Origin: Kiritimatiellia bacterium | GTDB taxonomy: Bacteria; Verrucomicrobiota; Kiritimatiellia; RFP12; UBA1067 | Length of the DNA stretch: 64,000 bases | NCBI GenBank assembly: GCA_045628545.1 | Contig: JAZQPI010000018.1 | Coordinates: 3,643-67,642, forward strand | Reading direction: 5' to 3' | Shown here: positions 1-64,000 of the stretch, one piece after another | Layout: each line of letters opens with the position of its first letter | Position numbering within the stretch: the stretch's first letter is position 1 | Position numbers and translations under genes: made by a program | Notes under the pieces: generated by a model | Databases searched by the model: none | Seen by the model: only the letters and a program-made list of their open reading frames with translations | Told to the model about the DNA's origin: nothing

Positions 1-1
1 C

Positions 2-1825
2 GTGGATAAGAACAACGAGATCGTCCAATTGGTTGAAGACATTTGGGATTCACGCAGCAAAGAAGGGTGCTATTATCTCGGCACTCTTGTCGTTAATCGT
101 CGAAATAAGGATGCGGAAGGCAAGGATGTCTATGAAGTAATTGATGGCCAGCAACGTCTGACGGCACTGTTCATCATCTTCGCGTGTCTTGGGCGGCTGG
201 AGGATTCGGGCAAGTTGAAGTACGAGAGCCGTCCGTGGGCCGACACGACACTTGAAAACATCGACAAGTTCGTCAAGGGTGAAAAGACTCTTGACGACGT
301 GGAACTCGAAGGAAGTATTGTCGATGGCGTCGGTACGGTGAGAGATGCGCTGAGGGGCAAGAACACAGAAGAGTTCGTACGCGCACTGGAGAAGACGGTC
401 CTGTTCCGGGTTGAGGTGCCGCCGAATACGGATCTCAATCACTATTTTGAAATCATGAATACGCGCGGTGAGCAGCTGGAGCCGCAGGACATTGTCAAGG
501 CTCAGCTTCTTGAGGCGATCGGAGATCCGGGGAGAAGGGACTTTTTCGCCAAGGTCTGGAATGCCTGTAGCGACATGACCGGTTATGTCCAGATGAAGTT
601 TGACGTTGCGACACGAGACACGCTGTTTGAGGAGCAATGGAATGCGCTGCCGGTTCATCTTGAGAATCCGTCTGCGGCGGAAACGAGACGTTCGTTTAAG
701 ACGTTATGTGATGCCGTATTGGAGATCCATGAACCGGATGATGATGACGAGGAGGATGATCGTGAGGTTGTCGGGAAAGATGGATATCGTCCGCGCTTTT
801 CCGCCATTATAGACTTCCCCCATTTTCTGATGCATGTCCTTAAGGTCTATTTGGCGCCAGATGCCGAGACTGATGTTGGAGACTTGGATGACAAGGTCCT
901 GATTGACATGTTTAAGGAGGCGATGAAAGCCGGAACGGTTAACGGCCATTCGGTCACAAATGAGCAGTTCGCTTGGGGATACCTCAAATGCCTGTTGACC
1001 TGCCGCTGTCTTTTTGATCGCTATGTCATCAAGCGGGAGCGGGAGGGGGATGCAGATGCCGGCACGTGGAGTCTCCAGGAATTGCAGATGAGCAAAAGCG
1101 GTCGGGGAAATCGGAGTCGTAGCGCGACCTATGTTCAGACAAAAGATGAGGGAGGCATGCCTAACGACGTGATGAACGAACGAGTTCGGATGATTCAGTC
1201 CTGTCTCAGGGTGTCGTACACTTCTCCTAAGAGCATGCATTGGATTACGGCCTCGCTTCGGTGGCTCTATAGCCATAAAACCAACGTCAGCTTGGAGCAA
1301 CTTTGTGAAGTTGGCAAGAAGTTCGCGAAGCAGGGCGTGAGATGTGAGTTTTGGGCGAATGAGCATTTCGATAGTCTTGGTGTGCACACTCCGCATATCG
1401 CCTTGAATTTTTTGGATTATGTGCTTTGGGAGAAGATGCAGCGTGGTGATGCGGACGTTCAGGTTGTCTGCAGAACGAGAAGCATGCCGCAGCTGGAACC
1501 GTTTGCCTTTGAATTCCGCAACACGGTCGAGCATTGGTATCCGCAGCATCCGTCCGATTTTGATGCATGGGACAAGGTGGACATGTTCGGCAATCTCGCG
1601 ATTTTGCCCCGGAGTGAGAATTCTCGGTTCTCAAATCTCAAACCAAATGCGAAAAAGGAACAATTCGGGGAGAAGATTGCGCATGGCAGCCTGAAACTGC
1701 GGCTCATGGCCAATTTGACGCCGAAGGGTGAGGCCGGCGAGCGGCAATGGCGGGAAAAAACATGCCGAGAGCATGGCGAGGAAATGCTACGGATATTAGA
1801 ATCCGTCGTGGCTCGAGAAGGATGA
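2..1825 (+). CDS. GmrSD-like type IV restriction / DUF262 (ParB-like NTPase) + DUF1524 (His-Me nuclease) protein; 5' end lies outside the window
   Basis: ORF open to the window edge. DGQQR signature (IDGQQRLT) near the N-terminus is typical of DUF262. C-terminal EHWYPQHP resembles the (D/E)HxxP His-Me finger of DUF1524. Confidence 0.65.
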   Translation: MDKNNEIVQLVEDIWDSRSKEGCYYLGTLVVNRRNKDAEGKDVYEVIDGQQRLTALFIIFACLGRLEDSGKLKYESRPWADTTLENIDKFVKGEKTLDDVELEGSIVDGVGTVRDALRGKNTEEFVRALEKTVLFRVEVPPNTDLNHYFEIMNTRGEQLEPQDIVKAQLLEAIGDPGRRDFFAKVWNACSDMTGYVQMKFDVATRDTLFEEQWNALPVHLENPSAAETRRSFKTLCDAVLEIHEPDDDDEEDDREVVGKDGYRPRFSAIIDFPHFLMHVLKVYLAPDAETDVGDLDDKVLIDMFKEAMKAGTVNGHSVTNEQFAWGYLKCLLTCRCLFDRYVIKREREGDADAGTWSLQELQMSKSGRGNRSRSATYVQTKDEGGMPNDVMNERVRMIQSCLRVSYTSPKSMHWITASLRWLYSHKTNVSLEQLCEVGKKFAKQGVRCEFWANEHFDSLGVHTPHIALNFLDYVLWEKMQRGDADVQVVCRTRSMPQLEPFAFEFRNTVEHWYPQHPSDFDAWDKVDMFGNLAILPRSENSRFSNLKPNAKKEQFGEKIAHGSLKLRLMANLTPKGEAGERQWREKTCREHGEEMLRILESVVAREG

Positions 1826-2203
1826 GATCATCGTGTCTTGAGGAAATTATCTTGAGCATGGAATGCTGGGATAAAGTACGATTTACTATTAAACAATGAT
1901 GGGGGCAAAAAGCAACATGGCGATTGGCGGGATGACAACCGGGAATGGTTCGGCGACCTGTTGGCTGTAGCGCAACTGGATTTCTGTTAGAGGAGAAAGC
2001 AAATGGCAGACAAAGAAAGATTTTGCGAGATACTTAAGGCGACTGGTCGGGCTGGCGTCGATAAGGTGTTGGCGGGGCTGGAGGAGCTTGGCTTCTTCAC
2101 GGTCCGGCATTGATGCGGTTGCTTCGTTGGGAAGGGTGCGACTGTAAAGGTTGTAAGATGTGGGGTTTGCCTGTGTATACTAGAGGTAGAAAGGAAAACT
2201 CAC

Positions 2204-3127
2204 ATGAGCATGATTCGAATTGTCGGTAAGCGTGGTAAGGGTTCGTTTGAGTCGCAGCTGGATGCGGCGGCGCTCGGGCAGGACTTCGTGCAGATCGACT
2301 GCACGTCCGGGAATAAGGACGAGGTGATGATGAAAGGGCTCTCTCCTTTTTACCTCGGCCCGATCGAGTGCTATGACGGACTCGTCGCGCAACGCTTTGA
2401 GCGTGCGTGGCAATGCGCGAAGGTCTATCCCTGGATGGTCGGGGCAGACGGGAATCCTGACGGGCGCTACTTTGCGTGGCGCGATGAGATGTGGGCGAAG
2501 GAGGGATTCGCGAATAAGAGCGAGATCCGATTCCCCGCAGGGAAGGGCAATGTCGGGAAGTGCCTTTACGCCTGGTGGAAAGTCGGAGGGGAGTTCCGGA
2601 AGCTCGGTTATGTCGCCGGACGTAAGGAGATCTACATTCCGCTTTACGCGAAGGCCGTGGTGAAAACCGAGGCGTACCGGCGGCTCTGCGAACTCCGCGA
2701 CGCGGGGAAGAATCTGATGTTGATTGACTTCGATGGCTATAACATCCATCATCCCCACTACAACTTCACCTACAACGACGCGATCCATTGTCCGATCCTG
2801 AAGATGGGGCACGGCTTTGTTCTGGCGATGTTGCTGGAGGGGCTGATTACTGTCGATGAGAACGGCGCGGTGAAGTACGCCGAAGGGCTGATGACGCCGC
2901 CGAATCGGACCTGGTCGTCAGACCTCCGGAAGCTGTCCGACGAGGTGAAGCTCGCACGCAATGCGACGGCCCTTGGCGTGACGCCCGAGGAGTTTGATGC
3001 GCTCGACGCCGCGACGCGCAAGTGGCTCCGTGCCGCGGCGAAGAAGGAAACGGTCTATGCCCGAGGCTTCACGAAGGCTGGGTGGAAGCGCCTGCCGCTT
3101 GGGGAGAAGCTGAAGTTTCGCGATTAA
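2204..3127 (+). CDS. hypothetical protein (307 aa), no family recognised
   Basis: Clean ORF with a GAAAGGAAAA RBS about 8 nt upstream and protein-like composition. Sits directly downstream of the GmrSD-like gene. Confidence 0.5.
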   Translation: MSMIRIVGKRGKGSFESQLDAAALGQDFVQIDCTSGNKDEVMMKGLSPFYLGPIECYDGLVAQRFERAWQCAKVYPWMVGADGNPDGRYFAWRDEMWAKEGFANKSEIRFPAGKGNVGKCLYAWWKVGGEFRKLGYVAGRKEIYIPLYAKAVVKTEAYRRLCELRDAGKNLMLIDFDGYNIHHPHYNFTYNDAIHCPILKMGHGFVLAMLLEGLITVDENGAVKYAEGLMTPPNRTWSSDLRKLSDEVKLARNATALGVTPEEFDALDAATRKWLRAAAKKETVYARGFTKAGWKRLPLGEKLKFRD

Positions 3128-3222
3128 CTGAATTTTTGATTATTGAAAGAACGCTGTAAGGTCGTGGACTTTGCGGCGTTCTTTATATTGTAGGTCAATT
3201 CATTACAGAAAGGAATTCAGAC

Positions 3223-3870
3223 ATGGCTACACGTCCGTTCTATCGTCCGTTGGAGAAGTTCGCCGGATACAAGACCGTCGATTCGGCGCCGTTTGAATGG
3301 CACGGCGGGTTCGCGTTCTCGCAGAAGCAGAAGAATGTCGTGGCGCTGCACGACGCCATCAAGAAGGTCGATCCGACGGCGAGGACGCTGGAGATCTCGA
3401 GCAAGTCGCTGCAGCCGCTGGGCGTGTCCCTGAGCGCGTTCAACCTGATGATGGACCTGAACGGCACGAAGTGTTCGGTCGAGTCGGTCTTCCAGTCCGG
3501 AAAGGTGTTCGAGGGCGGGGTCGGTCCGTTCCCGGAACTCTGCTCGCACGATTCGCGCGAGGTCCGTCATTTCGTCCAGGATCAGTCGGCCGGTCGCCGT
3601 CTGGTCGCCTTCGAGGTGAGCGGGGAACGGTGGCCGCTGGAGCCGAAGACCGCGTTCTTCTATCATCTCTACTTGAAGGCGCTGGTTGACAATCCGACGC
3701 TCGCCGACGGACTGATGGAATATGACGCGTTCACCGACATCGAGTTCAATCCGAAGCGGCAGATCAACTGTCAGGCCGCGGCCGCCGCGTTTTACGTCTC
3801 GCTGAGAAAGCTCGGAAAACTCGAGTGGGCGATGTCCTCGAAAGAGAATTTCCTGCGGACGAATCCGTAG
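3223..3870 (+). CDS. hypothetical protein (215 aa), no family recognised
   Basis: Clean ORF with an AAAGGA RBS. Separated from the upstream gene by a weak GAACGC...GCGTTC hairpin. It does not match the DarT YHFTHIDNL motif I recall. Confidence 0.5.
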   Translation: MATRPFYRPLEKFAGYKTVDSAPFEWHGGFAFSQKQKNVVALHDAIKKVDPTARTLEISSKSLQPLGVSLSAFNLMMDLNGTKCSVESVFQSGKVFEGGVGPFPELCSHDSREVRHFVQDQSAGRRLVAFEVSGERWPLEPKTAFFYHLYLKALVDNPTLADGLMEYDAFTDIEFNPKRQINCQAAAAAFYVSLRKLGKLEWAMSSKENFLRTNP

Positions 3871-3875
3871 CCTGA

Positions 3876-3907
3876 TTTTGGTATAGTGTTAAATGTTATG
3901 GTATAAT
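3876..3907 (+). promoter_or_regulatory. tandem extended -10 elements (TGGTATAGT and TGGTATAAT) with no ORF downstream
   Basis: TGGTATAGT at 3879-3887 and TGGTATAAT at 3899-3907. The same extended -10 shape precedes ilvB and rpoD in this window. The next credible CDS is more than 1.2 kb away. Confidence 0.3.
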
Positions 3908-4002
3908 CCGAGTTTGTCACTTTGTGATCGGTCAAAATGACGTTTCACCCAATAACGACAGGCATTTGCGAGCCGTTTCGCCTCGTTGGCGGGTCGGTCC
4001 GC

Positions 4003-4061
4003 GAATTTTTTCACCACGGAAGGCACGGAAACTGCATTCGCAGGCACAGAAGCGGTCGGGG
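4003..4061. repeat. left arm of a ~60-bp imperfect inverted repeat pair
   Basis: GAATTTTTTCACCACGGAAGGCACGGAAACTGCATTCGCAGGCACAGAAGCGGTCGGGG is about 85% identical to the reverse complement of 4417-4476. Confidence 0.55.
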
Positions 4062-4325
4062 AAAGAGACCCGAAAGACGATTCAACCGCAATGCTACCCC
4101 TCCGACATGCGGGCGATTTGAGCACTTTTCGCCACGAGCCAGGCATTGCCGTAGTCATTGGCTATCCATTGCCTTCAGCGAAAAGTTCAAATCGCCCGCG
4201 TGGGTGTTTGGAAGTCGTGTGTCGTGCAAGCCCTGCAAGCAAGGGGCGTCGGCGACACGCGATTCAAATTGCCCAGCGCGAACGGTTTGAACAATTTCGA
4301 CACGGGGACTGCAGTCCATAGGACG

Positions 4326-4362
4326 CCGTTTGAGCACTCGCGTCGAAATTGTGCTCAAACCG
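4326..4362. repeat. 10-bp perfect stem hairpin (GTTTGAGCAC / GTGCTCAAAC) with a 13-nt loop, inside the inverted-repeat-bounded element
   Basis: Read directly from the sequence. Related motifs GATTTGAGCAC (~4117) and GGTTTGAACAA (~4283) recur nearby. Confidence 0.5.
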
Positions 4363-4416
4363 TTCGCAGGGTGGCGGGGGGCATAGGAGGGTTGAATTGT
4401 GCAAGGCGGTCCATTT

Positions 4417-4476
4417 CCCCAACCGTTTCTGTGCCGCCCGAATGCGGGTTTCCGTGAACTTCCGTGGTGAAAATCC
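4417..4476. repeat. right arm of the ~60-bp imperfect inverted repeat pair
   Basis: Its reverse complement, GGATTTTCACCACGGAAGTTCACGGAAACCCGCATTCGGGCGGCACAGAAACGGTTGGGG, aligns with 4003-4061. Confidence 0.55.
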
Positions 4477-4615
4477 CCGGCTGTTTGAGGCGCGGGGGTG
4501 GTCCCGCCTGCTCGCCCGATCCGCAGATGACGGGCCCCACGACATGATTTCGACGCGCGTGCTGGGGCACGCGCCCGTACGCCGGCGGTCGAAATCACGT
4601 CGCACCCGTCATCGT

Positions 4616-4638
4616 GCTCTCGTGCGCCAGTCGGCTCC
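4616..4638 (+). repeat. 23-bp direct repeat copy 1 (GCTCTCGTGCGCCAGTCGGCTCC)
   Basis: Identical 23-mer recurs at 4798-4820. The two copies bracket a microsatellite block. Confidence 0.6.
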
Positions 4639-4735
4639 CACCCCACGCGCTGGAGGGGCGTTTCTAAAGCGGCTGTTGCAACTCTTAATAGTTGAAAGAA
4701 CCACTCTCCAACTCCAACTCTTGACTCCAACTGAA

Positions 4736-4792
4736 CCAAATCGAACAATCGAACAATCGAACAATCTGAACAATCGAACAATCGAGCAATCT
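4736..4792 (+). repeat. tandem 8/9-mer microsatellite (AATCGAACA x ~6) preceded by CAACTC x ~4
   Basis: cgaacaatcgaacaatcgaacaatctgaacaatcgaacaatcgagcaatc followed by TTTTTT. Confidence 0.7.
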
Positions 4793-4797
4793 TTTTT

Positions 4798-4820
4798 GCT
4801 CTCGTGCGCCAGTCGGCTCC
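4798..4820 (+). repeat. 23-bp direct repeat copy 2
   Basis: Identical to 4616-4638. Confidence 0.6.
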
Positions 4821-5185
4821 GAGAGAGTGAAATCGATCTGGCGACCGTCAATATTGGGTGAGACAGACTCTTATTGATGTTCAAAGTGGCAAACTCGCAC
4901 CCTTGCGACGCTTACGATATTTTCTTTATTTTCCAAACCCGCAAAAAATTGATATAGTGTGCGTGGTTTTATTTTTGAGGGCCCTTGGACTCTCAATTTT
5001 GCTCCTTGACAACTGATTTCATCAATCTCCGTGAACAGAAAGGCGTGTCTTTTGAAGATGTGTCTTTTTTTAAAAAATCAACAAGAAAGGAGGTTTATAT
5101 AATATAATGACACTTTCGTGTGTCAGGTGTCCGGCATTGCAAGATTGTGCCGGCAGTACAGTTTACTATTACGAAAGGAGCGAAA

Positions 5186-5362
5186 ATGAAGACAGACAAC
5201 CTATTCGAGGAAATAAAAATCAAGATGGTCATGAAACTTCGTGGCTTGCCCCGCGAGGCGGCCGTCAAGGAGCTGCGCGGGAGCTGCGGCCGGTCGATGG
5301 ACATCGGCCGCTGCGAAAGCGACGAGCTTATGTCAGCCGAAGATTTTTTTGGCGAGGACTAA
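5186..5362 (+). CDS. small hypothetical protein (58 aa) immediately upstream of clpP
   Basis: AGGAG RBS 5 nt before the ATG (acgaaaggagcgaaaATG). A TATAAT element lies ~85 nt upstream (5098-5103). The leader contains a CCGGCA...TGCCGG hairpin. The C-terminus is acidic (EDFFGED). Confidence 0.4.
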   Translation: MKTDNLFEEIKIKMVMKLRGLPREAAVKELRGSCGRSMDIGRCESDELMSAEDFFGED

Positions 5363-5391
5363 AACATTAACCAACGAGAAAGGACGACAAC

Positions 5392-5970
5392 ATGCAGAAT
5401 ATGCTGATCCCGATAGTAGTCGAAAAGTCAGGCGGCGGGGAGCGCGCGTATGACATCTATTCGCGCCTCCTGAAGGACCGCATCGTGTTCGTGAGCGGTG
5501 AAGTCGAGGACGGAATGGCCAACGCCATCGTCGCGCAGCTTCTGTTCCTCCAGGCCGAGGACCCGGAGAAGGAGATCTCTATGTACATCAACTCGCCGGG
5601 CGGCAGTGTTACGGCGGGACTCGCCATCCTCGACACCATGAAGATGGTGAAGTGCCCGGTCGCGACCTATTGCGTCGGCCAGGCGGCTTCGATGGGGGCG
5701 ATCCTGCTCGCGGCCGGCGAGAAGGGCCGCCGTCACGCGCTCCCGAACGCCCGCATCATGATCCACCAGCCGTGGGGCGGTGCGCAGGGCAAGGCCAGCG
5801 ACATCGAGATCACCGCGAAGGAGATACTTCGGCTCAAGGAAATCCTGAACGGCATCCTCGCGGAAGCCTCCGGCAAGACGCTCGAAGCCGTCACCAAGGA
5901 TACCGACCGCGACCACTTCATGTCCGCCGCCGAGGCCAAGTCCTGGGGTATCGTGGACAAGGTCTTGTAA
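5392..5970 (+). CDS. clpP: ATP-dependent Clp protease proteolytic subunit ClpP
   Basis: Catalytic-triad contexts GQAASMG (Ser), MIHQP (His) and an acidic residue; length 192 aa; characteristic YSRLLKDRI start. Confidence 0.95.
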
Positions 5971-5985
5971 GGGGCCTTGGCTTTC

Positions 5986-6022
5986 AAATCGAACAATCAA
6001 ACAATCACACAACCAAACAATT
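5986..6022 (+). repeat. CA-rich degenerate octamer repeat (AATCGAACA AATCAAACA ATCACACA ACCAAACA) directly upstream of the AAA+ gene start
   Basis: Same AATCGAACA unit as the 4736-4792 microsatellite. It ends 8 nt before the ATG at 6030 and no Shine-Dalgarno is visible there. Confidence 0.5.
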
Positions 6023-6029
6023 CCCTATT

Positions 6030-8204
6030 ATGGCTAAATTCAAACAGGTTCCGCAGTCATATCTCTTCCACAAGCTCTTGAACTTCTGGGGGAATATGGT
6101 TAAAAACTACAGCAGCGAAGTGCAGGACAATGACTTTTTCGACATCGTCCGCAACTGCTTCGACCACGACAAGGCGGTCGAACTGATTGAGATCGCCTAC
6201 ACGCCAGAAGAGATCAAGGCGATGACGGAGAGCCGCTCTCGCCGCGGCCGCCTCGACTTCGACGATTCTCTCGACGATGTCTTTCAGAGCCTCTGGAATC
6301 ACGACGAGAACCGTGAGAAGTGCCGCATCGTCCTGCAGTCCATCAAGGACTATATGGCCGACGACAGCCCCAAAACCAAGGACGAGACGATGGAAAGGCG
6401 CTTCATGGAGCTGAAGCGCGTCCTTCATCTTTCCGACCTCGAGTTCGACTTGCTGACCGTCGCCTATGTGAGTTCTCAGACCTGCTTCTGCTGGCCGCGC
6501 CGCGTCGCGGACCGCGACAAGCCGCTCTACTTTGCGATGGCGCTCGACCGCTCCTATCCCGAGGTCCTGCAGGCGATGAACGCGAAGGGCAGGCTCCGCA
6601 AGTTCAACCTGCTGGACAGCGACTGGGACTTCAACTGCCGCACCATCGGCGGCTACATCGACGGTACCGACTCCGAGGCCGTCGAGCGTCGCTTCTACAA
6701 GCGGAACGCGGAGGCCGAGGTCCTGCCGTGGGACTTCTACGGCGAACTCGCGTCCAAGGACGGCGAGGTCCTGAAGCGCATGCTGGCGGCGAAGCCCAAG
6801 AAGTGCAATATCCTCTTCTACGGCGCGCCGGGAACGGGCAAGACCTCCTTCGCCCGTACGCTCGCCGAGGAGCTCGGCCGCACGGCCTGGGAGATCAAGC
6901 AGGGCGACGATGACGGCAAGAACATGAAGTCCGAGGCCCGTATGATGGGCATCCAGATCTGCAACGAGCAGGAGTCCGCCGACGAGTCGCTCATGATCGT
7001 CGACGAGGCGGACGAGCTTCTGCGCGGCAGCTCGTGCGGATTCAGCCCCTTCGACCTCGACATAGGCGGGAAGTCCACCGAGAAGGGCGTGATGAACGCG
7101 ATGCTCGACGAGATGAAGATGCCGGCGGTGTGGATCTCCAACGCGCCGGCGTGCATGATGGACGAGAGCGTCCGCCGGCGTTTCGACTACTCGATCTGCT
7201 TCGAGGAGCTGAACAACACGCAGCGCGTCTCCATCTGGCGCAATGTCGTCAGGAAGCTTGAACTCGGCGATCTGATCTCCGAGACGCAGATCGCCGACTA
7301 CGCCGAGAAGTACGCGACGAGCGCGGGCGGCATTTCGACCGTCCTTGATAACGTCAAGCGCCTCAACCCCGGAAAGGACAAGGTGGACGAGACCGTCGCG
7401 ACGCTCATGAAGCCGCACTGCAAGCTCATGGAGGTCAAGGAGGCGAACCGCTTCCTTCCCGCCAAGGGCTATTCGCTCGAAGGCCTCAACATCAAGGGCA
7501 AGGTCGGCCTTGAGAAGGTCGTGAAGGCTGTCCGCAACTACATGGACGCGTCCTTCAACGCGAAGAGCGAAGACGTGCCCCGCATGAACCTGCTCATGTT
7601 CGGACCGCCCGGAACGGGCAAGACGGAGTTCGTGAAGTATCTCGGCAAGGAACTCGACCGCAAGATCATCGTGATGAAGGGCTCGGACATTCTCTCGAAG
7701 TGGGTCGGAGAATCCGAGCATAACATCGCGAAGGCCTTCATCCGCGCCGGACAGGAGCGCGCGATACTGTTCTTCGACGAGATCGACGGACTCGTCCAGG
7801 CGCGCGAGCGGGCCTCGTGTAGCTGGGAGGTCGCCCAGGTCAACGAGCTTCTCCAGCAGATGGAGAACTTCGACGGCGTGATGATCGCGGCGACGAATTT
7901 CTGCAAGAACCTCGATCCGGCGATCATGCGCCGCTTCACGTTCAAGCTGGAGTTCGACTATCTTGACGACGCGGGCAAGAAGTCCTTCTTCGAGCGCATG
8001 TTCAAGACCGAGCTGACCGACGCCGAGTTCGGCGAACTGAAGTCGATCAGGAACCTCGCGCCCGGAGACTTCCGCACGGTTCGCCAGGAGTCCTTCTACC
8101 TCGGAGAGGCCCAGACGAACGCGGACCTCATCGCGGCACTGAAGGATGAATGCGCACTCAAGAAGGACGGCGAGAAGACGGCGAAAATCGGTTTCGGCGC
8201 CTAA
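6030..8204 (+). CDS. tandem classic-clade AAA+ ATPase (two AAA modules, Cdc48/FtsH-like) with a C-terminal IGFGA tail, encoded directly downstream of clpP
   Basis: D1 has Walker A GAPGTGKTS, Walker B IVDEADEL and RRRFD. D2 has Walker A GPPGTGKTE, Walker B ILFFDEIDGL and SRH ...IAATNFCKNLDPAIMRRF. A ~265-aa N-terminal domain of unknown type precedes them. The last residues are ...TAKIGFGA. Start was chosen at the first ATG with protein-like downstream sequence; the track extension from 5652 overlaps clpP in another frame. Confidence 0.8.
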   Translation: MAKFKQVPQSYLFHKLLNFWGNMVKNYSSEVQDNDFFDIVRNCFDHDKAVELIEIAYTPEEIKAMTESRSRRGRLDFDDSLDDVFQSLWNHDENREKCRIVLQSIKDYMADDSPKTKDETMERRFMELKRVLHLSDLEFDLLTVAYVSSQTCFCWPRRVADRDKPLYFAMALDRSYPEVLQAMNAKGRLRKFNLLDSDWDFNCRTIGGYIDGTDSEAVERRFYKRNAEAEVLPWDFYGELASKDGEVLKRMLAAKPKKCNILFYGAPGTGKTSFARTLAEELGRTAWEIKQGDDDGKNMKSEARMMGIQICNEQESADESLMIVDEADELLRGSSCGFSPFDLDIGGKSTEKGVMNAMLDEMKMPAVWISNAPACMMDESVRRRFDYSICFEELNNTQRVSIWRNVVRKLELGDLISETQIADYAEKYATSAGGISTVLDNVKRLNPGKDKVDETVATLMKPHCKLMEVKEANRFLPAKGYSLEGLNIKGKVGLEKVVKAVRNYMDASFNAKSEDVPRMNLLMFGPPGTGKTEFVKYLGKELDRKIIVMKGSDILSKWVGESEHNIAKAFIRAGQERAILFFDEIDGLVQARERASCSWEVAQVNELLQQMENFDGVMIAATNFCKNLDPAIMRRFTFKLEFDYLDDAGKKSFFERMFKTELTDAEFGELKSIRNLAPGDFRTVRQESFYLGEAQTNADLIAALKDECALKKDGEKTAKIGFGA

Positions 8205-8247
8205 ACGGGTTCGACTGAAAACGAAGGGGAATACTATATGAGGAGAT

Positions 8248-8300
8248 TCTGGCGTTATATCGCTTTAAAAGCGCATATAACGCCAGAAATCCTTTTTATT
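8248..8300 (+). terminator. rho-independent terminator after the AAA+ gene
   Basis: 13-bp perfect inverted repeat TCTGGCGTTATAT...ATATAACGCCAGA with a palindromic loop, followed by CTTTTTTATTTT. Confidence 0.7.
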
Positions 8301-8399
8301 TTCCAAGAGCCGAATATTTTGATATGATGAAAAGCGCAAAGGGGCCCGGCATATTTCATTCACACTACGAATTCACACTACGAAAGGACAATACAACCT

Positions 8400-9122
8400 A
8401 TGATAACTCGTGGAAAAGATGAAAAATTCATTCCCAGTATCGCGGAATGGGGAAGATTGTACGACGTTTGGGCGAAGAAAATCACTGGAGAACTCTGGGT
8501 GATGGGTTCCAGGGCTGACGTTCTGGACGCGACACAAGAGGCGTTTTTGAAGATTATGGGTCTTTCGAAGAAGTTCCGGCTTGAGAAGCCGCTCGCGCCG
8601 ATGTCCGTCGGAGCGTGGTACTCCTGTGTCCGCCAGCAGGCCAAGTGGATTCTCGGCCATGAGCGCGCGAAGAACCGGTATTGGCGCGCGACGGCGAACA
8701 CCGTGGATGAACTGGTCCGTGAGCTGGAAGCGGCGGACGAGGGCGCGAAGTGCCGCGGACGTCGGCTGATGGGTCTTTTGGTGGACCTCGAAGGCCGCGA
8801 GTTTGAGGCGGAACTTCCGGGCGATCGGCTGGACGCCGAATGGCTCGTTCGCAAGGTCCGTCGGCTGGTGGATGAAGTCTGCCGTACGCACGGCGTCTCG
8901 GAGCGCCACCATAACGCCTTTGTCCGCTATGTGCTGGACGAGATGCCGACCGCGGCGGTCGCGGTCGAGGTCTGGGGCGCGACGGACTCGCTCGTGGAGA
9001 TCGCCGCTCGCCGGAACAACCTGTTCGTCATCAAGAACCGGATCATGCACCTTTTGAAGGGCGTCGCCGCTGAATGGCGGTCGCGCGGCGGCAACTACGC
9101 CACGTTCTTAGACGTGGCGTGA
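8400..9122 (+). CDS. divergent ECF-type sigma-70 family factor (putative)
   Basis: DATQEAFLKIMGLSKKFR resembles region 2.1/2.2 (DLVQETFLRAW...F). A C-terminal HTH-like region 4 follows (SLVEIAARRNNLFVIKNRIMHLLK). Length 240 aa. Confidence 0.5.
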   Translation: MITRGKDEKFIPSIAEWGRLYDVWAKKITGELWVMGSRADVLDATQEAFLKIMGLSKKFRLEKPLAPMSVGAWYSCVRQQAKWILGHERAKNRYWRATANTVDELVRELEAADEGAKCRGRRLMGLLVDLEGREFEAELPGDRLDAEWLVRKVRRLVDEVCRTHGVSERHHNAFVRYVLDEMPTAAVAVEVWGATDSLVEIAARRNNLFVIKNRIMHLLKGVAAEWRSRGGNYATFLDVA

Positions 9123-9174
9123 TAAAAATGCAGCTGCAAAGATTAACCATAAAAGAAAAGAAAGGAACGGAAAC

Positions 9175-9465
9175 ATGAACGTGGACAAGGAAGTCAAATA
9201 CGATGAGATGGACGAGTACAATGCAGACGAGTGGGACGAAAAGGCGATAGCAGAGACCGCAAGGAGAAATCAGCTCGGCTGGCGGGCGGACTGCGTACAG
9301 ATTTGCGAGTCCGACCTGTATTCGCAGGAGGTGCGCGATCTTGCGGCAAGGCTGATTTGGCTCATTGACGATGTCGCGTGCATGTATCACGGCGGTCCGC
9401 TGAAGCTCAAGTCGTTAAATGAGATGGTGCACACGCTCGAAAAACTCCGTGAGAAGGTCCAGTGA
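9175..9465 (+). CDS. hypothetical acidic protein (96 aa), possible sigma-factor partner
   Basis: AAAGGAACGG RBS and an ORF downstream of the sigma-like gene. Confidence 0.4.
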   Translation: MNVDKEVKYDEMDEYNADEWDEKAIAETARRNQLGWRADCVQICESDLYSQEVRDLAARLIWLIDDVACMYHGGPLKLKSLNEMVHTLEKLREKVQ

Positions 9466-9621
9466 CGGAAAATCTGGCGTATTTTTCATTTCCGTTGGAA
9501 TTCCAACAGACTTTTGGAGCGGAAAATGGCATAATGTTCGGCGTCGGGCGGAGGTGCGGATTCGGCCGGGCGGCCGGGACGCGGAACGCTCCGCACGACG
9601 CAACGGAAACGGAGGTGCGTT

Positions 9622-9771
9622 ATGAACAACAAGAAATACGTGTGCAAGATCTGCGGCTGGGTTTACGATCCGGCCGAGCATGACAACGTGGCGTTCGAGG
9701 ACCTGCCGGCCGACTGGACGTGCCCCGTCTGCGGAGTGGGCAAGGACGACTTCGAACCCGCCTACAACTGA
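9622..9771 (+). CDS. rubredoxin (49 aa)
   Basis: [49 protein letters not shown] has both CxxCG knuckles and the conserved W and Y residues. GGAGG lies 9 nt upstream. Absent from the six-frame track because it is shorter than 60 aa. Confidence 0.9.
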
Positions 9772-9772
9772 C

Positions 9773-9821
9773 CGGCCGCCGGCGGCCGAAAACAAGGGGG
9801 CGCGGCAATTCTGCCGCGCCC
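9773..9821 (+). terminator. GC-rich palindrome plus hairpin after rubredoxin (possible terminator, no T-tract)
   Basis: CGGCCGCCGGCGGCCG palindrome, then GGCGCGGCA-attc-TGCCGCGCC. Confidence 0.3.
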
Positions 9822-9926
9822 TGGAGTTTACCCATTTTCTGACCGCTGAAACGCATCTCGCCCCGATAAATAAAGGGTGATGTGCGTTTCCGCAAGTGAA
9901 ATTGGCGTGATTCTTCCGTGGAATGG

Positions 9927-11500
9927 ACTTTGAGCTGTGTGGCTCACGCTGTAGCTCCTGGGAACCGGATGGGATTCGTGCACCCCGATTCGCCCGGCAT
10001 CGGCTTCAGCAGAGGTCTGCCGCGAACAGTTCCCTGAATCCAGGAAGGAATTCCAGCAGCTCGTTTTCGGTTGGCGCGGGTTCCGGATCGATGATCTTGC
10101 GGCACCATTTTCCGAATCGCGTGAAGGCGCGTTTGAGCCCGTCCGCGATCGCGTAGTTGGCGAACTCCGGGACCTTGCCGAGCCTCTGTGAAAGCGTCTT
10201 CAGATGCTCTGCGAGGACTTCGCGCTTCACATGTCGTCCGAGCCAGGCCGAAGCGAAGTACGTCGTGGCGAGGACGATCGACGCCATGTTGCGGATGCCG
10301 CAGTAGGACAGCACCCGGATGTTCTCGAATCCATAGGCCTGCTTGACGAACCGGATCGTCTCCTCGATCCTCCAGCGCGTGAGGTATCCTTCGACGATCC
10401 GCCACATCGACTCGAACGATCCATTGACGGGAAGCGACGTCAGCAGCATCATCGGGTCGTCGCCAAAGCCTTTCGCCACGATCATGTGCAGTTCCTTTTC
10501 AGGATGCATGGGAAGGCGTACGGGTATCGCTCCGAACGAGATCTGCACGCTGCATTCCTTCCCGTGGGAGTCGAACTCGACATGATGATGGTGACGCATG
10601 GTGCATTGCTGGGCGGGCCAGTGGATCTCGTGAAGGCCTTTCCACGAGAGCACGTTCCGTCCCGTCATGCGGACGATGAAGTCCCAGCCGTTCTTTATGA
10701 AAGCCCCGTAAAATGCGGGTCTGTCGCCGCCTCTGTCATATACGAGGATGCCTTTGCCGCCGGTCGCGGACATGATTGCGGTGATGAGCTTGAGCACTTC
10801 GTCGTTTTCTCCCAGATGTCCGGGAGCGCGCGACGACCAGAGTTTGAGCGCGAGCGGTACGGTCTTGCGCCTGCCGCTCTGACAGGCGACGGCCATGCAG
10901 CCGTGATAGCCGTGCACGAGCACCTCGCATCTTTCTTTCGACGAGCGGCTTGCGTCCCTGACCATCGTGACGTGCTCCATGTGAAGACCGAACTCCTTCC
11001 GGATCTCCGTCGGGTCGACTAGTATGAGTGAGTCGTCGCGGACGTGCTTCGCGCCTTCCGCGAGGATGGCCTTGTCGATTTCCATGCCGATTCCCTCGTT
11101 CGCCACGTTACGGCTCAGTCGCTTCTCGACGGCGTGTTTCATGTCGGGATCGTCGTTGATCGCCCGCATGATCGACGAGAGCTGCGTGTCTCCCGAGGCC
11201 TGTATCCCGTAGAGCATGTCGGCCAGGAACTTCTTCCTCGGCTTCGAGAAATGGGTAAACACTTTACCCAGAAATTTTCTGAGTTGCTCTTTCGCTCTGA
11301 AGGCAATTGTGCTATCATTCATGTCGTGGTCTTCTCCTTTCGTTCATTTAGCGCATCCTGTATTCTACAGGAAAACGGGACGGGAAGACCACGCTTTTTT
11401 TCAGACGGTGTGGAGATGGCCTAGTCGCGAGAGGGGTTTCAGTCTGGCGAAGCGGTAGTGTGAGCCACACCGTTCGGAGTCAAAATTGGCGGGCAGGGCG
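9927..11500 (-). mobile_element. insertion sequence (~1.55 kb) with terminal inverted repeats and a single DDE transposase
   Basis: GTGTGGCTCAC at 9937-9947 is the reverse complement of GTGAGCCACAC at 11480-11490. The match extends imperfectly by ~10 bp on each side (ACTTTGAGCT vs ACTCCGAACG). No clear target-site duplication seen. Confidence 0.75.
10006..11322 (-). CDS. IS4/IS1634-like DDE transposase (438 aa)
   Basis: Full-length ORF on the minus strand. LVYDRGGD...RWRIEETIRFVKQAYGFENIRV is characteristic of IS4-superfamily transposases. Bounded by the terminal inverted repeats. Confidence 0.8.
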   Translation of the reverse strand: MNDSTIAFRAKEQLRKFLGKVFTHFSKPRKKFLADMLYGIQASGDTQLSSIMRAINDDPDMKHAVEKRLSRNVANEGIGMEIDKAILAEGAKHVRDDSLILVDPTEIRKEFGLHMEHVTMVRDASRSSKERCEVLVHGYHGCMAVACQSGRRKTVPLALKLWSSRAPGHLGENDEVLKLITAIMSATGGKGILVYDRGGDRPAFYGAFIKNGWDFIVRMTGRNVLSWKGLHEIHWPAQQCTMRHHHHVEFDSHGKECSVQISFGAIPVRLPMHPEKELHMIVAKGFGDDPMMLLTSLPVNGSFESMWRIVEGYLTRWRIEETIRFVKQAYGFENIRVLSYCGIRNMASIVLATTYFASAWLGRHVKREVLAEHLKTLSQRLGKVPEFANYAIADGLKRAFTRFGKWCRKIIDPEPAPTENELLEFLPGFRELFAADLC

Positions 11501-11737
11501 GGGCGGAAATCGGCAGGGAATCAAAAATGGGTAAACTCCAGGCGGGATGAGGTTGACAATCTGCCTGAGAATAGGGTATACTGTTTTCGTTGCCTTTGGT
11601 GGTGTTGTTTTCATAATCCTGTAGGTTACAGGAAATCGCCGCCAAATGCAACACTAAACTTTCATCCCTTCGCGAACGCAGTGAGCGAATGGGATGCTAA
11701 TGGTCGTAGCCTTTAAGTTGAGCTAAGGAGGAATATC

Positions 11738-11998
11738 ATGGATATTACGAAGATTGTGTACTCGGAAGGAGGGTTCTTTGGTCATCCGGCAACATTCTCT
11801 TTGGGCCTTAGGCGGTGTGAGTTTGTCTGTGGTGTAGGAGAGCCTGGTGGGGCACTAGTCAATTGGCTGCCGCGTGTGAGGGTCCCAGAGGCGGACATGC
11901 ATGCGATCCTGCGGTTGGTCTCAAGTGTAAGTTCATGCGTTGGCGCGATGTATACGATCTTGAGACGATGGATGGAACCCAGTGGGAGCTTAAATTGA
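11738..11998 (+). CDS. hypothetical small protein (86 aa)
   Basis: Strong AAGGAGG RBS 7 nt upstream of the ATG. An overlapping alternative ORF 11863..12129 in another frame cannot be excluded. Confidence 0.3.
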   Translation: MDITKIVYSEGGFFGHPATFSLGLRRCEFVCGVGEPGGALVNWLPRVRVPEADMHAILRLVSSVSSCVGAMYTILRRWMEPSGSLN

Positions 11999-12130
11999 AG
12001 TCCGGTAGGCGTGTTATTAAGAAAGTCTGGGGATCGAATCAATGGCCTCGAGAGTGGTCGGCGGTCAGTCGACTGTTGGCATATTTCGGCGCGGAAGATA
12101 TGGTTGGACCGTGCGCTGGGGACGAATGAT

Positions 12131-13957
12131 ATGACTTTGTCTGAAGATCAGCAGTTGGCGCTTGATGCGATGATGTCCGGGAAGAACGTCTTCCTGACAG
12201 GCGAAGCCGGTACGGGCAAGTCCACAGTGCTTCGGGAGTTCCGGACTCGATGTGATCGTGCCTGCGTGGTTTTGGCTCCTACCGGGGTTGCGGCCATCAA
12301 TGCCGGTGGCGCGACAATTCACAGCTTCTTCATGCTGCCGCCTGGATTGATGACACCGGATACGATCGATGAAATTACTCATGGCAAGAAAAGGGCGATC
12401 ATCCGGGCGACAAAGACAATTATCATTGATGAGATCTCAATGGTGCGCAGTGATGTGTTTGCAGCTATGGATATACGGCTCCGCGGACTGGCTCGAGGTG
12501 GTAATGCAAAGCGCCCATTTGGCGGGAAGCAGATTATTCTCGTGGGCGATTATTTCCAGTTGCCGCCAGTAGTGAAGACCGAGACGGAGTCTGATTATCT
12601 CAATAATCATTTGGGTGGCGGGTACGCTTTCCAGACCAGGCTTTGGGCGGATGCTAAGTTCAAGTGCGTGTTCCTCCGCAAGGTCCATCGTCAGCGCAAT
12701 GACGTGCGATTCCTCGCGATTCTGAACAGCATTAGACATGGTTCTTTGGATGATGCCAATGTTGAGGTTGAAGGCGGGGTTCGCATTACGGCTGCCGAGG
12801 CGCTGAATCGATACTGTCTCAATAATGAGCGTCTCCCTGCTGAGCCGATTTGCCTTTGCACGACGAATCGAGAGGCGCATGCGCTGAATACGGCGGCAAG
12901 GGCACGATTGAAAGCGCAAGGTTCCAAGTTTGTCGCTGTTGTAAGCGGCAGGTTCCCGGAGGCTGATTATCCGACGGAATTTAGTCTTGAGCTTATGAAG
13001 GGAGCGCGTGTCATGTTGCTTACCAACAAGCGCCTCCCGGATGGAGACTATGAATATGTCAATGGCGATATGGGAGCGGTGACGGAAATCTCCAGCTTTG
13101 ATGAATCGCCAAGGGTTCAAATCAGGCTTGATCGCAATGGGCGAGAAGTGTCGGTGGCGAGCAAAGAATGGAAGAACTATGCATATGTGATTGAGGAGGA
13201 TAAAATTAGTGGCAAGAAGGTTCTTCGTCAGCGCGAAATCGGAAAGTTCGCCCAAATTCCTCTTCGGCTTGCCTACGCAATTACCGTGCACAAGTCACAG
13301 GGACTGAGTTTGGACTGCGTGGATATCCGTCTTGGAAGCGGGTGCTTTACGCATGGGCAGCTCTATACGGCGCTTTCTCGCTGCCGGTCGCTAGAAGGGC
13401 TTCGGATTGATCGGACCGTCATGAAGGATGACCTTATTCTAGACGATGCGGTTGTCCGGTTCTACAAGACGATAGAGGAAGGATGGGAGCGCTCTGACAA
13501 GACTGTGTCATTGGACGTGCCGCCGGAATTCGAGGCTGCGATGAAGGCGTATCTTGAAAAGCTGAAGTCGGGAAGAGGCAATGTCCAGTCGGCCCCAGGG
13601 AGTCCTGTGTTGCGGCATCGTCCTGTTCAGCGAGAGTTGGGCTTGCCGTCGGTTCCACCCTCAATATTGGAATCTCCACAATCGTTACTACATGAAAACA
13701 ACAGACGAGAGGAGCGCGTGAGTGATCATATTGATCTGGAGAAGTTGCGCGTCGTCTATTCGGGACAGACAGGGTCGGAGAAATCGGATGGAATGACCAA
13801 AAAGGAAAATGGCGTCGGCTTTAATAAGTTCGATGCGCCGATATTGTCTCGGATTGCCGAAGGGTTCTTCAAAAACGGCTGGGTGACACGGACGGAGCTG
13901 GCGGAGGTGACGCATCGTATTCAGAAGTATCGTCGCCAGTGGGAAGGGCGGGTCTGA
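12131..13957 (+). CDS. Pif1/RecD-family 5'-3' DNA helicase (608 aa) with a C-terminal extension
   Basis: Walker A LTGEAGTGKST, then VLAPTGVAAINAGGATIHSFF, DEISMV, ILVGDYFQLPPV, AITVHKSQGLSLD, YTALSRCRSLEGL. The track ORF starts earlier (12011) but the helicase N-terminus aligns from the Met at 12131. Confidence 0.85.
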   Translation: MTLSEDQQLALDAMMSGKNVFLTGEAGTGKSTVLREFRTRCDRACVVLAPTGVAAINAGGATIHSFFMLPPGLMTPDTIDEITHGKKRAIIRATKTIIIDEISMVRSDVFAAMDIRLRGLARGGNAKRPFGGKQIILVGDYFQLPPVVKTETESDYLNNHLGGGYAFQTRLWADAKFKCVFLRKVHRQRNDVRFLAILNSIRHGSLDDANVEVEGGVRITAAEALNRYCLNNERLPAEPICLCTTNREAHALNTAARARLKAQGSKFVAVVSGRFPEADYPTEFSLELMKGARVMLLTNKRLPDGDYEYVNGDMGAVTEISSFDESPRVQIRLDRNGREVSVASKEWKNYAYVIEEDKISGKKVLRQREIGKFAQIPLRLAYAITVHKSQGLSLDCVDIRLGSGCFTHGQLYTALSRCRSLEGLRIDRTVMKDDLILDDAVVRFYKTIEEGWERSDKTVSLDVPPEFEAAMKAYLEKLKSGRGNVQSAPGSPVLRHRPVQRELGLPSVPPSILESPQSLLHENNRREERVSDHIDLEKLRVVYSGQTGSEKSDGMTKKENGVGFNKFDAPILSRIAEGFFKNGWVTRTELAEVTHRIQKYRRQWEGRV

Positions 13958-14166
13958 GCCAGCAGCTGAGTTGCTGAATGGAGGTGTAAGATGTGCAGTA
14001 ATGCATCCTTAACATTGATTGAGTTTCGCAAGCTCTATGTGATAGGCGAGTCCGCTCTTAAAAGGCAGTCCGCACGCCCAGTCTGGCACCAGCGCATTGG
14101 CAGATGATGTGCCTCGCATGTCTCGTCTGACGCTTAAATTTGTTAACATGATATAAGGATTGCACT

Positions 14167-14499
14167 ATGAGCACGACCTTCAAAGTAGAAACCTTCTATA
14201 GAAGCACGAACTGCGACTGCAAGGCTGTTATCTACATTGAACACAATCAAACAGTACGTTTCATCAAAGGATCAACATTGGTATTCTCAAGGATTTATCC
14301 TGGAGACGACGAGAAAGGCGAGGAAAAGGCTAGGTCTATTCTTGTCGACACGGTTTTACTTGATCAAGTCGACACTAAGAACGCGTACGAATTGAGCGTG
14401 ATAGACGACTTTAAGGTATTTAATATAGAAAGTGCTACAATGCTTCTCACAGGCAAAGACGAGGTTAGTCCAGAGATGTTCTGGGAAGAGATTTTTTGA
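14167..14499 (+). CDS. hypothetical protein (110 aa) in an AT-rich, probably foreign segment
   Basis: Local GC far below the window average; TAAGGA RBS-like sequence upstream. Confidence 0.35.
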   Translation: MSTTFKVETFYRSTNCDCKAVIYIEHNQTVRFIKGSTLVFSRIYPGDDEKGEEKARSILVDTVLLDQVDTKNAYELSVIDDFKVFNIESATMLLTGKDEVSPEMFWEEIF

Positions 14500-14643
14500 T
14501 TCATACGCTTCGTGTCACCATCCATCCGATATGACGCTCCGACAAGGTCGGAGCGGACGCTCGGAATCATGTATGGAAGACTGGGCTGATTGTGTGTACC
14601 CTATGCGTCTTTGGTATAATACTTTAAACGAAAGGACAATGTT

Positions 14644-14817
14644 ATGGCCAAGGATATGCTGAAGCTTCAACTTGCCTACAAGGGCTCGGAATATTCTCGC
14701 ACGGTTGTCGTGCAGAGGAAGTTCTCGCTGGCTTTTCTGCACGAGGTGATTCAGGTGTCGTTCGGTTGGCTCAATTACCATCTCTACAACTTCGTGGATG
14801 CGAAGGGCGTTGTGTAA
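14644..14817 (+). pseudogene. truncated pRiA4b ORF-3-like (IS1096 passenger family) gene fragment
   Basis: MAKDMLKLQLAYKGSEYSRTVVVQRKFSLAFLHEVIQVSFGWLNYHLYNF matches the L-H-x-x-I-Q-x-x-FGW-x-x-HL-x-x-F signature of that family. It stops after 57 codons and protein-like sequence continues in another frame. Confidence 0.35.
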
Positions 14818-14969
14818 GGCGCAGGAGTGCGAGGCATGGCTCGACGAAGCCTTTGGCAAGACTGCCAGCTCCGTCCTGCGCGAGCCGTCCGCCGCCGAAA
14901 TCCACGCCCGCGTCTGGCATCTCCACGAACTCGTCTGCACGGCGCTGCCCGCGAAGTAAACGCGCCCCC

Positions 14970-14999
14970 TTGACATACCTACCTGAAAGTATGTATAAT
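14970..14999 (+). promoter_or_regulatory. sigma70-type promoter (TTGACA-18-TATAAT) overlapped by a palindromic TetR-type operator
   Basis: TTGACA at 14970-14975 and TATAAT at 14994-14999. ACATAC (14973-14978) and GTATGT (14989-14994) form an inverted repeat spanning both hexamers, 10 bp upstream of the TetR start. Confidence 0.6.
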
Positions 15000-15008
15000 A
15001 TTCTGCAA

Positions 15009-15662
15009 ATGCCAAGACGGACGAAAAACGAGGCTCATCGGACGCGCGAGAGGATTCTCGCCAGCGCCTTGTCCCTTTTCGTCAAAAAGGGCTACGACCG
15101 CACGACCTTTACGGACATCGCGGCGCGGCTCAAGATGACGAAGGGCGCGGTCTACTGGCATTTCGCGACGAAGGAGCTGCTGCTGGGCGCCCTGGTGGAC
15201 GAAATGCTCGCCAAGTTCTCCCGGCAGCTCTCCGAGATCCAGCCCCGCCCGGATGAACTCTCGTTCCCCACCGTGGCGGACATGATGGTCGCCACGGCGG
15301 AGCGGATCGTCTCCGATCCGCGCGGAACGGCGTTCTTCATGCTGATGAAGACGCAGATCCGCTGGCAGTCCGCCTCCATGGCGGCGACGCGCGAGCGGCT
15401 GATGATGGACGGCACGAACGGCCCGTACCATTCGTTCGTGCGGGCGCTGGAGAACGACGTGAAGGCGGGGCGCGTGCGCACGGACGTGAATCCCGCGGCG
15501 GTGGCGTCGGTGGCGATCGCGATCTGGGACGGGCTCGTCCAGTCGCGGATCGAGCGCTTCCTGGCGTGCGAGCTGGGTCCGACGCTGAAGAAGGCGTATG
15601 CGGCGCTGTGGATTTCGATTTCGGCCGGCGGAAGCCGGCCAAGGGAAGTAAAGGAAGGATAG
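15009..15662 (+). CDS. TetR/AcrR family transcriptional repressor
   Basis: N-terminal HTH TRERILASALSLFVKKGYDRTTFTDIAARLKMTKGAVYWHF. Start set at the ATG after the operator; the longer track ORF would run through the promoter. Confidence 0.85.
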   Translation: MPRRTKNEAHRTRERILASALSLFVKKGYDRTTFTDIAARLKMTKGAVYWHFATKELLLGALVDEMLAKFSRQLSEIQPRPDELSFPTVADMMVATAERIVSDPRGTAFFMLMKTQIRWQSASMAATRERLMMDGTNGPYHSFVRALENDVKAGRVRTDVNPAAVASVAIAIWDGLVQSRIERFLACELGPTLKKAYAALWISISAGGSRPREVKEG

Positions 15663-15666
15663 AGCG

Positions 15667-16893
15667 ATGGCGAATGAAGAACATGGCAAGTCCGCGGTCG
15701 GCGCGGTCGTAGGGACGGTGGTGCTGGCGGCGGTTTGCGTCGCGGGCGGCTGGATCGGTCACGGCCTTATGGGGAAGGTCGGCGGGCCGAAGGGTCCGGA
15801 CATGGCGGCGATGATGGCCGGAATGGCGCAGACGGTCGCGGTGCGGCCGGTGGAGCTGCGGCCCTACAACCTCCCCAACCGCTATGTGGCGCACGCGGAG
15901 GCCGTGCAGGAGGTCGACCTCCTGCCGCAGGTCGACGGCTATATCAAGGAGATCAAGTTCAAGGAGGGCGACCTCGTCAAGGAAGGCCAGCTCCTGTACG
16001 TGCTGGACGACGAGCGCTATCAGGCCGTCGTGAACCAGCGCATGGCCGACCTGGCGGCGGCCGAGGCCGAGGAGCGCCGCGCCAAGCGCTATTACGAGCG
16101 TATGCAGAACGCCGACGAGCGCGGCATCACCCAGAAGGAGCGCGATGACGCCGAGGCCGCCGCGGAGTCCGCGAAGGCCAAGGTGCTGCAGGCGAAGGCG
16201 AACCTCGTCGTCGCGGAGTACGACCTCAAGAAGTCCAAGGTCTTCGCGCCGATCTCCGGCCAGATCGGCAAGACGACCGCGCACGTGGGCGACTATGTGG
16301 CGCCGTCGAAGGGGGCGCTCGCCCACGTCATGCAGGTCGACCCGATCCGCGTCACCTTCCCGCTCACGGACCGCGCGTTCGTGGATATCCGCGAGGCGCA
16401 GCGCAAGGGGCGGCACGTCAACGACGAGGTCCGCACCCGTCTGCTGCTGCCGAACGGGGACGTGTACGAGTGCGAGGGCAAGTACGACTTCGACGACAAC
16501 CAGATGAGCCGCGAGACGGCGACGATCATCATGCGCCTCAGCTTCGCGAACGCCGACCGGCTGCTGGTGCCGAACAGCTATCTGACGCTGCTGGCCGACC
16601 GGCGCAATCCCGAGTCGCTGGCGTGCGTGCCGCAGCAGGCCGTCATCGACCTGGCGGGCGGCAATCAGGCGGTGTTCGTGCTGAAGGAGGAGGACATGAC
16701 GGTCGAGCAGCGCGTCGTGACGACGCGCGAGACCTTCGAGGGCTGGACGCCGGTCGTCACGGGGCTGAAGGTCGGCGAGAAGGTGGTCGTCTCCGGAGTG
16801 TCGAAGCTCCGTCCGGGCGCGAAGGTCGTGCTCGTCGAGGCCAGCCCCAACGACGACCTCGATCCGAACTACAAGGCCCCGATCAATGAGTAG
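15667..16893 (+). CDS. RND efflux membrane fusion protein (AcrA/HlyD family)
   Basis: N-terminal TM anchor, coiled-coil and lipoyl/barrel-like segments. Sits between the TetR and RND genes with 4-bp spacing. Confidence 0.9.
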   Translation: MANEEHGKSAVGAVVGTVVLAAVCVAGGWIGHGLMGKVGGPKGPDMAAMMAGMAQTVAVRPVELRPYNLPNRYVAHAEAVQEVDLLPQVDGYIKEIKFKEGDLVKEGQLLYVLDDERYQAVVNQRMADLAAAEAEERRAKRYYERMQNADERGITQKERDDAEAAAESAKAKVLQAKANLVVAEYDLKKSKVFAPISGQIGKTTAHVGDYVAPSKGALAHVMQVDPIRVTFPLTDRAFVDIREAQRKGRHVNDEVRTRLLLPNGDVYECEGKYDFDDNQMSRETATIIMRLSFANADRLLVPNSYLTLLADRRNPESLACVPQQAVIDLAGGNQAVFVLKEEDMTVEQRVVTTRETFEGWTPVVTGLKVGEKVVVSGVSKLRPGAKVVLVEASPNDDLDPNYKAPINE

Positions 16894-16959
16894 CCGCAGG
16901 TTTAGGTGCCGGAGAAAGGCGCAGACGCATGATTTGGTGAAAGGTGAAGGCATCTGAAA

Positions 16960-19900
16960 ATGAAGTTGAGCATCAGAAAGTCCATTGACGCATTGAAGCC
17001 GTTTTCGCGGATCTTCGTGGAGCGTCCCCGCTTCGCGATGGTGATTGCCATCTGTCTGTCGATCGCCGGGACGATGGCGATCTTCACGCTGCCGGTCTCG
17101 CAGTATCCGCGCCTCACGCCGCCGACGATCAGCGTGTCCTACAACTATCCCGGCGCGAACGCCAGGGAGGTGATGAACACCATCGCCATGCCGATCGAAG
17201 ACGAGGTGAACGGCGTCGACGACATGCTCTACATGACCGGCTCGTGCTCGGACGACGGCAGTTACCAGCTCACCGTGAGTTTCGAGGTCGAGTCCGACCG
17301 CGACATGGACATGGTCAAGGTGCAGAACCGCGTGTCGCAGGCGGAGGCGAAGCTGCCGGCGGAGGCGAAACAGCTCGGCGGACGCATCCGCGCGCAGAGC
17401 GAGGACCAGCTCGGCTTCATCTGCTTCCGTTCGCCGAACGGCACGATGACGCGCCAGCAGATCTCCGACTACATTTACGGCAACATCCAGCCCGTCCTGC
17501 TGCGCATCCCCGGCGTCGGCGAGGCGACGGTGTACGGTCCGCGCCTGTCGATGCGCGTGTGGCTCGACCCGCAGCGGCTGGCGGCGCAGGGGATGAACTC
17601 CGAGGAGGTGATCGCCGCGGTCTCCAAGCAGAACGTGCAGGCCTCGCTCGGCAAGGTGGGCGCGAGCCCGATTCCGTCGCACGCCGCGAAGACCTACACG
17701 CTCATCTCCAAGGGCCGCCTCATGAGTCCGAAGGAGTTCGAGGACATCGTCATCCGCCGCGACGATCAGGGCGGCCTCGTGCGCCTGCGGGACGTCGCGC
17801 GGACGGAGATCGGCGAGGAGAACTACATGTTCACCGGCCAGTTCAACGGCCAGAACGCGGTGTCCGTCGCGCTCGCCCAGAAGCCGGGGGCGAACGCGAT
17901 CGCGACGATGGACGCGATCTACGCGGCGATGCACGACCTGGAGGGGACCTTTCCGGCGGACTTCGCGTGGAGCGTGCCCTACGACGCGACCGACTACGTG
18001 CGCATGTGCATCAGCGAGATCGTCGAGACGCTGCTCATCACCTTCGCGCTCGTGGTGTTCGTCTGCTACCTCTTCCTGCAGGACTGGCGGGCGACGCTGA
18101 TCCCGTGCCTGACGATTCCGGTGTCGATCTGCTCGACGTTCATCCTGATGGCGGCCCTGGGCTACTCGATCAACCTGCTGACCCTGTTCGGACTCGTGCT
18201 GTCGATCGGCGTGGTGGTTGACGACTGCATCGTCGTCGTCGAGCGCGTGCAGTACCTCATCGAGACGCGCGGCCTCAACGCGAAGGAGGCGACGATCCAG
18301 GCGATGAGCGACGTGACGTCTGCCGTCATCGCGACGACGCTCGTGCTGCTCGGGATCTTCGTGCCGGTCGGGTTCATGAGCGGCATCACGGGCCGCATCT
18401 ACCAGCAGTTCTCGGTCACGCTCTCCGCGGCGGTCTGCTTCTCGACGCTGTGCGCGCTCACGCTCGCGCCGGCGCTGACCTCGCTCCTCCTCCACGAGGC
18501 GCGGCCGTTCAGGCACGGTCCGTTCGCGTGGTTCAACTGGGCGGTGGCGCGATTCAAGGGCTTCTTCGTGGTCTGCGCGAAGTGGCTCGCGTCGCGGCTC
18601 TTCCTGACGGCGATGCTCCTTTTGCTGACGGTCCTCCTCACGGTCCACTTCTTCATGGGGACGGAGACGAGCTTCCTGCCGGACGAGGACCAGCACGTCG
18701 TGTTCGTCCAGCTGGAGATGCCCGAGGGCACGGCGCGCGACCGCACGCGCGACGTCTCGCTGCGCGCGGTGGAGACGCTGGGCAAGATCCCCGAGATCGC
18801 GAGCGTCCTCACCATCACCGGCTTCTCGCCGATGGGCGGGCGCGGCGAGAACCTCTGCTTCCTCGTCGCCGACCTCACCGACTGGTCGGAGCGCCCGCTG
18901 CCCGAACAGCACGCGCTGCGGATGGTCGGCAAGATCCAGGCGGCCCTGGCCGCGATTCCCGAGCCGAAGTGGAGCGTCTTCACGCCGCCGGCGATTCCCG
19001 GCCTCGGCCTCGCCAACGGCATCAGCTTCCACATCCTGAACAAGGTCGACACCGACCCGATGAAGGTCGACGCGGTGCTCGGGAACCTCCTGATGAAGCT
19101 GAACGCGCGTTCCGACGTGATGATGGCGATGTCCGGCTTCAACGCGCAGACGCCGAAGCTCTACTTCAACCTCGACCGCGTGAAGGCCGAGATGCTGAAG
19201 GTCCCGGTCGCGACCGTCTACACGACCCTGCAGAACTACCTCGGCTCCCGTTACGTGAACGACATCAACCTCGGCACGCAGGTGAACCGCGTGACGGTGC
19301 AGGCCGACTTCACCGGCCGCGCGACGCCCGAGGACATCTCGCGGCTCTACGTCCGGAGCGAGACGGGGGCGATGGTGCCGGTCGGCTCGCTCGGCACGCT
19401 GACGCGCGAACTCGGTCCGCGCACGGTCGCCACGCGCGACAAGTACCTCGGCGCGGCGGTGACGGTGATCCCGGCGCCGGGCGTGGCGACGGGCACGCTC
19501 ATGAACGAGATCCGCGCGATGGCCCGCGCCGAAATGCCCGAGGGCTTCGACATCTCCTGGGCGGGCATCTCCTATCAGGAGGCCCGCAACGAGGGCACTG
19601 CCGCGCCGCTCATCCTGCTCGCGGTCATCTTCGGCTACCTCTTCCTCGTCGCGCAGTACGAGAGCTGGACGATTCCGCTGCCGGTGATGCTGTCGATCTT
19701 CGTCGCCGTGCTCGGCGCGCTCGTGGGCCTGCGCTACTGGGGCCTCCTCACGACCGGGGCGCCGTTCTCGCTGTCGGTGTACGCCCAGCTCGGCCTCGTC
19801 CTCCTCGTCGGCCTCGCCTCGAAGAACGCGATCCTGATCGTCGAGTTCGCGAAGGACAAGCGCGAGATCGAGGGCTGCGGCATCGTCGAGGCCGCGGGCC

Positions 19901-20187
19901 AGGCCGCGGGCGAACGTCTCCGCGCCCTGCTGATGACCGCGCTGACGACGCTCCTCGGGACGCTCCCGATGATGATCGCGACCGGCGCGGGCGCCGCGAG
20001 CCGCAACCACCTCGGCACGACCGAGTTCTGGGGCATGTTCGCCTCGGTGGTGTTCGGCATCCTCCTGGTGCCGGGCCTTTACGCGCTCTTTCAGACCTGG
20101 CGCGAACGGGTGAAGGGCGCGTTCGCGAATCTTTCAACGAAAACGGCGTCGCATCGCGAGGCTGTGGACACAAACAAGGAAAAATAA
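16960..20187 (+). CDS. RND multidrug efflux transporter, AcrB/MexB family (1075 aa)
   Basis: 12-TM architecture with two large periplasmic loops. Characteristic N-terminal RPRFAMVIAI and conserved TM4 D/D region. Confidence 0.95.
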   Translation: MKLSIRKSIDALKPFSRIFVERPRFAMVIAICLSIAGTMAIFTLPVSQYPRLTPPTISVSYNYPGANAREVMNTIAMPIEDEVNGVDDMLYMTGSCSDDGSYQLTVSFEVESDRDMDMVKVQNRVSQAEAKLPAEAKQLGGRIRAQSEDQLGFICFRSPNGTMTRQQISDYIYGNIQPVLLRIPGVGEATVYGPRLSMRVWLDPQRLAAQGMNSEEVIAAVSKQNVQASLGKVGASPIPSHAAKTYTLISKGRLMSPKEFEDIVIRRDDQGGLVRLRDVARTEIGEENYMFTGQFNGQNAVSVALAQKPGANAIATMDAIYAAMHDLEGTFPADFAWSVPYDATDYVRMCISEIVETLLITFALVVFVCYLFLQDWRATLIPCLTIPVSICSTFILMAALGYSINLLTLFGLVLSIGVVVDDCIVVVERVQYLIETRGLNAKEATIQAMSDVTSAVIATTLVLLGIFVPVGFMSGITGRIYQQFSVTLSAAVCFSTLCALTLAPALTSLLLHEARPFRHGPFAWFNWAVARFKGFFVVCAKWLASRLFLTAMLLLLTVLLTVHFFMGTETSFLPDEDQHVVFVQLEMPEGTARDRTRDVSLRAVETLGKIPEIASVLTITGFSPMGGRGENLCFLVADLTDWSERPLPEQHALRMVGKIQAALAAIPEPKWSVFTPPAIPGLGLANGISFHILNKVDTDPMKVDAVLGNLLMKLNARSDVMMAMSGFNAQTPKLYFNLDRVKAEMLKVPVATVYTTLQNYLGSRYVNDINLGTQVNRVTVQADFTGRATPEDISRLYVRSETGAMVPVGSLGTLTRELGPRTVATRDKYLGAAVTVIPAPGVATGTLMNEIRAMARAEMPEGFDISWAGISYQEARNEGTAAPLILLAVIFGYLFLVAQYESWTIPLPVMLSIFVAVLGALVGLRYWGLLTTGAPFSLSVYAQLGLVLLVGLASKNAILIVEFAKDKREIEGCGIVEAAGQAAGERLRALLMTALTTLLGTLPMMIATGAGAASRNHLGTTEFWGMFASVVFGILLVPGLYALFQTWRERVKGAFANLSTKTASHREAVDTNKEK

Positions 20188-20188
20188 G

Positions 20189-21703
20189 ATGAAACAGTTG
20201 AAGTTCCCAGCAGTAGCGGCCTTGGCCGCCGTGGTCGGTTGCGCAAGCCTTCCGTCGGTCGGACCGGACTACGAGAGGCCGGAGTTCGACGTGCCCGAAT
20301 GCCCGCTGCCGGACGCCGGCGCGCCGACGACGAATGTCACCGCGACCGGCGAGTACAAGACCGCGCCGGCGAAGAGCGACGGCCGTGTCGTCATCTCGAA
20401 GGACCAGGTCGCCCAGTGGTGGAACCGCTTTAACGACCCCGTCCTCGTCGATCTCGTGCAGGGCGCCGTCACCAACAACGTCGGTTACCGCATCGCCATC
20501 GCGCGGCTGGAGCAGTCGAACTGGGAGCTTCTCGGAAGCTACGCGGCGTTCATGCCGAAGTTCGGCATCGGCGCGAACTGGCAGCGCAACTGGTACCGTC
20601 CCAACACCGCCAACGGCGGCGGAACCTACCGGCACTACAACGTGACGGGCGCGCTTCTGGACGGGGACTGGGAGATCGACATCTTCGGCGGCAACCGCCG
20701 CAAGGCCGAGGCCGCGCTCGCGATGGCCGAATCCGCCGGCTGGGGCGTGTCGGACGCCTGGGTCTCGCTGACGACCCAGATCGGCCGCCGGTACATCGAA
20801 CTGCGCACCGTGCAGGAGTCGCTGGACGTCGCCCGCACCAACCTCGTCCTCCAGATCGAGACCTATGACATCCTCAAGTCCCGCCTCGACTCCGGCATCG
20901 GCGACGAACTGGCGGTCAATCAGTGCGCCTACATCGTCGAACAGACGCGCGCGTCGATTCCCCAGCTGCTCGTGCGCGAGGACGAGCTGAAGAACGACCT
21001 GTGCATCCTCGCCGGCGAAATGCCCGGCTGCCTGGACGACGTGCTGAAGCCGGTCGCGGTGAAGCGGGACTGGCTGCTCGCCCCGCAGAAGGTCGAGTCG
21101 ATTCCGCTCGACCTCATCCGCGCCCGTCCCGACGTCCGCCGCGCCGAGCGCGAACTCGCCGCCGCGACGGCCGAGATCGGCGTCGCCAAGGCCCTCTGGT
21201 TCCCGAAGTTCTTCATCAGCGGCAGCGTGGGCTTCAACACCGCCAATTCGCACCGGCTCTTCACCCTCGACTCGTTCATGGCGACGCTCGGACCGTCCGT
21301 CAGCTGGCCGATCTTCCGCGGCGGCGAAATCTACGCGAGCGTGAAGGCCGCCGAGTCCAAGGTCGCCCAGGCGGCGCTCGCCTACGAGCTGGCCATCGAA
21401 AACGCCTACGCCGAAGTGCGTAACGCCTACTGCGCCTACACGCAGGAATACCACCGCTATCAGGCCCTCCGCTCGGCGACGAAAGCGGCGACGGACGCCG
21501 TGACGATCTCGAAGGACCTGTACCAGAACGGCCTCAAGGACTTCAACAACGTCCTCGACGCCCAGCGCTCCCGCCTCCAGTTCGAGGACGCGCTCGTCGC
21601 TTCCCGCGGCCAGATCACGCAGAACCTCCTCAGCCTCTACGGAGCCCTCGGCGGCGGCCTTGCGCAGGAGACGCTCGACGACGAGGACGAGGAGGCCGAG
21701 TAA
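20189..21703 (+). CDS. outer membrane efflux lipoprotein (NodT/OprM/TolC family)
   Basis: Lipoprotein signal (...GCASL) and two tandem TolC-like repeats. Start is 2 nt after the RND stop. Confidence 0.9.
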   Translation: MKQLKFPAVAALAAVVGCASLPSVGPDYERPEFDVPECPLPDAGAPTTNVTATGEYKTAPAKSDGRVVISKDQVAQWWNRFNDPVLVDLVQGAVTNNVGYRIAIARLEQSNWELLGSYAAFMPKFGIGANWQRNWYRPNTANGGGTYRHYNVTGALLDGDWEIDIFGGNRRKAEAALAMAESAGWGVSDAWVSLTTQIGRRYIELRTVQESLDVARTNLVLQIETYDILKSRLDSGIGDELAVNQCAYIVEQTRASIPQLLVREDELKNDLCILAGEMPGCLDDVLKPVAVKRDWLLAPQKVESIPLDLIRARPDVRRAERELAAATAEIGVAKALWFPKFFISGSVGFNTANSHRLFTLDSFMATLGPSVSWPIFRGGEIYASVKAAESKVAQAALAYELAIENAYAEVRNAYCAYTQEYHRYQALRSATKAATDAVTISKDLYQNGLKDFNNVLDAQRSRLQFEDALVASRGQITQNLLSLYGALGGGLAQETLDDEDEEAE

Positions 21704-21706
21704 GGG

Positions 21707-23020
21707 ATGTTCGAAGGCAGCGTATTCGGCCGGCTGGACCAGAAGCTCCAGAAGGCGGTCTCCGAGGCGGGCTATCGGCAGCCGACGCCGATTCAGGAGC
21801 GCGCCATCCCCTATCTGCTGGACGGCCGCGACCTCATCGGCTGCGCCCAGACGGGGACCGGCAAGACGGCTGCGTTCATGCTGCCGATCCTGAACCACCT
21901 CGTCAAGGTGCGCCGTCCGCGGCACATCGGCCATCCGCGCGCGCTGGTCCTCAGTCCGACGCGCGAACTCGCGGTGCAGACGGCGGAGAACATCCGCCGC
22001 TACGCGAAGTTCGCCGAGCTGCCGTTCGCCTGCCTGATCGGCGGCGTGAGCCAGTACGGACAGGTCAAGGACATCAAGCGCGGCGCCGAGGTCTACGTGG
22101 CCTGTCCCGGCCGGCTGATCGACCTGATGACCCAGGGCATCGTCTATCTCGACCAGGTCGAGATGTTCGTGCTTGACGAAGCCGACCGCATGCTGGACAT
22201 GGGCTTCATTCCCGACGTGCGGCGCATCATGTCCAAGCTGCCGAAGGCGCGGCAGTCCATGCTCTTTTCCGCGACGATGCCGCCGCCGATCATGAAGCTC
22301 GCCGGCGAACTCGTCCGCGACCCCGCGTCCGTGACGGTCAGCCCCGAGGCGCCGACGGTCGAGAAGATCAACCAGCGCGTCATGTTCGTCGCCAAATCGC
22401 AGAAGGACGCGCTCCTCCACCACCTGCTCGAACAGCATCCGGAGTGGAACAAGGTGATCGTCTTCACCAAGATGCGTCACGGCGCGGACCGCGTCTGCAA
22501 GAAGCTCTTTCGCGCCGGGGTCTCCTGCGCGGCCATCCATTCCGACAAGACGCAGGGCCAGCGGACCCGTGCGCTGGAGGGGTTCCGCCGCGGCGACGTG
22601 CGGGTGCTGGTGGCGACGGACATCGCCTCGCGCGGCATCGACGTGCCCGAGGTGTCCTGCGTGGTCAACATGGAGCTGCCGCTGGAGCCGGAGAGCTACG
22701 TGCACCGCATCGGGCGCACGGCCCGCGCCGGCGAGTCGGGCGCGGCCATCAGTTTCGTGACGCCGGAGGAGAAGCCGCTGCTGAAGGCGGTCGAAAGGTT
22801 AGTGCGCAAGACGATTCCCGTCGACCGCGAACATCCGTTCGAGTCCCAGCCCGACCTGCCGCCGCCGGCATGGCAGCGTCCGCCGAAGGGGATGCCGGGC
22901 AAGCCGAAGGGCAAGGTGCATCCCGCCAACCAGAACCGCGCGAACCGCAAGCGGCAGGGCCACACGTCCTTCCTCGGCCGCCGTCAGCCCGACTTCGGGC
23001 AGCAAGGCGGCAGACGGTGA
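21707..23020 (+). CDS. DEAD-box ATP-dependent RNA helicase with a basic C-terminal tail
   Basis: Q motif, Walker A CAQTGTGKT, DEAD, SAT, HRIGRTARAG, and an Arg/Gly-rich C-terminus. Confidence 0.9.
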   Translation: MFEGSVFGRLDQKLQKAVSEAGYRQPTPIQERAIPYLLDGRDLIGCAQTGTGKTAAFMLPILNHLVKVRRPRHIGHPRALVLSPTRELAVQTAENIRRYAKFAELPFACLIGGVSQYGQVKDIKRGAEVYVACPGRLIDLMTQGIVYLDQVEMFVLDEADRMLDMGFIPDVRRIMSKLPKARQSMLFSATMPPPIMKLAGELVRDPASVTVSPEAPTVEKINQRVMFVAKSQKDALLHHLLEQHPEWNKVIVFTKMRHGADRVCKKLFRAGVSCAAIHSDKTQGQRTRALEGFRRGDVRVLVATDIASRGIDVPEVSCVVNMELPLEPESYVHRIGRTARAGESGAAISFVTPEEKPLLKAVERLVRKTIPVDREHPFESQPDLPPPAWQRPPKGMPGKPKGKVHPANQNRANRKRQGHTSFLGRRQPDFGQQGGRR

Positions 23021-23245
23021 GCCTGTTCTCGCTTTAACGGGGCGGAACAAAACCGTTCCCGCGGCGCATGGCTGACGAATCCTCGTAATTTGCTGACGAG
23101 TGGCGAATCCGCGCCACCTGCGGCCCCTTTTCGGGATGTCGCTTGTGCCGTCGGCGATGGCGTGGAAGTGGAACTCCGGCACGTCGTGAATTTGGGGACA
23201 TCCAGTCGTCTCTGGGGTTGACAGGCGGGGACGAAATATGATAAA

Positions 23246-23261
23246 GTAATCATATGATTAC
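23246..23261. promoter_or_regulatory. perfect 16-bp palindrome GTAATCATATGATTAC (putative TetR autoregulatory operator)
   Basis: Perfect palindrome 20 bp upstream of the TetR start; GGGAGGG RBS in between. Confidence 0.5.
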
Positions 23262-23280
23262 ATTTGCGGGAGGGCATGCG

Positions 23281-23958
23281 ATGGGGGCGCGTAGGGAGCG
23301 CTCGGACGGCCGCGAGACGCGAGAGGCCATTCTGGCCGCGGCGGCGGAGGAGTTCGCCGCGAAGGGCTTTGCGCTCGGTTCGGTTCGGGCGATCTGCGCC
23401 CGGGCCGGGGTGAACTCGGCGCTCGCGAGCCGCTATTTCGGCTCGAAGGAGGGGCTTTACCGCACGGTCGCGAAACGGCTCTTCGGCGATCTCGGCGCCC
23501 CGCTCGCGGAACTTTCGAAGGGCGTCACGGACGCGGCCGAGTGGCGGAACGCCTTTCGCACCTGGGTGGACGACTTCCTCTTCATGACGATTCCGACGGA
23601 GAAGGTGCAAAAGCTCTGCTCGGGACTCTTCCGCCACGAGGTAGCGTTCCCCACGAAGTTCCACGCCGAGTTCAAGCGTGATTTCGGCAAGCCCGTTTAC
23701 GATGCGCTGAGGGAGCTTCTGGCGATGGCGCTCGACGATGCGGACGCGATCGAGCTTTGGGCGTCGTCCGTCTGGGCGCAAGTCAGCGCCTACGCGCTTG
23801 CGGACAGGAAGTGGCATGCGTCCTTCCGGCCGAAGGGCGTGAAGCCCGCGGACTGGCGCGCGAAGGTCGGGGAGCACATTTGCACGGCGGCGTTCGCGGC
23901 GCTCACGTTCAAGGGCGACTTGCAAGAGTCGCATAACGAGACTCAAAAGGAGGACTGA
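23281..23958 (+). CDS. TetR family transcriptional regulator
   Basis: HTH TREAILAAAAEEFAAKGFALGSVRAICARAGVNSALASRYFGSKEGLY. Start chosen at the ATG after the palindrome and RBS; the track start at 23254 lies inside the palindrome. Confidence 0.75.
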   Translation: MGARRERSDGRETREAILAAAAEEFAAKGFALGSVRAICARAGVNSALASRYFGSKEGLYRTVAKRLFGDLGAPLAELSKGVTDAAEWRNAFRTWVDDFLFMTIPTEKVQKLCSGLFRHEVAFPTKFHAEFKRDFGKPVYDALRELLAMALDDADAIELWASSVWAQVSAYALADRKWHASFRPKGVKPADWRAKVGEHICTAAFAALTFKGDLQESHNETQKED

Positions 23959-23960
23959 AC

Positions 23961-25910
23961 ATGGAAGCCTTGGGGATACTGATTGGCCTTTTGGCGGTTG
24001 TTGGCGTCTTTGTTCTGCCAGTGATTTCGCTTTGCCAGATCGGCGGCATAAGGGGTGATCTTCAGCGGCTGCGCGATGAGCTTGCGTGGTTGAACTGCAA
24101 GGTCAAGGCGGAGTCGTCCGCTGCGGAATCCGCTCCAGAGCCAGCACCTGCGTCCGCTCCTGAACCTGCACCTGAACCAGTTCCTGAACCCGTGTCGGCG
24201 CCAGAGCCAGTTGCGGCGCGTCCGCCAGTTGTCACTTCGGAAGGCGTCAAGTACGAGGAGACTGCATTTGAGATTTTGCTTGCGCGCATCGGCAACTGGC
24301 TTGCGGTGCGCGGCGAGTTTGCGCCGCAGGGGGTGACGCGCGAGTTCGCGTTCGTCACGCGCTGGCTGATCCGCCTTGGCGTGGCTCTGCTCGTGGGATG
24401 TGTCGTCTATTTCATGAAACTTTCGGTTGACCGCGGCTGGGTCGGTCCGGCGGCGAGGACGGTGTCAGTCGTCGTCTGGGGCGCGGTGTTCGCGGCGTTG
24501 GGCGCTTGGATGGTCCGCAAGACGCGCTACGCCCCGGTCGGACACGCCCTTGCGGGGCTCGGATTCATCGGCATGTATCTCGGTTTCGGACTGGGGCACA
24601 AGTTCTTCAATCCGCCGGTCATCGCCAGCGCGATCGTCGCCTTCGCGTCGCTGGCGACGGTGACCGTCCTCGCCGGGGTTTACGCCGTGCGATTGCCGTC
24701 CGCCATGGTTGCCGTATTGGGGCTGGTCGGCGGCTACCTGGTGCCGGTCATCGCCGGACAGGACAGCGGCAATCCGACCGGACTATACCTGTATCTTCTC
24801 GCGATCAATCTGGCGACGGCGTACGTGGCGCATCTGCGGCGCTGGAGCGCGCTTAACTTCCTGGCCGCGACGCTGGGATTCGCGCTCTGCGTGGCCTGGC
24901 AGAGCGGCCACGAATCAGCGCCGAAGGGCATCTACTTCCTTTCGTTCGGTTTCCTCTCGGCGGTCCATGCGCTCTATCTCGCGGCGACCGTGGCGGGTTC
25001 GCACAGCCGCGGCAAGGCGGGCAATGCCATCGCCTGGACCGGGCTTGCGCTCAACGCGACAGGTTATCTCACCTGGCTGCTCGTCGTCTTCCGTCCGATT
25101 GTCCACGATCACGCCGCAGGATTCATCTTCCTTGCGACGGTTGCGGCGTATGCGGTTCTGGCGCATTTTTCGATCCGACGCGGCTGGGCGGACCGCCTGA
25201 CGGTCGAGATGATGCTCGTCTTCGCATTCGCCTACCTGGCGTTTGCGCCGCTGATGATTGTCGCGAAGCCTTATCTCGTGACGGCGTGGTGTCTGATCGC
25301 CGCGGCGACGGGCGAGGCGGGTCGCCGTTCCCGACAGTCCGTGCTCGGCTATCTGGCGCTCCTGCTGGTGGGTCTGGCGTCCATCCTCTCGGTCTCGGTC
25401 TGGATGGAGGGGGCCTACTCGATGCGGACAATCTCGGCGGGCGGGAACTATCCGACGGATCTGCTGGCGCGCGTCGTCCGATTTGGCTGTGTGCCGGCGA
25501 CGCTTGCCGCGGCTGCGTGCCGCGGGTGGGTCCGTGGCGCGAACACCAAGGTCCGGGCCGCGCTCTGGGTGTTTGCGGCGGCCTTGGCCTTCGTCTTCCT
25601 GACGGCAGAGGCGCGGCTTTTCGGCGGGGTCTACCTGCCCGGGCTGAAGGGCGGCGCGGTGACCTTGGTCTGGGGACTCGTGGCGATCGGCGCATTGATC
25701 GGTGGTGTCGTCGGACGGCAGAAACCCGTGCGCACCGTTTCGCTCGTCCTGCTGGCGGTCGCTGTGGCGAAGCTGCTCTTTTTTGATACGGCCCGCATCG
25801 AAACGCCCTATCGCGTGCTGACGTTCGGGCTGACTGGTGTCGCGCTCATCTGCGGCGCGTTGGTCTATCTCAAGTTCAAGGAGAGGTTCGAAGACAATGA
25901 AGCGGCGTAA
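23961..25910 (+). CDS. polytopic membrane protein with a Pro/Glu/Ala-rich linker (DUF2339-like)
   Basis: N-terminal TM, PEPAPASAPEPAPEPVPEPVSAPEPV linker, then ~16 predicted TM helices. This architecture is typical of DUF2339. Confidence 0.55.
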   Translation: MEALGILIGLLAVVGVFVLPVISLCQIGGIRGDLQRLRDELAWLNCKVKAESSAAESAPEPAPASAPEPAPEPVPEPVSAPEPVAARPPVVTSEGVKYEETAFEILLARIGNWLAVRGEFAPQGVTREFAFVTRWLIRLGVALLVGCVVYFMKLSVDRGWVGPAARTVSVVVWGAVFAALGAWMVRKTRYAPVGHALAGLGFIGMYLGFGLGHKFFNPPVIASAIVAFASLATVTVLAGVYAVRLPSAMVAVLGLVGGYLVPVIAGQDSGNPTGLYLYLLAINLATAYVAHLRRWSALNFLAATLGFALCVAWQSGHESAPKGIYFLSFGFLSAVHALYLAATVAGSHSRGKAGNAIAWTGLALNATGYLTWLLVVFRPIVHDHAAGFIFLATVAAYAVLAHFSIRRGWADRLTVEMMLVFAFAYLAFAPLMIVAKPYLVTAWCLIAAATGEAGRRSRQSVLGYLALLLVGLASILSVSVWMEGAYSMRTISAGGNYPTDLLARVVRFGCVPATLAAAACRGWVRGANTKVRAALWVFAAALAFVFLTAEARLFGGVYLPGLKGGAVTLVWGLVAIGALIGGVVGRQKPVRTVSLVLLAVAVAKLLFFDTARIETPYRVLTFGLTGVALICGALVYLKFKERFEDNEAA

Positions 25911-27396
25911 TTGGATTGCCTGTGCGGCAATATCGCTGGTCTTCGCGGCTGCGGCCGAGGAGGGTCATTTCGACTTGACGGGCGACATTGCCGCCGACGG
26001 CGTGGCTGCAGTGCCGCTCACCATTGACATCTATCGGGCCTGCGGGGCGGGGGAGGGGCGTCTCGGGCGCGAGTTGCGCGTTCTGGACGCAAAGGGCGTT
26101 GCCCAACCCTACGTCCTGCGTCGACGCTGTGCGTTCAATGTGCATACGGAAACTCAGTCCGAGCCCTGCAAGGTCCGCGACCTGTCCGAAAACGCCGACG
26201 GCTCGATTACGCTGACGGCCGCCGTGCGCGAGGGATTCGACATCGGCAGTGCCCGGGTGTCCGGCGTGGAGATCGGCACATCGCTCAAGGACTTCGCGCA
26301 GATGGTCGTCATCGGCTCCGCGGACGGGGCGAAGATCGCCGAAGGCCGGATTTTCGACTACACGCGTTTCGCATCTGTCAGGAGCACGACGGTTGCCGTC
26401 GGCGGAAAGTTGCCGCGGGAATTCACGATTACCTTGCGCCGTCCAGTGACGGAAGTGGAGAGCTCCGCATTCGAGCGGGTTGTCAGCACGGGCGCGGTCA
26501 ACAGCGTCTCGATCCGCCGGATGGCCCAGGAGCAGCCGTTCCGCGTCGACGCGGTTCGCGTGTGCTGCCAGACGGCATCGGTGTCGGCGGAGCCTCTGCC
26601 GCTGGACAGGGTCACGCTTTCCGGCGGCGAGACGGAGGATGGCTGCTACGTCTACGAGGCTTACTCGGCGCCCGTTGAAATGGCGAAGGCGGCGCCGGGC
26701 GCGGAAAACTGGGCGTTCGACGTCCTCGTCGAACGTCGGGGCCGCGACGGCGGACAGCGTACGGAAAGCCGGGAGCGTCTTTATGCGATTAAGTTGCCCA
26801 ACCGCATCAGCGCGAAGCGGAACTTTTCGTGCCGACCGGATCCGGATGACGGGCGCATTCGCTTTCGCATCGACCGCGGCGACAATCCGCCGGTGGCTCT
26901 AGGCGATCCGCCGTTCGTGTTCTTGATGGAACCTTACGAAGTCGTGTTCGTCGCGAAGCGCGGCGAGAGCTACCGGCTGGCCTTTGACAGGGGCGCGGAC
27001 ACGCCGCACTATTCCGACGGAGTCCTGGCGTATCTGCGCGCCGAGACATCCCCGCTGACGCTGATCGCGGTGCAGGCGGGCGAGTTCGCCGCGCCGACGG
27101 AGGTTGGGATGCCGACCTGGATCCAGGAAAACTGGGCGACGGCGGCATCCCTGCTGGTCTTGGCCGCGCTCGTCCTCTTTTGCCTCCGTTCCTTCGGCAA
27201 GGTGTCGCTAATCGCTTTCGCACTGCTGTCGGTGGCTGGCTGCGCGACCTCGTCGATGAAGTCGACGCCGTTCTACTGTGACGCCGTTTTTCGGGGTGTT
27301 ACACAAGGAGCACAAGAAGGGCGTGTGGCTGTGGCCGCTCTTCGGCTGGACAAGCGACGACCGAATGGAGGCTGCCGAGGCGCAGATGAACGCTGA
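25897..27396 (+). CDS. secreted / membrane-anchored protein (DUF3999-like); 3' end uncertain because of a probable frameshift
   Basis: Signal peptide MKRRNWIACAAISLVFAAAA. C-terminal TM (ASLLVLAALVLFCL) is followed by a second hydrophobic lipobox-like segment (LLSVAGC). Overlaps an ORF in another frame from 27278. DUF2339/DUF3999 gene pairs are a recurrent neighbourhood. Confidence 0.45.
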   Translation: MKRRNWIACAAISLVFAAAAEEGHFDLTGDIAADGVAAVPLTIDIYRACGAGEGRLGRELRVLDAKGVAQPYVLRRRCAFNVHTETQSEPCKVRDLSENADGSITLTAAVREGFDIGSARVSGVEIGTSLKDFAQMVVIGSADGAKIAEGRIFDYTRFASVRSTTVAVGGKLPREFTITLRRPVTEVESSAFERVVSTGAVNSVSIRRMAQEQPFRVDAVRVCCQTASVSAEPLPLDRVTLSGGETEDGCYVYEAYSAPVEMAKAAPGAENWAFDVLVERRGRDGGQRTESRERLYAIKLPNRISAKRNFSCRPDPDDGRIRFRIDRGDNPPVALGDPPFVFLMEPYEVVFVAKRGESYRLAFDRGADTPHYSDGVLAYLRAETSPLTLIAVQAGEFAAPTEVGMPTWIQENWATAASLLVLAALVLFCLRSFGKVSLIAFALLSVAGCATSSMKSTPFYCDAVFRGVTQGAQEGRVAVAALRLDKRRPNGGCRGADER

Positions 27397-27733
27397 TCGG
27401 TTGGATCCGAAGATTGTGGCCAAGATGCACGCGACGGAATGGCAAAAGGGGTCTACAAGCCGTTGGTATGAAGCGACGGGCGCAATCAATGTGCACGACG
27501 GTTCCTGTCTGTTGAGCGGGCTGAGCACGAGCGGTCGCTGGATTCAATGGCATGCGCACGAGCTAACTGTAACCGCAACTGGTTCGTCGGAGTTCGGAAA
27601 CTTTTTCGCCTACGGTTCGAAGGCGAACGGCTACTCGAAGACTTCGCTTCTCTGTCGGCTTTTTCGGAACGAGTACGATCCGAAGACGGACAAGCGGCCG
27701 GTCGATTTCCTGTTCATTCCCGTTTGGAGGTAA
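27278..27733 (+). CDS. hypothetical protein (151 aa), or the frame-shifted continuation of the upstream gene
   Basis: GTG-initiated ORF. Its stop is 2 nt before the start of the downstream hydrolase gene, suggesting translational coupling. Upstream junction sits in a T5 run at 27287-27291. Confidence 0.35.
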   Translation: MTPFFGVLHKEHKKGVWLWPLFGWTSDDRMEAAEAQMNADRLDPKIVAKMHATEWQKGSTSRWYEATGAINVHDGSCLLSGLSTSGRWIQWHAHELTVTATGSSEFGNFFAYGSKANGYSKTSLLCRLFRNEYDPKTDKRPVDFLFIPVWR

Positions 27734-27735
27734 CG

Positions 27736-28626
27736 ATGATTGCTGAGGCATTGCTGATGGCCACGACGGTCTGGTACATTCCTGGATGGATGCGGACCGA
27801 GACTCCCCACGAGGGCGTGCTCGAGTGCATCTCCAACGTCTTCCCCGAAGCGACGATCGAGTTCAAGGCCTGGGACGGCAACCGTCTCGTGTGGCCGCAC
27901 GCGGTGGAATCCGCCGACAAGGAGTCGTGGCGCTTCGCCTTCGAAGTGGCGACGATGCCCGCGGAGAAACGCGAAAACCTCGTGATTGTCGGGCACTCCC
28001 TCGGCGGACGGATCACGGCGCGGATCTTGGCGCGGCTCGCGGAGCGCGGCTTGAAAATCAGGCAGGGCGAACTTCTGGCCGCGGCCATTCCGTCGACCGA
28101 TCCCGATCTGGCGAAGATGGGCGGCGGCTCGGCGCTGCCGGTCCTCGCGCTGTGCAACCCCGACGACATCGTCCTGCGCTACGTCTACGCGATGGCTGGC
28201 GGCGAGGACTCGGTGGCCTTCGGCGCGAACGGCGCCCTGAAGACGATCGAAAACGTGCGGGAATGCGTGACGCCGCGCGACCTCACGAAGCAGGTGGAGA
28301 TTAACGCGGGCTGGGGGAAAGTGCAGGCGCTGAAGGACGTGCGGAATCACAGCGAGTTCTTCTACATCGACTATTTGCGGCGCCTTCTGAACGGGGAGGA
28401 GGCGTCGGTCGAGGTCATGGTTCCGCAGGCCCTGCCGACCTTCGAGGGCAGAGTGACGGATTCCGGCCTCTGGTGGGACACGCTCGCGGAGACGAACGGC
28501 TGGAAGCTTCAGCGCAACAAGGTGACGGGGCACGGGCGCATTATCGATCCGCAAAAGGTCCGCAAGGCCTGGGGCAAGGTCGAGGACCTGCGGCTGTCAT
28601 TTGAAAAGGTAGGCGAGCAGCTCTGA
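27736..28626 (+). CDS. alpha/beta-hydrolase fold serine esterase/lipase-like protein
   Basis: GHSLGG nucleophile elbow (VIVGHSLGGRI). GGAGG RBS 5 nt upstream. The track ORF starts further upstream but the coupled ATG at 27736 is more plausible. Confidence 0.7.
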   Translation: MIAEALLMATTVWYIPGWMRTETPHEGVLECISNVFPEATIEFKAWDGNRLVWPHAVESADKESWRFAFEVATMPAEKRENLVIVGHSLGGRITARILARLAERGLKIRQGELLAAAIPSTDPDLAKMGGGSALPVLALCNPDDIVLRYVYAMAGGEDSVAFGANGALKTIENVRECVTPRDLTKQVEINAGWGKVQALKDVRNHSEFFYIDYLRRLLNGEEASVEVMVPQALPTFEGRVTDSGLWWDTLAETNGWKLQRNKVTGHGRIIDPQKVRKAWGKVEDLRLSFEKVGEQL

Positions 28627-28709
28627 GTAGACAAGGGGTGAAACGCATGGCAAATTGCGGATCGCGCGATGCCTGCAAAATCTCTGTTGCGCATAACGCT
28701 CGCCAAATA

Positions 28710-28718
28710 TGGTATAAT
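28710..28718 (+). promoter_or_regulatory. extended -10 element TGGTATAAT upstream of ilvB
   Basis: TGGTATAAT lies 21 nt before the ATG at 28739. Confidence 0.4.
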
Positions 28719-28738
28719 TGACCTTAACGCGAATCATT

Positions 28739-30361
28739 ATGTCGGTCAAGAGTCCATACGAGGCGAGACGCGGCGCACGGGCGCTGGTCGAGAGCCTGGA
28801 AAAGGCGCGGGTCGAGGTGCTGTTCGGCTATCCGGGCGGCAACGTCGTCGACGTCTTCGACGAGCTCTCGCGCTCGTCCGTCCGCTTCGTCCCCGGCGTT
28901 CACGAGCAGGGGTGCGTCCACATGGCCGACGGCTACGCCCGCGCCTCGGGCCGCCCCGGCGTGGTGGTGGTGACGAGCGGCCCCGGGCTGACCAACACGA
29001 TCACCGGGCTCGGGACCGCGAACATGGACGGCGTGCCGCTCGTGCTCATCTGCGGACAGGTGCCGCTGGGGCAGATCGGCACCGACGCCTTCCAGGAGGC
29101 GGACACGACCGGCCTGACCCGCGCCGTCTCGAAGCACAATTTCCTCATCCATTCGGCGGACGAGATCCCCGAGACCGTGGCCCAGGCCTTTTACATCGCG
29201 ACGCACGGCAAGCCCGGCCCCGTCGTGATCGACCTGCCGCGCGACATCCAGTGCCAGCTGACGGCGGCGCAGTATCCCGAGCGCGTAGTCCTGCGCGCCT
29301 ACCATCCCGAGTCCGCCGCGACGACGTCGCAGGTCAACCGGCTCGCGAAGCTCGTCAACGAGGCGAAGCGTCCGCTGATCTACGCGGGCGGGGGCGTGAT
29401 CGCCTCCGGCGCGTCCGCCGACGTCGCCGCCCTTTCCGCCAAGGCCGGCATTCCGGTCGTGACGACGATGATGGGCCTGGGCGCGGTCGACGGCCGTTTG
29501 CCGCTCGCGCTCGGCATGGCCGGCCGCCACGGCAGCGCCGCGGCCAACTCCGCGGTCCGTTCGGCGGACCTGATCCTGGCGCTCGGCATGCGCTTCAACG
29601 ACCGCGTGGCGGCCGAGCCGGGCCGTTTCGCGCGGCAGGCGAAGCTCGTCCACGTGGACTGCGATCCGGCGTCGATCGGCAAGAACGTGCGCGTCGACCT
29701 CGGCATCGTGGCGGACGTGAAGGACCTGCTGACGACGGTGAATTCGCGCATCAGGGCGGGGGTGCGGCCGGGCTGGCCGGCTCCGGCTCCTGCCGAACGC
29801 CCGACGGACGTCGCGGGCGCGGGCGTTTCGCCGTTCGCCGTCATCGCGGCGATCGACCGGCTGACGGAAGGGGACGTGGTCGTCACCACCGACGTCGGCC
29901 AGCACCAGATCTGGGCGGCGCGGACCCTGCGCCACGTCTATCCGCGGCATTTCATCACTTCCGGCGGCATGGGGACGATGGGCTTCGGCATTCCCGCGGC
30001 GATCGGCGCGGCGCTGGCGCGGCCGAACCACCGCGTGGTCGCCCTGCTGGGCGACGGCGGCGCGCAGATGACGGTTCACGAGCTGCCGATCGCGGCGCGG
30101 CTCGGCCTGCCGATCGTCTTCGTCGTCTTCCGCAACAACGCGCTCGGCCTGGTGCGCCAGATCCAGTGCCAGTCGTGCGGCGGCAACTGCTTCGCGACCG
30201 ACATCGAGCCGCCGGACTTCGTCCGCCTGGCCGCCGCCTACGGCGTGCCCGGCACGCGGCTCGTGCGCGGCAGGTCGCCCGAGGCCGTTCTGGCGCGGGC
30301 GCTGCGCCGGCGGGGGCCGTTTATGATCGAGGTCGAGGTCGACAAGGAGGTCGAGGCATGA
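28739..30361 (+). CDS. ilvB: acetolactate synthase large (catalytic) subunit, ThDP-dependent
   Basis: Begins MSVKSPYEARRGARALVESLEKARVEVLFGYPGGNVVDV. Carries the ThDP-binding motif GDGGAQM...N and a FAD-binding middle domain. Stop overlaps the small-subunit start (ATGA). Confidence 0.9.
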   Translation: MSVKSPYEARRGARALVESLEKARVEVLFGYPGGNVVDVFDELSRSSVRFVPGVHEQGCVHMADGYARASGRPGVVVVTSGPGLTNTITGLGTANMDGVPLVLICGQVPLGQIGTDAFQEADTTGLTRAVSKHNFLIHSADEIPETVAQAFYIATHGKPGPVVIDLPRDIQCQLTAAQYPERVVLRAYHPESAATTSQVNRLAKLVNEAKRPLIYAGGGVIASGASADVAALSAKAGIPVVTTMMGLGAVDGRLPLALGMAGRHGSAAANSAVRSADLILALGMRFNDRVAAEPGRFARQAKLVHVDCDPASIGKNVRVDLGIVADVKDLLTTVNSRIRAGVRPGWPAPAPAERPTDVAGAGVSPFAVIAAIDRLTEGDVVVTTDVGQHQIWAARTLRHVYPRHFITSGGMGTMGFGIPAAIGAALARPNHRVVALLGDGGAQMTVHELPIAARLGLPIVFVVFRNNALGLVRQIQCQSCGGNCFATDIEPPDFVRLAAAYGVPGTRLVRGRSPEAVLARALRRRGPFMIEVEVDKEVEA

Positions 30362-30612
30362 AACGCGAACCCGACGCCATCCACCGCCTGAACTGCTATG
30401 TCGAAAACCGCCCCGGCGTGCTGGCGCGGATCGTCGGCCTCATCTCCGGCCGCGGCTACAACATCCAGACTCTCAACGTCGGGCCGACGGAGGACGGGAC
30501 GGTCTCGCGCATGAAGATCGACGTGCTCGGCTCGGCCCGCGTGGTCGAGCAGATCATCCTTCAGCTTCGCAACCAGGTCAATGTCATTGAAGTAACCAGT
30601 CGCCGCATCTGA
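30358..30612 (+). CDS. ilvN: acetolactate synthase small (regulatory) subunit, ACT domain
   Basis: 84 aa. LNCYVENRPGVLARIVGLISGRGYNIQTLNV is the ACT fold typical of IlvH/IlvN. Translationally coupled to ilvB. Confidence 0.85.
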   Translation: MKREPDAIHRLNCYVENRPGVLARIVGLISGRGYNIQTLNVGPTEDGTVSRMKIDVLGSARVVEQIILQLRNQVNVIEVTSRRI

Positions 30613-30633
30613 TGCGGAAGAAAGGAACCCACC

Positions 30634-31782
30634 ATGAAGAAATCAGCAGTTCTCCTCGCGGCCTTCGCCGCCGCCGGCGTAGCCGGTGCCGCAACCATCG
30701 AGTCCGTCGGCTCTTTCGGCAAGCTGACGGACGGCTCCGAGGCCCATCTCTGGCGGATGAAGTCCGACGCCGGGCTCGTCCTGGAGGTCACCGATTTCGG
30801 CGGCCGCGTCGTGCGCGCGCTCGCGCCCGACCGCGACGGCAAGCTCGCCGACGTCACGCTCGGCTGGAACACCCCCGCCGAATACGAGAAGCTCGGCTTC
30901 TGCGTCGGCACCCTGATCGGCCGCTTCGGCAACCGCATCCGCGACGGCAAGTTCACGCTCGACGGCACCGACTACCAGCTGCCGCTGAGCGAGACCACGC
31001 CGGAGCCGCGGCACTGCAACCTCCACAGCGGGCCGAAGGGCTGGGACACGAAGATCTGGAACGTCAAGGACTATCGCGAGGGCGAGAACGCCTGTCTGTC
31101 GCTCACCTGCGTTTCGGAGGACGGCGAGTGCGGCTTCCCGGGGACGGTCAGCGCGAAGGTCGTCTACACCGTGACGCCGAAGAACGTCTGGCGCATCGAC
31201 TACGAGCTGACGACGGACAAGCCGACCATCGTCAATCCGACCCACCACACCTACTGGAACCTCGCCGGCGAGGCGTCCGGCAACGTCCTGAAGCAGGAGC
31301 TCAAGGTTTTCGCCGACCAGTACACGCAGACGGACGACGGCCTCATTCCCACGAAGCACGCGCCGGTCGCGGGCACGGGCTTCGACTTCACCGAGCTGCG
31401 TCCGATCGGCGCGAAGATGGAGTGGATGAAGGCTAACGCGTCCAAGGCGACGACCCTCTGGTACGACCACAACTTCGTCCTCCGCGGCAAAATCGGCGAG
31501 CTGCATCCGGCGGTGACGATGTTCGACCCCGCCTCCGGCCGCGCGCTGGAGGTCTGGACGACCGAGCCGGGACTCCAGATGTACGGTGCGCAGGACTTCA
31601 CCGCCGCCCTGCCCGCGAAGGCCGCCGGGGCGCACCTCTGCCCGTTCGCCGGCCTCGCGCTCGAGACCCAGCACTTCCCGGATTCGCCTAACCGTCCCGA
31701 CTTCCCGTCGACGGTGCTGCGTCCGGGGCAGGTCTTCAAGTCGACGACCGAGTACCGCTTCCACGCGGTGGCGGCGAAGTGA
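30634..31782 (+). CDS. aldose 1-epimerase (galactose mutarotase family), secreted
   Basis: Signal peptide; mutarotase motifs NLHGG-like HSGPKGWD and catalytic His/Glu contexts. 382 aa. Confidence 0.85.
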   Translation: MKKSAVLLAAFAAAGVAGAATIESVGSFGKLTDGSEAHLWRMKSDAGLVLEVTDFGGRVVRALAPDRDGKLADVTLGWNTPAEYEKLGFCVGTLIGRFGNRIRDGKFTLDGTDYQLPLSETTPEPRHCNLHSGPKGWDTKIWNVKDYREGENACLSLTCVSEDGECGFPGTVSAKVVYTVTPKNVWRIDYELTTDKPTIVNPTHHTYWNLAGEASGNVLKQELKVFADQYTQTDDGLIPTKHAPVAGTGFDFTELRPIGAKMEWMKANASKATTLWYDHNFVLRGKIGELHPAVTMFDPASGRALEVWTTEPGLQMYGAQDFTAALPAKAAGAHLCPFAGLALETQHFPDSPNRPDFPSTVLRPGQVFKSTTEYRFHAVAAK

Positions 31783-31823
31783 TTCGGCTTAAACAACGAC
31801 ACACGGAGAAAGGAACGAGAAAC

Positions 31824-32921
31824 ATGAGCCAACCCTCTTTTGAAGTCAGCGATTTCGGCGTCACCAAGTACGGCGAGAAGGCGCGCAAGTTCACGCTCCG
31901 CGGCGCGGGCGGCGTGGTGATGGAAGTCAGCGATTACGGCGGGAAGATCGTCCGCCTCTTCACGCCGGACCGCGACGGCAGCCTGAAGGACGTTGTCGTC
32001 GGCTTCGACGATCCGAGCGGCTGGGATTCCGGCGACCCCTACTGGGGCTGCCTCATCGGCCGTTACGGCAACCGCATCGCCAAGGGCGTCTTCACGCTGA
32101 ACGGCACGACCTACAAGCTGCCGGCGCTCAACAACGCTCCGGCCGGCATCGGCTGCAACCTCCACGGCGGCGCGCGCGGCTGGAACGCCTACGTCTGGGG
32201 CGCCGAGCCGTTCGTGAAGGGCGATGACGTTGGCGTGGTCTTCACGCACGTGTCGCCTGACGGCGACGAGGGCTTCCCCGGGCGCGTCGAGGTGAAGGTC
32301 ACCTACACGCTCACGGCCGCCAACGTCTGGCGCGTCGACTACGAGGCCGTGCCGGACGCCGATACGCCGATCAACATGACCCAGCACGTCTACTTCAACT
32401 TCAAGGGCGAAGCCGGCGGCACGATCGAGGACCACGTGATGACGATCGACTCCGACCGCATGACGCCGTACGGCGCGGACCAGATCCCGACGGGCGAAAT
32501 CGCCGCGGTGGACGGCACGCCGTTCGACTTCCGCAAGGGCATGCGCATCGGCGAGCGCATCAACGAGCCGAACCAGCAGCTCGAATTCGGCCGCGGCTAC
32601 GACCACAACTGGATCCTCAACGGCGGCAACTGGGACGGCGGCCCCGCCCGCCTGGCCTTCGCGGGACGCGTCGAGTGTCCGCTGAACGGCCGCTGCGTCG
32701 AGGTCTGGACGACCGAGCCGTGCATGCAGGTCTACACGTCGAACTGGTCGGACTACAACCAGACGGCCAAGGGCGGCGAACACCTCTCGTTCCGCTGCGG
32801 CGTCGCGCTCGAGACCCAGCACGCGCCCGACTCCCCGAACAAGCCCCAGTGGCCGACGACCTTCGTCAAGGCCGGCGCGACTTACCGCACGTCGACGGAG
32901 TTCCGCTTCTCGGCGAAGTGA
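31824..32921 (+). CDS. aldose 1-epimerase paralogue (cytoplasmic)
   Basis: Collinear with the upstream paralogue (NLHGGARGWN, FPGRVEVKVTYTL). Start set at MSQPSF with a GGAGAAAGGAACGAG RBS. Confidence 0.85.
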   Translation: MSQPSFEVSDFGVTKYGEKARKFTLRGAGGVVMEVSDYGGKIVRLFTPDRDGSLKDVVVGFDDPSGWDSGDPYWGCLIGRYGNRIAKGVFTLNGTTYKLPALNNAPAGIGCNLHGGARGWNAYVWGAEPFVKGDDVGVVFTHVSPDGDEGFPGRVEVKVTYTLTAANVWRVDYEAVPDADTPINMTQHVYFNFKGEAGGTIEDHVMTIDSDRMTPYGADQIPTGEIAAVDGTPFDFRKGMRIGERINEPNQQLEFGRGYDHNWILNGGNWDGGPARLAFAGRVECPLNGRCVEVWTTEPCMQVYTSNWSDYNQTAKGGEHLSFRCGVALETQHAPDSPNKPQWPTTFVKAGATYRTSTEFRFSAK

Positions 32922-32956
32922 GGAGCGGAAGTCCCTTTCAAAGGAAACAAACGAAA

Positions 32957-34458
32957 ATGGAAGCAACTACCGACATCAAGTCCCTGGACATCGTCGCCGC
33001 GCTGAAGAAGCCGCGCGCGAACTTCACCAAGGCGGACATCAAGCGGTTCATCAAGTCCCGCGGCATCCGTCACGTCAACTTCATGTATCCGGGCGGCGAC
33101 GGCCGGCTGAAGACGCTGAACTTCATCCTGAACGACGAGGCCTATCTGGACGAGATCCTGTCCTGCGGCGAGCGCGTCGACGGGTCGTCCCTCTTCAGCT
33201 ACATCGAGGCGAGCTCCTCCGACCTCTACGTCGTGCCGCGCTTCTCGAGCGCGTTCGTCGATCCGTTCGCCAAGCTGCCGACGCTGTGCCTGCTGTGCTC
33301 GTTCTTCAACAAGGACGGCGAGCCGCTCGAGTCCAGCCCCGAGTACACGCTGCACAAGGCCTGCGCCGCGTTCCGCAAGGAGACGGGGCTCGAGTTCCAG
33401 GCGATGGGCGAACTGGAGTACTACGTCATCAGCGACGCCCCCGCGGCGTTTCCGGCGAAGGACCAGAAGGGCTATCACGAGTCCGCCCCGTTCGCGAAGT
33501 TCAACGAGTTCCGCCAGAAGTGCATGCTCTACATCTCCCTGGCGGGCGGGCGCATCAAGTACGGCCACAGCGAGGTCGGCAACTTCACGCAGGGCGGCCG
33601 GCTCTACGAGCAGAACGAGATCGAGTTCCTGCCGTGCGCGGCGGAGGACGCGGCGAACCAGCTCACGGTCGCGAAGTGGATGATCCGCAACCTCGGCAGC
33701 GAATACGGCTACGACGTCACCTTCGCGCCGAAGATCACCTCGGCAAGGCGGGCTCGGGCCTCCACATCCACATGCGGCTGATGCGCAACGGCAAGAACCA
33801 GATGCTCAAGGCGGGCAAGATCAGCGACGCGGCCAAGCGCGCGATCGCCGGCATGATGAAGCTCGCGCCTTCCATCACGGCGTTCGGCAACATGAACCCG
33901 ACGAGCTACTTCCGCCTCGTGCCGCACCAGGAGGCGCCGACGAACGTGTGCTGGGGCGACCGCAACCGCTCCGTGCTCGTGCGCGTGCCGCTCGGGTGGA
34001 CGGCCAAGACCGACCTCTGCAAGGCGGCGAACCCGAAGGAGACCGCCGCGGCCTACAACACGTCCGAGAAGCAGACCGTCGAAATGCGCTCGCCGGACGC
34101 GTCCGCGAACGTCTACCTGCTGATGGCGGGCCTCGCGGTCGCCTGCCGTCACGGCTTCACGCTGAAGGACGGCGTCAAGTTCGCCGAATCGACCTATGTG
34201 AACGTCAACATTCACAAGGCCGAGAACGCGGCGCTGCTGAAGACGCTGGCGACGCTGCCCGACAGCTGCGCGGCGTCGGCGGACCGTCTGGCCGAGCAGC
34301 GCGCGGTCTACGAGGAGGCGGGAGTCTTCTCGCCGGCGATGACCGACGGCATCCTCGCCCAGCTCCGCGCGTTCGACGACCGGACGCTCCGCCGCGACAT
34401 CCAGAACAAGCCGGAGGCGGTCGCGAAACTGGTCAAGGAGTACTTCTACTGTGGTTGA
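32957..34458 (+). pseudogene. glnA: glutamine synthetase (GlnA-like) with a single-base frameshift near 33735
   Basis: N-terminal beta-grasp, then ...VTFAPKI in one frame and LGKAGSGLHIHMRL (GS ATP-binding signature), NPTSYFRLVP in the next frame. The two halves are collinear with E. coli GlnA (TFMPKP..GDNGSGMHCH). One base is missing between AAGATC and GGCAAG. Confidence 0.75.
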
Positions 34459-36385
34459 CCGGATTGTGAAGGTTCACTTCATCGGCATCGGCGGGGTCGG
34501 CATGGCCGGCCTCGCAGTGTCGCTTAAAAACCGCGGATACGAGGTGTCCGGCTGCGATCTGCGGCCGACACCCCGTACGCGCTGGCTCGAGTCCGAGGGG
34601 ATCTCCGTCGCCTTCGGACACGACCCGGGGCATGTGGAGGGCGCGGACGAGGTCATTGTCACGCCGGCGGTCGCGGCGGACAATCCTGAGTTTGTCGCCG
34701 CAGGCGCGCGGACCGGTCTCCGCCTCCGTCGGCGCGGCGAAGTCCTGGCGGAGATCGTGTCGTCCGCGGCGGATTCGATCGCCGTCTGCGGCAGTCACGG
34801 CAAGACGACGACTTCGACTTTCGTGGCGCGGCTGCTCCTGGCGCTGGGCGAAAGCGTCGAGTGGGTGATCGGCGGAGAGACGGGGGAGTTTCCGGTGGCG
34901 GGCCGCGTGTGCCGCGACGGACGTTCGCCGGTCCTCGTCGTCGAGGCGGACGAAAGCGACGGCACGCTGGCGCTCTACCGGGCGAAGACGCTCGTCGTCA
35001 CCAACTGCGAATACGACCATCCCGCCCACTTCCCGACGCCGGCGGACTATGCCGCCTGCTTTGACGTGGCGCGGAGCAGAGCGGAGACGGTCATGGAGGC
35101 CGCGACGCTGGACGCGCCGACGGCCGAAGATTTTGCGTTTCTCGACGAACTGCCGACGCACAACCGGCGCAATGCGGTTGTGGCGATTGAAATCGCGCGC
35201 CGCCGCGGACACGGCTTGGCGGCGATCGCCGCCGCGATGAAGCCGATCGTCCGGCAGCTCCCCGACCGGCGCTTCCAGCGCGTCTGGCCGATGGATGACG
35301 CTACGGCCGAGACCGCGGCGGTTTATACGGACTATGCGCATCATCCGACGGAGATGCGCTGTGCCGTGGAAATGGCGCGGCGCGTTTGCCGCGGTCGGCT
35401 CGTGGTTCTCTTTCAGCCGTATCGATACTCGCGCACGAAAGGGCTGCTCGCGGAATTCCCCGCGGCGTTCGCGGGGGCGGACGAGGTGGTCATCTGTCCC
35501 ATCTGTTCGGCGTTTGAGCCCATGCTCGAGGGCGGTAGCGATGCCGATCTTTATGCCGAATGTCGGCGGCGGGAGGCGGACTGCGGCTTCGGAAGCGTCT
35601 ATCTGGCGCGCAGTTGCGAAGAGGCCTGGGAACATGCGCTGCGGACCGCGTCCGCGCCCGGCGACGTCACGCTGCTTCTCGGAGCTGGGGACATCGTCCG
35701 TCTCGTCGACCGTGTGCGGGCCGATTGCGCGTCGCCTTGCGAGCGGCCGCCGCGGCGCATCTGGATCGGGCAGGGGACGAATACCTGGAAGAGCGATCTG
35801 AAGCTGAACGTCGAATACGTGCGGACGACTGGCCGGGCCGACGGTCCGGGCGCCGCGCTGGGAATCCCGTGGATGGCGGGAGTGCCCGGCACGGTCGGCG
35901 GCTGGATCAAGATGAACGCCGGGGCTTTCGGACATTCGATTTCCGAAGTCCTTTCGCGGGTGAAGGTCGACGGCGTCTGGCGGTCGGCGGACGAGTGCGG
36001 CTTCGGCTACCGCCATTCGGGGATCGACGGGGAGATCCAGGACTACGAACTGAAGCCGGACGCGTTGCGGGACGCGGGTTCCGCGGCGGATTATCTGGCG
36101 CGGCGTCCGCGGTTCCCGGCGGGGACGAAAGGCAGCGTCTTCAAGAATCCGCCGGGCGATTCCGCCGGCCGACTGCTGGAGGCGGCGGACTGCAAGGGGT
36201 TGCGCGTCGGCGGGGCGTACGTGTGGGAGCGGCACGCGAACGTGATCGTCTCCGAAGAGGGGGCGCGGGCGTCCGACTTTCTGGCGCTCGCGCAGCTGAT
36301 GCGCATACGCGTCCTTATGTGTTTCGGCGTCGATCTTCAGCCGGAGGTAGCCGGTCTTGACGAACTGATTCAGGACGGCAGATGA
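34451..36385 (+). CDS. murC: bifunctional UDP-N-acetylmuramate--L-alanine ligase / UDP-N-acetylenolpyruvoylglucosamine reductase (MurC-MurB fusion)
   Basis: N-terminus HFIGIGGVGMAGLA and GSHGKTTTS (Mur ligase). C-terminal third VPGTVGGWIKMNAGAFG, GSVFKNP, HANVIV (MurB). GTG start overlaps the glnA stop. Confidence 0.85.
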   Translation: MVDRIVKVHFIGIGGVGMAGLAVSLKNRGYEVSGCDLRPTPRTRWLESEGISVAFGHDPGHVEGADEVIVTPAVAADNPEFVAAGARTGLRLRRRGEVLAEIVSSAADSIAVCGSHGKTTTSTFVARLLLALGESVEWVIGGETGEFPVAGRVCRDGRSPVLVVEADESDGTLALYRAKTLVVTNCEYDHPAHFPTPADYAACFDVARSRAETVMEAATLDAPTAEDFAFLDELPTHNRRNAVVAIEIARRRGHGLAAIAAAMKPIVRQLPDRRFQRVWPMDDATAETAAVYTDYAHHPTEMRCAVEMARRVCRGRLVVLFQPYRYSRTKGLLAEFPAAFAGADEVVICPICSAFEPMLEGGSDADLYAECRRREADCGFGSVYLARSCEEAWEHALRTASAPGDVTLLLGAGDIVRLVDRVRADCASPCERPPRRIWIGQGTNTWKSDLKLNVEYVRTTGRADGPGAALGIPWMAGVPGTVGGWIKMNAGAFGHSISEVLSRVKVDGVWRSADECGFGYRHSGIDGEIQDYELKPDALRDAGSAADYLARRPRFPAGTKGSVFKNPPGDSAGRLLEAADCKGLRVGGAYVWERHANVIVSEEGARASDFLALAQLMRIRVLMCFGVDLQPEVAGLDELIQDGR

Positions 36386-37821
36386 CCACTGATTTTACTG
36401 CCGAAAAATGCTTTAGGCCGCCGGAAGCCGCGAACGAGTCCGTGCGTCTGTCGGTGGTTGTCCCGATTTTCAACGGATTGGACTATCTTGGGGAATGCCT
36501 TGATTCCGTGCTGCGGCAGCTGCCTGGAGACTGCGAATGCATCGTCGTTGACGACGGCTCGAATGCGGCCACGGTTGCCGCGCTTAAGGCTTACGGGACT
36601 GCTCATGCCGCGGCGAACCTGCGGATCCTCTACGGGCCGCACGGCGGGGCTTCGCATGCCCGGAATCTGGGGCTGGAGGCGGCCCGCGGGGAGTTCGTCT
36701 GCTTCCTGGACGGGGACGATCGCCTGCATGACGGATTTCTGGCCAAGAGCCGCGAATGGTTCGGACAAGGCGTCGATCTCGTGATCTTCGCCTTCGACCG
36801 GGTCGAGAACGGGGCGGTGACGCATCTCTCGCTCCAGCCGCGCATCTACGAATCGCCGTCGCAGTTCGCCGACCATTATCTCGTCGACCGTCATCTGCTG
36901 GTCTATTCGCAGTGCAATAAGTTCTACCGCAAGTCCGTCATCGACCGCGGCGTCCTCCGCTTCGACGAGTCGGTGGAGTTCGGCGAAGACCGGCTGTTCA
37001 ACTTCCGCTTCATTTCGGCGTGCGGGCGGATCGCCACTTCGCCGGACTGCATGTTCGACTACGTCTGCCGCGGCGGCGATTCGCTTTCGACGAGGCACGT
37101 GCCGGATTTCGCCCGCAAGCTGATGGTGCTGCACGAGGCGAAGATGAAGACCTTCCTCGGTTTGGCGCGGACCGTGTCGGAGGACGAACGGCGTTCGTTC
37201 GTCCACTACGATCGCTCGCGCGTCGTCGAGGAGGCGGTCGGACGCTTTGCGGCGCATCCGGAGGAGATCGCCGAGTCGCTTCCGGTCTTAAATCGCATCC
37301 TTTTCGGAGATTTCATCGACGACGGACTTCCTGCGGACGTGCTCATCGTCTTGGGAAGTCCGAATTGCCAGTACCGGGTGGAGAAGGCGCTTGAGGTCGG
37401 GCGGCGCAATCCGGAAACCGTTTACGTCGTCAGTGGCGGCAATCCGCATCTCAAGGAGCCGAAATCCGAAGCGGAATTCATGCGCGATTACCTTTTTGAT
37501 CACGGTATTTCGCCGGAGCGCGTCGTTTTTGAGAATCTGGCGCGGAACACCGCTGAGAACCTTCGGTTCTCGATGGATCGGCTTGACCAGATGCTTGAGA
37601 CGGGAACATTGCCGTCCGCTTCTCCTCGAATCGGCGTCATTTCAGGCACCTATCATCTGACGCGGGTGCTGGAGATCGCCGGTGATGTTTTGGGTGAAAG
37701 GGCGAAGGGACTTCACGCCATTCCGGCCTACGGACCGCACAGCAGACCGGACAATTGGTTCATGCATCCGCAGTTCGTTCGGTTTGTCCTCAATGAAATC
37801 AGGAAGAGAAAAGGGCTGTGA
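36382..37821 (+). CDS. family-2 glycosyltransferase fused to a C-terminal DUF218 (YdcF/ElyC/SanA-like) domain
   Basis: N-terminus LSVVVPIFNGLDYLGECLDSV...IVVDDGSN...FLDGDD (GT2). C-terminus VLIVLGSPNCQYRV...VVSGG...NTAENLRFS (DUF218). ATGA overlap with the murC/B stop. Confidence 0.75.
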   Translation: MTTDFTAEKCFRPPEAANESVRLSVVVPIFNGLDYLGECLDSVLRQLPGDCECIVVDDGSNAATVAALKAYGTAHAAANLRILYGPHGGASHARNLGLEAARGEFVCFLDGDDRLHDGFLAKSREWFGQGVDLVIFAFDRVENGAVTHLSLQPRIYESPSQFADHYLVDRHLLVYSQCNKFYRKSVIDRGVLRFDESVEFGEDRLFNFRFISACGRIATSPDCMFDYVCRGGDSLSTRHVPDFARKLMVLHEAKMKTFLGLARTVSEDERRSFVHYDRSRVVEEAVGRFAAHPEEIAESLPVLNRILFGDFIDDGLPADVLIVLGSPNCQYRVEKALEVGRRNPETVYVVSGGNPHLKEPKSEAEFMRDYLFDHGISPERVVFENLARNTAENLRFSMDRLDQMLETGTLPSASPRIGVISGTYHLTRVLEIAGDVLGERAKGLHAIPAYGPHSRPDNWFMHPQFVRFVLNEIRKRKGL

Positions 37822-39545
37822 AAAGATGGTTGGCCAAAATCCGTCGGTTGTTCGCCTTTGAAACGAGCGCCCTGGTCAGGAAGAAGTTCATGCAGTTTCT
37901 GCCGGGGATGTTGCTGACCAATGTCTCGACCCTGATCCTGATCGATGTCGATAGCGTCGTAATCGGGAATATGGTCGGCAGCACGGCCTTTGCCGCCGTG
38001 GCGGTTATCGGCCCTATCGTTTCGCTGATCGGCGTGCTGGTTAGTGCGTTCGGCGGATTCTCGATCGGAGTCGCCCTTGGCCAGGCGATCGGGAGCAATG
38101 ACCTGCAGAAGCTGAGGGACTGCTATCGGTCCGGCATGGTTCTCGTGACATTGCTGGCGGTGGCCGTTGCCGTTGCCGAAGTGCCCTTGTTCAGATTCCT
38201 GATCGAGACTTCGGGCACGGGCGTCGAGTTGCAGCAGGAGGCTTGGGTCTATTCCAAGGGGATCATGATCGCGATGGTGATCGGCGTGTTCTCCACCTTC
38301 GGCACCTATGTGCTGATCGCCAACGGGCGTACCCGTTCGCTGCTTTATCTCACCGTTTTCGAGGGCGCCGTCAACATCGTCGCGGACGTCGTGTTCGTCA
38401 AGTACCTCGCGATGGGCACGGCCGGCGCCGGTTACGGCACGGCCGTCGCCAACGCTGTGCGGCTGGCTGCGACCGTTTTCGTGCTGTGGCGTGAGACCGA
38501 CGTCTTTCGGGATGTCCGCCTTGGACGGGCGCGGTCGATTCTCGAGATCATGGGCTTCGGTCGGTCGACGTTTGTTTCCGGTTTGGTCTGTGGCGTTTCT
38601 GATTATTGCATGAACCGTCTGATTGTCGGTTCGCTTGGCGATTCGGGGATGGTGATAAAGACCGTCGGCTGTTTCTGCGTGACGCTTGCCATTGCCGTTT
38701 ACGGCGGAATCGGACAATCTCTCGGGCCCCTGCTCGCACTCTTTGCGGGCGATGGCAGTTTTAAGGAGATGAGGCAGCTGTTTCAGTTCGGGGTTCGGGT
38801 CAGCATTGCCATGGTCGGTGTGCTTGCGATGGTCATTGTCGCGATGCCATTCGTCGTATGTGACCTGCTCGGCGTCACGGATCCACCGGACGGTGCCTTC
38901 ATAGTGGTTCGGTTCTATTGCCTTTTCTTCGTGTTTGCGGCTGTCAACTCCATGATCAACCTGTGTCTGATCAACCTGAAGAAACAGCTGGCGGCGACCG
39001 TGCTTTCGCTGCTTCAGAACGCGCTGCTGCTGCTGCCGTTCGCCTGGATGTTTAGCCTGATCGACGGTCGACTGCTGTTTTGCGGTTACCCGGCGACTTC
39101 GGCGGCGGTCATGATAATCGGCTGGATCTACATCCGATCTCGGTGGAGTCGGCTTGGCGACGGAACGCGGCGAATCTCCTTCGATCTCGTTCCCGAAAAC
39201 GTGTCGCCAACGGTCGAGGAACTGGTGAAAAAAAAGCTGCCGGATCTCGGGATCCCTCCGGCGCGGGCCCTCAGGATCGGTCTGGCTGTCGAGGAGACGA
39301 GCGCGTATGTCAAGTCCGCCAGGCAGGGAGAGGAAGTCCATCTGCATGTCCGGATCGGACTGGGGAAGGACAAGGTGACGGTGAGCGTCCTCGATGACGG
39401 CGAGCGCGTGGGACTTACGGACAAGATCAACGCCTTGGCCACGAATCTTGTTTACAACAACATCGGGATGATCAGCGCGATCTCCCAAAAGGTCAACTAC
39501 CAGTACGTGATGAACATGAACTTCACGACCTTGGAGGTGAAATGA
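37818..39545 (+). CDS. MOP/MATE-superfamily polytopic transporter (MurJ/Wzx-like) with a C-terminal RsbW/SpoIIAB-like GHKL domain
   Basis: About 12 TM helices in the first ~430 aa. The C-terminal ~140 aa, ALRIGLAVEETSAYV...VHLHVRIGLGKDKVTVSVLDDGERVG, resembles the anti-sigma kinase HATPase_c_2 domain; the N-box Asn is replaced. Confidence 0.65.
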   Translation: MKRWLAKIRRLFAFETSALVRKKFMQFLPGMLLTNVSTLILIDVDSVVIGNMVGSTAFAAVAVIGPIVSLIGVLVSAFGGFSIGVALGQAIGSNDLQKLRDCYRSGMVLVTLLAVAVAVAEVPLFRFLIETSGTGVELQQEAWVYSKGIMIAMVIGVFSTFGTYVLIANGRTRSLLYLTVFEGAVNIVADVVFVKYLAMGTAGAGYGTAVANAVRLAATVFVLWRETDVFRDVRLGRARSILEIMGFGRSTFVSGLVCGVSDYCMNRLIVGSLGDSGMVIKTVGCFCVTLAIAVYGGIGQSLGPLLALFAGDGSFKEMRQLFQFGVRVSIAMVGVLAMVIVAMPFVVCDLLGVTDPPDGAFIVVRFYCLFFVFAAVNSMINLCLINLKKQLAATVLSLLQNALLLLPFAWMFSLIDGRLLFCGYPATSAAVMIIGWIYIRSRWSRLGDGTRRISFDLVPENVSPTVEELVKKKLPDLGIPPARALRIGLAVEETSAYVKSARQGEEVHLHVRIGLGKDKVTVSVLDDGERVGLTDKINALATNLVYNNIGMISAISQKVNYQYVMNMNFTTLEVK

Positions 39546-40825
39546 TCAGGATTGGCAGTCCACAAGTTGAATCGGTCGCGGGAAGCGCTTATCTCAAGGC
39601 CCGGGTAAGCGTTGATGACGAGACCGCGCGGCGCTACATCGCGAAGACTGCGGTCTTGAAGAACTGCGCTTGGCTGACTGCCGTCGATTATCCTCCGACC
39701 GTCTGGCGCGAGACCGGCATATCCACCGAGCGAAGCGAGCTGCGTAGCAGACGCTATGCGGGGTGCGAACTCTGGTTCCGCGTGCCGGCGGAATACGGCG
39801 AGCGGCTCTGCACGGAGCGCAGCGACGCCTTCGTGGTCGCGATGCTGTGGTACGCGATGCTCGTCGGCTCGGACATCGAATTCGAAACGCCGATGTCGAA
39901 ACGGCTCCATCAGGGACTGACGGAAAAGCTTTTGCCGACGCTGGCGGAGCATGGCGCCGGGCGCATTCGGCTGCTCGGCCCCGTTTCCGACGCCGTCCTG
40001 CCTTGCGCGGGGGCGGTCGGAACCGGCATGTCGTGCGGGGTCGATTCGTTCTACACGATGATGACGCACGGCACCGGCTCGCAAGGTCCGCTTACGCATC
40101 TCACGTACTATGCGGCCGGTCTTCACGTTCCCCCGGGTTCGGACGATGTCGAAAAGACCTATGCCGCGCTTGAGCGGGTCGGAGCCGAAAACATCCGTAT
40201 GGCGGCGGCCGTGTCGGCGGCTTCGGGGCTGCCCTTCGTCTCGGTCGTGACTAATCTTGACCGGGACTTCTACCGTGGCGGGGTGGCCTACACGGCGATG
40301 TACCGCTATCTGGCCTGCACGCTCGCGCTCGGAAGGCTTTTCGGGACGTACGTCAGCTCGTCTTCCGGTCATGTCGGGGACCTTGGCGCCGGAGTCGTCG
40401 TCCCCACGCAGAATTACGAGCGGCTGATTTGCGATTGCTGCCAGACGGAGACGCTGGCCTATGTCAACAGCGACGAGGTCGCGCGGACGGAGAAGCTGAA
40501 GGTGGTCGCGGACAATCCGCTGTTCCAGCGGTACGCATCCGTCTGCTTCAACGACTGCGCCTGCGGGGAGTGCATCGGCTGCTGGAAGACGATGTTCCCG
40601 CTCGACATCCTCGGCAAGCTCGACTTGTTCGGCGGCGTCTTCGACCTGCCGCGCTACTACGCTCGCCGCGAGGAGCTGGTCCGCTCCTTCGTCAGATACG
40701 CCGCGAAGCCCGAGCTGGCGTCGGTCAAGGTGACGCTGGAGCAATTAGTTCGCCTGGCCGAAAGCGAATCGGGTGACAGCGCCGTCCGTTTCCGCGAACT
40801 GCTGAAAACTGCAATGATGGCTTGA
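39542..40825 (+). CDS. cassette gene A: unclassified 427-aa protein with a degenerate PP-loop-like motif and a C-terminal Cys cluster
   Basis: GTGMSCGVDSFYT (compare SGGxDS of adenine-nucleotide alpha-hydrolases) at ~aa 160. CDCCQTE and CFNDCACGECIGCW near the C-terminus. Start overlaps the MATE stop (ATGA). Confidence 0.7.
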   Translation: MIRIGSPQVESVAGSAYLKARVSVDDETARRYIAKTAVLKNCAWLTAVDYPPTVWRETGISTERSELRSRRYAGCELWFRVPAEYGERLCTERSDAFVVAMLWYAMLVGSDIEFETPMSKRLHQGLTEKLLPTLAEHGAGRIRLLGPVSDAVLPCAGAVGTGMSCGVDSFYTMMTHGTGSQGPLTHLTYYAAGLHVPPGSDDVEKTYAALERVGAENIRMAAAVSAASGLPFVSVVTNLDRDFYRGGVAYTAMYRYLACTLALGRLFGTYVSSSSGHVGDLGAGVVVPTQNYERLICDCCQTETLAYVNSDEVARTEKLKVVADNPLFQRYASVCFNDCACGECIGCWKTMFPLDILGKLDLFGGVFDLPRYYARREELVRSFVRYAAKPELASVKVTLEQLVRLAESESGDSAVRFRELLKTAMMA

Positions 40826-40848
40826 TTCGGAAGCCAGGGGGAGAAAAG

Positions 40849-41841
40849 ATGGTCGTCAGCGAGTTTACGGATTTCTGGAAGAACTTCGAGAAGTATTTCG
40901 GGCATTGCGGATTCTTCGAGAAGTGCCGGATCTTTCTTGATTGCTGCGGCGAATACCGCCGGAGCATGATGACCTGCGAAAGGTACGGCCTTTTGCGCTT
41001 CGACCGGGTGAGCCGCAGCGAGCGGGCAAAGTACGTCACCTTGGGGCGTTTGCTGAAGTTCTACCGCAGCGTCAACGATCCGGTGCTGTCGATAATGGTT
41101 GGCGACAAGCTTTCGTTTCACCGCCTGTATGCGGAGTTCACCGGGAGAAGGTCTCTCGATCTGCGGACGGCGAACCGCGAATCCGTGGCCGCATTGGCGG
41201 AGAAGAACCCCAGGGTCTTCGTCAAGCCGCGAAACGGCTGCTGCGGTGTCGGCTGCGCCATCGAGGATTGTTCGACGGACGACGCGAGAGCCGCGCTGCT
41301 GGCGAAATACGGCGGTTCGAATTTCGTGGCGGAGGAGGTCATCGTCCAACACGAAGGCCTGGCGGCGCTGAATCCGCTGGGCGTCAACCCGATTCGAATC
41401 ACCACCTTTCTCTGCCGTGACGGAAGAGTGGAATTCCCAGTCGGTCTGGCTTCTGTCAGTGTCGGAGTTGATGCTTCTTCGGCCGTCAATTTGTCGCGTG
41501 GCGCACTGGAAGCGCCAATTGACCTGAAGACAGGCAGAATCTTCCGGGATGCGTCTGACTCCTTTGGTCACCGAGTGGCGCGCCATCCGGTGAGCGGCGT
41601 TCCGTTTGTCGGCCATGAGATTCCTTGTTGGGAGAAGGTGGTCGATACGGCCGTGAAACTGGCGCGAGTCGTTCCGGATGTGCCTTTCGTCGGGTGGGAT
41701 CTGACGGTTAGTGCGGATGGACGGGTTGTCGCCATCGAGGGCAATCCGATTCCCGATTTAACCTCGCCCCAGATTTGGACCGGCGGACTTCAGCCCCGGC
41801 TTGACGCCTTGCTGAAAGACGCACGAACATCCGTTGGTTGA
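40849..41841 (+). CDS. cassette gene B: ATP-grasp fold ligase (TupA-like / sugar-transfer-associated ATP-grasp)
   Basis: VFVKPRNGCCGVGCAIE..., NFVAEEVIVQHE, NPIRITTF, GWDLTVSADGRVVAIEGN are characteristic ATP-grasp segments. AGGGGGAG RBS. Start set at MVVSEF; the track start at 40822 overlaps the gene A stop. Confidence 0.7.
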   Translation: MVVSEFTDFWKNFEKYFGHCGFFEKCRIFLDCCGEYRRSMMTCERYGLLRFDRVSRSERAKYVTLGRLLKFYRSVNDPVLSIMVGDKLSFHRLYAEFTGRRSLDLRTANRESVAALAEKNPRVFVKPRNGCCGVGCAIEDCSTDDARAALLAKYGGSNFVAEEVIVQHEGLAALNPLGVNPIRITTFLCRDGRVEFPVGLASVSVGVDASSAVNLSRGALEAPIDLKTGRIFRDASDSFGHRVARHPVSGVPFVGHEIPCWEKVVDTAVKLARVVPDVPFVGWDLTVSADGRVVAIEGNPIPDLTSPQIWTGGLQPRLDALLKDARTSVG

Positions 41842-41885
41842 CAATGAAAGGAGATGAACATGAACTTCACGACCTTGGAGGTGAA

Positions 41886-43169
41886 ATGATCAGCATCGGC
41901 AGTCCACAAGTTGAATCAGTCGCGGGAAGCGCTTATCTCAAGGCCCGGGTAAGCGTTGATGACGAGACCGCGCAGCGCTACATCACGAAGACGGCGGCAC
42001 TGAAGAACTGCGGCTGGCTGACCGCCGTCGATTATCCTCCGGCCGCCTGGCGCGAGACAGGCATGTCCCCCGAGCGAAGCGAGCTGCGTAGCAGGCGCTA
42101 TGCGGGGTGCGAGCTCTGGTTCCGCGTGCCGGCTGAATACGGCGAATATCTCTGCACGGAGCGCAGCGACGCCTTCGTGGTCGCGATGCTGTGGTACGCG
42201 ATGCTCACCGGCTCGGACATCGAATTCGAAACGCCGATGTCGAAACGACTCCACCGGGGGCTGACGGAAAAGCTTTTGCCGGCGCTGGCGGAGAATGGCG
42301 CCGGGCGCATTCGGCTGCTCGGCCCCGTTTCTGACGCAGTCCTGTCTTGCGCGGGGGCGGTCGGGACCGGCATGTCGAGCGGAGTCGATTCGTTTTACAC
42401 GGTGATGACGCACGGCGCGAATACGCCGCGTCCGTTGACTCATTTGACATATTATACTGCATTTAGCCTCGTCCCGTTTGGTTCGACAGACGTCGTGAAG
42501 ACCTTTGACGCGATTGATAAGATCTTTGACGAGGAAGTCCGTCATGCGTCGGAAGTGACGTCGGCTTTGGGACTGTCCTTCGTCCCTGTCCGCACCAACC
42601 TGGATCGGGATTTCTGCCGGGGCGGGATGATTTACTCGGGGATGTACCGCAGTCTCGCGTCCACGCTTGCGCTTGGCAAGCTTTTTGGCACGTACTACAG
42701 TTCCTCCTCAGGGCACGGCAGGGATCTGGGTGCCAGGATCATCGCTCAGACGCAGAACTATGAACACCTTATCTGCGACAGCTGTCAGACGGAGACGCTA
42801 ACCTATATCAACAGCGACGACGTTTTGCGGGCAGAGAAGCTGAGATTGCTTGCGGACAATCCGCTGTTTCGGCGGCACATGTCCGTCTGCTACCACTTGT
42901 GCGCCTGCGGGGAGTGCATCGGCTGCTGGAAGACGATGTTCCCGCTCGACATCCTCGGCAAGCTCGACTTGTTCGGCGACGTCTTCGACCTGCCGCGCTA
43001 TTATGCGCACCGCGAGGAGCTGCTCCGCTCTTTCGTCAGTTACGCCGTGAAGCCCGGGCAGGAGTCGCTCAAGGTGACGCTGGAGCAATTAGTTCGCCTG
43101 GCCGAAAGCGAATCGGGTGACAGCGCCGTCCGTTTCCGGGAACTGCTGAAAACTGCAATGATGGCTTGA
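41886..43169 (+). CDS. cassette gene A' (paralogue of A, ~80% identical; middle third diverged)
   Basis: Collinear with A (GTGMSSGVDSFYT, CDSCQTE, CYHLCACGECIGCW). The track start at 41838 is an artefact of the duplicated MATE 3' fragment. Confidence 0.7.
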   Translation: MISIGSPQVESVAGSAYLKARVSVDDETAQRYITKTAALKNCGWLTAVDYPPAAWRETGMSPERSELRSRRYAGCELWFRVPAEYGEYLCTERSDAFVVAMLWYAMLTGSDIEFETPMSKRLHRGLTEKLLPALAENGAGRIRLLGPVSDAVLSCAGAVGTGMSSGVDSFYTVMTHGANTPRPLTHLTYYTAFSLVPFGSTDVVKTFDAIDKIFDEEVRHASEVTSALGLSFVPVRTNLDRDFCRGGMIYSGMYRSLASTLALGKLFGTYYSSSSGHGRDLGARIIAQTQNYEHLICDSCQTETLTYINSDDVLRAEKLRLLADNPLFRRHMSVCYHLCACGECIGCWKTMFPLDILGKLDLFGDVFDLPRYYAHREELLRSFVSYAVKPGQESLKVTLEQLVRLAESESGDSAVRFRELLKTAMMA

Positions 43170-43192
43170 TCCGGAAACCAGGGAGAGAAAAG

Positions 43193-44170
43193 ATGATCGT
43201 CAGTGAGTTTACGGATTTCTGGAAGAACTTCGAGAAGTGTTTCGGGCATCGCGGATTCTTCGAGAAGTGCCGGATCTTTCTTGATTGCTGCGGTGAATAC
43301 CGCCGGAGCATGATGACCTGCGAAAGGTACGGCCTTTTGCGCTTTTACCGGTTGAGCTGCGGCGAGCGGGCAAAGTACGTCACCTTAGGGCGTTCGCTGA
43401 AGTTCTCCCGCAGTGTCAACGATCCGGTGCTGTCGACAATGGTTGGCGACAAGCTTTCGTTTCACCGCCTGTATGCGGAGTTTGCCGGGAGAAGCGTTCT
43501 CGATCTGCGGACGGCGGACCAGGAGGCCGTGGCCGCATTTGCGCAGAAGAACCCCAGGGTCTTCGTCAAGCCGCGGGACGGCTGCTGCGGGGTCGGCTGC
43601 GCCATCGAGGATTGTTCGACGGACGACGCGAGAGCCGCGCTGCTGGCGAAATACGGCGGTTCGAATTTCGTGGCGGAGGAGGTCATCGTCCAGCATGAAG
43701 GCCTGGCGGCGTTGAATCCGCTGAGCGTCAACACGATCCGAATCACCACCTTCCTCCGCCGTGACGGCAGGGTTGAATTCCCGGTCGGTTTGGCCGTTGT
43801 CAAGATAGGCGTGGATGGCTCTCCGGCCGTCAATTTGGCGCGCGGCGGACTGATTGCGCCAGTTGACCTGAAGACCGGCAGAGTCATCAGGGATGCGATT
43901 GACGCCTTTGGCGGCAGCGCGGCGCGCCATCCGGTGAGCGGCGTTCCGTTTGTCGGCCATGAGATTCCTTGCTGGGAGAAGGTGGTCGATACGGCCGCGA
44001 AACTGGCGCGAGTCGTGCCCGAGGTGCCTTGGGTCGGGTGGGACCTGACGGTTAATGCGGATGGACGGGTTGTCGCCATCGAGGGCAATACGATCCCCGA
44101 GATCATCTGCGCTCAAGTCTGGACCGGGGGGCTTCAGCCCAGGCTTGACGCCTTGCTGAAAGAGGCCTGA
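43193..44170 (+). CDS. cassette gene B' (ATP-grasp paralogue, ~88% identical to B)
   Basis: Collinear with B and carries the same RBS context. Confidence 0.7.
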   Translation: MIVSEFTDFWKNFEKCFGHRGFFEKCRIFLDCCGEYRRSMMTCERYGLLRFYRLSCGERAKYVTLGRSLKFSRSVNDPVLSTMVGDKLSFHRLYAEFAGRSVLDLRTADQEAVAAFAQKNPRVFVKPRDGCCGVGCAIEDCSTDDARAALLAKYGGSNFVAEEVIVQHEGLAALNPLSVNTIRITTFLRRDGRVEFPVGLAVVKIGVDGSPAVNLARGGLIAPVDLKTGRVIRDAIDAFGGSAARHPVSGVPFVGHEIPCWEKVVDTAAKLARVVPEVPWVGWDLTVNADGRVVAIEGNTIPEIICAQVWTGGLQPRLDALLKEA

Positions 44171-44180
44171 ACCGCTGTTT

Positions 44181-45428
44181 ATGGACATTGAGAGGATGCA
44201 CATGAAAGAAGTAAAATCGAAGAAGTCGCCGACCTTCGCCGTTCTGACGGCGGTCGGGCTGGTGTTTATCGGATGGTTCGGGCGCGAACTGATGCCGACG
44301 TTCGGCGGCGCCGCGCGGACTGGCGGCGGCGCGGCACTGCCGACGGTGGCGGTGGCGAAAGTCGGCAGACGGACGATCAACCCCGTCGAGTGGTATGTCG
44401 GGCATGTCGAGCCGATTCAGGAGATCGACGTGCTGCCGCAGATCGACGGATACCTCGAGAAGGTCAATTTCAGCGAGGGCGATCTCGTCAAGGCCGGGGA
44501 CGTCCTCTTCGAGATCGACCAGGACCGCTATGTCGCCCAGAACGAGATCGCGAAGGCCGGCCTTGCCCGTGCGGAGGCCGAGGTCGAGCAGGCCGAGGCG
44601 GCGTTCGACAAGGCGCAACGCTACTGGAAGCGGATGTGTTCGACCGACCAGCGCGGCGTCGCGCAGAACGAACGCGACGCCGCCGAGACCGGACTCGCCT
44701 CGGACAAGGCCCTGCTGGTCAGGGCGAAGGCGGCCGTCAAGGAGGCCCAGGCGCAGCTGGCGGTGAGCGAGTTCAACCTGCGGCACACCGTCGTCCGGGC
44801 GCCGTTTTCCGGACGGATCGGCAAGGCCTTCGCGCATGTCGGCGATTACGTCGCGCCGTCCAAGGGCTCCATGGCCCACCTTGTGCAGGTGAATCCGATC
44901 CGCGTCGCGTTTCCGATGACCGACCGCGGCTACCTGGAGCTGGCGCGGCAGGCGGAGAAGAGCGGCAAGACGGTCGGCGAGGCCCTGCGGCTGCGGCTCC
45001 GGCTGGCGGACGGATCCGTCTATCCCGATGTCGGACGTTGGGCTTTCGCCGACAACGAGATGAGCGCCGAAGCGGCGACGGTGTCGATCCGCGTCGAGTT
45101 CAACAATGCGAAGGAGACGCTGAAGTCCAAAGCGTATGTCGAGGTGCTGGTGGACGCGAGCGCCACGTCGACGGTTCTCGCCGTGCCGAAATCGGCGCTT
45201 GCGCACGGCCGGGTCGTCAACGGACTTTGGATCCTGAAGGAAGACGGTTCCGTCACGTTGCGCGAGGTCAAGGTCGGGCGTTCCGACGGCGCGTACGCCG
45301 AGATTCTCGGCGGCGTCGCCGAAGGCGAGACATACGTTCTGGAGGGGGTCTCGAAGGTTTCGGAGGGCCAGAAGGTCGAAGTCGTCCCCGCCGTTGACGC
45401 CGAGGCTGGCGAAGGGGAGGGTAGATGA
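44181..45428 (+). CDS. RND efflux membrane fusion protein (second system)
   Basis: Homologous to 15667-16893 (PQIDGYLEKVNFSEGDLVKAGDVLFEID; GRIGKAFAHVGDYVAPSKG). Start may be the internal MKEVK. Confidence 0.85.
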   Translation: MDIERMHMKEVKSKKSPTFAVLTAVGLVFIGWFGRELMPTFGGAARTGGGAALPTVAVAKVGRRTINPVEWYVGHVEPIQEIDVLPQIDGYLEKVNFSEGDLVKAGDVLFEIDQDRYVAQNEIAKAGLARAEAEVEQAEAAFDKAQRYWKRMCSTDQRGVAQNERDAAETGLASDKALLVRAKAAVKEAQAQLAVSEFNLRHTVVRAPFSGRIGKAFAHVGDYVAPSKGSMAHLVQVNPIRVAFPMTDRGYLELARQAEKSGKTVGEALRLRLRLADGSVYPDVGRWAFADNEMSAEAATVSIRVEFNNAKETLKSKAYVEVLVDASATSTVLAVPKSALAHGRVVNGLWILKEDGSVTLREVKVGRSDGAYAEILGGVAEGETYVLEGVSKVSEGQKVEVVPAVDAEAGEGEGR

Positions 45429-48400
45429 AACTTTCCGTTCGCGCCGCCGTCGACCAGCTGCGGCCCTTTTCGCGTTATTTCATCGAGCGTCCGCGTTTCG
45501 CCACGGTCATTCCCCTCGTCATGATCATCGCGGGCGTCGTGTCGCTGCTGCGGCTGCCGATGGCTCAGTACCCGGAGGTGACGCCGCCTGTAATCACCGT
45601 GCAATGCGCCTATCCCGGGGCCAGCACCCACGAACTGATGCAGACCGTGGCGGAGGTCATCGAGGACGAGGTGAACGGCGTCGAGCGGATGCTCTTCATG
45701 TCTTCGACGATGTCCGACGACGGCTCCTATCGGCTTGGCATCACGTTTGACGTCGGGACCGATCGCGACGTGGCGCTCATGAAGGTGCAGTCGCGCGTCC
45801 AGCAGGCGATGTCCCGGCTGCCGGTTGAAGTCCGGGACTGCGGCATCAACGTTTCGGCCGGGGTGGTCGAGATGATCGGCATCGTCAACGTCTGGTCTCG
45901 CGACGGCGGCCTCAGCCGTCTGCAGATTTCGGATTACGTGAACGAGACGCTGCGCCCGGAACTTCAGCGCGTGCCGGACGTCGGCTTGGTCGCGACGGAT
46001 GCGCTTCGGAGCACCATCCGCGTCTGGATCGACCCGCTGCGCTGCGCGGCGCAATCCATCGGCTCGGACGAGATCATCGAGGTCATTCGCCGGCAGAACG
46101 TGCAGGCTGCGCTCGGGACGGTCGGCCAGCTGCCGTCGCAGGATTCTCCCCAGCTGGTGACGCTGAGGTCCGAGGGACGCCTCTCGTCTCCCGAGGAGTT
46201 CGGCGAGATGATCGTCAAGCGCGACGGGAACGGCTCCGTTGTCCGGCTCAAGGACATCGCCAGAATCGAGGTCGGACCCCAGAGTTATCGCACGTCCGCC
46301 GCCTACAACAACCGGGACGCGGTGACGCTTTACGTTTTCCGCACCTACGACTGCAACGCGGTCACGATGATGGACGGAGTGCGGGATTGCGTCCGGAAGC
46401 TCGAGCGCACCTTCCCCGGCGATCTCGAATGGGACGTGTCCTACGACGCCACCCGGTTCATCTGCGCGAGCGTGCGCGAATCGATGGTGACGCTGGTAAT
46501 GTCGATTGTCCTCGTCGCCCTCGTCTGCTGGCTGTTCATGCGGAGCTGGCGCGCGACGCTCATTCCCGTCGCGGTGATTCCGGTTTCGGTCCTCGCGACC
46601 TTCACGGTGATGGCCGCCTGCGGCTATTCGCTCAATGCGCTGACGATGTTCGGGCTGATCCTTGCCATCGGCACTGTCGTTGACGATGCCATCGTCGTCG
46701 TCGAACGCGTCCAGTTCCTGATTGAAAAGGGGCTGAACGCGAAGGAGGCGGCGATTCACGCCATGCAGGACGTCACCGGGGCGGTCATCGCGACGACCCT
46801 CGTCCTGCTCGGAATCTTCCTGCCGACCGCCTTTCTCACGGGCATGACCAGCATGCTCTACCGCCAGTTCGCGATCACGATCTCGGCCGCCGTCACGTTC
46901 TCGACCGTCTGCGCGCTGACCCTCTCCCCCGCGCTCTGCGCGCTGCTGCTGAAACCCGAGGAGCCGGCCTGCGGGAAACGGAACGGGCTGCGGATGTTCG
47001 AGGTGCTGCTGGACCGCCTCTCGACGAAATGCGCGGTTTTTTCCGGGCGCCTGGTGGCGCGTCCGGTTTCGGCAATGGTGATGCTGACGGTGATCCTCCT
47101 GTGGTCAGTCCATCTCGGACGGACGCTGCCGGATTCCTTCGTGCCGACCGAGGACCGTTGCCTGCTGTTCGCAAACGTCCATTTCCCCGACGGTTGCACC
47201 AGGCCCCGCACCGAACGCCTTTGCCGAAAACTGGCCGATGAGTTCCGTGCCGTTGACGGGGTCGCGGGAGTCACCTCGCTGATCGGCGAAGGCGACGGCG
47301 GCGAATGCGAGAACCTCGGCTATTTCAACATTATGCTGCGCTCCTGGCAGGAGCGCGAGCAAAGCGGCCGAAGCTGGGAGGCGATCCTTGAGGACATCCG
47401 CGCGATCGGCAACCGGGTGCCGGCGGCGGATTTCCATGCCTACACGGGCGCTCCCATCCCGGGGCTCGGTTCGGGCGGAACCGTCAGCTTCGGCATCTCC
47501 TCGAATGACAGCGACTGGCATCGCCTGATGCAGGTCGCGGAACGCGTGAAACGGCGGCTCGACGATTCCCCGCTCATCAAGGCGACCTATACTGACTCCT
47601 ACGATTCCATGCCCTACTGCCAGCTGACCGTGAACCGCGCGAAGTGCGAATCGTACCAGGTGCCGGTCGGGACGCTTTTCTCGACGCTTCAGCATTACAT
47701 CGGTTCCTACTATGTGAACGACGTCAATCTCGGAAGCCAGGTCAACCGCGTCGTGATTCAGGCCGACGAACGCGGGCGCGACTCGGTCGAGGCGGCGAGA
47801 CGGGTGTTCGTGAAGTCGCAGACCGGCGCGATGGTTCCGGTCGATTCCCTGGTGTCGACCGAGATGACGGTGGACGGGCGCTGGTGTACCCGGTACAACA
47901 AGCGGCTGATAACCAATCTGATGAGCGTGCCGAAGCCGGGGGTTTCCACCGGTGACGCCATGCGGGAGATCGGCCGGATTCTGGCGGAGAGCCTCCCCGC
48001 CGACTATTTCCCAGAGTGGCAGGGCGCGACCTGGCACGAAAACCGCGAGCAGGGGAAGGTGCTGCCCATTCTGGCGCTGGCCGTGCTGTTCGGCTATCTC
48101 TTCCTCGTCGCGCAGTACGAGAGCTGGCTCATGCCCGTCCCCGTCATGCTGTCGGTCGTGGTGGCGATTCTCGGCGCGTTTATCGGACTTTGGTGCGCTG
48201 GGCTCCCCACCAGCGTCTATTCGCGGCTGGGGATGATCCTGCTCATCGGGCTTGCCGCCAAAAACGCGATTCTGATCGTCGAGTTCTCGAAGGAGGCGCA
48301 TGATCGGGACAACCTGCCGGTTCGCAGTGCGGCGGCGGTCGGGGTCATCGAGCGTTTCCGGGCGGTGCTGATGACCGCGTTCACCTTCGTCCTCGGCGTC

Positions 48401-48613
48401 CTGCCGCTGGTGTGGGCGACGGGGGCGGGGGCGAACGCCCGTCGGGCGATCGGCGTCACCGCCTTTTCGGGGATGCTCGCCTCGTCGCTGGTCGGCATCC
48501 TCTTCGTCCCGGTCCTCTTCGCCGTCTTCCAAAGGCTTGGCGACAAGATGGATCTGAAGTGGCGGCAGGCTGGAGAAAGAGATAGTGGTGCGGGCGCTTC
48601 GGACATCAAATAG
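45425..48613 (+). CDS. RND efflux transporter, AcrB family (second system, 1062 aa)
   Basis: Paralogue of 16960-20187 (RPRFATVIPLVMIIAGV...; AIVVVERVQFLIEKGLNAKEA). ATGA overlap with its membrane fusion gene. Confidence 0.9.
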   Translation: MKLSVRAAVDQLRPFSRYFIERPRFATVIPLVMIIAGVVSLLRLPMAQYPEVTPPVITVQCAYPGASTHELMQTVAEVIEDEVNGVERMLFMSSTMSDDGSYRLGITFDVGTDRDVALMKVQSRVQQAMSRLPVEVRDCGINVSAGVVEMIGIVNVWSRDGGLSRLQISDYVNETLRPELQRVPDVGLVATDALRSTIRVWIDPLRCAAQSIGSDEIIEVIRRQNVQAALGTVGQLPSQDSPQLVTLRSEGRLSSPEEFGEMIVKRDGNGSVVRLKDIARIEVGPQSYRTSAAYNNRDAVTLYVFRTYDCNAVTMMDGVRDCVRKLERTFPGDLEWDVSYDATRFICASVRESMVTLVMSIVLVALVCWLFMRSWRATLIPVAVIPVSVLATFTVMAACGYSLNALTMFGLILAIGTVVDDAIVVVERVQFLIEKGLNAKEAAIHAMQDVTGAVIATTLVLLGIFLPTAFLTGMTSMLYRQFAITISAAVTFSTVCALTLSPALCALLLKPEEPACGKRNGLRMFEVLLDRLSTKCAVFSGRLVARPVSAMVMLTVILLWSVHLGRTLPDSFVPTEDRCLLFANVHFPDGCTRPRTERLCRKLADEFRAVDGVAGVTSLIGEGDGGECENLGYFNIMLRSWQEREQSGRSWEAILEDIRAIGNRVPAADFHAYTGAPIPGLGSGGTVSFGISSNDSDWHRLMQVAERVKRRLDDSPLIKATYTDSYDSMPYCQLTVNRAKCESYQVPVGTLFSTLQHYIGSYYVNDVNLGSQVNRVVIQADERGRDSVEAARRVFVKSQTGAMVPVDSLVSTEMTVDGRWCTRYNKRLITNLMSVPKPGVSTGDAMREIGRILAESLPADYFPEWQGATWHENREQGKVLPILALAVLFGYLFLVAQYESWLMPVPVMLSVVVAILGAFIGLWCAGLPTSVYSRLGMILLIGLAAKNAILIVEFSKEAHDRDNLPVRSAAAVGVIERFRAVLMTAFTFVLGVLPLVWATGAGANARRAIGVTAFSGMLASSLVGILFVPVLFAVFQRLGDKMDLKWRQAGERDSGAGASDIK

Positions 48614-48624
48614 GAAGGAGAAAC

Positions 48625-49515
48625 ATGCTGATTGCGGTGGTGTGTATTTGCGGAGCGGTAGTGGCCGTAGCGGTCGGATGGGTGATGTGGGTGTGCCTTC
48701 GCCCGATGACCTTCTGCCTGACGTTTGACGACGGCTTCAAGGCCCATGCCGAGATTGCAGGGCCGATGTTGAGGCAGAGGGGATGGGTCGGCGCGTTCAA
48801 TGTCCCTACGAGCGTCATTGGCGGCGGTAGGCTGACAAGTGAACAGGTGGCGGACCTTTGCCTCGTGGGGAATGAGGATCGGCGAATGACCTGGGATGAT
48901 GTCCGGAACCTGCTCAAGGCGGGGCATGAGGTTTATCCGCATACATGTGACCATGCGGATCTTCCGACGCTTGAACGGGCGAAGCAGACTCGAGAATTGG
49001 ATCGACAGGTTGCTGAGGCGAAACAGACGTTCATTGAGCAAACCGGTGTCGTTCCGCGCTATTTCTGCTTGCCGCATGATTCGTGTACGCCGACGGTTGA
49101 GGCGTTGATTCGCCGCTATGGAATGGAGCCGTTCTCGCATTCCCGCCAGAACTTTGGCCGTGTCTGGGGTGATGGACATTCGCTGCGCGACGTTACCAGT
49201 TTCCTGTTGAGCCGCTTTGGGTGCGGAGAACGGCATGTCGACTTAATGATCCATGGAATCGACCGTGCTCAAGGCGGATGGATGCCATTTGAAGATGTCG
49301 CGGATTTCATTCGCTTTCTAGATGAAATTGCCGCGGTGGAGAAGACTGGCAAGATACGCGCCGTTTCCTATTCGAGTGCGCATTCGCCGCATGAGCAGAC
49401 CAGTTCTTTCATCCGACGCTATCAGCTGCTTGCGGATAAGACTCGCCGGGCGTATTTCAAGCTGCTGAAGCGGCGGAAGGTTGAAAGGACCCGTTTGGAT
49501 GATGGCCGGGCTTAA
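48625..49515 (+). CDS. polysaccharide deacetylase (NodB homology domain) with an N-terminal TM
   Basis: TFDDG motif 1 (LTFDDGF) and His-containing motif 2 (HTCDH). Confidence 0.8.
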   Translation: MLIAVVCICGAVVAVAVGWVMWVCLRPMTFCLTFDDGFKAHAEIAGPMLRQRGWVGAFNVPTSVIGGGRLTSEQVADLCLVGNEDRRMTWDDVRNLLKAGHEVYPHTCDHADLPTLERAKQTRELDRQVAEAKQTFIEQTGVVPRYFCLPHDSCTPTVEALIRRYGMEPFSHSRQNFGRVWGDGHSLRDVTSFLLSRFGCGERHVDLMIHGIDRAQGGWMPFEDVADFIRFLDEIAAVEKTGKIRAVSYSSAHSPHEQTSSFIRRYQLLADKTRRAYFKLLKRRKVERTRLDDGRA

Positions 49516-50638
49516 TTCGCCTGGATCGGCGCGAAAGCCGAGCGCCAAAGGCCGTTTTCGCCGCTTTCAGGGCTATGACTATTCGCGCGGGGCGGCGATG
49601 TTCATCACCATTGTCGTCGAGCCTCGGCGGCCCCTGTTTGGCGCGATTCGGGGGGCCAAGCTCGTGAAGACTCCGCTTGGAGAAGCCGTGGCGCGTCGGC
49701 TGGCGGAGATCGGCGAGCAACCCGGCATTCGGCTTTTCAATTCGGTGGTGATGACCGACCATGTTCATTTTCAGCTTCATCTTCGCGCGGGGCTCGACGA
49801 ACCGCTGACGGTGCTTGGGCGGGCAATCGGGCGCTTCAAGAGTCTTTGCGCCAAGGACTATCACGAGATCTGCGGCGAGTCGGGCTCTCTCTGGCAACAG
49901 GGCTATCACGATTGGATTTGCCAGTCGAAGGAGATGATCGACGCGGTCAACCGTTACATCGACTACAATCCGCTCAAGTTCGAGCTTCGTTGGAATCAGC
50001 CCGAGTCCCTGGCGATTCATGAGCCGCTTGCCGCCTGGCGACTCTTGCCTGATGAATTCTGGCGCGGCATCGGGGCGGTCGAGCTCCTCGACGGCGAGTT
50101 GCCATTCGTCGCTCTGCGCGTCAGTCGCACGATGACGGCGCGGCAAATCGACGAGGCCAAACGTCGAATCGCGGCGAAGGCCGGGGGGTTCGTCTTTGTC
50201 GGGGGCTGGATAAGCCCGGGTGAAAAGGCGATTCGCGATTTGCTTCTAAGCGACCCTCGGGGAAAGATCGTTGAGCTGCTGCCGTCGGCGATGCCCCACG
50301 ACTACAAGGTCGGCAGCCAGTGGCTTGAGGCGATTCGCGATCGCCGCGCGGCCATTATCGCGAAAGGCAACAGCGAGGTCGAGTTCTCGCGCGCGGCCTG
50401 CCTCGACCTTAACGCGGCGGCGGCGAAGATTTCGCAAGGGCAAGCCCGAGAGTCGCAAGGGCAAGCCCTTGCTTCAGGACAGCTGGGCGGCGAATCGGGC
50501 GGGGGGCTGGGCGGCGAGTCGGGCTGGCGGCTGGGCGGCGAAGCGGGCGGGCGGCTGGGCGGCGAATCGGGCGGGGGTTTGGCTCGGGCCGGTTGGGCGG
50601 TTTACTGGAAGGCGACTGGACCGGAGGTAATTTCCTGA
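49499..50638 (+). CDS. Y1 HUH transposase (IS200/IS605 TnpA / RAYT-like) with a C-terminal Gly-rich tandem-repeat extension
   Basis: HUH motif VMTDHVHFQLHL and catalytic Tyr context WQQGYHDWICQS. C-terminal LGGESGGGLGGESGWRLGGEAGGRLGGESGGGL. Start codon ambiguous (49481 TTG or 49499 ATG); overlaps the deacetylase 3' end. Confidence 0.6.
   Translation: MMAGLNSPGSARKPSAKGRFRRFQGYDYSRGAAMFITIVVEPRRPLFGAIRGAKLVKTPLGEAVARRLAEIGEQPGIRLFNSVVMTDHVHFQLHLRAGLDEPLTVLGRAIGRFKSLCAKDYHEICGESGSLWQQGYHDWICQSKEMIDAVNRYIDYNPLKFELRWNQPESLAIHEPLAAWRLLPDEFWRGIGAVELLDGELPFVALRVSRTMTARQIDEAKRRIAAKAGGFVFVGGWISPGEKAIRDLLLSDPRGKIVELLPSAMPHDYKVGSQWLEAIRDRRAAIIAKGNSEVEFSRAACLDLNAAAAKISQGQARESQGQALASGQLGGESGGGLGGESGWRLGGEAGGRLGGESGGGLARAGWAVYWKATGPEVIS
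50480..50590 (+). repeat. ~24-bp tandem repeats (CTGGGCGGCGAATCGGGCGGGGGG x ~4) encoding the GGES repeat tail
   Basis: Read directly from the sequence. Preceded by a duplicated GCAAGGGCAAGCCC. Confidence 0.8.
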
Positions 50639-50692
50639 CGACACCGCTTGCGGTGTCAGTAATGGAGAAAACAATAGGTACGGAGGGTCGAT

Positions 50693-51225
50693 ATGCGCAC
50701 GGAGTTCGGTAAAACGTTCGCGGCGTTTCTGGCCGCGTTTTTCGCGGCGGCAAGGTTGCCCGTCGCCTCGGCTGAGGCGTGGCTGGTGCCGCCGTACACG
50801 CTCTATCCGATGGTCGAGGACGAGGGCGTGCCGACGCCGATCTTCTTCACCAAGGTCTGCGAACCTGGAAAGACCGAAGAGAAGGACGCGTCCTATGTGA
50901 TACTTGGCATTTGGGGCCGCCAGTCGTATCAGGTCGTGCAGCAGTCCTATGCGGGCAAACTGAAGATTCCCGAAAAACTGGACGGGCTGCCGGTCCGGGG
51001 CGTGATGCCGTTCGGCTTTTCGCTCTGCCAGAGGCTGACTGACGTCGAATTCCCGGCGACACCCCGGTGATTTCGTACGAGCCGCGGCTCACGTCCGCCG
51101 AGGCGTCGAAGCGCGTTTACACGGTTTACGGGAAAGTGCGGCTGTCCGACTCCGGCTGGACGGTCGTCCCGTCCGGTCGCACCGGCGACTACAACTTCTT
51201 CAAGGTGTCCGTCCGCATGAAGTGA
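50693..51225 (+). pseudogene. secreted hypothetical protein interrupted by a 1-nt frameshift near 51062-51067
   Basis: Signal peptide plus 125 aa in one frame. Protein-like sequence continues in the -1 frame (VISYEPRLTSAEASKRVYTVYGKVRLSDSGWTVVPSGRTGDYNFFKVSVRMK) to 51225. Junction lies in CCCCGG. Confidence 0.4.
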
Positions 51226-51339
51226 GCGCGCGACGGCCATTCTAACACTTAAACTGCGGACGCAAGAAAATTGCACCCGCTGGCTTGCAATCTGTGTGCC
51301 GATTTTAGTATAATATACGATTCACAGGAAGGAAATAGG

Positions 51340-51657
51340 ATGAATAACGAACTCTTGAAGCGCGCCCATGAGAAGGTCCCGTCGGTTCCCGTTCTGGTGA
51401 ACCTCATTTCGAAGCGCGAACGCGAGCTGATCAACGGCGAGAAGCCGCTGATCAATCCGTCGACGCTGTTGACGGACGAGGACCGCGCCAACAACCGCTC
51501 GGCGCTGGACATCGACAAGTGCGACATCGCCCTGGCCGAGGTCGCGGAGGGCAAGCTCATCGCCGAAATCGACTTTGACGCGATCGCCCGCGCCGAGAGG
51601 GCCAAGACGAAGTGGACCGAGCGCCATGTCAGCATCAGCTCGCTGATGGCCGACTGA
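51340..51657 (+). CDS. rpoZ: DNA-directed RNA polymerase omega subunit (RpoZ-like)
   Basis: MNNELLKRAHEKVPSVPVLVNLISKRERELINGEKPL matches the omega signature (..nrY.LV.vaakRArql..G..pl). TATAAT at ~51311. Track ORF trimmed to this Met. Confidence 0.65.
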   Translation: MNNELLKRAHEKVPSVPVLVNLISKRERELINGEKPLINPSTLLTDEDRANNRSALDIDKCDIALAEVAEGKLIAEIDFDAIARAERAKTKWTERHVSISSLMAD

Positions 51658-51661
51658 CGGT

Positions 51662-52129
51662 TTGGCAGGAGCCGATTTGGGCGCGAAGCCGTTTAATCCC
51701 GTTTTCGCCGAAAACCGCAAGGCCCGGCATGACTATACCGTACTCGACGCCGTCGAGTGCGGTATAGTGCTAACCGGCACCGAGGTGAAGTCCGTCCGTC
51801 ACGGGGGCGTCAACCTCGGGGGCAGCTACGGCGCCGTCCTGAAGGGCGAGCTCTGGCTCGTCGGCGCGGATATCGCCGCCTATGCGTTCGGCAACCGCTT
51901 CAACCACGAGCCGAAGTCCATGCGCAAGCTGCTCGTCCACGCCAAGGAGGTGCGCGAACTCCAGCTCAAGAGCGAGGCCAAGGGGCTGACGCTCGTGCCG
52001 CTGAAGGCCTACCTCAAGAACGGACGGGTCAAGATTTCGCTCGGAATCTGCCGCGGCAAGGCCGCGCACGACAAGCGTGACGCGCTGCGCGAAAAAGCGG
52101 TGCGCAGAGACCTTGAAAGAGGCGGTTGA
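51662..52129 (+). CDS. smpB: SsrA-binding protein SmpB
   Basis: ENRKARHDYTVLDAVECGIVLTGTEVKS...LVPLKAYLKNGRVKISLGICRGK. TTG start as given by the track; exact start uncertain. Confidence 0.9.
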   Translation: MAGADLGAKPFNPVFAENRKARHDYTVLDAVECGIVLTGTEVKSVRHGGVNLGGSYGAVLKGELWLVGADIAAYAFGNRFNHEPKSMRKLLVHAKEVRELQLKSEAKGLTLVPLKAYLKNGRVKISLGICRGKAAHDKRDALREKAVRRDLERGG

Positions 52130-52175
52130 TTTTTGCTATAATATTTAGAATCTTAATAACAAGGAGACTCACATT

Positions 52176-53558
52176 ATGTCGATGATGAAAGGTTTTTCGA
52201 ATGCGTTCCGGATCCCGGAGTTGCGCAAGAAAATCCTGATTACGCTCGGGCTGGTTTTCGTCTGCCGTCTGATTTCGCAGATTCCGACGCCCGGCGTTGA
52301 CTGGCGGGCGCTGCAGGGCGTCATCGAAACGGCGCGTCAGACCTCGCAGGGCGGCGGCCTTCTTGACTGGTTCGACGTCTTCACCGGCGGTGCGCTGGGG
52401 CAGTGCGCGATCGGCTTCCTGTCGATCTGGCCCTACATCTCCGCGCAGATCGTCATCCAGCTGCTGTCGTCCGTGATCCCGGCGCTGGAGAAGATGAAGA
52501 AAGACGGCGAGTCCGGCCGGCAGCAGCTGGCGCAGGTCACGCGCTATCTGACGATCGTCCTCTGCGTCGTCCAGTCGTGGGGCATCGCGACGATGCTGAG
52601 CCATCCGGGCGCGCTCGGTCCCGCGTTCTCGGGCGTGGAGATCGTGGCCAATCCGGGTCTCGGCTTCAACCTGATGACGGTGATCGGCATGACTTCGGCG
52701 TCGCTCTTCGTCATGTGGCTGGCCGACCAGATCACGACCTTCGGCATCGGCAACGGCGCGTCGCTCATCATCATGATCAACATCACCTCGCGTCTCCCGC
52801 AGGCGCTGATCAGCGCGTGGGAGCGCTACTTCGGTCTCGCCGGCGTCCAGTCTTCCGCGCCGATCGCCGAGCTGCCGATCCTGGTGCTGTTCTTCCTGGC
52901 GGTCGTGATGGGCACGGTGATGCTCACTCAGGGCGTCCGCAAGATCGCGATCCATTCGACGCGCCGCTCGGTCGGCGGCGGGAACTCCTACGGCATGCAG
53001 CAGACGTTCATGCCGCTCAGGGTCAACTACACGGGCGTCATGCCGATCATCTTCGCGCAGCCGGTGATCCAGATCGTCTCGGCGGTGGTCATGAAGTTCA
53101 CCGCCACGGGCTCGAAGGTCCACCAGATCGCGCAGGACCTGTCGAACCCCACCGTCCTGCACATGGTCGTCTACGCGGTCTTGATCATGTTCTTCGCGTT
53201 CTTCTGGGTGGCGACGCAGTTCAACGCGATCGACATCTCCGAGAACCTGAAGAAAGACGGCTCCTATGTCCCGGGCATCCGTCCCGGCCGCGCGACCGCC
53301 GAGTATCTCGACGACGTGATGACGAAGTTGACGCTCATCGGCGGCACGGGGCTGCTGCTCGTGGCGCTGGTGCCGATGCTGCTCATGGGCTGGATCAACG
53401 TGCCCTGGGCGATCGCCTCGTTCTTCGGCGGCACGTCGCTGCTGATTATCGTCGGCGTGGCGCTCGACACGCTCCGCGTGATGGAGTCGCACCTGCTGGT
53501 GCGCAAGTACGACGGGTTCCTCGCCCACGGCACGCTCCGCGGCCGCGGCGGGATGTGA
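52176..53558 (+). CDS. secY: preprotein translocase subunit SecY
   Basis: 10-TM SecY architecture. MSMMKGFSNAFRIPELRKKILITLGLVFVCRL.. start; plug and TM7 regions conserved. Confidence 0.95.
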   Translation: MSMMKGFSNAFRIPELRKKILITLGLVFVCRLISQIPTPGVDWRALQGVIETARQTSQGGGLLDWFDVFTGGALGQCAIGFLSIWPYISAQIVIQLLSSVIPALEKMKKDGESGRQQLAQVTRYLTIVLCVVQSWGIATMLSHPGALGPAFSGVEIVANPGLGFNLMTVIGMTSASLFVMWLADQITTFGIGNGASLIIMINITSRLPQALISAWERYFGLAGVQSSAPIAELPILVLFFLAVVMGTVMLTQGVRKIAIHSTRRSVGGGNSYGMQQTFMPLRVNYTGVMPIIFAQPVIQIVSAVVMKFTATGSKVHQIAQDLSNPTVLHMVVYAVLIMFFAFFWVATQFNAIDISENLKKDGSYVPGIRPGRATAEYLDDVMTKLTLIGGTGLLLVALVPMLLMGWINVPWAIASFFGGTSLLIIVGVALDTLRVMESHLLVRKYDGFLAHGTLRGRGGM

Positions 53559-53620
53559 GGCCTTCTTCCGGTTCAATTTTCTAAACGTCCCTTGCGGGAC
53601 ATCAAGGAGTAAAAACAAAC

Positions 53621-55567
53621 ATGGCAAAGACGCCGAAATTCACGAACGCCAAGGTGTTCGACTGGGTTGACAAGTGGAACAAGATCTGCACGCCCGACAA
53701 GATCGTCGTGGTGACCGGATCGAAGAAGGAGCATCTTGACATCTGCGAGATGATGGTCAAGAAGGGCCAGTTCGTCAAGCTGAACCCGAAGACGCGTCCC
53801 GACTGCTATCTCGCCCGTTCGCACGAGTCCGACGTCGCGCGCGTCGAGGGTCGTACGTTCATTTGCTCCAAGCGCGAGATCGACGCGGGCCCGACGAACC
53901 ACTGGATGGCCCCCGAGCAGATGAAGAAGCTCATGACGAAGAGCTACACCGGATGCATGAAGGGCCGCACGATGTACGTCATCCCGTTCGCGATGGGCCC
54001 GATCGGCAACCCGATCACCCAGTACGGCATCGAGCTGACCGACTCTCCCTATGTCGTCGTCAACATGAACATCATGACCCGCACGGGCGACGCGGTTCTC
54101 CGCCAGCTCGGCCGCGACGGCGGCTTCATCCCCTGCATCCACTCCGTGGGCGCGCCGCTGAAGAAGGGCCAGAAGGACGTCGCCTGGCCGTGCGCCAAGA
54201 ACATCGAGGACAAGTTCATCACCCAGTTCCCCGAAGAGCGCCAGATCTGGTCGTTCGGTTCGGGCTACGGCGGGAACGCCCTCCTCGGCAAGAAGTGCTT
54301 CGCGCTGCGCATCGCCTCGAAGCTCGCGAAGGACGAGGGCTGGATGGCCGAGCACATGCTCATCCTCACGCTCACGAGCCCCGAGAAGAAGCAGTACCAC
54401 GTCACCGCGGCGTTCCCGTCCGCGTGCGGCAAGACCAACCTCGCGATGATGCTCCCGAAGCTCCCCGGCTGGACGCTGCAGACGATCGGCGACGATATCG
54501 CCTGGCTGAAGCCCGGCGAGGACGGCCGTCTCTACGCGATCAACCCCGAGAACGGCTTCTTCGGCGTGGCTCCGGGCACTTCGAACGACTCGAACCCGAA
54601 CGCGCTCAAGAGCTGCAAGAAGGGTACGATCTTCACGAACGTCGTGCTGACTCCCGACGGCGACATCTGGTGGGAAGACATGGGCATCGACGCTCCTGAA
54701 GAGGGCATCGACTGGAAGGGCAACCCCTGCTACCGCTGCGTCGACGACAAGCGCCGCATGGGTCCGAAGCCGGGCATGACCAAGGCCCAGGTGAAGGAGC
54801 TCAAGTACGTCGCCGCCCACAAGAACAGCCGCTTCACGGCTCCGGCCGAGAACTGCCCGGTCCTGGACAAGGCCGGCTTCAACGGCAAGTTCAACGGCAA
54901 GTCGACCGGCGTGCCGATTGACGCGATCCTCTTCGGCGGCCGTCGTCCTTCGACGATCCCGCTGGGGGACGGGGCGAAGGGCTGGACGCACGGCGTGTTC
55001 ATGGGCTCCGCCGCCGGTTCGGAAGTGACGGCCGCCGTCATCTCCGACAAGATCGGCCAGGTCCGCCGCGATCCGATGGCGATGCTGCCGTTCTTCGGCT
55101 ACAATGTCGCGGACTATTTCCAGCACTGGCTGGAGATGGAGCGCACCTCCGCCGACGCGTCGAAGCTCCCGAAGATCTACTTCGTCAACTGGTTCCGCAA
55201 GACGGACAAGGGCGAGTTCATGTGGCCGGGCTTCGGCGACAACTCCCGCGTCCTCAAGTGGATCTGCCAGCGTATCGAGGGCAAGGTCGGCTGCCAGAAG
55301 ACGGCGATCGGCAACCTCCCGAAGGCCGCGGACATCGATCTCACCAACAACACCGGCAAGGACACGGTGAATCCGAAGTTCCTCAAGGAGATCCTCAAGG
55401 TCGACGTCGAGGGCTGGAAGAAGGAGATCAAGACGGTCGGCGAAAGCTACGACCAGTACGACGCCATGCCGTCCAAGGACTCGACGGTCGCCTCCAAGAC
55501 GGCCCGCCGCGTTCCGTTGGCTCTCCGCCAGGTTTTGGCCGACGTCGCGGCGGCCCTCGGCAAGTGA
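53621..55567 (+). CDS. pckG: phosphoenolpyruvate carboxykinase (GTP)
   Basis: 648 aa. GTP-PEPCK kinase-1a motif AFPSACGKTN, DDIAWLKPG, FFGYN and C-terminal nucleotide-binding region. Confidence 0.95.
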   Translation: MAKTPKFTNAKVFDWVDKWNKICTPDKIVVVTGSKKEHLDICEMMVKKGQFVKLNPKTRPDCYLARSHESDVARVEGRTFICSKREIDAGPTNHWMAPEQMKKLMTKSYTGCMKGRTMYVIPFAMGPIGNPITQYGIELTDSPYVVVNMNIMTRTGDAVLRQLGRDGGFIPCIHSVGAPLKKGQKDVAWPCAKNIEDKFITQFPEERQIWSFGSGYGGNALLGKKCFALRIASKLAKDEGWMAEHMLILTLTSPEKKQYHVTAAFPSACGKTNLAMMLPKLPGWTLQTIGDDIAWLKPGEDGRLYAINPENGFFGVAPGTSNDSNPNALKSCKKGTIFTNVVLTPDGDIWWEDMGIDAPEEGIDWKGNPCYRCVDDKRRMGPKPGMTKAQVKELKYVAAHKNSRFTAPAENCPVLDKAGFNGKFNGKSTGVPIDAILFGGRRPSTIPLGDGAKGWTHGVFMGSAAGSEVTAAVISDKIGQVRRDPMAMLPFFGYNVADYFQHWLEMERTSADASKLPKIYFVNWFRKTDKGEFMWPGFGDNSRVLKWICQRIEGKVGCQKTAIGNLPKAADIDLTNNTGKDTVNPKFLKEILKVDVEGWKKEIKTVGESYDQYDAMPSKDSTVASKTARRVPLALRQVLADVAAALGK

Positions 55568-56583
55568 GCGGACGCTTCGAGTCTGCATTGAACAAGGCGC
55601 TCGAAGCGCCTTACGGCATCCCGGCGAGCACCATCGCCGGGATGCTTGTTTACGACGACCCCGGCTTCGAGTCCGACCTCTTCGCGGCGGCGCGCGAGGT
55701 GAAGACCCGCTGCGGAAAAACCGCTGTCCTGCCGCGCGGACTGATCGAAGTCTCGAACGTCTGTTCGCGCGACTGCCTTTACTGCGGCATTCGGCGCTCG
55801 AACGCGAAGACCGCGCGCTATTCGCTGTCGGAGGACCAGGTGGCCGCCTGCATCGACGAAGCTCGCCGCCGCGGTTATCCGGCGGTGGCGTTTCAGGCGG
55901 GCGAGGTCGCGAGCGAGGCGAACACGTGCTTTTACGAACGGATACTTCGCCGTTGCCGAGGGCTGGAGGTGACGCTTTCGCTCGGCGAGCAGACCGAGGA
56001 TGTCTATCGGCGCTGGAAAGATGCGGCCGGGGACGGAGTCCTGCGGTATCTGATCCGCATCGAGACGTCTAACCGCGAGCTGTTTTCCGCCATCCATCTC
56101 GCGGGACAGTCCTTTGACGACCGCCTCGCCTGCATCCGCACGCTGAAACGCCTCGGCTACGTCACGGGCTCCGGAGTGATGATCGGGCTTCCGGGACAGA
56201 CCGCGGCGGATCTGGCCGCGGACATCGTCTTTTTCGGACGCGAACGGCTGGACATGGTGGGCATGGGGCCTTTTGTTCCGCATGCCGATACGCCGCTCGG
56301 GCGGACGTCTGACGTTGTTTCGGCTGAGGCGCGGCTCTCGCTCGCCTTGAGGATGATCGCGCTGACGCGGCTTTATCTTCACGGCGTCAACATTGTCGCC
56401 GCGTCGGCGCTGGAGGCGCTCGACCCGGGTGCGGGCCGGAGTAGGGGCATTGACGCGGGCGCGAACGTCATTATGCCGGTGCTGACGCCGTCGAACCGCC
56501 GGGCGGCTTACGACCTCTATCCCGGCAAGGCGAGGTGCGCCGAGGAAATTTCCAATCCTGTTTTCAACGCGCGGTCCCCTTGA
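55564..56583 (+). CDS. hydE: [FeFe]-hydrogenase H-cluster radical SAM maturase HydE, or a close HydE-family paralogue
   Basis: CSRDCLYCGIRRSN (Cx3Cx2C). Collinear with my recollection of Thermotoga HydE (IEVSNVC...VTLSLGE...GLPGQT...MVGMGPFVPHADTPL...GANVIMP..TPS..R..Y.LYPGK). GTG start overlaps the pckG stop (GTGA). Confidence 0.7.
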   Translation: MSGRFESALNKALEAPYGIPASTIAGMLVYDDPGFESDLFAAAREVKTRCGKTAVLPRGLIEVSNVCSRDCLYCGIRRSNAKTARYSLSEDQVAACIDEARRRGYPAVAFQAGEVASEANTCFYERILRRCRGLEVTLSLGEQTEDVYRRWKDAAGDGVLRYLIRIETSNRELFSAIHLAGQSFDDRLACIRTLKRLGYVTGSGVMIGLPGQTAADLAADIVFFGRERLDMVGMGPFVPHADTPLGRTSDVVSAEARLSLALRMIALTRLYLHGVNIVAASALEALDPGAGRSRGIDAGANVIMPVLTPSNRRAAYDLYPGKARCAEEISNPVFNARSP

Positions 56584-56600
56584 TTTTTCCCTCTGCATTA

Positions 56601-56651
56601 TGGTATAATTTAACAAACACTTGACAAGTGCAAGTGGGTGAATAGTATACT
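56601..56651 (+). promoter_or_regulatory. tandem promoters upstream of rpoD (extended -10 TGGTATAAT; TTGACA...TATACT)
   Basis: TGGTATAAT at 56601-56609. TTGACA at 56621-56626 with TAGTAT/TATACT at 56643-56651. Confidence 0.5.
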
Positions 56652-56665
56652 GGAGAGCTCCGTAG

Positions 56666-58840
56666 ATGGTAAAAGTAAAGAAAGTTGTTCGAAAGACGAC
56701 TAAGGGCAAGGTCGCGAAGGACAAGACGGTGAAGGACCGCGCCGCGTTGAAGAAGGGGTGTCCTGTGCCGAAAAAAGGGAAGCGACGGCCGACAGCCGGG
56801 AAAAAGAAGCCCGTCAAATCGGATGCGGAGTCCGAGGATCTCGAGCTGCCGAGCGAGATCGGCGATATGCCGGATCTTGATGATCTGGTGGGGGTTGCCG
56901 ACTCTGTTTTGGATGTAGACGGTCCGTCGGCCAAGCCGGCCCGCGGGCGTCGTCGCAAGGTCGTAGCGGACGATGCCGACCTGCCGGCCGATGATGATGA
57001 TGAAGTGGTGCTCGTCTCGTCCCAGCTAGACGCCGACCAGTTAGCGGCGGAGGTCGAGCGCCAGGAGGAGTCCCGCTCGGTCGACGAGGACGGGGACGCC
57101 AACATTGCGGCAGCCCCCTTGCCGAGCTTCACGACCGACGAGGACCTTGCCTTTGACGCGGATACGATGATGCCGGCGATGGAGGGGATGTCGATTCTCC
57201 GACAGACGGAGTTGAACGACGTCGTTTCGGAGATCAAGCGCCGCAGCGAGCAGAACGGCGGCTATGTCACCTTCGAGGAGCTCAACCAGGTCCTGCCCGC
57301 GAACATCGTGGACGCGATCCAGTCCGAAAACAGCCTGAAGATGCTGGAGGTCCTGGGCGTGCACGTCATCCGCGAGGAGGACGTGAAGAAGTATCTGGAG
57401 TCGAAGAATGCCAAGTCGTTCGACCCCAAATTGCGCGCCGCGGAGATGATCGAGGATCCGATCCGCATGTATCTCCACCAGATGGGGCAGGTTCAATTGC
57501 TTTCGCGCGACGAGGAGGTTACGCTCTGCACGACGATCGAGAACGCGGAGTCGAAGACGCGCGACTACTTCAACCGCTTCCTTTTCGCGCCGCCGATGTA
57601 CGCTGACCAGTTGGACAAGCTGGAGGGGCAGTCGGAGCGCTTCGACCGCATCGTGACGGACAAGTTCGACGAGAACCGCGACGCCTATATGGAGCAGATT
57701 CCGAACTTCCGCAAGCAGCTGAAGGCGGCAGAGAAGCGTCTGACCGAGGCGAGCGCGAAGTATCTGTCGCTGATCGCCAAGCCCGACTCGTCTGCCGCGG
57801 CGGTGCGAGGGGCAGAAAAGGCCCTCCAGAATGCGCGAGAGGTGTTGCGGCAGTGCTTCATCGACATGAGCTTCCGCCAGAAGGTGCTGGAGACGCTCTG
57901 CACCGAGGCGGACGAGCGCTACTACCTGCCCTATCGCAAGTACGTGGCGCAGCAAGCCGAACTCATGAAGACCAAGGCGAGCAAGAGGCGTGACCGCGAC
58001 CTCAAGGCGCTGAGGGAGAAGATGTCCGAGCTGGAAGCGCTCTTCGGCATGACGCCGGAGGAGTTCATGACCACGTTCTCCGAGTTGCGCAAGGTGATGA
58101 AGGAGGGTATCGTCGCGCGGACGAAGATGGTCGAGGCGAACCTCCGGCTGGTGATCTCGATCGTCAAGAAGTACATGAACCGCGGGCTCTCGTTCCTCGA
58201 CCTCATCCAGGAGGGCAACACCGGCCTGATGAAGGCGGTCGAGAAGTTCGAGTACAAGCGCGGCTACAAGTTTTCGACCTATGCGACATGGTGGATCCGT
58301 CAGGCGGCGACCCGCGCGATCGCGGACCAGGCCCGCACGATCCGGATCCCCGTGCACATGATCGAGACGATCAACAAGCTCATGCGCGTGCAGAAGAAGC
58401 TCATCCAGAAGTTCGGCCGCGAGCCGACCGAGGCGGAGCTTTCGTCCGAAATGAGCATGCCGGTCGACCAGGTTCGCGCCGTCAAGCGCATGGCGCAGCA
58501 GCCGATTTCGCTGCAGTCGAAGGTCGGGGACAACGAAGACGCCCATTACGGCGACTTCATCCCCGACGTCTCCAGCGAGAACCCCTTCGAGGTGACCGAA
58601 GGCCACCTGCTGAAGGAGCGCCTCCGGGAGATCCTGGGGACGCTGACGGACCGCGAACGCCAGGTGGTCGACTTCCGCTTCGGGCTGTCCGACGGCTACA
58701 GCCGGACGCTTGAGGAGGTCGGCCGCCTGTTCAACGTGACGCGCGAGCGCATTCGCCAGATCGAGGCGAAGGCGTTGCGCAAACTCCGTCATCCGAGCCG
58801 GATGAAGTCCCTGGGGGACTACCGAAGCACCCCGTCCTGA
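56666..58840 (+). CDS. rpoD: RNA polymerase primary sigma factor RpoD (sigma-70)
   Basis: Lys-rich/acidic N-terminal region, region 1.2 ([11 protein letters not shown]). Region 2 ([35 protein letters not shown]) and regions 3-4 ([20 protein letters not shown]). Confidence 0.95.
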
Positions 58841-58922
58841 TCGGGGGCCCCGGAAAACAGACAACAGAAACAAGAGAGAAAAACAAGAGAAAACACAAGA
58901 GTAGAGAAAGAGAGCAGAAAAG

Positions 58923-59402
58923 ATGGAAATGGTTAATGGTGTGATTGGGCTGTTGAAGACTCCGAACGGCATTGCCCTCGCGGTGGTGGCGTTCGTGCTG
59001 GGCGCGGTGGCGACCTGCCTGGCCTGCAAGCTGCTGTGCCCCTGCGGCAAGAAGCGTCAGAACGCGTGCAAGGCGGCCCAGCCTCCGCGCGCCGAGACGC
59101 GCAAGAACGGCGGTCAGAAGTTCGAGAAGAAGCATCCCGCTCCGGCGGACGGCTCGGTCGAAATCTACGTCGGCAACCTCAGCTACGACCTGACCGAGGA
59201 CCAGCTGCGCAAGGAGTTCGAGGCCTTCGGCACGGTCAATTCGGCGCGGATCATCACGAACCGCTTCAACAACCGCTCGAAGGGCTTCGGCTTCGTTCAC
59301 ATGCCGAACCAGGCCGAGGCGGACGCGGCGGTCGCGGCGCTGAACGACAAGGACATTCTTGGCCGCAAGCTCAAGTGCAATCAGGCCAAGAACGTTTATT
59401 GA
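58923..59402 (+). CDS. RRM-type RNA-binding protein with an N-terminal TM helix and a Cys-rich juxtamembrane segment
   Basis: RNP2 IYVGNL and RNP1 KGFGFVHM. N-terminal hydrophobic helix GIALAVVAFVLGAVATCLA followed by CKLLCPCGKKRQNAC. An internal start at the RRM cannot be excluded. Confidence 0.65.
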   Translation: MEMVNGVIGLLKTPNGIALAVVAFVLGAVATCLACKLLCPCGKKRQNACKAAQPPRAETRKNGGQKFEKKHPAPADGSVEIYVGNLSYDLTEDQLRKEFEAFGTVNSARIITNRFNNRSKGFGFVHMPNQAEADAAVAALNDKDILGRKLKCNQAKNVY

Positions 59403-59430
59403 TTGACTGCGGACGGAACGGAGGCGGGAT

Positions 59431-59985
59431 ATGTCGAAGGTGCTGGTTCCTCTGGCGGACGGGTTTGAAGACCTCGAAGCGGTGAGCGTCATCGACGTCC
59501 TGCGCCGCGGCGGAGTGGAAGTCGTCACGGCCGCCCTCGGCACGACGGACGAAGTGCGCAGCGCGCACGGCGTCCGGATGCATGCGGACGGCCTGCTGGC
59601 CGACGTGGCGGACGCGGATTACGACGCCATCGTCCTGCCGGGCGGCGGCGAAGGGACGGAGAACCTCCGCGGTTCGTCCCGCCTGCGCCGGCGGCTCGTC
59701 CGCCAGCAGTCCGAAAACCGGCTGATCTGCGCCATTTGCGCCGCGCCGACCGTGCTGGCCGAATTCGGCCTCCTGCCGGACGGCTGCGAAGCGACCTGCT
59801 ATCCGTCCTGCGCCGACCGGCTCGGACGCCCGTGCGCTGGCGCGCCGGTCGTCGCCGATGGCAACATCATCACGGGCCAGGCCCCAGGGTCGGCCCTGCT
59901 GTTCGCTCTGGTCGTCCTCCAGACGCTTGAAGGCGAGTCTGTCGCCGGTCAGGTGGCGGAGGGCATGGTGACGGACGTCCTGTGA
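59431..59985 (+). CDS. DJ-1/PfpI (ThiJ) family protein
   Basis: Nucleophile elbow AICAAP; GFEDLEAVSVIDVLRR...VLPGG. Confidence 0.85.
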   Translation: MSKVLVPLADGFEDLEAVSVIDVLRRGGVEVVTAALGTTDEVRSAHGVRMHADGLLADVADADYDAIVLPGGGEGTENLRGSSRLRRRLVRQQSENRLICAICAAPTVLAEFGLLPDGCEATCYPSCADRLGRPCAGAPVVADGNIITGQAPGSALLFALVVLQTLEGESVAGQVAEGMVTDVL

Positions 59986-62348
59986 TCGGCTTCGGTCGCG
60001 CGGGGGGCGGCGGAAGGGCGCTTGTCCTGTCGCTGGCTTTGGCCTTGACCGCGGTGACCGCGGCCGCACGGACCGAGGTCAGTTTCCTCTTCGTCTACGA
60101 TCCGAACCGTCCCGAAGAGCCGGCGACGCGCCGCCTCCTCGACCTGGCGCGCACCGAACCCGAGATCGAGCCCGTCAAGTGGGGCGGGCTCATCCTGCCC
60201 GGCGCGGGCGGACGTTCGACCTTCATGCTGGCCTTGGCCGGCGGCACCGCCCCCGACATCTACAAGGCCTGGTTCCACATCCTCCGTCACGACGTCGAAC
60301 AGGGCTTCGTCTATCCGCTCGACGAGTGGGTTTCGGCGGACGGACTCTCCGGCGGCGGCGACCTGTGGGACCGCGTGCGCTGTTTCGACGGTCATGTCTG
60401 GGCTTTGCCGACGCCGGGGGTGGCGCATTACGGCATCGTCTACCGCAAGGATTTCGTCTCGGCGGCGGGACTCGACCCCGAGCGTCCGCCGCGAACCTGG
60501 CACGAATTCCGCGACTGGTGCGTGCGGCTGACAATCCCTGGCCGCCGGGCATTCGCGATCGAAAACCGTCCCTGGGGCTTTCTCCCCTGGGTGCAGAGCG
60601 CTGGCGGGGACGTCATCCGTCCGGTCACGAACGGGACCGGACGCGCGCAGTGGGAGGCCTGCTTCGATTCGCCGGCCGGAGTCCGGGCGGCCGAGTTCCT
60701 CCAGTCTTTGATTCGCCTGGACGTCGTCCGCAGTCTGCCGACGCTGTCCGTCGCCGACGATGTCGCCCAGATGTTCGTCGCCGGCGAAATCGCCGCGGTG
60801 TTCGGCGGGGAGGACCTCGTGCGGCGGCTGACCGAGGTCTATGCGTTTCCGGGCGAGCAGATCGGGCTGATGCCGTTCCCGGCCGGCGAAGAGGGCGGGG
60901 TGCGCGTACTGCAGGCCCACCGTCACTTCTACGCGATGAGCGAATCGGTCCGCTACCGTCCGAAGGAGGAGCGCGATCTCGTTTACCGGTGCTTGGAGAC
61001 GCTGGCCTCGCCGGCGCTGGCGGACGAGGAGGTGCGCAACAACGTGGCCGAGGGCCGCGCCCTCTGGTGCCGTCCGTCGGATCTGCGGCGGCTCGGCTTC
61101 GCGGAGGAGGCGGCGCGGCTTCCGGCGGGCGTGCGCGAGATGTACGACGACCTCGAAGCGGGACGCATCCGCGCCGTGACCGAGCCGTGGGTGGGCTTCT
61201 GGCAGGCGGCGAGCGACCTCGTGCAGCGGCACTTCCTGGGGCTTTTGCTGTCGGACGCTGGTGTCGGCTTGGACTGCAAGGCGGCGTTGCATGAGGTCAC
61301 GCGCGCCGCTAACGACGGACTGATGTTCGACACGGACCGCCAGAGCATCGCCCGCGCCCGTCCCTACGCGCGCGTCATCGTCGGGGTGCTCGTCGCTTGC
61401 GCCTTAGTCGCCTGCGCGCTGGGCTGGCGGCGCCGTCGCCGTACGGCGTCGGCGGTCGCTGCGGCGGAAGGGGGCCGGCGGCTCGCGCCCTGGCTTTTTC
61501 TCGCTCCGGCGGTCGTCTCGATCCTGGTCTGGAGCTACTATCCGCTCGTCCGCGGCGCGTTGATGGCGTTCCAGGACTACCGCATCGTCGGCGCGAGCGC
61601 GTGGGCGGGGCTGGACAACCTGATCCGGGTGGCGACCGACTCCGCGTTCTGGACGGCGGGCCTGCGCACGCTGGAGTACGTGGCGGTCACGCTGGCGCTC
61701 GGTTTTCTGACGCCGGTCGTGCTGGCGGTGATGCTGTGCGAAATCCCGCGCGGCAAGGTGCTTTTCCGCTTCCTTTACTTTCTGCCGCATCTGACGAGCG
61801 CCCTCGTGGTGACGCTCTTGTGGAAGCTCATGTTCGATCCGACAGAGAACGGCATCCTCAACCAGCTGCTGGCGTCGGTCGGCCTGGCGCGGCAGTCCTG
61901 GCTGCTCGACCCGGCGTGGGCGATGGTGTGCTGCATCCTGCCGGGCGTCTGGGCGGGGGCGGGCATCAGTTCGCTGATCTACATTGCCGCGCTGGGCAGT
62001 CTGCCGCAGGACTACTACGAGGCGGCCGCGCTGGACGGGGCGGGCATCTGGGCGCGGTTCCGCCACGTCACTTTCCCGCAGCTGGCGCCGCTCATGGTCA
62101 TCAACTTCGTCGGGGCGTTCATCGCCTCGTTTCAGGGCATGGGGTCGATCTTCCTGCTGACCTTCGGCGGGCCCGGGGACGCGACGCAGGTGCTGTCGCT
62201 GGCGATCTGGAAAGAGGCCTACAACAACCTGCGCTTTTCGACGGCGACGACGATGGCGTGGTTCCTCGGCGTCGCGCTCATCGGCTTCACCTACCTCCAG
62301 ATCCGCTTCCTCCGCAAGGTGGAGTTCCGCCAGGCCGCCGTCAACTGA
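59982..62348 (+). CDS. fused ABC-transporter solute-binding protein (family 1, sugar-type) plus permease (MalF/MalG-like), 788 aa
   Basis: N-terminal ~450 aa is a signal peptide plus extracellular-solute-binding-like region. C-terminal 6 TM carry the EAA motif (EAAALDGAGIWARFRHVTFPQLAP). Confidence 0.7.
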   Translation: MIGFGRAGGGGRALVLSLALALTAVTAAARTEVSFLFVYDPNRPEEPATRRLLDLARTEPEIEPVKWGGLILPGAGGRSTFMLALAGGTAPDIYKAWFHILRHDVEQGFVYPLDEWVSADGLSGGGDLWDRVRCFDGHVWALPTPGVAHYGIVYRKDFVSAAGLDPERPPRTWHEFRDWCVRLTIPGRRAFAIENRPWGFLPWVQSAGGDVIRPVTNGTGRAQWEACFDSPAGVRAAEFLQSLIRLDVVRSLPTLSVADDVAQMFVAGEIAAVFGGEDLVRRLTEVYAFPGEQIGLMPFPAGEEGGVRVLQAHRHFYAMSESVRYRPKEERDLVYRCLETLASPALADEEVRNNVAEGRALWCRPSDLRRLGFAEEAARLPAGVREMYDDLEAGRIRAVTEPWVGFWQAASDLVQRHFLGLLLSDAGVGLDCKAALHEVTRAANDGLMFDTDRQSIARARPYARVIVGVLVACALVACALGWRRRRRTASAVAAAEGGRRLAPWLFLAPAVVSILVWSYYPLVRGALMAFQDYRIVGASAWAGLDNLIRVATDSAFWTAGLRTLEYVAVTLALGFLTPVVLAVMLCEIPRGKVLFRFLYFLPHLTSALVVTLLWKLMFDPTENGILNQLLASVGLARQSWLLDPAWAMVCCILPGVWAGAGISSLIYIAALGSLPQDYYEAAALDGAGIWARFRHVTFPQLAPLMVINFVGAFIASFQGMGSIFLLTFGGPGDATQVLSLAIWKEAYNNLRFSTATTMAWFLGVALIGFTYLQIRFLRKVEFRQAAVN

Positions 62349-62429
62349 ATGAAGCGAGGAAGGTCCGGGCGACGAAAATCGTTGGAGTGCCCGTTTTTCT
62401 GGGCATCCCCACTTTTTTAAAATACCCCC

Positions 62430-62459
62430 TTGCAAAGGTCAGGCGAAATGTGATATACT
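62430..62459 (+). promoter_or_regulatory. sigma70-type promoter (TTGCAA-18-TATACT) for the tRNA pair
   Basis: TTGCAA at 62430-62435 and TATACT at 62454-62459; tRNA begins ~22 nt downstream. Confidence 0.55.
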
Positions 62460-62481
62460 ATCAGTCACTTTCACGGAACAC

Positions 62482-62558
62482 GGGGTTGTGGCGCAATTGG
62501 TTAGCGCACTGGACTGTCGATCCGGGGGTTGCGGGTTCGAGCCCCGTCGACCCCGCCA
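62482..62558 (+). tRNA. tRNA-Asp (anticodon GUC)
   Basis: Manual fold. Acceptor GGGGTTG/CGACCCC, D-stem GCGC/GCGC, anticodon stem CTGGA/TCCGG with loop CTGTCGA, T-arm GCGGG-TTCGAGC-CCCGT. Discriminator G plus encoded CCA. 77 nt. Confidence 0.9.
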
Positions 62559-62579
62559 GTACGGGGAAGCAAGAGGGAT

Positions 62580-62653
62580 TGCCTCGTGGTGTAATGGTAG
62601 CACCCAAGATTCTGATTCTTGTTGTTGGGGTTCGAGTCCCTGCGAGGCAACCA
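62580..62653 (+). tRNA. tRNA-Gln (anticodon CUG)
   Basis: Manual fold. U1:A72 acceptor TGCCTCG/CGAGGCA, 3-bp D-stem, anticodon stem CAAGA/TCTTG with loop TTCTGAT, T-loop TTCGAGT. Discriminator A plus CCA. 74 nt. Confidence 0.8.
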
Positions 62654-62666
62654 TTGACATATCGAA

Positions 62667-62695
62667 CTCGGAGATATCCGAGTTTTTTATTTTTT
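62667..62695 (+). terminator. rho-independent terminator after the tRNA pair
   Basis: CTCGGA-gata-TCCGAG hairpin followed by TTTTTTATTTTTT. Confidence 0.8.
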
Positions 62696-62786
62696 ACGCG
62701 AGTGCGAATAAGCCCGATACATTCGCCGGAGGGCGAAAGTGTTTTTTCGATCGCTCTTTACGCTGGAAATTTGGTATAATTCGAAT

Positions 62787-64000
62787 ATGAGTAAATTGTG
62801 TCGTTGCTTGCGGCTGTTGTTCGTGACATTGGTAGTTGGCGTTGCTTTTGTTTCGGTGACAGGTTGCGGTGCTAAAGATTTTGTGATTGCCGAACGCGGT
62901 CATGCCGCGGGATGCACGATCGTCTGCGGCGATGGTGCGGATCCCGCGGTGCGGTACGCGGCGGAGGAGCTGCGGGATTACGTCAAGAAGCTGACCGGCG
63001 TCGAATTGACGATCGACGGCGACGAGGAGCGGCAGATCGTGCTTTCGGTCGGTGAACTCGACGGCGTGGCGTCGGACGGTTTTTCGATTCTTGCGACGGA
63101 AGACGACGTGCTTCGGATTTCCGGGACGAATCCGCGCGGGTGCATTTACGGCGTCTACGAGCTTCTGGAACGCTACGGCGGGGTCGGCTTCTATTCGAGC
63201 TGGTGCGAGAAGGTGCCGCGGCTCGACCGGCTTGCGGTTCCGGCGATGTGCGTCAACACGTCGTCGCCGGCGTTCGAGATGCGCGAGCCGCTCTGGTACG
63301 ACGTAAACGTCCATCACGAGTTCGGCGCGAAGATCCGGGCCAACGGGCACAACCTCGTCCCGGGCGAAGTGCCGGCGAAGTTCGGCGGCGACGATTTCCG
63401 GTTCGGCGGCGGACTCCGCAGCTGCCATACCTTCGGCACGCTTTGCTGTCCGAAGGTTTATTTTGACGAGCATCCGGAGTATTTCTCGATGGTGGACGGC
63501 AAGCGCCTGAAGGAGCGCACGCAGCTTTGCCTTACCAATCCCGACGTGTTGGAGGTCGTGACGTCTAATGTGCTCGACTGCATCCGCAAGGATCCGACCG
63601 CGAGATTCTACGGCGTCAGTCAGAACGACTGGTACAATTTCTGCGAGTGCCCGGAGTGCAAGGCGGTAGACGAAGAAGAGGGTTCGCATTCTGGCACGAT
63701 GGTGCGTTTCGTGAACGCGGTCGCCGAACGAGTCGAGAAGGAGTTTCCGAAAGCAGTCATCGAGACGCTCGCCTATCAGTATACGCGCAAGCCGCCGAAA
63801 TTCGCGAAGCCCAGGCATAACGTGATGCCGTGTCTGTGCACGATCGAATGCGATTTCGCGCGGCCGATTCCCGAAAGCCCTTACGGCGAGAACCGGTCCT
63901 TCATGTCCGACATCGCCGGCTGGGCGAAGCTGACCGACCGGCTCTATGTCTGGGATTACGTCACGCAGTTCCCGCATTACCCCCACGCTTTCGCCAACGT
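62787..64000 (+). CDS. secreted lipoprotein, probably DUF4838-like; 3' end outside the window
   Basis: ORF open from the ATG at 62787 to the window end with no stop, so it is absent from the track. Signal peptide plus lipobox (VSVTGCG), conserved-looking WYNFCECPECK motif, protein-like composition. The minus-strand ORF 62694..63986 is its antisense artefact. Confidence 0.55.
   Translation, partial: MSKLCRCLRLLFVTLVVGVAFVSVTGCGAKDFVIAERGHAAGCTIVCGDGADPAVRYAAEELRDYVKKLTGVELTIDGDEERQIVLSVGELDGVASDGFSILATEDDVLRISGTNPRGCIYGVYELLERYGGVGFYSSWCEKVPRLDRLAVPAMCVNTSSPAFEMREPLWYDVNVHHEFGAKIRANGHNLVPGEVPAKFGGDDFRFGGGLRSCHTFGTLCCPKVYFDEHPEYFSMVDGKRLKERTQLCLTNPDVLEVVTSNVLDCIRKDPTARFYGVSQNDWYNFCECPECKAVDEEEGSHSGTMVRFVNAVAERVEKEFPKAVIETLAYQYTRKPPKFAKPRHNVMPCLCTIECDFARPIPESPYGENRSFMSDIAGWAKLTDRLYVWDYVTQFPHYPHAFAN

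Follow-up and report, generated by a model that had tools for sequence, protein, structure and literature searches.

Between a NADAR antitoxin gene and an operon comprising a small ORF, clpP, and an AAA+ gene, the 64-kb window (i.e., the whole stretch of DNA analysed) contains ~1.2 kb without genes (Table 1). The original prediction had seen no credible ORF there, and our analysis concurred, as the overlapping ORFs had no Pfam match and the homologues of the 208-aa ORF were equally spurious, lying on repeat copies. The two extended -10 boxes reported at the start of the region, TGGTATAGT (3879-3887) and TGGTATAAT (3899-3907), are both present. This promoter region, which separates the NADAR gene from the operon, is AT-rich. 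The promoter-like site at 3878-3907 stops exactly at the left boundary of a foldback element that begins directly after the -10 box, and it belongs to the flank. A second promoter-like site, found by the scan to the right of the element, probably serves the small ORF, clpP, and the AAA+ gene.

Table 1. Features at and near the foldback element (positions in the 64-kb window).
Feature	Position	Strand	Basis or remark
Promoter-like site, TTGGTA-18-TATAAT with upstream TG	3878-3907	+	Scan, 10/12 matches
Second box, TGGTATAGT	3879-3887	+	Flank, outside the element
Whole foldback element	3908-4898	none	Homology limits versus other copies; MFE z = -15
Left terminal inverted repeat, CCGAGTTTGTCACTTTG	3908-3924	+	Exact consensus copies in L016, L018, L019, L020, L032
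Outer-left module, pairs with outer-right	3908-3968	none	95% identity to L018 648-588; aligned in L019, L020
Outer-left interior, window-specific replacement	3969-4006	+	~70-nt different segment in other copies
Terminator-like hairpin, then T6	3989-4002 (within 3969-4006)	+	Terminator scan
Inner palindromic module	4007-4474	none	~470 bp; long stem 4007-4104 with 4372-4474
Inner-module hairpins A, B, C	4106-4202, 4202-4274, 4278-4367		Enclosed by the long stem
CACGGAA repeats starting the inner arms	4015, 4024; inverted at 4450, 4460
Extra hairpin module	4499-4658	none	Stem 4526-4554 with 4588-4613; 94% identity to L018
24-nt direct repeat, copy 1	4615-4638	+	Inside the 4499-4658 module; also in L016, L017, L018
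CA-rich hypervariable tract	4706-4791	+	CTCCAA x4.3 + AATCGAAC x6.5; different CA-rich sequence in other copies
24-nt direct repeat, copy 2	4797-4820	+	Just 3' of T6; block 4791-4897 = L016 4723-4617, 96%
Outer-right module	4823-4898	none	94-96% to L016, L017; 74-78% to L019, L020, L032
Right terminal inverted repeat, minus-strand GCGAGTTTGCCACTTTG	4882-4898	-	Inverted-repeat search, 17-mer scan
Element-bounding terminus, CCGAGTTTGCCACTTTG
Second promoter-like site, TTTCCA-17-TATAGT with TG	4930-4958	+	Scan; right flank, outside the element
Downstream genes: small ORF, clpP, AAA+ gene	5186-5362, 5392-5970, 6030-8204
IS4/IS701-like insertion sequence	9821-11541	-	Transposase 10006-11322; Pfam DDE_Tnp_1

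The element is 991 bp long in the window and bounded by terminal inverted repeats of 17-18 bp, here CCGAGTTTGYCACTTTG (17 bp), a terminus with two matches in 64 kb versus 0.09 expected. Its boundaries were set where homology to the copies L016, L018, L019, L020, and L032 ends, and the flanks beyond the terminal repeats differ in each copy; both termini were found in L019, L020, and L032 and one in L016 and L018. The basic form in other copies (~725 bp) has the same termini, two outer arms that base-pair together, and a palindromic module of ~470 bp inside them, to which the window copy adds a 160-bp hairpin module, a duplicated 24-nt segment, and expanded CA-rich microsatellites. Alignment of the copies showed modules gained, lost, and rearranged. 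For example, the 160-bp hairpin module occurs only in the window and L018 and is absent from L016, L017, L019, and L020, and in L016 GCGCGGGGG is joined straight to CGTTTTAAAGCGG. The inner module is 87% identical over ~500 nt to those of L016 and L017 and 75% identical to those of L019, L020, and L032.

Outer inverted repeats (3909-3924/4882-4897 and 3942-3959/4847-4864), overlooked in the original prediction, close the whole 1-kb region. The mobile unit had been placed instead at ~480 bp between the arms of a ~60-bp inverted repeat. That repeat is real (4008-4022/4459-4473, 100%; 4029-4040/4439-4450, 83%; 4043-4070/4408-4435, 86%), but it is the base of a larger palindrome with arms of ~100 nt, and the 480-bp palindrome is the inner module of a unit with different, 17-bp termini. 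Inside it, the 10-bp perfect-stem hairpin was found as described (4328-4337/4351-4360), as were related short copies (TTTGAGCACT at 4117 and 4329); a longer alternative pairing (4278-4293/4352-4367, 94%) is the version kept in all copies. The direct repeat is exact and measures 24 rather than 23 nt. Both microsatellites exist (CTCCAA at 4706-4732 and AATCGAAC at 4739-4791, the latter with a period of 8 rather than 9) and are followed by T6 at 4791-4796. Although AATCGAAC does recur between clpP and the AAA+ gene (5985-6006; 22 nt, 95%), the tie to this operon drawn from AATCGAACA is weak, as the same leader in relatives holds other CA-rich repeats, e.g., CTAACAA; the link is a low-complexity resemblance only.

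The inner arms begin with TTCACCACGGAAG and carry two to four CACGGAA units at ~9-nt spacing. In Fimbriiglobus, Gemmataceae, Planctomycetota, and a further Kiritimatiellia genome, CACGGAA likewise forms palindromes of 85-140 bp that follow stop codons or precede start codons, and the motif is found as solo arms too. Six TTTGA(A/G)C motifs form three inverted pairs, all within invariant stems. A sigma-54 reading of GGCACGGAAACTGCA was rejected, the GG-N10-GC spacing not being kept in L006, L004, and L007. CACGGAAG, which fits CANGGANG, might be a CsrA site, an idea kept as tentative because this motif is found in stems rather than in loops.

Other copies were recovered by searching a spurious ORF of the element against public proteins. 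The original prediction had held that further copies of the inverted-repeat arms would indicate a MITE, and seven related copies (75-96% identity) were indeed recovered, giving eight loci including the window, in unrelated gene contexts and mostly on short contigs; the count covers loci on separate contigs rather than a single closed genome. L016 lies between FtsJ and TilS, 16 nt before TilS. L017, from the same sample and a different contig, lies between a sigma-70-like gene and a gene of no known identity, and the tetranucleotide composition of both matches that of the window (r = 0.98). In L032, 4 nt separate the element from the ribosome-binding site of an 839-aa gene. L018-L020 are short contigs, L018 also holding an arms-only short hairpin. 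The spurious-ORF clusters comprised 17 members, each on a separate contig and most of these short, as expected because a repeat breaks assemblies. The family is narrow, with only four clusters at 50% identity. No further copy was found within the 64-kb window, and BLAST against phage and plasmid collections gave no match to the element. The NADAR and AAA+ proteins of the window likewise had no exact match on record. The specific arm pattern had no matches in metagenomes, and scans of viral contigs yielded none for two patterns and three chance matches for the 17-mer terminus. A literature search with the arm motif as a string returned PCR primers only, and searches for papers on PVC MITEs or REPs found none that described this repeat family.

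The element is absent from three homologous loci (L001-L003) that retain the small ORF and the AAA+ gene, and its association with the AAA+/ClpP operon was rejected on this ground. In L003, 125 nt separate the NADAR gene from the next one. All three loci share a conserved flank from about 5138 onward; their intergenic DNA is too diverged for an empty site to be aligned. Because it recurs at unrelated places in related Kiritimatiellia DNA, the element resembles ordinary selfish DNA inserted into the promoter region upstream of the ClpP/AAA+ operon. An extended -10 box (TGnTATAA) abuts 3 of the 11 scored element ends (window, L019, and L032), a count equally compatible with a transcribed element and with a target preference. 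In L032, the box is at the opposite end of the element, so that the opposite strand would be transcribed, and no box adjoins the element in L020, L018, or L016.

The MFE of 3905-4905 was -500 kcal/mol versus -361 +/- 9 kcal/mol for dinucleotide shuffles (z = -15), a foldback structure far beyond chance, and the basic element of L020 folded into a single rod (-376 kcal/mol, z = -19). The two strands folded nearly equally well (-500 vs. -496 kcal/mol; alignment-fold energies, -236 vs. -228 kcal/mol), with the plus strand favoured by 22-25 kcal/mol in the inner module and in L020. In the consensus of the inner module, with 176 pairs and 94.4% of cells paired, 78% of paired columns were invariant versus 46% of unpaired columns, and invariant runs reached 26, 22, and 18 nt (P about 0.01). 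Compensatory changes affected 7 of the 176 pairs (12 cells, a number reached in 3 of 500 shuffles of five sequences from two subfamilies), a pattern that inverted-repeat co-evolution also predicts. The uneven divergence and the compensatory changes suggest some constraint beyond neutral decay. A strand-specific RNA gene is unlikely, since G:T and A:C mismatches showed no strand bias, at 13:12 in the window and 80:67 cells or 32:33 pairs over five copies. The Rfam scan proposed as a check in the original prediction gave no match at gathering score in Rfam 15 (which includes GOLLD, ROOL, OLE, HEARO, and group I/II introns), and the sole matches at E up to 10 were chance hairpins that scored far under this threshold. 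The structured RNA gene that had been envisaged downstream of the strong promoters was not borne out, given also that the promoter lies outside the element. Likewise, a giant single structured RNA, first suggested by the nested inverted repeats and the z-score, was discarded on the missing strand bias, the variable modules, the unrelated contexts, and the Rfam result.

Bacterial MITEs that fold into hairpins include Correia/NEMIS of Neisseria, ERIC/IRU of enterobacteria, and RUP and BOX of Streptococcus, and foldback elements are a related general type. They are non-coding, 100-300 bp long, flanked by terminal inverted repeats, and intergenic, often located within promoter regions or transcribed together with adjacent genes; they occur as many diverged copies that are predicted to form long hairpins when transcribed, with nesting and internal losses. 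The present element shares the non-coding nature, terminal inverted repeats, intergenic location, diverged copies, long hairpin, and nesting. However, it is larger (725-991 bp, the upper end of the MITE range), self-complementary over its whole length with a branched tip rather than at its ends alone, and peculiar in the ends that abut a -10 box. Target-site duplications of 2-9 bp were absent at all four complete copies (window, L019, L020, and L032), and an autonomous IS with the same termini as the element was not found. The IS4/IS701-like insertion sequence at 9821-11541 is a candidate relative of the mobilising transposase; its own transposase gave NCBIfam IS701/IS4 matches that were all below cut-off. 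The 18-bp terminal repeat of this IS (CTGGAGTTTACCCATTTT) is similar to the ends of the element in length and sequence, with 12 of 18 positions identical, a shared GAGTTT.CC..TTT core, and similarity that extends subterminally (p < 0.001, shuffling), and both occur in the same host lineage. The identity is only partial, whereas within the IS family (2810 homologues) the repeat is invariant, being conserved down to 66% transposase identity. Moreover, the element lacks a transposase, and the IS family makes 8-bp target duplications (L022), of which the element has none. A transposase subfamily sharing the element's termini was sought and rejected, as the sampled members at 66% identity (L021-L028) carry the repeat of the window IS.

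These results make it probable that 3908-4898 is a single copy of a non-coding, non-autonomous, MITE-like foldback repeat element of a narrow Kiritimatiellia lineage, its membership of the MITE class being incomplete because neither a target-site duplication nor a matching transposase was found. The family is new, nested, and MITE-like, and the gene-less 1.2 kb is most likely a copy of it rather than an RNA gene. The MITE-like reading in the original prediction is supported in kind by the inverted-repeat ends, the copies in unrelated contexts, and the absence from loci that conserve the neighbouring genes, though not for the unit it outlined.

We regard as unlikely a large structured RNA family, or a mobile 5'-leader module acting as RNA, that is transcribed from a host promoter and whose rod-like fold regulates downstream genes or is processed into a functional RNA. 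The extreme predicted stability, a structure that every copy preserves, in places by compensatory change, stems more conserved than loops, and the better fold of the plus strand would agree with such a role, as would the TGnTATAA boxes directly abutting a terminus and the copies just upstream of gene starts (L016 and L032). Against it stand the balanced G·U and A·C mismatches, the -10 box of L032 that would serve the other strand, the copies without an adjacent box, and the absence from syntenic loci of relatives. GOLLD, ROOL, OLE, and HEARO/omega RNA are similar in size (0.6-1 kb), lack of an ORF, strong predicted structure, and a defence-island or mobile-element neighbourhood; their helices, however, are short and irregular, whereas those of the element are long and near-perfect with conserved stem sequences, as is typical of DNA palindromes, and the element is strand-symmetric, module-variable, non-syntenic, and without an Rfam match.

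Quite unlikely, in our estimate, are host-maintained palindromes of the REP/BIME type, acting as DNA or as transcript ends (e.g., as protein-binding arrays, terminators, insulators, or mRNA stabilisers) and spread by recombination instead of classical transposition. REPs are 20-40-bp palindromes that carry a GTAG or CGTC tag and are partnered by a RAYT (REP-associated tyrosine transposase; PMC3733652). The element resembles REP/BIME/REPIN sequences in being intergenic, clustered, and a mosaic of palindromes; the missing target-site duplication, the paired TTTGA(A/G)C motifs, the arms-only hairpin of L018, and the recurrence of CACGGAA arms as short palindromes and solo arms in Planctomycetota and another Kiritimatiellia also point this way. 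The unit, however, is 20-fold larger and moves en bloc as 725 bp with 17-bp termini, more like a transposable unit, and these termini resemble an IS terminus. No GTAG or CGTC tag was seen in the arms when read by eye, and no RAYT was identified, the proteins scanned in the window (64 kb of the genome only) including no Y1 transposase. A promoter-seeking mobile module strikes us as improbable. Its insertion or retention would be confined to the gap that separates an extended -10 box from the transcription start, so that it would always be transcribed as a rod-like 5' leader of ~0.7-1 kb; its active form would be RNA or a single-stranded DNA hairpin exposed by transcription, either to move the module without duplicating the target or to control downstream genes, and the CACGGAA arms would be a protein-recognised motif common to PVC phyla. 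Finally, a locus-specific accident of local duplication and inversion, leaving a unique spacer with chance palindromes, would fit the single copy in the window and the absence from phage and plasmid collections, but it is refuted by the seven related copies with the same termini and inner structure, and we give it practically no credence.

As a MITE-like repeat, the element would have spread by transposition, probably in trans by a DDE transposase related to that of the abundant IS4/IS701-like IS, and the extra modules of the window copy would represent later nested insertions or rearrangements. Complementarity of the arms may be kept by palindrome-templated correction or by DNA recognition of the ends and stems. 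Transcription from the upstream promoter would begin within the left terminus and yield RNA folded into a long hairpin, which would probably stop at the hairpin and T-run at 3989-4010 or be cut as double-stranded RNA, in which case the operon probably relies on the second promoter. A dedicated host function is most likely lacking.

Recognition of this family removes a tempting false lead, since a 1-kb region with z = -15 beside defence genes resembles a giant ornate RNA and is most likely repeat DNA. For a bacterial MITE, it is modestly unusual in its lack of target duplication, its -10-box adjacency, and an arm motif, CACGGAA, that crosses phyla. The family accounts for spurious "hypothetical proteins" of 160-210 aa and for contig breaks in metagenome bins of Kiritimatiellia and other PVC bacteria. 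In the bacterium studied here, the copy separates the promoter region from the ClpP/AAA+ operon and may affect expression of the operon.

No credible ORF was found between the NADAR-antitoxin gene and the conserved 58-aa ORF downstream, and all of the repeats that the original prediction had listed in this ORF-less region were located in the sequence, after small corrections. The direct repeat is 24 nt long rather than 23, the main microsatellite (AATCGAAC) has a period of 8 and is repeated 6.5 times, and the ~60-bp inverted repeat is real but is merely the base of ~100-nt arms. Overlooked earlier were nested inverted repeats that run across the whole kilobase. The predicted fold of 3905-4905 reached -500 kcal/mol for the plus strand and -496 kcal/mol for the minus strand, while dinucleotide shuffles of the same interval gave -361 +/- 9 kcal/mol (z = -15). 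Taken together with its copies elsewhere, 3908-4898 is probably a new, nested foldback/MITE-like bacterial repeat; the MITE-like element first proposed was thus of the right type but drawn with the wrong limits, the unit being this 991-bp interval.

Features of the element and its surroundings (window coordinates unless a locus is named; a slash separates paired arms or marks a junction)
Position	Feature	Detail
2-1825	GmrSD-type restriction enzyme	defence-island content upstream of element
2204-3127	307-aa protein	precedes NADAR antitoxin; weak DUF6939 match only
3223-3870	NADAR-antitoxin gene	upstream of repeat region; Pfam PF22397; DarT1-associated NADAR antitoxin, E = 1e-70
ends 3907	promoter-like site TTGGTA-18-TATAAT	one base ahead of element
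3899-3907	-10 box at left terminus	TGGTATAA/T
3909-3924/4882-4897	inverted-repeat pair	
3942-3959/4847-4864	inverted-repeat pair	
4008-4022/4459-4473	inverted-repeat pair	
4043-4070/4408-4435	inverted-repeat pair	
4097-4125/4351-4379	inverted-repeat pair	hairpins lie inside the nested pairs
3969-4006	outer-left arm part replaced relative to basic form	contains terminator-like hairpin and T6
4007-4474	inner module	long stem 4007-4104/4372-4474 plus hairpins A, B, C
4499-4658	gained 160-bp hairpin module	only in window copy and L018; precisely missing in L016
4004-4498	match to L016, L017 (~500 nt)	87% identity
4791-4897	match to L016	96% identity
3908-3968	match to L018	95% identity
4473-4694	match to L018	94% identity
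3908-4483	match to L019, L020, L032	~75% identity
4825-4897	match to L019, L020, L032	74-78% identity
4015-4032, 4450-4466	CACGGAA-repeat arms	also L004 1403-1545; L005 7887-7967; L007 4267-4385; L008 3656-3690; L009-L015
4930-4958	second promoter-like site	between element and conserved small-ORF/clpP/AAA+ leader
5186-5362	58-aa ORF, conserved	downstream end of ORF-less region
9821-11541	complete IS4/IS701-like insertion sequence	438-aa transposase on minus strand; DDE_Tnp_1

A comparison of a spurious 208-aa minus-strand ORF of the element (4155-4781) with public proteins matched five 'proteins' that are just as spurious, and the contigs of all five carried the repeat; one further copy was recovered via a member of a spurious-ORF cluster. 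Three of these loci (L019, L020, and L032) define a basic element of ~725 bp that consists, in order, of a terminal repeat (CCCGAGTTTGCCACTTTG), an outer-left arm, an inner palindromic module, an outer-right arm, and the inverted terminal repeat. Their inner modules are ~93% mutually identical (measured for L019-L020; judged for L032 from its sequence), and the L020 element is predicted to fold into one branched rod (-376 kcal/mol, z = -19). The terminal repeats are the exact limits of homology among copies, with flanks that are unlike and genomic contexts that are mutually unrelated: FtsJ and TilS flank L016; L017, on a different contig of the same sample, lies between a sigma-70-like gene and a gene of no assigned kind; and the L032 copy stops 4 nt from a ribosome-binding site. 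The tetranucleotide compositions of L016 and L017 correlate with that of the window at r = 0.98, indicating that close relatives are the source of both. The spurious-ORF clusters have 17 members, each on its own, mostly short, contig, and since a library-wide HMMER search gave just four clusters at 50% identity, the element family is narrow.

Compared to the basic form, the window copy also has a second copy of the 24-nt segment and an expanded CA-rich tract. L018 has the inner-module arms alone, forming a short hairpin that resembles those of Planctomycetota, and in L017 the direct-repeat module is inverted and on the opposite side. Because modules are gained, lost, and rearranged between copies, the region is a nest of repeat modules with no single conserved architecture.

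The setting beside GmrSD, NADAR-antitoxin, and ClpP/AAA+ genes had prompted our first hypothesis, a giant structured RNA, and a structured RNA was also the other alternative of the original prediction. An Rfam 15 scan of the region found no match at the gathering score, and extending it to E = 10 added nothing meaningful. (The sole gathering-level matches in the window are two adjacent tRNA genes at 62482-62650.) Helix mismatches in the window copy are balanced (13 G:T vs. 12 A:C), which is not what selection on one RNA strand would produce, and three homologous loci (L001-L003) retain the small ORF and AAA+ gene with no counterpart of the 1.2-kb region or comparable inverted repeats. We therefore rejected the giant RNA and found no support for the structured-RNA alternative. 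Folding the consensus of five copies yields 176 pairs, in which 94.4% of cells are paired; compensatory changes occur at seven pairs (12 cells), a cell count reached by three of 500 shuffles. Over the pooled (union) consensus pairs of both strands there are 80 G·U-type cells for the plus strand and 67 for the minus strand (32 vs. 33 pairs), alignment-fold energies are -236 (plus) vs. -228 kcal/mol (minus), and stems are more conserved in sequence than loops (invariant columns make up 78% vs. 46%, and unbroken invariant stretches of 26, 22, and 18 nt occur). In these alignments, strand-symmetric pairing and sequence-conserved stems are the signature of a DNA palindrome rather than of an RNA with covarying stems, and such a palindrome would be upheld by arm-to-arm correction or by sequence recognition. 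This signature leads us to rank an RNA gene low, but not at zero: two measurements favour the plus strand by 22-25 kcal/mol, and the element certainly sits at a position that would be transcribed.

The element might be mobilized in trans by a transposase. Downstream of the AAA+ gene, at 9821-11541, is an IS4/IS701-like insertion sequence with 18-19-bp perfect terminal repeats, whose 18-bp repeat (CTGGAGTTTACCCATTTT) is unchanged in a subfamily with 66% transposase identity. Its family is very abundant, with 2810 homologues detected at E <= 1e-20, most of them on contigs of 1.5-2 kb, and one copy has a clean 8-bp target duplication. In end-anchored register the element terminus is identical to CTGGAGTTTACCCATTTT at 12 of 18 positions, and the similarity extends ~28 nt (p < 0.001 by shuffling), a likeness that offers a lead to the mobilizing transposase family, short of proof. 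Since all four complete copies lack a target-site duplication and a search for an IS bearing the same termini as the element found none, the fit to the MITE class is incomplete, hence 'MITE-like'. Just past the IS, at 12011-13957, is a PIF1/RecD-like helicase that is matched by the PADLOC models for PDC-S68 and for type IV RecD. Three of 11 scored element termini abut a TGnTATAA extended -10 box, namely the window left terminus, L019 left (GTGCTATAA/CCCGAC), and L032 right (inverted, 33-49, flank 1-32; GTGCTATAA/CCCGAG). This adjacency, with a chance probability roughly estimated at ~1e-7, occurs at either element end while more distal flanks are otherwise unrelated, and may reflect either preferential targeting of promoter cores or preferential retention of insertions there.

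The window element shares its CACGGAA arm motif with Planctomycetota. Scanning one genome per species for TTCACCACGGAAG-N(1-2)-CACGGAAAC gave five matches, in Fimbriiglobus (two contigs), Gemmataceae, Planctomycetota, and Kiritimatiellia genomes, and soil or other metagenomes gave seven more. CACGGAA occurs two to four times, in units ~9 nt apart and usually following TTCACC, as arms of short intergenic palindromes (85-140 bp) or as solo arms; these sites often directly follow a stop codon or directly precede a ribosome-binding site. In the Kiritimatiellia match (L006), ~60-75 nt of arm are homologous to the window, and a small hairpin inside the arm of Kiritimatiellia type shows compensatory variation (CTGC/GCAG, CCCG/CGGG, and CCGGC/GCCGG). 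These hairpins are not known to Rfam, and literature searches gave no description. CACGGAAG matches the CsrA/RsmE consensus, CANGGANG; however, the motif is located in stems. Two other features were observed at these loci: a long, perfect-looking hairpin in Fimbriiglobus (L004 5948-6046), with a sequence unrelated to that of the CACGGAA element and with weak microRNA-precursor look-alikes in Rfam, and tandem TGGGACA-type heptamers (gggacgattgggacagatgggacaagtgggacag) near a contig end in L006, a horse-faeces genome (4935-4975, minus strand), ~200 nt from a solo CACGGAA arm.

Downstream of the element are the small ORF, ClpP, and a 724-aa double-AAA+ ATPase. The small ORF and ATPase are conserved (window 5186-8204; L001 6197-10172; L002 2437-4893; L003 7407-10172), with ClpP between them in the window and L001, and the AAA+ gene has many homologues, 70-85% identical among Kiritimatiellia assemblies. 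Its neighbours vary, but a link of these neighbours to ADP-ribose or DNA-modification biology recurs (NADAR, PARG, ADP-ribosylglycohydrolase, an SRA-like domain, and a protein kinase). The ATPase matches PADLOC IetA models over its second AAA domain (E = 1.6e-42), and the set is a possible defence pair of ATPase and protease, IetAS-like and using ClpP; the 307-aa protein upstream is possibly a DarT-like toxin. AATCGAAC reappears in the AAA+ leader (5985-6006), from which a tie to the clp operon had been drawn. However, relatives have different CA-rich repeats there (e.g., CTAACAA x6 in L001) and other element copies have unrelated CA-rich sequence at the AATCGAAC position, so the tie is unsupported and the resemblance, judged by these comparisons, is compositional, with no evidence for a functional link. 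The leader itself, made of variable CA-rich short tandem repeats (AATCRAAC/ACAATC in the window) with no Shine-Dalgarno (window 5971-6029; L001 7950-8000; L003 7975-8000), resembles a conserved translation leader built from CA repeats.

A transcript from the first promoter-like site would begin within the left terminus, then meet a hairpin and T-run (3989-4010) followed by self-complementary sequence over ~900 nt. Most simply read, the element inserted into AT-rich DNA that carried tandem promoters, and the operon would now rely on the distal promoter.

Follow-up and report, generated by a model that had tools for sequence, protein, structure and literature searches.

Organization of the locus

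The window, a 64-kb stretch of a roughly 70-kb contig from a metagenome-assembled genome, contains a three-gene operon made up of a 58-aa open reading frame, clpP and a 724-aa ATPase gene, with a strong terminator afterwards. The features of the operon and its flanks are the following:

4930..4958, + strand: predicted promoter-like site on the upstream side of the operon, TTTCCA-17 nt-TATAGT with TG, from a consensus scan
4962..5185, + strand: putative 5' leader, predicted to fold into several hairpins (-61.6 kcal/mol, z = -2.54)
5186..5362, + strand: orf58, small conserved protein of 58 aa that heads the module and has homologues in related loci
5392..5970, + strand: clpP, accessory paralogue "ClpP-B" of 192 aa (PF00574, E = 3.8e-82; TIGR00493, 312.2 bits)
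5987..6021, + strand: A/C-rich octamer leader, AATCAAAC x4.4 (Tandem Repeats Finder), immediately 5' of the ATPase start codon
6030..8204, + strand: 724-aa tandem classic-clade AAA+ ATPase with two PF00004 AAA modules and a C-terminal IGF tail
6030..6764, + strand: N-terminal all-helical domain of the ATPase (residues 1-245), specific to the family and presumed to bind substrate or adaptor
6780..7409, + strand: D1 AAA module (residues 251-460), with Walker A GAPGTGKT, Walker B IVDEAD and RRRF
7572..8159, + strand: D2 AAA module (residues 515-710; PF00004 over residues 521-644), with Walker A GPPGTGKT and Walker B FFDEID
8169..8201, + strand: flexible C-terminal tail (residues 714-724), DGEKTAKIGFGA, proposed ClpP-docking peptide
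8240..8300, + strand: intrinsic-terminator-like hairpin (stem-loop 8240-8294) then a U-run, at the operon end
8400..9122, + strand: 240-aa sigma-70-like protein with a weak region 2 match (Sigma70_r2, E = 0.001, under the curated cut-off)

The ATPase starts at 6030, 59 nt past the clpP stop codon. The centroid stem-loop of the terminator (MFE of -42.4 kcal/mol, z = -5.61) was matched in stability by 0 of 200 shuffled sequences; the leader hairpins reach moderate significance only (z about -2.5), and an Rfam search of the leader returned no matches. CA-rich octamer repeats had been described on both sides of clpP. Both arrays are real, but the first (4739-4791, AATCGAAC x6.5; Tandem Repeats Finder) sits approximately 400 bp 5' of orf58 and is not a neighbor of clpP. 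The second, upstream of the ATPase start codon, lacks a Shine-Dalgarno sequence. Neither array is kept in the relatives compared, whose ATPase leaders are A/C- or A/G-rich without the octamer of the window, and the octamer repeats and leader hairpins are probably unconserved, incidental features.

The small protein encoded by orf58, with core motif KIKMVMKLRGL and C-terminal LMSAEDFFGED, had no matches in Pfam, NCBIfam or PADLOC. Homologues of up to 128 aa (range, 58 to 128 aa) occur in 18 related loci, always with the ATPase downstream, either directly 5' of the ATPase or directly 5' of clpP where clpP comes before the ATPase, and many carry MSAEEFFG at both termini. The sigma-like gene accompanies the module in several relatives; homologues lie 5' of the small open reading frame in loci L003, L008, L024, L028, L031, L035 and L057 and close to the module in L020, L066 and L072. 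In the window, a site nearly the same as the promoter-like site of the operon (TTTCCA-17-TATGAT, 8300-8328) lies 5' of this gene.

A family of tandem AAA+ ATPases

Both AAA modules are of the classic clade (PF00004), and the original prediction that the protein is Cdc48-like rather than ClpX/ClpA-like agrees with profile scores of 112.7 bits for the CDC48 subfamily (residues 239-638; curated cut-off, 802) compared to 33 to 38 bits for ClpX and 34 for ClpA (cut-offs of 359 to 993 for these models). Like these scores, the match to IteA (cut-off, 510) falls under the curated threshold, as was the case for every named family tried. The closest sequence matches in the PDB are Cdc48/p97/VAT, and the best Foldseek matches are Rix7/NVL, p97/Cdc48 and AFG2 (mean pLDDT of the AlphaFold model, 73). 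More than 1,200 homologues were found, with 3,266 cluster representatives at E < 1e-30, ranging over Kiritimatiellae, Lentisphaeria, plasmids of Proteobacteria and a few viral contigs. Judged by its sequence, the ATPase belongs with a large group of D1-D2 tandem AAA+ proteins of the classic clade, a family that has yet to be named.

Walker A, Walker B and arginine-finger residues are invariant in both rings in alignments of family members. D2, the ring that bears the IGF tail, has a conserved classic pore-1 loop. Its Walker B stretch reads ILFFDEIDGL, its arginine-finger stretch AIMRRF (MRRF) and its pore loop K-W-V-G; among 46 diverse members, this loop follows [KM]-[YWF]-V-G, with the aromatic residue in 45, the valine in 43 and the glycine in all 46. 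D1 lacks an aromatic pore loop, with polar and variable residues at the pore-1 position, which is unusual in a processive two-ring unfoldase but not disqualifying.

The hallmark of the family is a hydrophobic-Gly-Phe motif near the C-terminus. The window protein ends in ...EKTAKIGFGA, where IGF occupies residues 720-722 (8187-8195) of a tail with pLDDT below 50 (residues 714-724), in which predicted disorder begins 4 residues past the last D2 helix. Of the 150 best cluster representatives at 50% identity, 128 have [ILVM]G[FYL] among their final 12 residues (3 or fewer residues from the end in 117), compared to an estimated random expectation, from typical residue frequencies, of approximately 2 to 3% of proteins. 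A hand tally of close homologues (68 to 100% identity) found it in 117 of 120, and it was present in 5/5 plasmid and 8/8 viral-contig copies examined. Conservation of the tail extends to homologues at 28 to 35% identity: across 41 sequences, among them proteobacterial ones at 28 to 29% identity, G721 and F722 never vary and conservation of I720 is at least 90%, and the Gly and Phe are likewise invariant in 46 diverse representatives with a mean column identity of 35%, equaling the Walker and arginine-finger residues. The flanking residues are variable on both sides, and the distance from the motif to the C-terminus varies, mostly between 0 and 4 residues.

In E. coli ClpX, the tripeptide Ile268-Gly269-Phe270 fits into pockets at the interfaces of ClpP subunits, and binding is lost in I268L and F270L (PMC7112951; reviewed in PMC9035409). 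The tail motif matches this ClpP-docking peptide, which we count in favor of a docking model. Against this model, the linker between the last helix and IGF is short (about 9 residues) and the ClpX IGF loop is longer; changes in the length of that loop weaken ClpP binding (PMC7112951).

An accessory ClpP paralogue linked to the ATPase

The ClpP encoded in the window passes the NCBIfam ClpP equivalog model TIGR00493 (312.2 bits; cut-off, 308.6) and has an intact Ser/His/Asp triad (GQAASMG, MIHQP, DTDRD). It shares 84 to 87% identity with ATPase-linked ClpPs and 71 to 72% with ClpPs linked to tig and clpX, and identity is about 70% between the two classes and 84 to 90% within each. By these identities, the window clpP is a second paralogue (ClpP-B), distinct from the housekeeping ClpP of tig-clpP-clpX. 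Class-specific changes in ClpP-B are L61M, Y77L, Q81K and F82M; F82, and L61 between Y60 and Y62, presumably lie in the docking pocket of E. coli ClpP. We propose that these changes, at or near the pocket, may reflect a retuned docking surface. The C-terminus of ClpP-B stops at the equivalent of E. coli L189, with later residues lost. The missing C-terminal stretch includes R192 of E. coli ClpP, which touches the IGF loop of ClpX; with R192K, ClpX no longer binds (PMC7112951). The ATPase tail, in turn, has no counterpart of ClpX V274.

Linkage of the ATPase to clpP, noticed in the window, was seen again in other genomes and in three gene orders (small-clpP-ATPase, clpP-small-ATPase and small-ATPase-clpP). 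Of the 19 Kiritimatiellae genome loci whose flanks reach 3 kb or more to either side, 9 have a same-strand clpP 30 to 1146 bp away from the ATPase, and a tenth (L027) has just a ClpP fragment inside a chimeric open reading frame; overall, the ATPase is clpP-linked in 14 genome loci, plus L038-L041. No clpP was found near the ATPase at about half of the Kiritimatiellae loci or at any of the Lentisphaeria and proteobacterial loci examined. Outside one Kiritimatiellae sub-clade, the tail motif is therefore the single feature that may point to ClpP docking. The reciprocal test used 80 metagenome ClpP loci split by identity to the window ClpP: where identity was at least 82%, all 7 loci carried the ATPase module, and at 65 to 81% identity, none of 73 did. 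In these 73 module-free loci, clpX adjoins clpP in 47 and tig in 38.

The first reading of the locus, as a clpP operon with no clpX, implied that the ATPase had replaced ClpX as partner of the housekeeping ClpP in a genome without ClpX. The absence of clpX, clpA and clpC from the 64-kb window fits this reading, which we nevertheless regard as barely credible: ClpX is annotated in many Kiritimatiellae genomes, and the ClpP of the window belongs to the accessory class. In relatives, replacement is contradicted by canonical tig-clpP-clpX operons. The close relative L057 carries one on the same contig, approximately 5 kb upstream of a module that has its own second clpP, and another Kiritimatiellae contig (L060) carries one too. 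A canonical clpX beside a second clpP elsewhere had been anticipated as evidence against the ATPase as a ClpP partner; its presence in these relatives instead strengthens the pairing, in that the ATPase has a ClpP paralogue of its own.

A proposed ClpP-dependent machine and its alternatives

With moderate confidence, we propose from sequence comparison that the ATPase represents a new class of ClpP partner that would dock by its C-terminal tail, here with a dedicated ClpP. The ATPase would form a hexamer whose D2 face rests on the ClpP heptamer, with the IGF tails entering the hydrophobic pockets between ClpP subunits. The same pockets are used by ClpX and ClpA through internal IGF/IGL loops. 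The family-specific helical N-domain would pick substrates, possibly with the 58-aa small protein as adaptor or regulator, and the D2 pore loops (K-W-V-G) would pull them into ClpP, where they would be degraded. In rumen and gut Kiritimatiellae, the partner would be the dedicated second ClpP paralogue of the same operon and not the housekeeping ClpP of tig-clpP-clpX.

An alternative hypothesis, which we consider unlikely, is that the ATPase is a ClpP-independent remodeling or segregase enzyme like Cdc48, Vps4 or Msp1, with a tail for ring assembly or another cofactor and a clpP-B neighborhood that stems from co-regulation or inherited synteny. Classic-clade AAA proteins mostly work without a peptidase, and the C-terminal tails of others have different roles, such as cofactor binding in p97. 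Most family members beyond the one Kiritimatiellae sub-clade are unlinked to clpP, and several loci pair the ATPase with helicases or WYL regulators instead. Such an enzyme would not account well for a tail that is the exact ClpP-docking tripeptide, invariant family-wide, for genes that stay together in three different orders, or for a ClpP-B that was seen only beside the ATPase module among the 80 metagenome loci and, on or close to the docking surface, departs from the canonical sequence. The tail might also bind ClpP while the ATPase acts mainly as a regulator, either opening the gate like the activator ADEP or competing to exclude ClpX. The ClpP pore is opened by small molecules that fill the docking pockets (PMC7112951; PMC9035409), D1 has no pore loop, and in Proteobacteria the housekeeping ClpP would be shared with ClpX and ClpA. 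However, conservation is strict in the pore loop of D2, in the Walker motifs and in the arginine fingers, as a working translocase would require, and a mere competitor would need no dedicated ClpP paralogue; we regard a mainly regulatory role as improbable.

Relation to known systems

The proposed complex shares features with several known machines. Like ClpX, ClpA, ClpC and ClpE, the ATPase would be a hexameric unfoldase that feeds the ClpP chamber and inserts a flexible [ILV]-G-[FL] element into the hydrophobic pockets of ClpP, and like ClpA and ClpC it has two rings. Of these, ClpX, ClpA and ClpC, the partners named in the reviews covered, are of the ClpX or Hsp100 lineages, with the tripeptide borne by a loop inside the last AAA+ module. 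In contrast, both modules of the ATPase are classic-clade AAA, its tripeptide lies at the extreme C-terminus, and its N-domain has no relationship to Clp_N or to the zinc-binding domain of ClpX. The ATPase is of the same AAA clade as Cdc48/p97/VAT and PAN/Mpa/Cpa, which use C-terminal tails to dock on the 20S proteasome, and has the tandem D1-D2 layout of Cdc48. Its proposed docking element is likewise a short C-terminal tail past the last lid helix (compare HbYX or GQYL). Among these ATPases, Cpa is a bacterial Cdc48-like proteasome interactor (PMC6017811). The parallel to HbYX tails drawn in the original prediction holds as an analogy, but the motif here is Gly-Phe at a variable distance from the end rather than a penultimate Tyr at a fixed position (Tyr-X). 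Not the 20S proteasome but the serine peptidase ClpP, with its seven-fold pockets, is the inferred target, and the N-domain is helical where that of Cdc48 is a double-psi barrel.

Second ClpP paralogues have precedents in the ClpP1/ClpP2 systems of Mycobacterium, Listeria, Chlamydia and Pseudomonas, where the second paralogue lies at a locus apart from the clpX-adjacent clpP and, like ClpP-B, differs at the docking surface and C-terminus. Access to the docking site of Listeria ClpP2 is modulated by its C-terminal end (PMC9035409). The partners in these systems remain ClpX and ClpC, whereas ClpP-B is linked only to a non-Clp ATPase. Recognition of a new class of ClpP-associated unfoldase from sequence alone also has a precedent in ClpI, a class of Clp unfoldases that was defined by bioinformatics in Actinomycetota (PMC10149685), which is of the Hsp100/Clp family and not, like the 724-aa ATPase family, of the classic AAA clade.

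Whatever its partner, the module could serve in a conflict, defense or stress-response system, a role compatible with the docking model. We speculate, by analogy to the IetA ATPase and IetS protease, that an infection or DNA-damage signal might activate the ATPase so that a phage or host protein is destroyed through ClpP. IetA/IteA is the top PADLOC and NCBIfam match and the best-scoring named family for D2, and both systems pair an ATPase with a serine protease in a defense-island context. In the window, the module is flanked by GmrSD, a DarT1-type NADAR antitoxin, a transposase and a PIF1 helicase. Proteobacterial family members lie beside WYL regulators in defense islands: in 8 of 10 proteobacterial or phage-like loci, a WYL(-WCX) regulator is a direct neighbor or lies no more than about 4 kb away, with BREX-2, Sir2, PLD, SNF2, NERD or McrBC-like genes near. 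Several metagenome-assembled genomes hold two copies. Where IetA has one AAA module and pairs with IetS, an S8 subtilase, the ATPase has two modules and ClpP as its proposed partner, and the PADLOC IetA profiles (262 to 395 positions long) are matched by D2 alone. Identity with IetA is ruled out because the IteA score, 129.6 bits, is far under the curated cut-off of 510. No PADLOC model matched the sigma-like gene, orf58 or ClpP, other loci have housekeeping neighbors (MutS, ribosomal proteins, S4), and viral contigs hold very few copies, so that a defense or stress role is at present a tentative and rather doubtful suggestion. No ClpP partner of this architecture was found in the literature searched. 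If the docking model is true, the module would represent a kind of bacterial proteolytic machine that has not been described in that literature.

Organization of the clpP-ATPase operon

The module in the window consists of three co-directional genes, supported by the ORF listing and by direct reading, with a promoter match upstream and a hairpin closing the operon.

Elements of the operon in the window
4930-4958, sigma-70-like promoter match upstream of the operon
5186-5362, + strand, 58-aa ORF (orf58)
5392-5970, + strand, clpP
6030-8204, + strand, 724-aa ATPase ORF
8240-8300, strong hairpin followed by a U-run, closing the operon (z = -5.6)

Gaps of 29 nt (orf58 to clpP) and 59 nt (clpP to ATPase) separate the genes. 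The operon and the C-terminus of the ATPase (last residues ...DGEKTAKIGFGA) are as the original prediction gave them. The window clpP scores 312.2 bits against the TIGR00493 equivalog (cut-off, 308.6) and matches PF00574 at E = 3.8e-82, and its triad segments GQAASMG, MIHQP and DTDRD align with E. coli S97, H122 and D171; the product of 5392-5970 is a bona fide ClpP. A second promoter-like site (8300-8328, TTTCCA-17-TATGAT), highly similar to the one before the operon (4930-4958, TTTCCA-17-TATAGT), precedes a 240-aa sigma-70-like ORF (8400-9122, + strand; hereafter the sigma-like gene), and both sites have a TG upstream.

The octamer arrays reported to flank clpP are both real, but they are absent from relatives, whose leaders are merely A/C- or A/G-rich. 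They were therefore rejected as a conserved regulatory element and are probably incidental, possibly serving as an unstructured translation leader. An exact 24-nt direct repeat (TGCTCTCGTGCGCCAGTCGGCTCC) at 4615-4638 and 4797-4820 surrounds a 158-nt segment containing the AATCGAAC x6.5 array, and this repeat pair may have arisen by duplication or been left behind by a small insertion. Scanned against Rfam, the leader and the intergenic regions gave only chance-level miRNA-like matches, due to the terminator hairpin.

An accessory ClpP class linked to the ATPase

The original prediction had framed this as a clpP operon with no clpX, in which case the ATPase might have replaced ClpX. The relatives argue instead that the ATPase has its own ClpP. 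A tblastn search with an approximate E. coli ClpX query located a true ClpX at the edge of L035, the contig locus of one relative. On L057, a longer contig of the same genome, the first block reads tig - clpP (197 aa) - clpX, and a second block approximately 5 kb farther along reads sigma-like gene - small ORF - ATPase - cpYpsA - 70-aa ORF - second clpP (194 aa). The tig-clpP-clpX block also occurs on one further Kiritimatiellae contig. Neither tig nor clpX lies beside the window clpP, which thus lacks the context of a housekeeping ClpP. The window ClpP shares 84-87% identity with ATPase-linked ClpPs and 71-72% with the tig/clpX-linked ClpPs of relatives, and we therefore assign it to an accessory paralogue class (ClpP-B).

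A reciprocal test gave the same division. When 80 metagenome ClpP loci were sorted by identity to the window ClpP, the module was next to clpP in all 7 loci at >= 82% identity (the ATPase itself in six; in the seventh, which lies at a contig end, the small ORF and the sigma-like gene) and in 0/73 loci at 65-81% identity, where clpX was found beside clpP in 47 and tig in 38. ATPase linkage thus splits cleanly at ~82% identity. With tig-clpP-clpX and a separate ATPase-linked ClpP-B in relatives, ClpX has not been replaced; the "no clpX" framing falls, while the idea that the ATPase is a ClpP partner emerges strengthened. The canonical ClpX of these Kiritimatiellae (L035 5-811 = L057 10001-11299) reads ...RTIGYAGG at the IGF-loop position, with Tyr for Phe.

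Across genomes, clpP lies on the ATPase strand, 30-1146 bp away, in 14/37 loci, and it is so placed in 9 of the 19 Kiritimatiellae loci whose flanks each extend 3 kb or more. The clpP-linked modules occur in three gene orders, with the small ORF upstream of the ATPase in all. Several metagenome-assembled genomes hold two ATPase copies and, where flanks suffice, only one copy adjoins clpP. A tenth locus, L027, is not among the 9 and contains only a ClpP fragment: its ORF at 5995-7602 runs from ATPase residues 214-717 straight into ClpP residues 166-192 and is either an assembly chimera or a deletion. The ATPase copy at L026 6001-8105 is frameshifted. In one genome, a circularly permuted YpsA (SLOG-family) gene (L057 18859-19362 = L035 8371-8874) lies between the ATPase and clpP-B, as does a small ORF ending ...AAEFFAEKG, with an FF motif like that at the termini of the small proteins.

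A Cdc48-like motor with a C-terminal Ile-Gly-Phe tail

The 724-aa protein contains two PF00004 AAA modules (D1 and D2), the tandem classic-clade arrangement of Cdc48, p97 and VAT, which are also its closest PDB relatives by sequence. Foldseek searches of the AlphaFold model returned as best PDB matches the tandem classic AAA proteins Rix7/NVL, p97/Cdc48 and AFG2, with ~510-600 columns aligned.

Regions of the 724-aa ATPase in the AlphaFold model (mean pLDDT 73)
approximately residues 10-190, helical N-domain
residues 255-460, D1
residues 464-480, disordered linker
residues 515-710, D2
residues 714-724, disordered tail (pLDDT < 50)

The D2 pore loop is the classic K-W-V-G, conserved as [KM]-[YWF]-V-G in 45-46 of 46 diverse members. 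In D1 the Walker and arginine-finger residues are intact and the aromatic pore loop is missing. Walker and arginine-finger residues are invariant across the family alignments, so that D2 combines the aromatic-hydrophobic-Gly pore loop and competent ATPase sites expected in the sequence of a ClpP-partner unfoldase.

The other sequence feature expected of such a partner, an [ILVM]-G-[FL] motif on a flexible exposed element, is present in the tail, where IGF occupies residues 720-722 within the stretch of pLDDT < 50. Among the 120 best homologues (68-100% identity, mostly from rumen and gut Kiritimatiellae), by a manual tally, (I/V)GF lies 0-2 residues from the end in 117, with variable flanking residues. 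Searched against 1.84 billion cluster representatives, the ATPase gave 3,266 matches at E < 1e-30; of the top 150, which are 33-66% identical and for the most part full length, 128 carry [ILVM]G[FYL] in their last 12 residues, exactly C-terminal in 51, and the remaining 22 are mostly fragments or FGF/WGF/AGF variants. The distance from motif to C-terminus in these representatives is 0 to 9 residues, mostly 0-2. In 46 diverse members with a mean column identity of 35%, the tail Gly and Phe are as invariant as the Walker and arginine-finger residues. The motif is also found in Rhodocyclaceae and other distant genome copies, in all five plasmid copies with C-termini examined (Pantoea, Rhodoferax, Sphaerotilus, Methylomonas, Diaphorobacter) and in 8/8 true members examined on viral contigs. 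The hydrophobic-Gly-Phe tail is the hallmark of the ATPase family.

The ATPase can be likened to several known systems, yet it falls outside each of the likened sequence families. The proposed docking chemistry is the same as that of ClpX and ClpA, but ClpX combines a zinc-binding N-domain with one AAA+ module and carries IGF on an internal loop, whereas the ATPase has two modules and a C-terminal IGF; ClpX models reach 33-38 bits in the D2 region against cut-offs of 359-371 (TIGR00382, 33.5 versus 370.75). For ClpA/ClpC class I Hsp100 proteins, which are defined by a Clp_N domain and an Hsp100-type D2 bearing an internal IGL/VGF loop, TIGR02639 matches residues 448-551 at 34.3 bits (cut-off, 993), and no Clp_N domain was matched in the 724-aa protein. 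Cdc48/p97 is the same kind of motor, but the CDC48 subfamily model (TIGR01243) matches residues 239-638 at 112.7 bits against a cut-off of 802.65, and in place of the N-terminal double-psi barrel there is no CDC48_N match in Pfam and an all-helical N-domain model. The pairing of ATPase and protease is similar to IetAS; the IetA/IteA model (NF042959; PADLOC IetA) matches D2 alone at 129.6 bits (cut-off, 510), and no S8 protease corresponding to the IetS subtilase lies beside the ATPase, whose neighbors are ClpP, orf58 and the sigma-like gene. The geometry of tail docking is reminiscent of PAN, Cdc48 and Cpa with their HbYX tails, but the proteasomal HbYX/GQYL motif keeps its penultimate Tyr at a constant distance from the carboxylate, whereas the ATPase motif is Gly-Phe at a variable distance; PAN and pup_AAA models reach 62-84 bits (cut-offs, 500-750). 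The two-ClpP arrangement is similar to ClpP1/ClpP2 systems. No named family could be assigned from Pfam, NCBIfam or PADLOC, which give generic AAA, IetA (D2 only) and CDC48, all far below cut-off, and annotated copies are all named just "ATP-binding protein" or "AAA family ATPase."

Docking surface and proposed mechanism

Comparison of 25 ClpP-B sequences with 75 canonical ClpPs (E. coli mature numbering) revealed the class-specific changes Q9K, L31V, L61M, Y77L, Q81K, F82M, K110R, N116H and I121V, and a ClpP-B C-terminus that stops at L189. We take F82 to line the hydrophobic docking pocket of E. coli ClpP, and L61 presumably sits between pocket residues Y60 and Y62. In the E. coli complex, ClpX I268, F270 and V274 pack into pockets between ClpP subunits (Fei et al. 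2020, PMC7112951), and ClpP R192 hydrogen-bonds the IGF loop, with R192K abolishing ClpX binding (PMC7112951). R192 belongs to the C-terminal stretch missing from ClpP-B, and nothing in the ATPase tail, which ends 0-2 residues after the Phe, corresponds to V274. Both proteins therefore appear co-adapted to minimal docking of the tail type.

We propose that the ATPase would assemble as a hexamer, with its D2 face sitting on the ClpP-B heptamer via the IGF tails. The N-domain would pick substrates, and the D2 pore loops would translocate them into ClpP. The small protein (MSAEEFFG end motifs, KVKMVMRIYGV core) may act as an adaptor, regulator or substrate. A weak sigma-70-like gene accompanies the module in several genomes, and we speculate that the module could control a sigma/anti-sigma pair. 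From sequence comparison and structure prediction, we lean toward the ATPase tail docking on ClpP; for physical, tripeptide-dependent binding the evidence is indirect and consists of the reciprocal gene linkage.

Defence and mobile contexts

The window module sits among defence and mobile-element genes (GmrSD, NADAR antitoxin, transposase and PIF1-like helicase).

Genes flanking the module in the window
2-1825, GmrSD type IV restriction enzyme, truncated where the window begins
2204-3127, unannotated 307-aa gene
3223-3870, NADAR antitoxin, DarT1 type
9175-9465, 96-aa acidic ORF, downstream of the module
9622-9771, 49-aa rubredoxin, downstream of the module
10006-11322, - strand, DDE_Tnp_1 transposase
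12011-13957, PIF1-like helicase, downstream of the module

The 307-aa gene and NADAR antitoxin look like a DarTG1-like toxin-antitoxin pair, and a homologue of the former (66% identical) adjoins clpP-B in L017, another relative. Taken together, the genes at 9175-13957 point to a mobile or variable region. Elsewhere the window carries housekeeping genes (RND efflux operons, MurC/B, SecY, RpoD); one ORF at 34451-36385 has Mur ligase (MurC-like) domains and a MurB C-terminal domain, an apparent MurC-MurB fusion.

Lentisphaeria copies of the ATPase are solitary; an 83-aa gene upstream was rejected as a small-ORF homologue, being an unrelated Cys-rich repeat protein. Downstream of the ATPase, an unknown gene of 361-494 aa and a ResIII/DEAD helicase occur on a Kiritimatiellae contig (L038 12327-15069), which continues into a Type ISP restriction enzyme, and on two contigs of one Lentisphaeria lineage (L051/L052 10844-13424).

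In Proteobacteria, a WYL(-WCX) regulator is adjacent to the ATPase or within ~4 kb in 8/10 loci examined; this arrangement is seen at L042, L043, L045, L046, L054, L055, L056 and L142 (plasmids and one unverified phage scaffold). Common nearby genes include BREX-2, Sir2, PLD, SNF2, NERD, McrBC-like and DUF2779 genes, and genes for RecB-like (TM0106) or PD-(D/E)XK nucleases. The clpP gene adjoins the ATPase in 0/10 of these loci, so that the proteobacterial ATPase would have to use the housekeeping ClpP. Gene context makes a defence or stress role of the proteobacterial ATPase plausible; as an addition to tail docking, a defence role strikes us as rather improbable. A mainly phage-borne family was rejected, with two weak matches in 50,697 phage records; of the 80 best IMG/VR viral-contig loci, ~8 proved to be true members.

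Significance

The bacterial protease ClpP is well studied and serves as a drug target, and ClpX, ClpA and ClpC belong to the Clp/Hsp100 lineage. These three are the ClpP partners given in the reviews consulted, docking via internal loops (PMC9035409). We found no description of a classic-clade AAA protein docking on ClpP by a C-terminal tripeptide in the full-text literature, but many subscription-journal papers lie outside that coverage, so this is not proof of novelty. We rate the ATPase and ClpP as a putative AAA+/ClpP protease with a new motor class and a new docking topology. The broader reading, which we hold to be evenly balanced, is of a widespread and undescribed AAA+ protease branch in which a Cdc48-like double-ring motor would be wired to ClpP by a C-terminal Ile-Gly-Phe tail: in Kiritimatiellae, through a dedicated ClpP paralogue no longer serving ClpX, with a small adaptor or regulator; in Proteobacteria, as a WYL-controlled defence-island gene hijacking the housekeeping ClpP.

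The dedicated ClpP paralogue provides a natural experiment for studying how the docking pocket discriminates between partners. Family copies occur on plasmids of plant- and human-associated Proteobacteria (Ralstonia, Pantoea, Pseudomonas luteola), and the WYL and defence-island settings hint at a connection of regulated proteolysis with responses to phage or DNA damage; if the proteobacterial reading is true, ClpP would be an effector of conflict or stress responses. If tail docking is true, a second AAA lineage would have come to use the ClpP docking pocket independently, loop-based docking by Clp ATPases would be connected with tail-based docking by proteasomal ATPases, and ClpP-dependent pathways would gain a family with thousands of members.

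Follow-up and report, generated by a model that had tools for sequence, protein, structure and literature searches.

The window analysed here, a stretch of 64,000 nucleotides from a Kiritimatiellia bacterium, holds a run of plus-strand genes in the order GT2-DUF218, MATE/MOP-type transporter, A1, B1, A2, and B2. The first of them encodes a GT2 glycosyltransferase fused to a DUF218 domain (36382-37821; Pfam Glycos_transf_2 E 1e-29, DUF218 E 2e-19). It is followed by the gene for a MATE/MOP-type membrane transporter of 575 aa (37818-39545; Pfam MatE E 8e-16, with the NCBIfam MATE model below its cut-off), which carries a C-terminal extension of ~130 aa and whose last 33 nt belong to the repeat described below. 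A1 (39542-40825) codes for a 427-aa QueC-like PP-loop ATPase, recognised from its open reading frame, fold, and motifs, and alignment identifies A2 (41886-43169) as a 427-aa paralogue with an SSGVDS loop, the change Y244C, A1-like flanks, and another catalytic core. An in-frame TTG at 41838 would lengthen A2 by 16 aa. B1 (40822-41841) and B2 (43166-44170) encode ATPgrasp_ST ligases (PF14397), of 339 and 334 aa when translated from a TTG (40822 and 43166), or of 330 and 325 aa from an ATG (40849 and 43193). The 23-bp gap between A and B described in the initial annotation exists with the ATG start of B, but with the TTG start it is replaced by a 4-nt overlap with the stop codon of A. The A+B module is the end of what is probably a small glycan-modification operon, in agreement with the envelope and glycan biosynthesis setting proposed previously.

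The A+B cassette is duplicated in tandem. A unit of 2344 bp at 39509-41852, which runs from the MATE 3' end through A1 and B1 to a junction filler, occurs again head-to-tail at 41853-~44174, where it comprises a copy of the MATE 3' end, A2, and B2. The identity between both units is 86.8% (blastn of 39509-41864 against 41853-44206; 2362 columns, 14 gaps), and the repeat search of the window gave a start-to-start spacing of 2344. Convincing homology stops at ~41830 and 44174, shortly after the B2 stop codon; the filler that follows in the first unit (TCCGTTGGTTGACAATGAAAGGAG, 41831-41852) includes the B1 stop codon. The junction carries sequence from the left flank of the array, as had been claimed from ~30 nt of the MATE gene: the final 33 nt of the MATE open reading frame (39509-39541) are 100% identical to 41853-41885, and show 97% identity in the related contigs L070 and L071. 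Both copies contain a Shine-Dalgarno-like GGAGGTG located 5 nt upstream of the ATG of A1 and A2, so that the remnant at 41853-41885 gives A2 the A1-type ribosome-binding site.

Contig L071, which originates from another metagenome (ERZ1767612), opens with TGACAATGAAAGGAG, the final 15 nt of the filler, followed directly by ATGAACATG; it therefore exhibits the same succession of B1 stop, filler, and MATE-remnant junction as the window, with an A2-type gene after it. Since this contig from an independent sample begins at the identical junction, an assembly artefact can be considered extremely improbable, all the more so as the two copies differ at 13% of positions, possess distinct cores, and consist of intact open reading frames under purifying selection. 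What speaks for an artefact is that, in other metagenomes, contigs stop at the edges of the repeat (L070 terminates within B, and L071 measures 2345 bp), which indicates that assemblers struggle with this region. The duplication is thus genuine, tandem, and old.

The divergence between the copies is mosaic, with a strongly diverged middle of A, as the initial annotation had noticed. This segment corresponds to codons 178-338 and covers the stretch of the PP-loop domain that separates the P-loop from the Cys4 motif (A1-type core, 40074-40553; A2-type core, 42418-42897). Across 40074-40553, A1 and A2 show 55-80% identity per 60-nt window, compared to 87-100% in the remainder of the gene. The dS values are 0.175 in the N flank, 0.876 in the core, and 0.084 in the C flank, with omega values of 0.29, 0.32, and 0.54, respectively. 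A milder second patch of divergence is found in B (codons ~181-240; 41394-41573, with its partner at 43738-43917), with 79% nucleotide identity versus 86-93% across the remaining B, and a pS of 0.37-0.39 versus ~0.1. Comparison with relatives reveals that the A1 core is 95% identical at the nucleotide level to that of L070, and the A2 core 99% identical to that of L071, while A1-type and A2-type cores share 70-71% with each other and 74-76% with the single-copy relative L005. The flanks of A, on the contrary, are 92-94% identical between copies and just 77-85% identical to L005. Hence, in the flanks the paralogues are closer to each other than to L005, whereas their cores are farther apart than either is from L005.

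This pattern, which is also seen at synonymous sites (flank dS of 0.08-0.18 against 0.88 in the core), is that of concerted evolution, and it confirms the earlier idea that the ends have been homogenised by gene conversion. The companion idea of a middle that has diversified did not hold once dN/dS was calculated along gene A, as had been recommended. Positive, diversifying selection on a specificity region after a recent duplication would account for the confinement of the divergence to the catalytic core. Nevertheless, this is very improbable, as dS in the core exceeds flank dS 5-10-fold, omega is ~0.3, and both core types are preserved at 95-99% from sample to sample, all of which point to two old cores under purifying selection. 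Between samples, the core omega is 0.28 and 0.31, and of 35 highly conserved core positions, A1 retains 33 and A2 retains 31. Two old catalytic cores have therefore been retained while their flanks are homogenised. Each cassette keeps an A core of its own (aa 178-338), and gene conversion preserves near-identity in the N- and C-terminal domains of A, the ribosome-binding site, and the greater part of B. The two cores presumably differ in substrate preference, a difference suggested solely by their age and conservation.

The A proteins form a large family without annotation, previously unnamed and unstudied, whose members are PP-loop ATP pyrophosphatases with a QueC-like scaffold. A1 comprises a family-specific N-terminal domain (aa 1-155), a PP-loop core (aa ~156-350), and a helical C-terminal domain (~80 aa). 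In the AF2 model (pLDDT 91.9), the core is a Rossmann-like α/β fold with parallel strands that can be superposed on known PP-loop enzymes, and the P-loop comes after strand 158-162. The P-loop motif reads GTGMSCGVDSF in A1 and GTGMSSGVDSF in A2; a [ST]-x-G-x-D-S variant is found in 45 of the 46 family members (SCGVDS in 31 and SGGVDS in 5), with G166 and D168 invariant. The cysteine motif (C335..C341-G-x-C344-x-x-C347) is conserved in all 46 as C(x)5/7/9CxxCxxC. The C(x)5CxxCxxC site of A probably binds zinc, although the metal might instead be part of an Fe-S cluster. Motifs and fold support the original placement of A among the PP-loop proteins (adenine-nucleotide alpha-hydrolases) and the metal site assigned to its cysteines, and profile searches with Pfam and NCBIfam leave A, as stated then, outside any curated family, including NCBIfam TIGR03573 (N-acetyl sugar amidotransferase; WbpG/PseA), to which gene A could not be assigned.

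The closest reference for this family is QueC (7-cyano-7-deazaguanine synthase, PF06508; PDB 3BL5), with which A shares no significant sequence similarity. PF06508 is the commonest sub-threshold Pfam match (6 of 46 family members, best E 0.029), but neither A1 nor A2 matched it at E ≤ 0.1 or reached its gathering score. The Cys motif of the family aligns with that of E. coli QueC with an hhalign probability of just 9%. A PDB sequence search with gene A returned no match, and a Foldseek search against the PDB gave nothing at E ≤ 1e-3, its top-probability matches being the thiolases MnmA and NcsA and not QueC. Furthermore, the P-loop of the A family is mostly SCGVDS, and its Cys spacing is x5, x7, or x9, in contrast to the x8 of QueC, which occurs in none of the 46 members. 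The motifs of the QueC substrate pocket, YxQxHxxE, VPxRN, and YPDC (PMC13329287), are each absent from all 46, whereas the E. coli QueC control contains all three, so the substrate of A is not predictable from QueC. A also differs in its additional N-terminal (~155 aa) and helical C-terminal domains, and in its genetic context, which is glycan biosynthesis instead of queuosine.

With respect to B, the initial annotation was correct in predicting an ATP-grasp ligase, but the family is ATPgrasp_ST and not TupA-like. The matches to PF14397 have E values of ~1e-39 to 1e-43 (B1 5e-39, B2 1e-42) and scores of 134.5 bits for B1 and 146.8 bits for B2 (cut-off 31.4), and span profile positions 3-275 of 278 (5-275 in B1). 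Apart from ATPgrasp_ST, Pfam at E ≤ 0.1 yields a weak YheCD match alone.

Microsynteny places the A family in glycan loci, with ATPgrasp_ST, GT2-DUF218, MATE, Mur ligase, octopine dehydrogenase, and PGA_cap neighbours. Among the 21 close-clade loci with full context, an ATPgrasp_ST gene lies within 5 kb of A in 15, so A and B are often, but not always, paired; at least one of ATPgrasp_ST, Mur ligase, GT2-DUF218, and MATE is present in all 21. The conserved partners of A are the GT2-DUF218 protein and the MATE-type transporter: of 41 close-clade loci, 16 have the former architecture in the vicinity of A, and 17 have a ~580-aa MATE homologue there. Two proteins (L031 and P0134) are fusions of A with GT2-DUF218, and in others the A domain is fused to two GT2 domains, to Mur ligase and VanY, to ATPgrasp_YheCD and PGA_cap, to PGA_cap alone, or to Peptidase_S11 and a methyltransferase. 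In Bacteroidales, the loci are of the capsule type, with Wzx, EpsG, glycosyltransferases, and 1-4 ATP-grasp genes downstream of A. Members of a distant clade (25-33% identity) are often orphan genes for a "hypothetical protein" outside a glycan context.

According to these data, we infer that the A+B module carries out ATP-dependent amide formation on a glycan-linked carboxylate, the pair probably decorating a sugar polymer of the cell surface with amino groups or amino acids. If QueC, Cap9, and the RoyL-type synthetases are taken as a guide, A is most likely a carboxylate-adenylating amide former. The carboxylate would be carried by a sugar linked to a nucleotide, a lipid, or a polymer, or by an amino acid already attached to such a sugar; after adenylation, A would transfer it to ammonia or an amino acid as the nitrogen nucleophile, yielding an amide. 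B would then form a second amide bond via an acyl-phosphate, and the glycan assembled by the GT2-DUF218 enzyme and exported by the transporter would in this way acquire amidated or aminoacyl/peptidyl side groups. PP-loop enzymes activate the carboxylate as an acyl-adenylate, and ATP-grasp enzymes as an acyl-phosphate. As A and B would work on separate carboxylates, they more likely catalyse two distinct ligations, and the earlier proposal that A activates and B ligates is unlikely. For the complete model, in which the duplicated module decorates a surface glycan with amide side groups, with two A cores kept and the rest gene-converted, the chances appear about even.

Several known systems resemble parts of this model. 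QueC homologues ligate amino acids to a carboxylate, after which ATP-grasp tailoring enzymes act (bioRxiv 10.64898/2026.04.15.718813). The RoyL-type deazapurine amide-bond synthetases (peptidyl-7-deazapurine) likewise combine a QueC-type ligase with ATP-grasp ligases that extend the aminoacyl/peptidyl chain, and are the best functional analogy for an A gene followed by 1-4 B genes. Unlike A, they belong to PF06508 proper, and their substrate, in secondary-metabolite clusters of actinomycetes, is 7-carboxy-7-deazaguanine; no deazapurine genes have been noted near A. Protein-conjugating enzymes of the QueC family are QatC and Cap9 of type IV CBASS, the latter joining a deazaguanine to a protein N-terminus (10.1101/2025.04.06.647259). 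However, A is a much larger protein in a surface-glycan context, without CD-NTase, TGT-like, or Qat neighbours, and PADLOC gave no match for A1, A2, B1, B2, or the MATE protein; the neighbours of A are glycan genes. In C. jejuni, the GlcA of the capsule is amidated, prior to chain extension, by an ATP-grasp domain that forms part of a GT2 fusion protein (PMC11800379). Cj1438 (Campylobacter jejuni HS:2), in which capsule assembly thus couples a GT2 with amide ligation by ATP-grasp, serves as the model for B acting with the GT2-DUF218 enzyme, although Cj1438 is TupA-like instead of ATPgrasp_ST and lacks both a PP-loop partner and DUF218. Finally, WbpG/PseA/LfnA (PDB 8WEX) and AsnB-type enzymes (WbpS, LtsA/AsnB1) are, like A, PP-loop enzymes of surface-glycan or cell-wall loci, and put nitrogen on carboxyl or acetyl groups of sugars or peptides.

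These latter enzymes bring up a somewhat unlikely alternative, that A is a QueC-like, ammonia-dependent amidotransferase converting a carboxylate into a carboxamide (or an N-acetyl into an acetamidino group), with B alone adding the amino acid. QueC takes free ammonia and works without a glutaminase; A likewise lacks such a domain, and no recurrent glutaminase appears among the surveyed neighbours. PP-loop amidation of glycans and peptide stems has precedents, and AsnB-type enzymes amidate mDAP. N-acetyl sugar amidotransferases such as WbpG are glycan-amidating PP-loop enzymes (PMC13329287). The adenylation chemistry is common to this alternative and to the preferred one, and the nucleophile alone differs; candidate carboxylates would be those of uronic acids or of an appended Glu/DAP-like residue with a free carboxyl.

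It is unlikely that the module acts on peptidoglycan-type peptides (UDP-MurNAc-peptide, lipid II, or a D-amino-acid peptide) and not on a capsule or exopolysaccharide, even though the A-domain fusions that include Mur ligase with VanY, or Peptidase_S11, the Mur ligase genes adjoining A in 8 loci, and an NlpC/P60-like gene 3' of B in one locus (L073) point in this direction. MATE and MurJ belong to one transporter superfamily, and a MurC-MurB fusion is encoded two genes upstream in the window (Pfam). Nevertheless, this last adjacency is not kept in the 90%-identical relative L070, where SpoU and VWA genes take its place, the loci of Bacteroidales have the classic Wzx, EpsG, and glycosyltransferase make-up of capsule clusters, and B falls in a "sugar-transfer associated" ATP-grasp family. 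More improbable still is that A is a sulfurtransferase (TtuA/NcsA/LarE-like) that uses a four-Cys Fe-S cluster to make a thio-modified product: the position and spacing of the cysteines, including CGxCxxC, resemble those of the zinc motif of QueC, no sulfur-carrier or cysteine-desulfurase genes were found in the window or the surveyed neighbourhoods, and the recurrent partners are amide ligases.

Returning to amide formation on a surface glycan, it is tentatively proposed, with rather less than even confidence, that the A family is an unrecognised branch of amide synthetases on the QueC scaffold, shifted from nucleobases to surface glycans together with an ATP-grasp/Mur-type assembly line. A version in which A joins the carboxylate of a 7-deazaguanine to a glycan is much less likely. 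In the proposed branch, a non-ribosomal line would build short aminoacyl or peptidyl side chains, possibly of the D-amino-acid or opine type, on capsule or cell-wall glycans, and these side chains would gain diversity from cassette duplications that retain different catalytic cores.

Gene A marks a large and uncurated family of PP-loop proteins which is consistently linked to genes for glycan and peptide ligation. Its two copies in the window, A1 (39542-40825) and A2 (41886-43169), are 427-aa ORFs lying in the first and second units of a tandem repeat, and neither of them matches any Pfam, NCBIfam or PADLOC model. A profile of the family likewise found no match among PDB sequences at E ≤ 10. 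A word-indexed search returned at least 195 homologues, none of them with a Pfam domain, and an exhaustive search yielded 5,775 clusters (at 50% identity) at E ≤ 1e-3 and 1,013 at E ≤ 1e-30. The homologue from Paracoccus is a "hypothetical protein" in RefSeq.

The AlphaFold model of A (pLDDT 91.9, pTM 0.91), based on 46 sequences, predicts three parts: an alpha/beta domain at the N-terminus (aa 1-155), the PP-loop core (approximately aa 156-350) and a helical C-terminal domain. The invariant residues of the family include the P-loop, G-M-S-x-G-x-D-S (SCGVDS in 31 of the 46 members, SGGVDS in five), and four cysteines, arranged as C(x)5/7/9-C-G-x-C-x-x-C. Both motifs mirror the hallmarks of the queuosine enzyme QueC, SGGxDS and C(x)8CxxCxxC, and the cysteine motif resembles that of its "cluster 4" variant, CH(x)5CxxCxGCxK (PMC13329287). 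QueC is also the commonest sub-threshold Pfam match (six of the 46 members, best E 0.029). When the family was aligned to E. coli QueC with hhalign, only the cysteine motifs were paired, at a probability of 9%. A Foldseek search of the model against the PDB gave no match at E ≤ 1e-3, MnmA and NcsA being the matches of best probability. Unlike QueC, all 46 members lack the QueC substrate motifs, and the ORFs of the window and of the retrieved loci yielded no QueC homologue. Because the motifs are present while the Pfam, Foldseek and substrate-motif results are negative, A belongs to the PP-loop superfamily and has a QueC-like core, but lies outside PF06508. The initial annotation had described it as PP-loop-like, with no family in which to place it; the PP-loop fold and motifs and the lack of a curated family stand, and the QueC-like core now narrows the placement.

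The gene that follows each copy of A, B1 (40822-41841) or B2 (43166-44170), encodes a protein of approximately 330 aa that aligns to almost the full length of the ATPgrasp_ST profile (PF14397; E 5e-39 for B1, 1e-42 for B2) and, weakly, to a RimK-related glutamate-ligase model. Of the earlier description of gene B as a TupA-like ATP-grasp ligase, the ATP-grasp assignment is kept but the family is ATPgrasp_ST, as no TupA-like match was obtained for B1 or B2 in Pfam and NCBIfam scans. Comparison of B with PDB sequences gave nothing useful, and no literature on ATPgrasp_ST or PF14397 was found.

The genetic context of A was surveyed in 66 non-redundant loci, in which ATP-grasp genes were identified by iterated HMM and the remaining neighbours were clustered, with cluster representatives named by Pfam. 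Rumen and gut Firmicutes, Bacteroidales and Fretibacterium are the sources of the close clade (35-57% identity), which includes 21 loci with at least 3 kb on both sides of A, and neighbours were counted within 5 kb. ATPgrasp_ST is found near A in 15 of these 21 loci, indicating that the pairing of A and B recurs but is not constant. A MATE transporter of ~580 aa and Octopine_DH appear in nine loci each, GT2-DUF218 in eight, Wzx in six and PGA_cap in five, and all 21 hold at least one of ATPgrasp_ST, a Mur ligase, GT2-DUF218 or MATE. Those of the Bacteroidales have the make-up typical of capsule loci (Wzx, EpsG, glycosyltransferases and a pyruvyl transferase), and in them one to four ATP-grasp genes come after A. 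Multiplication of A is recurrent, since two A genes are present in five loci (L003, L015, L041, L058 and L063). Among the capsule loci of the Prevotellaceae type, L001 (8001-13850) holds one A followed by four consecutive ATPgrasp_ST genes, and L003 (3107-11498) holds two A, three ATP-grasp and two PGA_cap genes; both arrays adjoin an Octopine_DH gene and Wzx, gene sets that hint at multi-residue or opine-type side chains. In a Clostridiales MAG (L042, 4877-6128), A is split into two ORFs of 213 and 220 aa, which suggests that this copy is frameshifted or decaying.

A distant clade (25-33% identity) comprises alphaproteobacteria, Flavobacteriia, Methanomassiliicoccaceae and other taxa. Its A proteins lack the first ~55-75 residues, and their genes adjoin Mur ligases or pyruvyl transferases, or have no informative context; the homologue on a Paracoccus yeei plasmid, labelled "hypothetical protein", is an orphan whose neighbours are uninformative. 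Translational fusions of the A domain involve glycosyltransferases, amide and peptide ligases, and domains of the D-Ala-D-Ala carboxypeptidase type. A is fused to GT2 and DUF218 in locus L031 and protein P0134, a GT2-DUF218 combination that is a separate gene (36382-37821) in the window, and to two GT2 domains in P0168. Other architectures are Mur ligase+LRR+VanY+A (P0135 and P0234), Mur ligase+LRR+A+SH3 (P0184), ATPgrasp_YheCD+PGA_cap+A (P0274), PGA_cap+A (L057), A+Peptidase_S11+methyltransferase (L047 and L048) and Mur ligase fused to an A-like domain (L066).

In the window, 4-nt start/stop overlaps chain the successive genes across 34451-44170, and this region therefore fits a single operon. 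Between 32.8 and 45.5 kb, terminator-like sites were not above the shuffled expectation, and the five promoter-like matches (1.8 expected) are weak and none marks an operon border. The first gene (34451-36385, plus strand) is a 644-aa ORF in which a MurB C-terminal domain is joined to a MurC-type Mur ligase that has all of its N, M and C domains. Lying two genes upstream of the cassette formed by A and B, it is probably an incidental neighbour, because a 90%-identical locus from another sample (L070) has SpoU and VWA genes in its place. The MATE-type transporter gene (37818-39545, plus strand) encodes a soluble C-terminal extension of ~130 aa (residues ~440-575), with only a weak match to HATPase_c_2 (E 0.033), and 17 other loci with gene A also have a transporter of similar length (median 581 aa). 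Directly downstream of the cassettes are genes for an HlyD-type membrane-fusion protein and an AcrB-type RND pump (44181-48613, plus strand), followed by an ORF that encodes an IS200-like Y1 transposase domain (49481-50638, plus strand); no link of these genes to the cassette was seen in the relatives.

Upstream of the operon, a glutamine synthetase gene (32960-34458, plus strand) is split over two frames, the frame changing near 33738-33745. Its N-terminal part ends ...TFAPKITSARR...* in ORF 32675-33781, and its C-terminal part (...LGKAGSGLHIHM...) lies in ORF 33286-34458 (Pfam Gln-synt_C, E 9e-36). As a 1-nt indel in the CC/CCC run of ATCACCTCGGC would join both parts, the gene is either a pseudogene or affected by an error in assembly or sequencing. 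The minus-strand ORF 31251-32966 (571 aa) has no Pfam match and the composition typical of a spurious ORF, and the overlapping plus-strand ORF 31779-32921 (380 aa), aldose 1-epimerase-like by eye, is probably the real gene.

The tandem duplication with the 3' end of the MATE gene at its junction was borne out. Comparison of the region with itself by blastn aligned 39509-41864 with 41853-44206 at 86.8% identity (2362 columns, 14 gaps), and a repeat search gave a start-to-start spacing of 2344 nt. The left border lies 33 nt inside the upstream MATE ORF, and these nucleotides (39509-39541) recur at 41853-41885 with 100% identity; they include GGAGGTG, 5 nt ahead of the ATG in both A1 and A2, so that the ribosome-binding site of gene A was duplicated along with the cassette. 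On the right, homology ends a few bases beyond the stop codon of B. At the position of the TGA of B2, B1 has CGA and so runs on for 5 aa more, and a 22-nt filler (41831-41852) follows the end of B1. An assembly artefact is ruled out in practice by L071 (ERZ1767612), a 2345-bp contig from an independent sample that is 89.5% identical to 41839-44155. The start of this contig, TGACAATGAAAGGAG followed directly by ATGAACATGAAC..., comprises the stop codon of B1, then the filler and the remnant of MATE, and after these come an A2-type gene and a B gene. The recurrence of the junction makes the duplication older than ~10% nucleotide divergence. The other contig, L070 (ERZ27247095), is 90% identical to 36448-41805 and holds GT2-DUF218, MATE, an A1-type gene and the start of B, within which it ends. 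In the closest single-copy relatives, L005 and L073, GT2-DUF218, A and B occur once each with no MATE gene between them, and therefore copy number and gene order differ between lineages. The window region has 62% GC, and the relatives are mostly ruminant gut MAGs.

The two copies are 87-100% identical per 60-nt window over most of A and B, with a fall to 55-80% at 40074-40553 (A codons 178-338, hereafter the core) and a milder dip in B (41394-41573). The core corresponds almost exactly to the PP-loop domain between the P-loop and the cysteine motif, where QueC-type enzymes bind their substrate. Nei-Gojobori estimates between A1 and A2 gave dS 0.175, dN 0.050 and omega 0.29 for codons 1-177, dS 0.876, dN 0.280 and omega 0.32 for the core, and dS 0.084, dN 0.046 and omega 0.54 for codons 339-427; dN/dS between B1 and B2 is ~0.4. 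As synonymous divergence is raised as much as non-synonymous, the core is old rather than fast-evolving, and comparisons between samples also give an omega of ~0.3 in both cores. The mosaic with gene conversion proposed in the initial annotation is thus retained for its localised dip and similar ends, but the diversification of the middle third of A finds no support in dS and omega along the gene, and positive diversifying selection there is rejected on the dS pattern.

Each core has its own counterpart in another sample. A1 is 95% identical to L070 in the core and 92-96% in the flanks, and A2 is 99% identical to L071 in the core and 96-97% in the flanks, with the A2-specific SSGVDS and Y244C also found in L071. 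Between the two types, identity is 70-71% in the core and 91-94% in the flanks, and that of either type to single-copy L005 is 74-76% and 77-85%, respectively. From these comparisons, the simplest reading would be that of two old A paralogues: gene conversion has homogenised their ends, together with most of B in the window lineage, and selection has maintained the difference between their cores. Alternatively, one core may conceivably have been swapped in by recombination with a foreign allele. The A1 core protein is 83% identical to the homologue P0003, a level equal to that of its flanks, and the A2 core protein shows 60-69% identity to every relative compared; of 35 highly conserved core positions, A1 keeps 33 and A2 keeps 31. 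With regard to B, the gene in L071 (1348-2340) is only 67-82% identical to window B2 (43166-44170), although the A2 cores are 99% identical, and this divergence suggests that the window lineage may have overwritten B2 with B1-type sequence. Window B1, B2 and the B of L070 are 92-93% identical in the 5' part and 77-94% in the middle and 3' parts. A1 and A2 also share a 15-aa insertion at residues 59-73 (ISTERSELRSRRYAG and MSPERSELRSRRYAG, encoded at 39716-39760 and 42060-42104), found in no other sequence of the 46-member alignment and disordered in the predicted model (pLDDT < 50), which is a lineage-specific feature within the homogenised flank. Taken alone, the duplication is an ordinary evolutionary event, although it neatly illustrates concerted evolution around a protected core. 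With two different conserved cores set between the same N- and C-terminal domains, A1 and A2 make a clean natural experiment, in which substrate specificity could be mapped directly by exchanging the cores.

Enzymes of the PP-loop class release PPi as they adenylate an oxygen of their substrate, usually that of a carboxylate, and those of the ATP-grasp class activate a carboxylate by forming an acyl-phosphate. In QueC, the nucleophile that acts after adenylation is ammonia. In the anti-phage protein Cap9 this role is taken by a protein N-terminus (10.1101/2025.04.06.647259), and in the RoyL-type QueC homologues, after which ATP-grasp ligases come, by amino acids (bioRxiv 10.64898/2026.04.15.718813). 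In C. jejuni, a GT2-fused ATP-grasp enzyme amidates capsule GlcA before chain extension is possible (PMC11800379). Because of these precedents, it is proposed that A and B would each form one amide bond of their own, on a sugar-linked carboxylate or an appended amino acid. The product would be an amidated or aminoacyl/peptidyl side group on a glycan, putatively assembled by the GT2-DUF218 protein and exported by the MATE/MOP protein, and the two cassettes may confer two specificities by means of their different A cores. The homogenised N- and C-terminal domains of A are predicted to provide the surfaces for interaction with partners such as B, GT2-DUF218 or the C-terminal domain of MATE. The two-step scheme first suggested for the cassette, in which A activates and B ligates, is unlikely, because both enzyme classes activate their own substrates. 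Within the proposal of separate amide bonds, A may use either ammonia or an amino acid as its nucleophile and may bind either zinc or Fe-S, and the polymer that accepts the group may be capsule/EPS or a peptide of the peptidoglycan type. Two other systems were considered and rejected: an anti-phage QueC-like system, as defence context is absent and PADLOC gave no match, and a RiPP-like system, as there is no precursor ORF and the surroundings are glycan genes.

The A family adds a new form to a known kind of enzyme; its proposed function can be tested, and the family is a more valuable result than the duplication. If the proposed function is right, ~5,800 clusters of "hypothetical proteins", many of them from rumen and gut Firmicutes, Bacteroidales and Synergistota, would gain a chemistry and a biological setting, and the fusions of A with GT2-DUF218 would give a way into the function of DUF218, a poorly understood domain. 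The recent repurposing of the QueC scaffold seen in Cap9, QatC and RoyL would then extend to glycan modification. Amide-linked surface groups affect recognition by phages, the immune system and antibodies, and the A enzymes would place such groups on surface polysaccharides or wall polymers.
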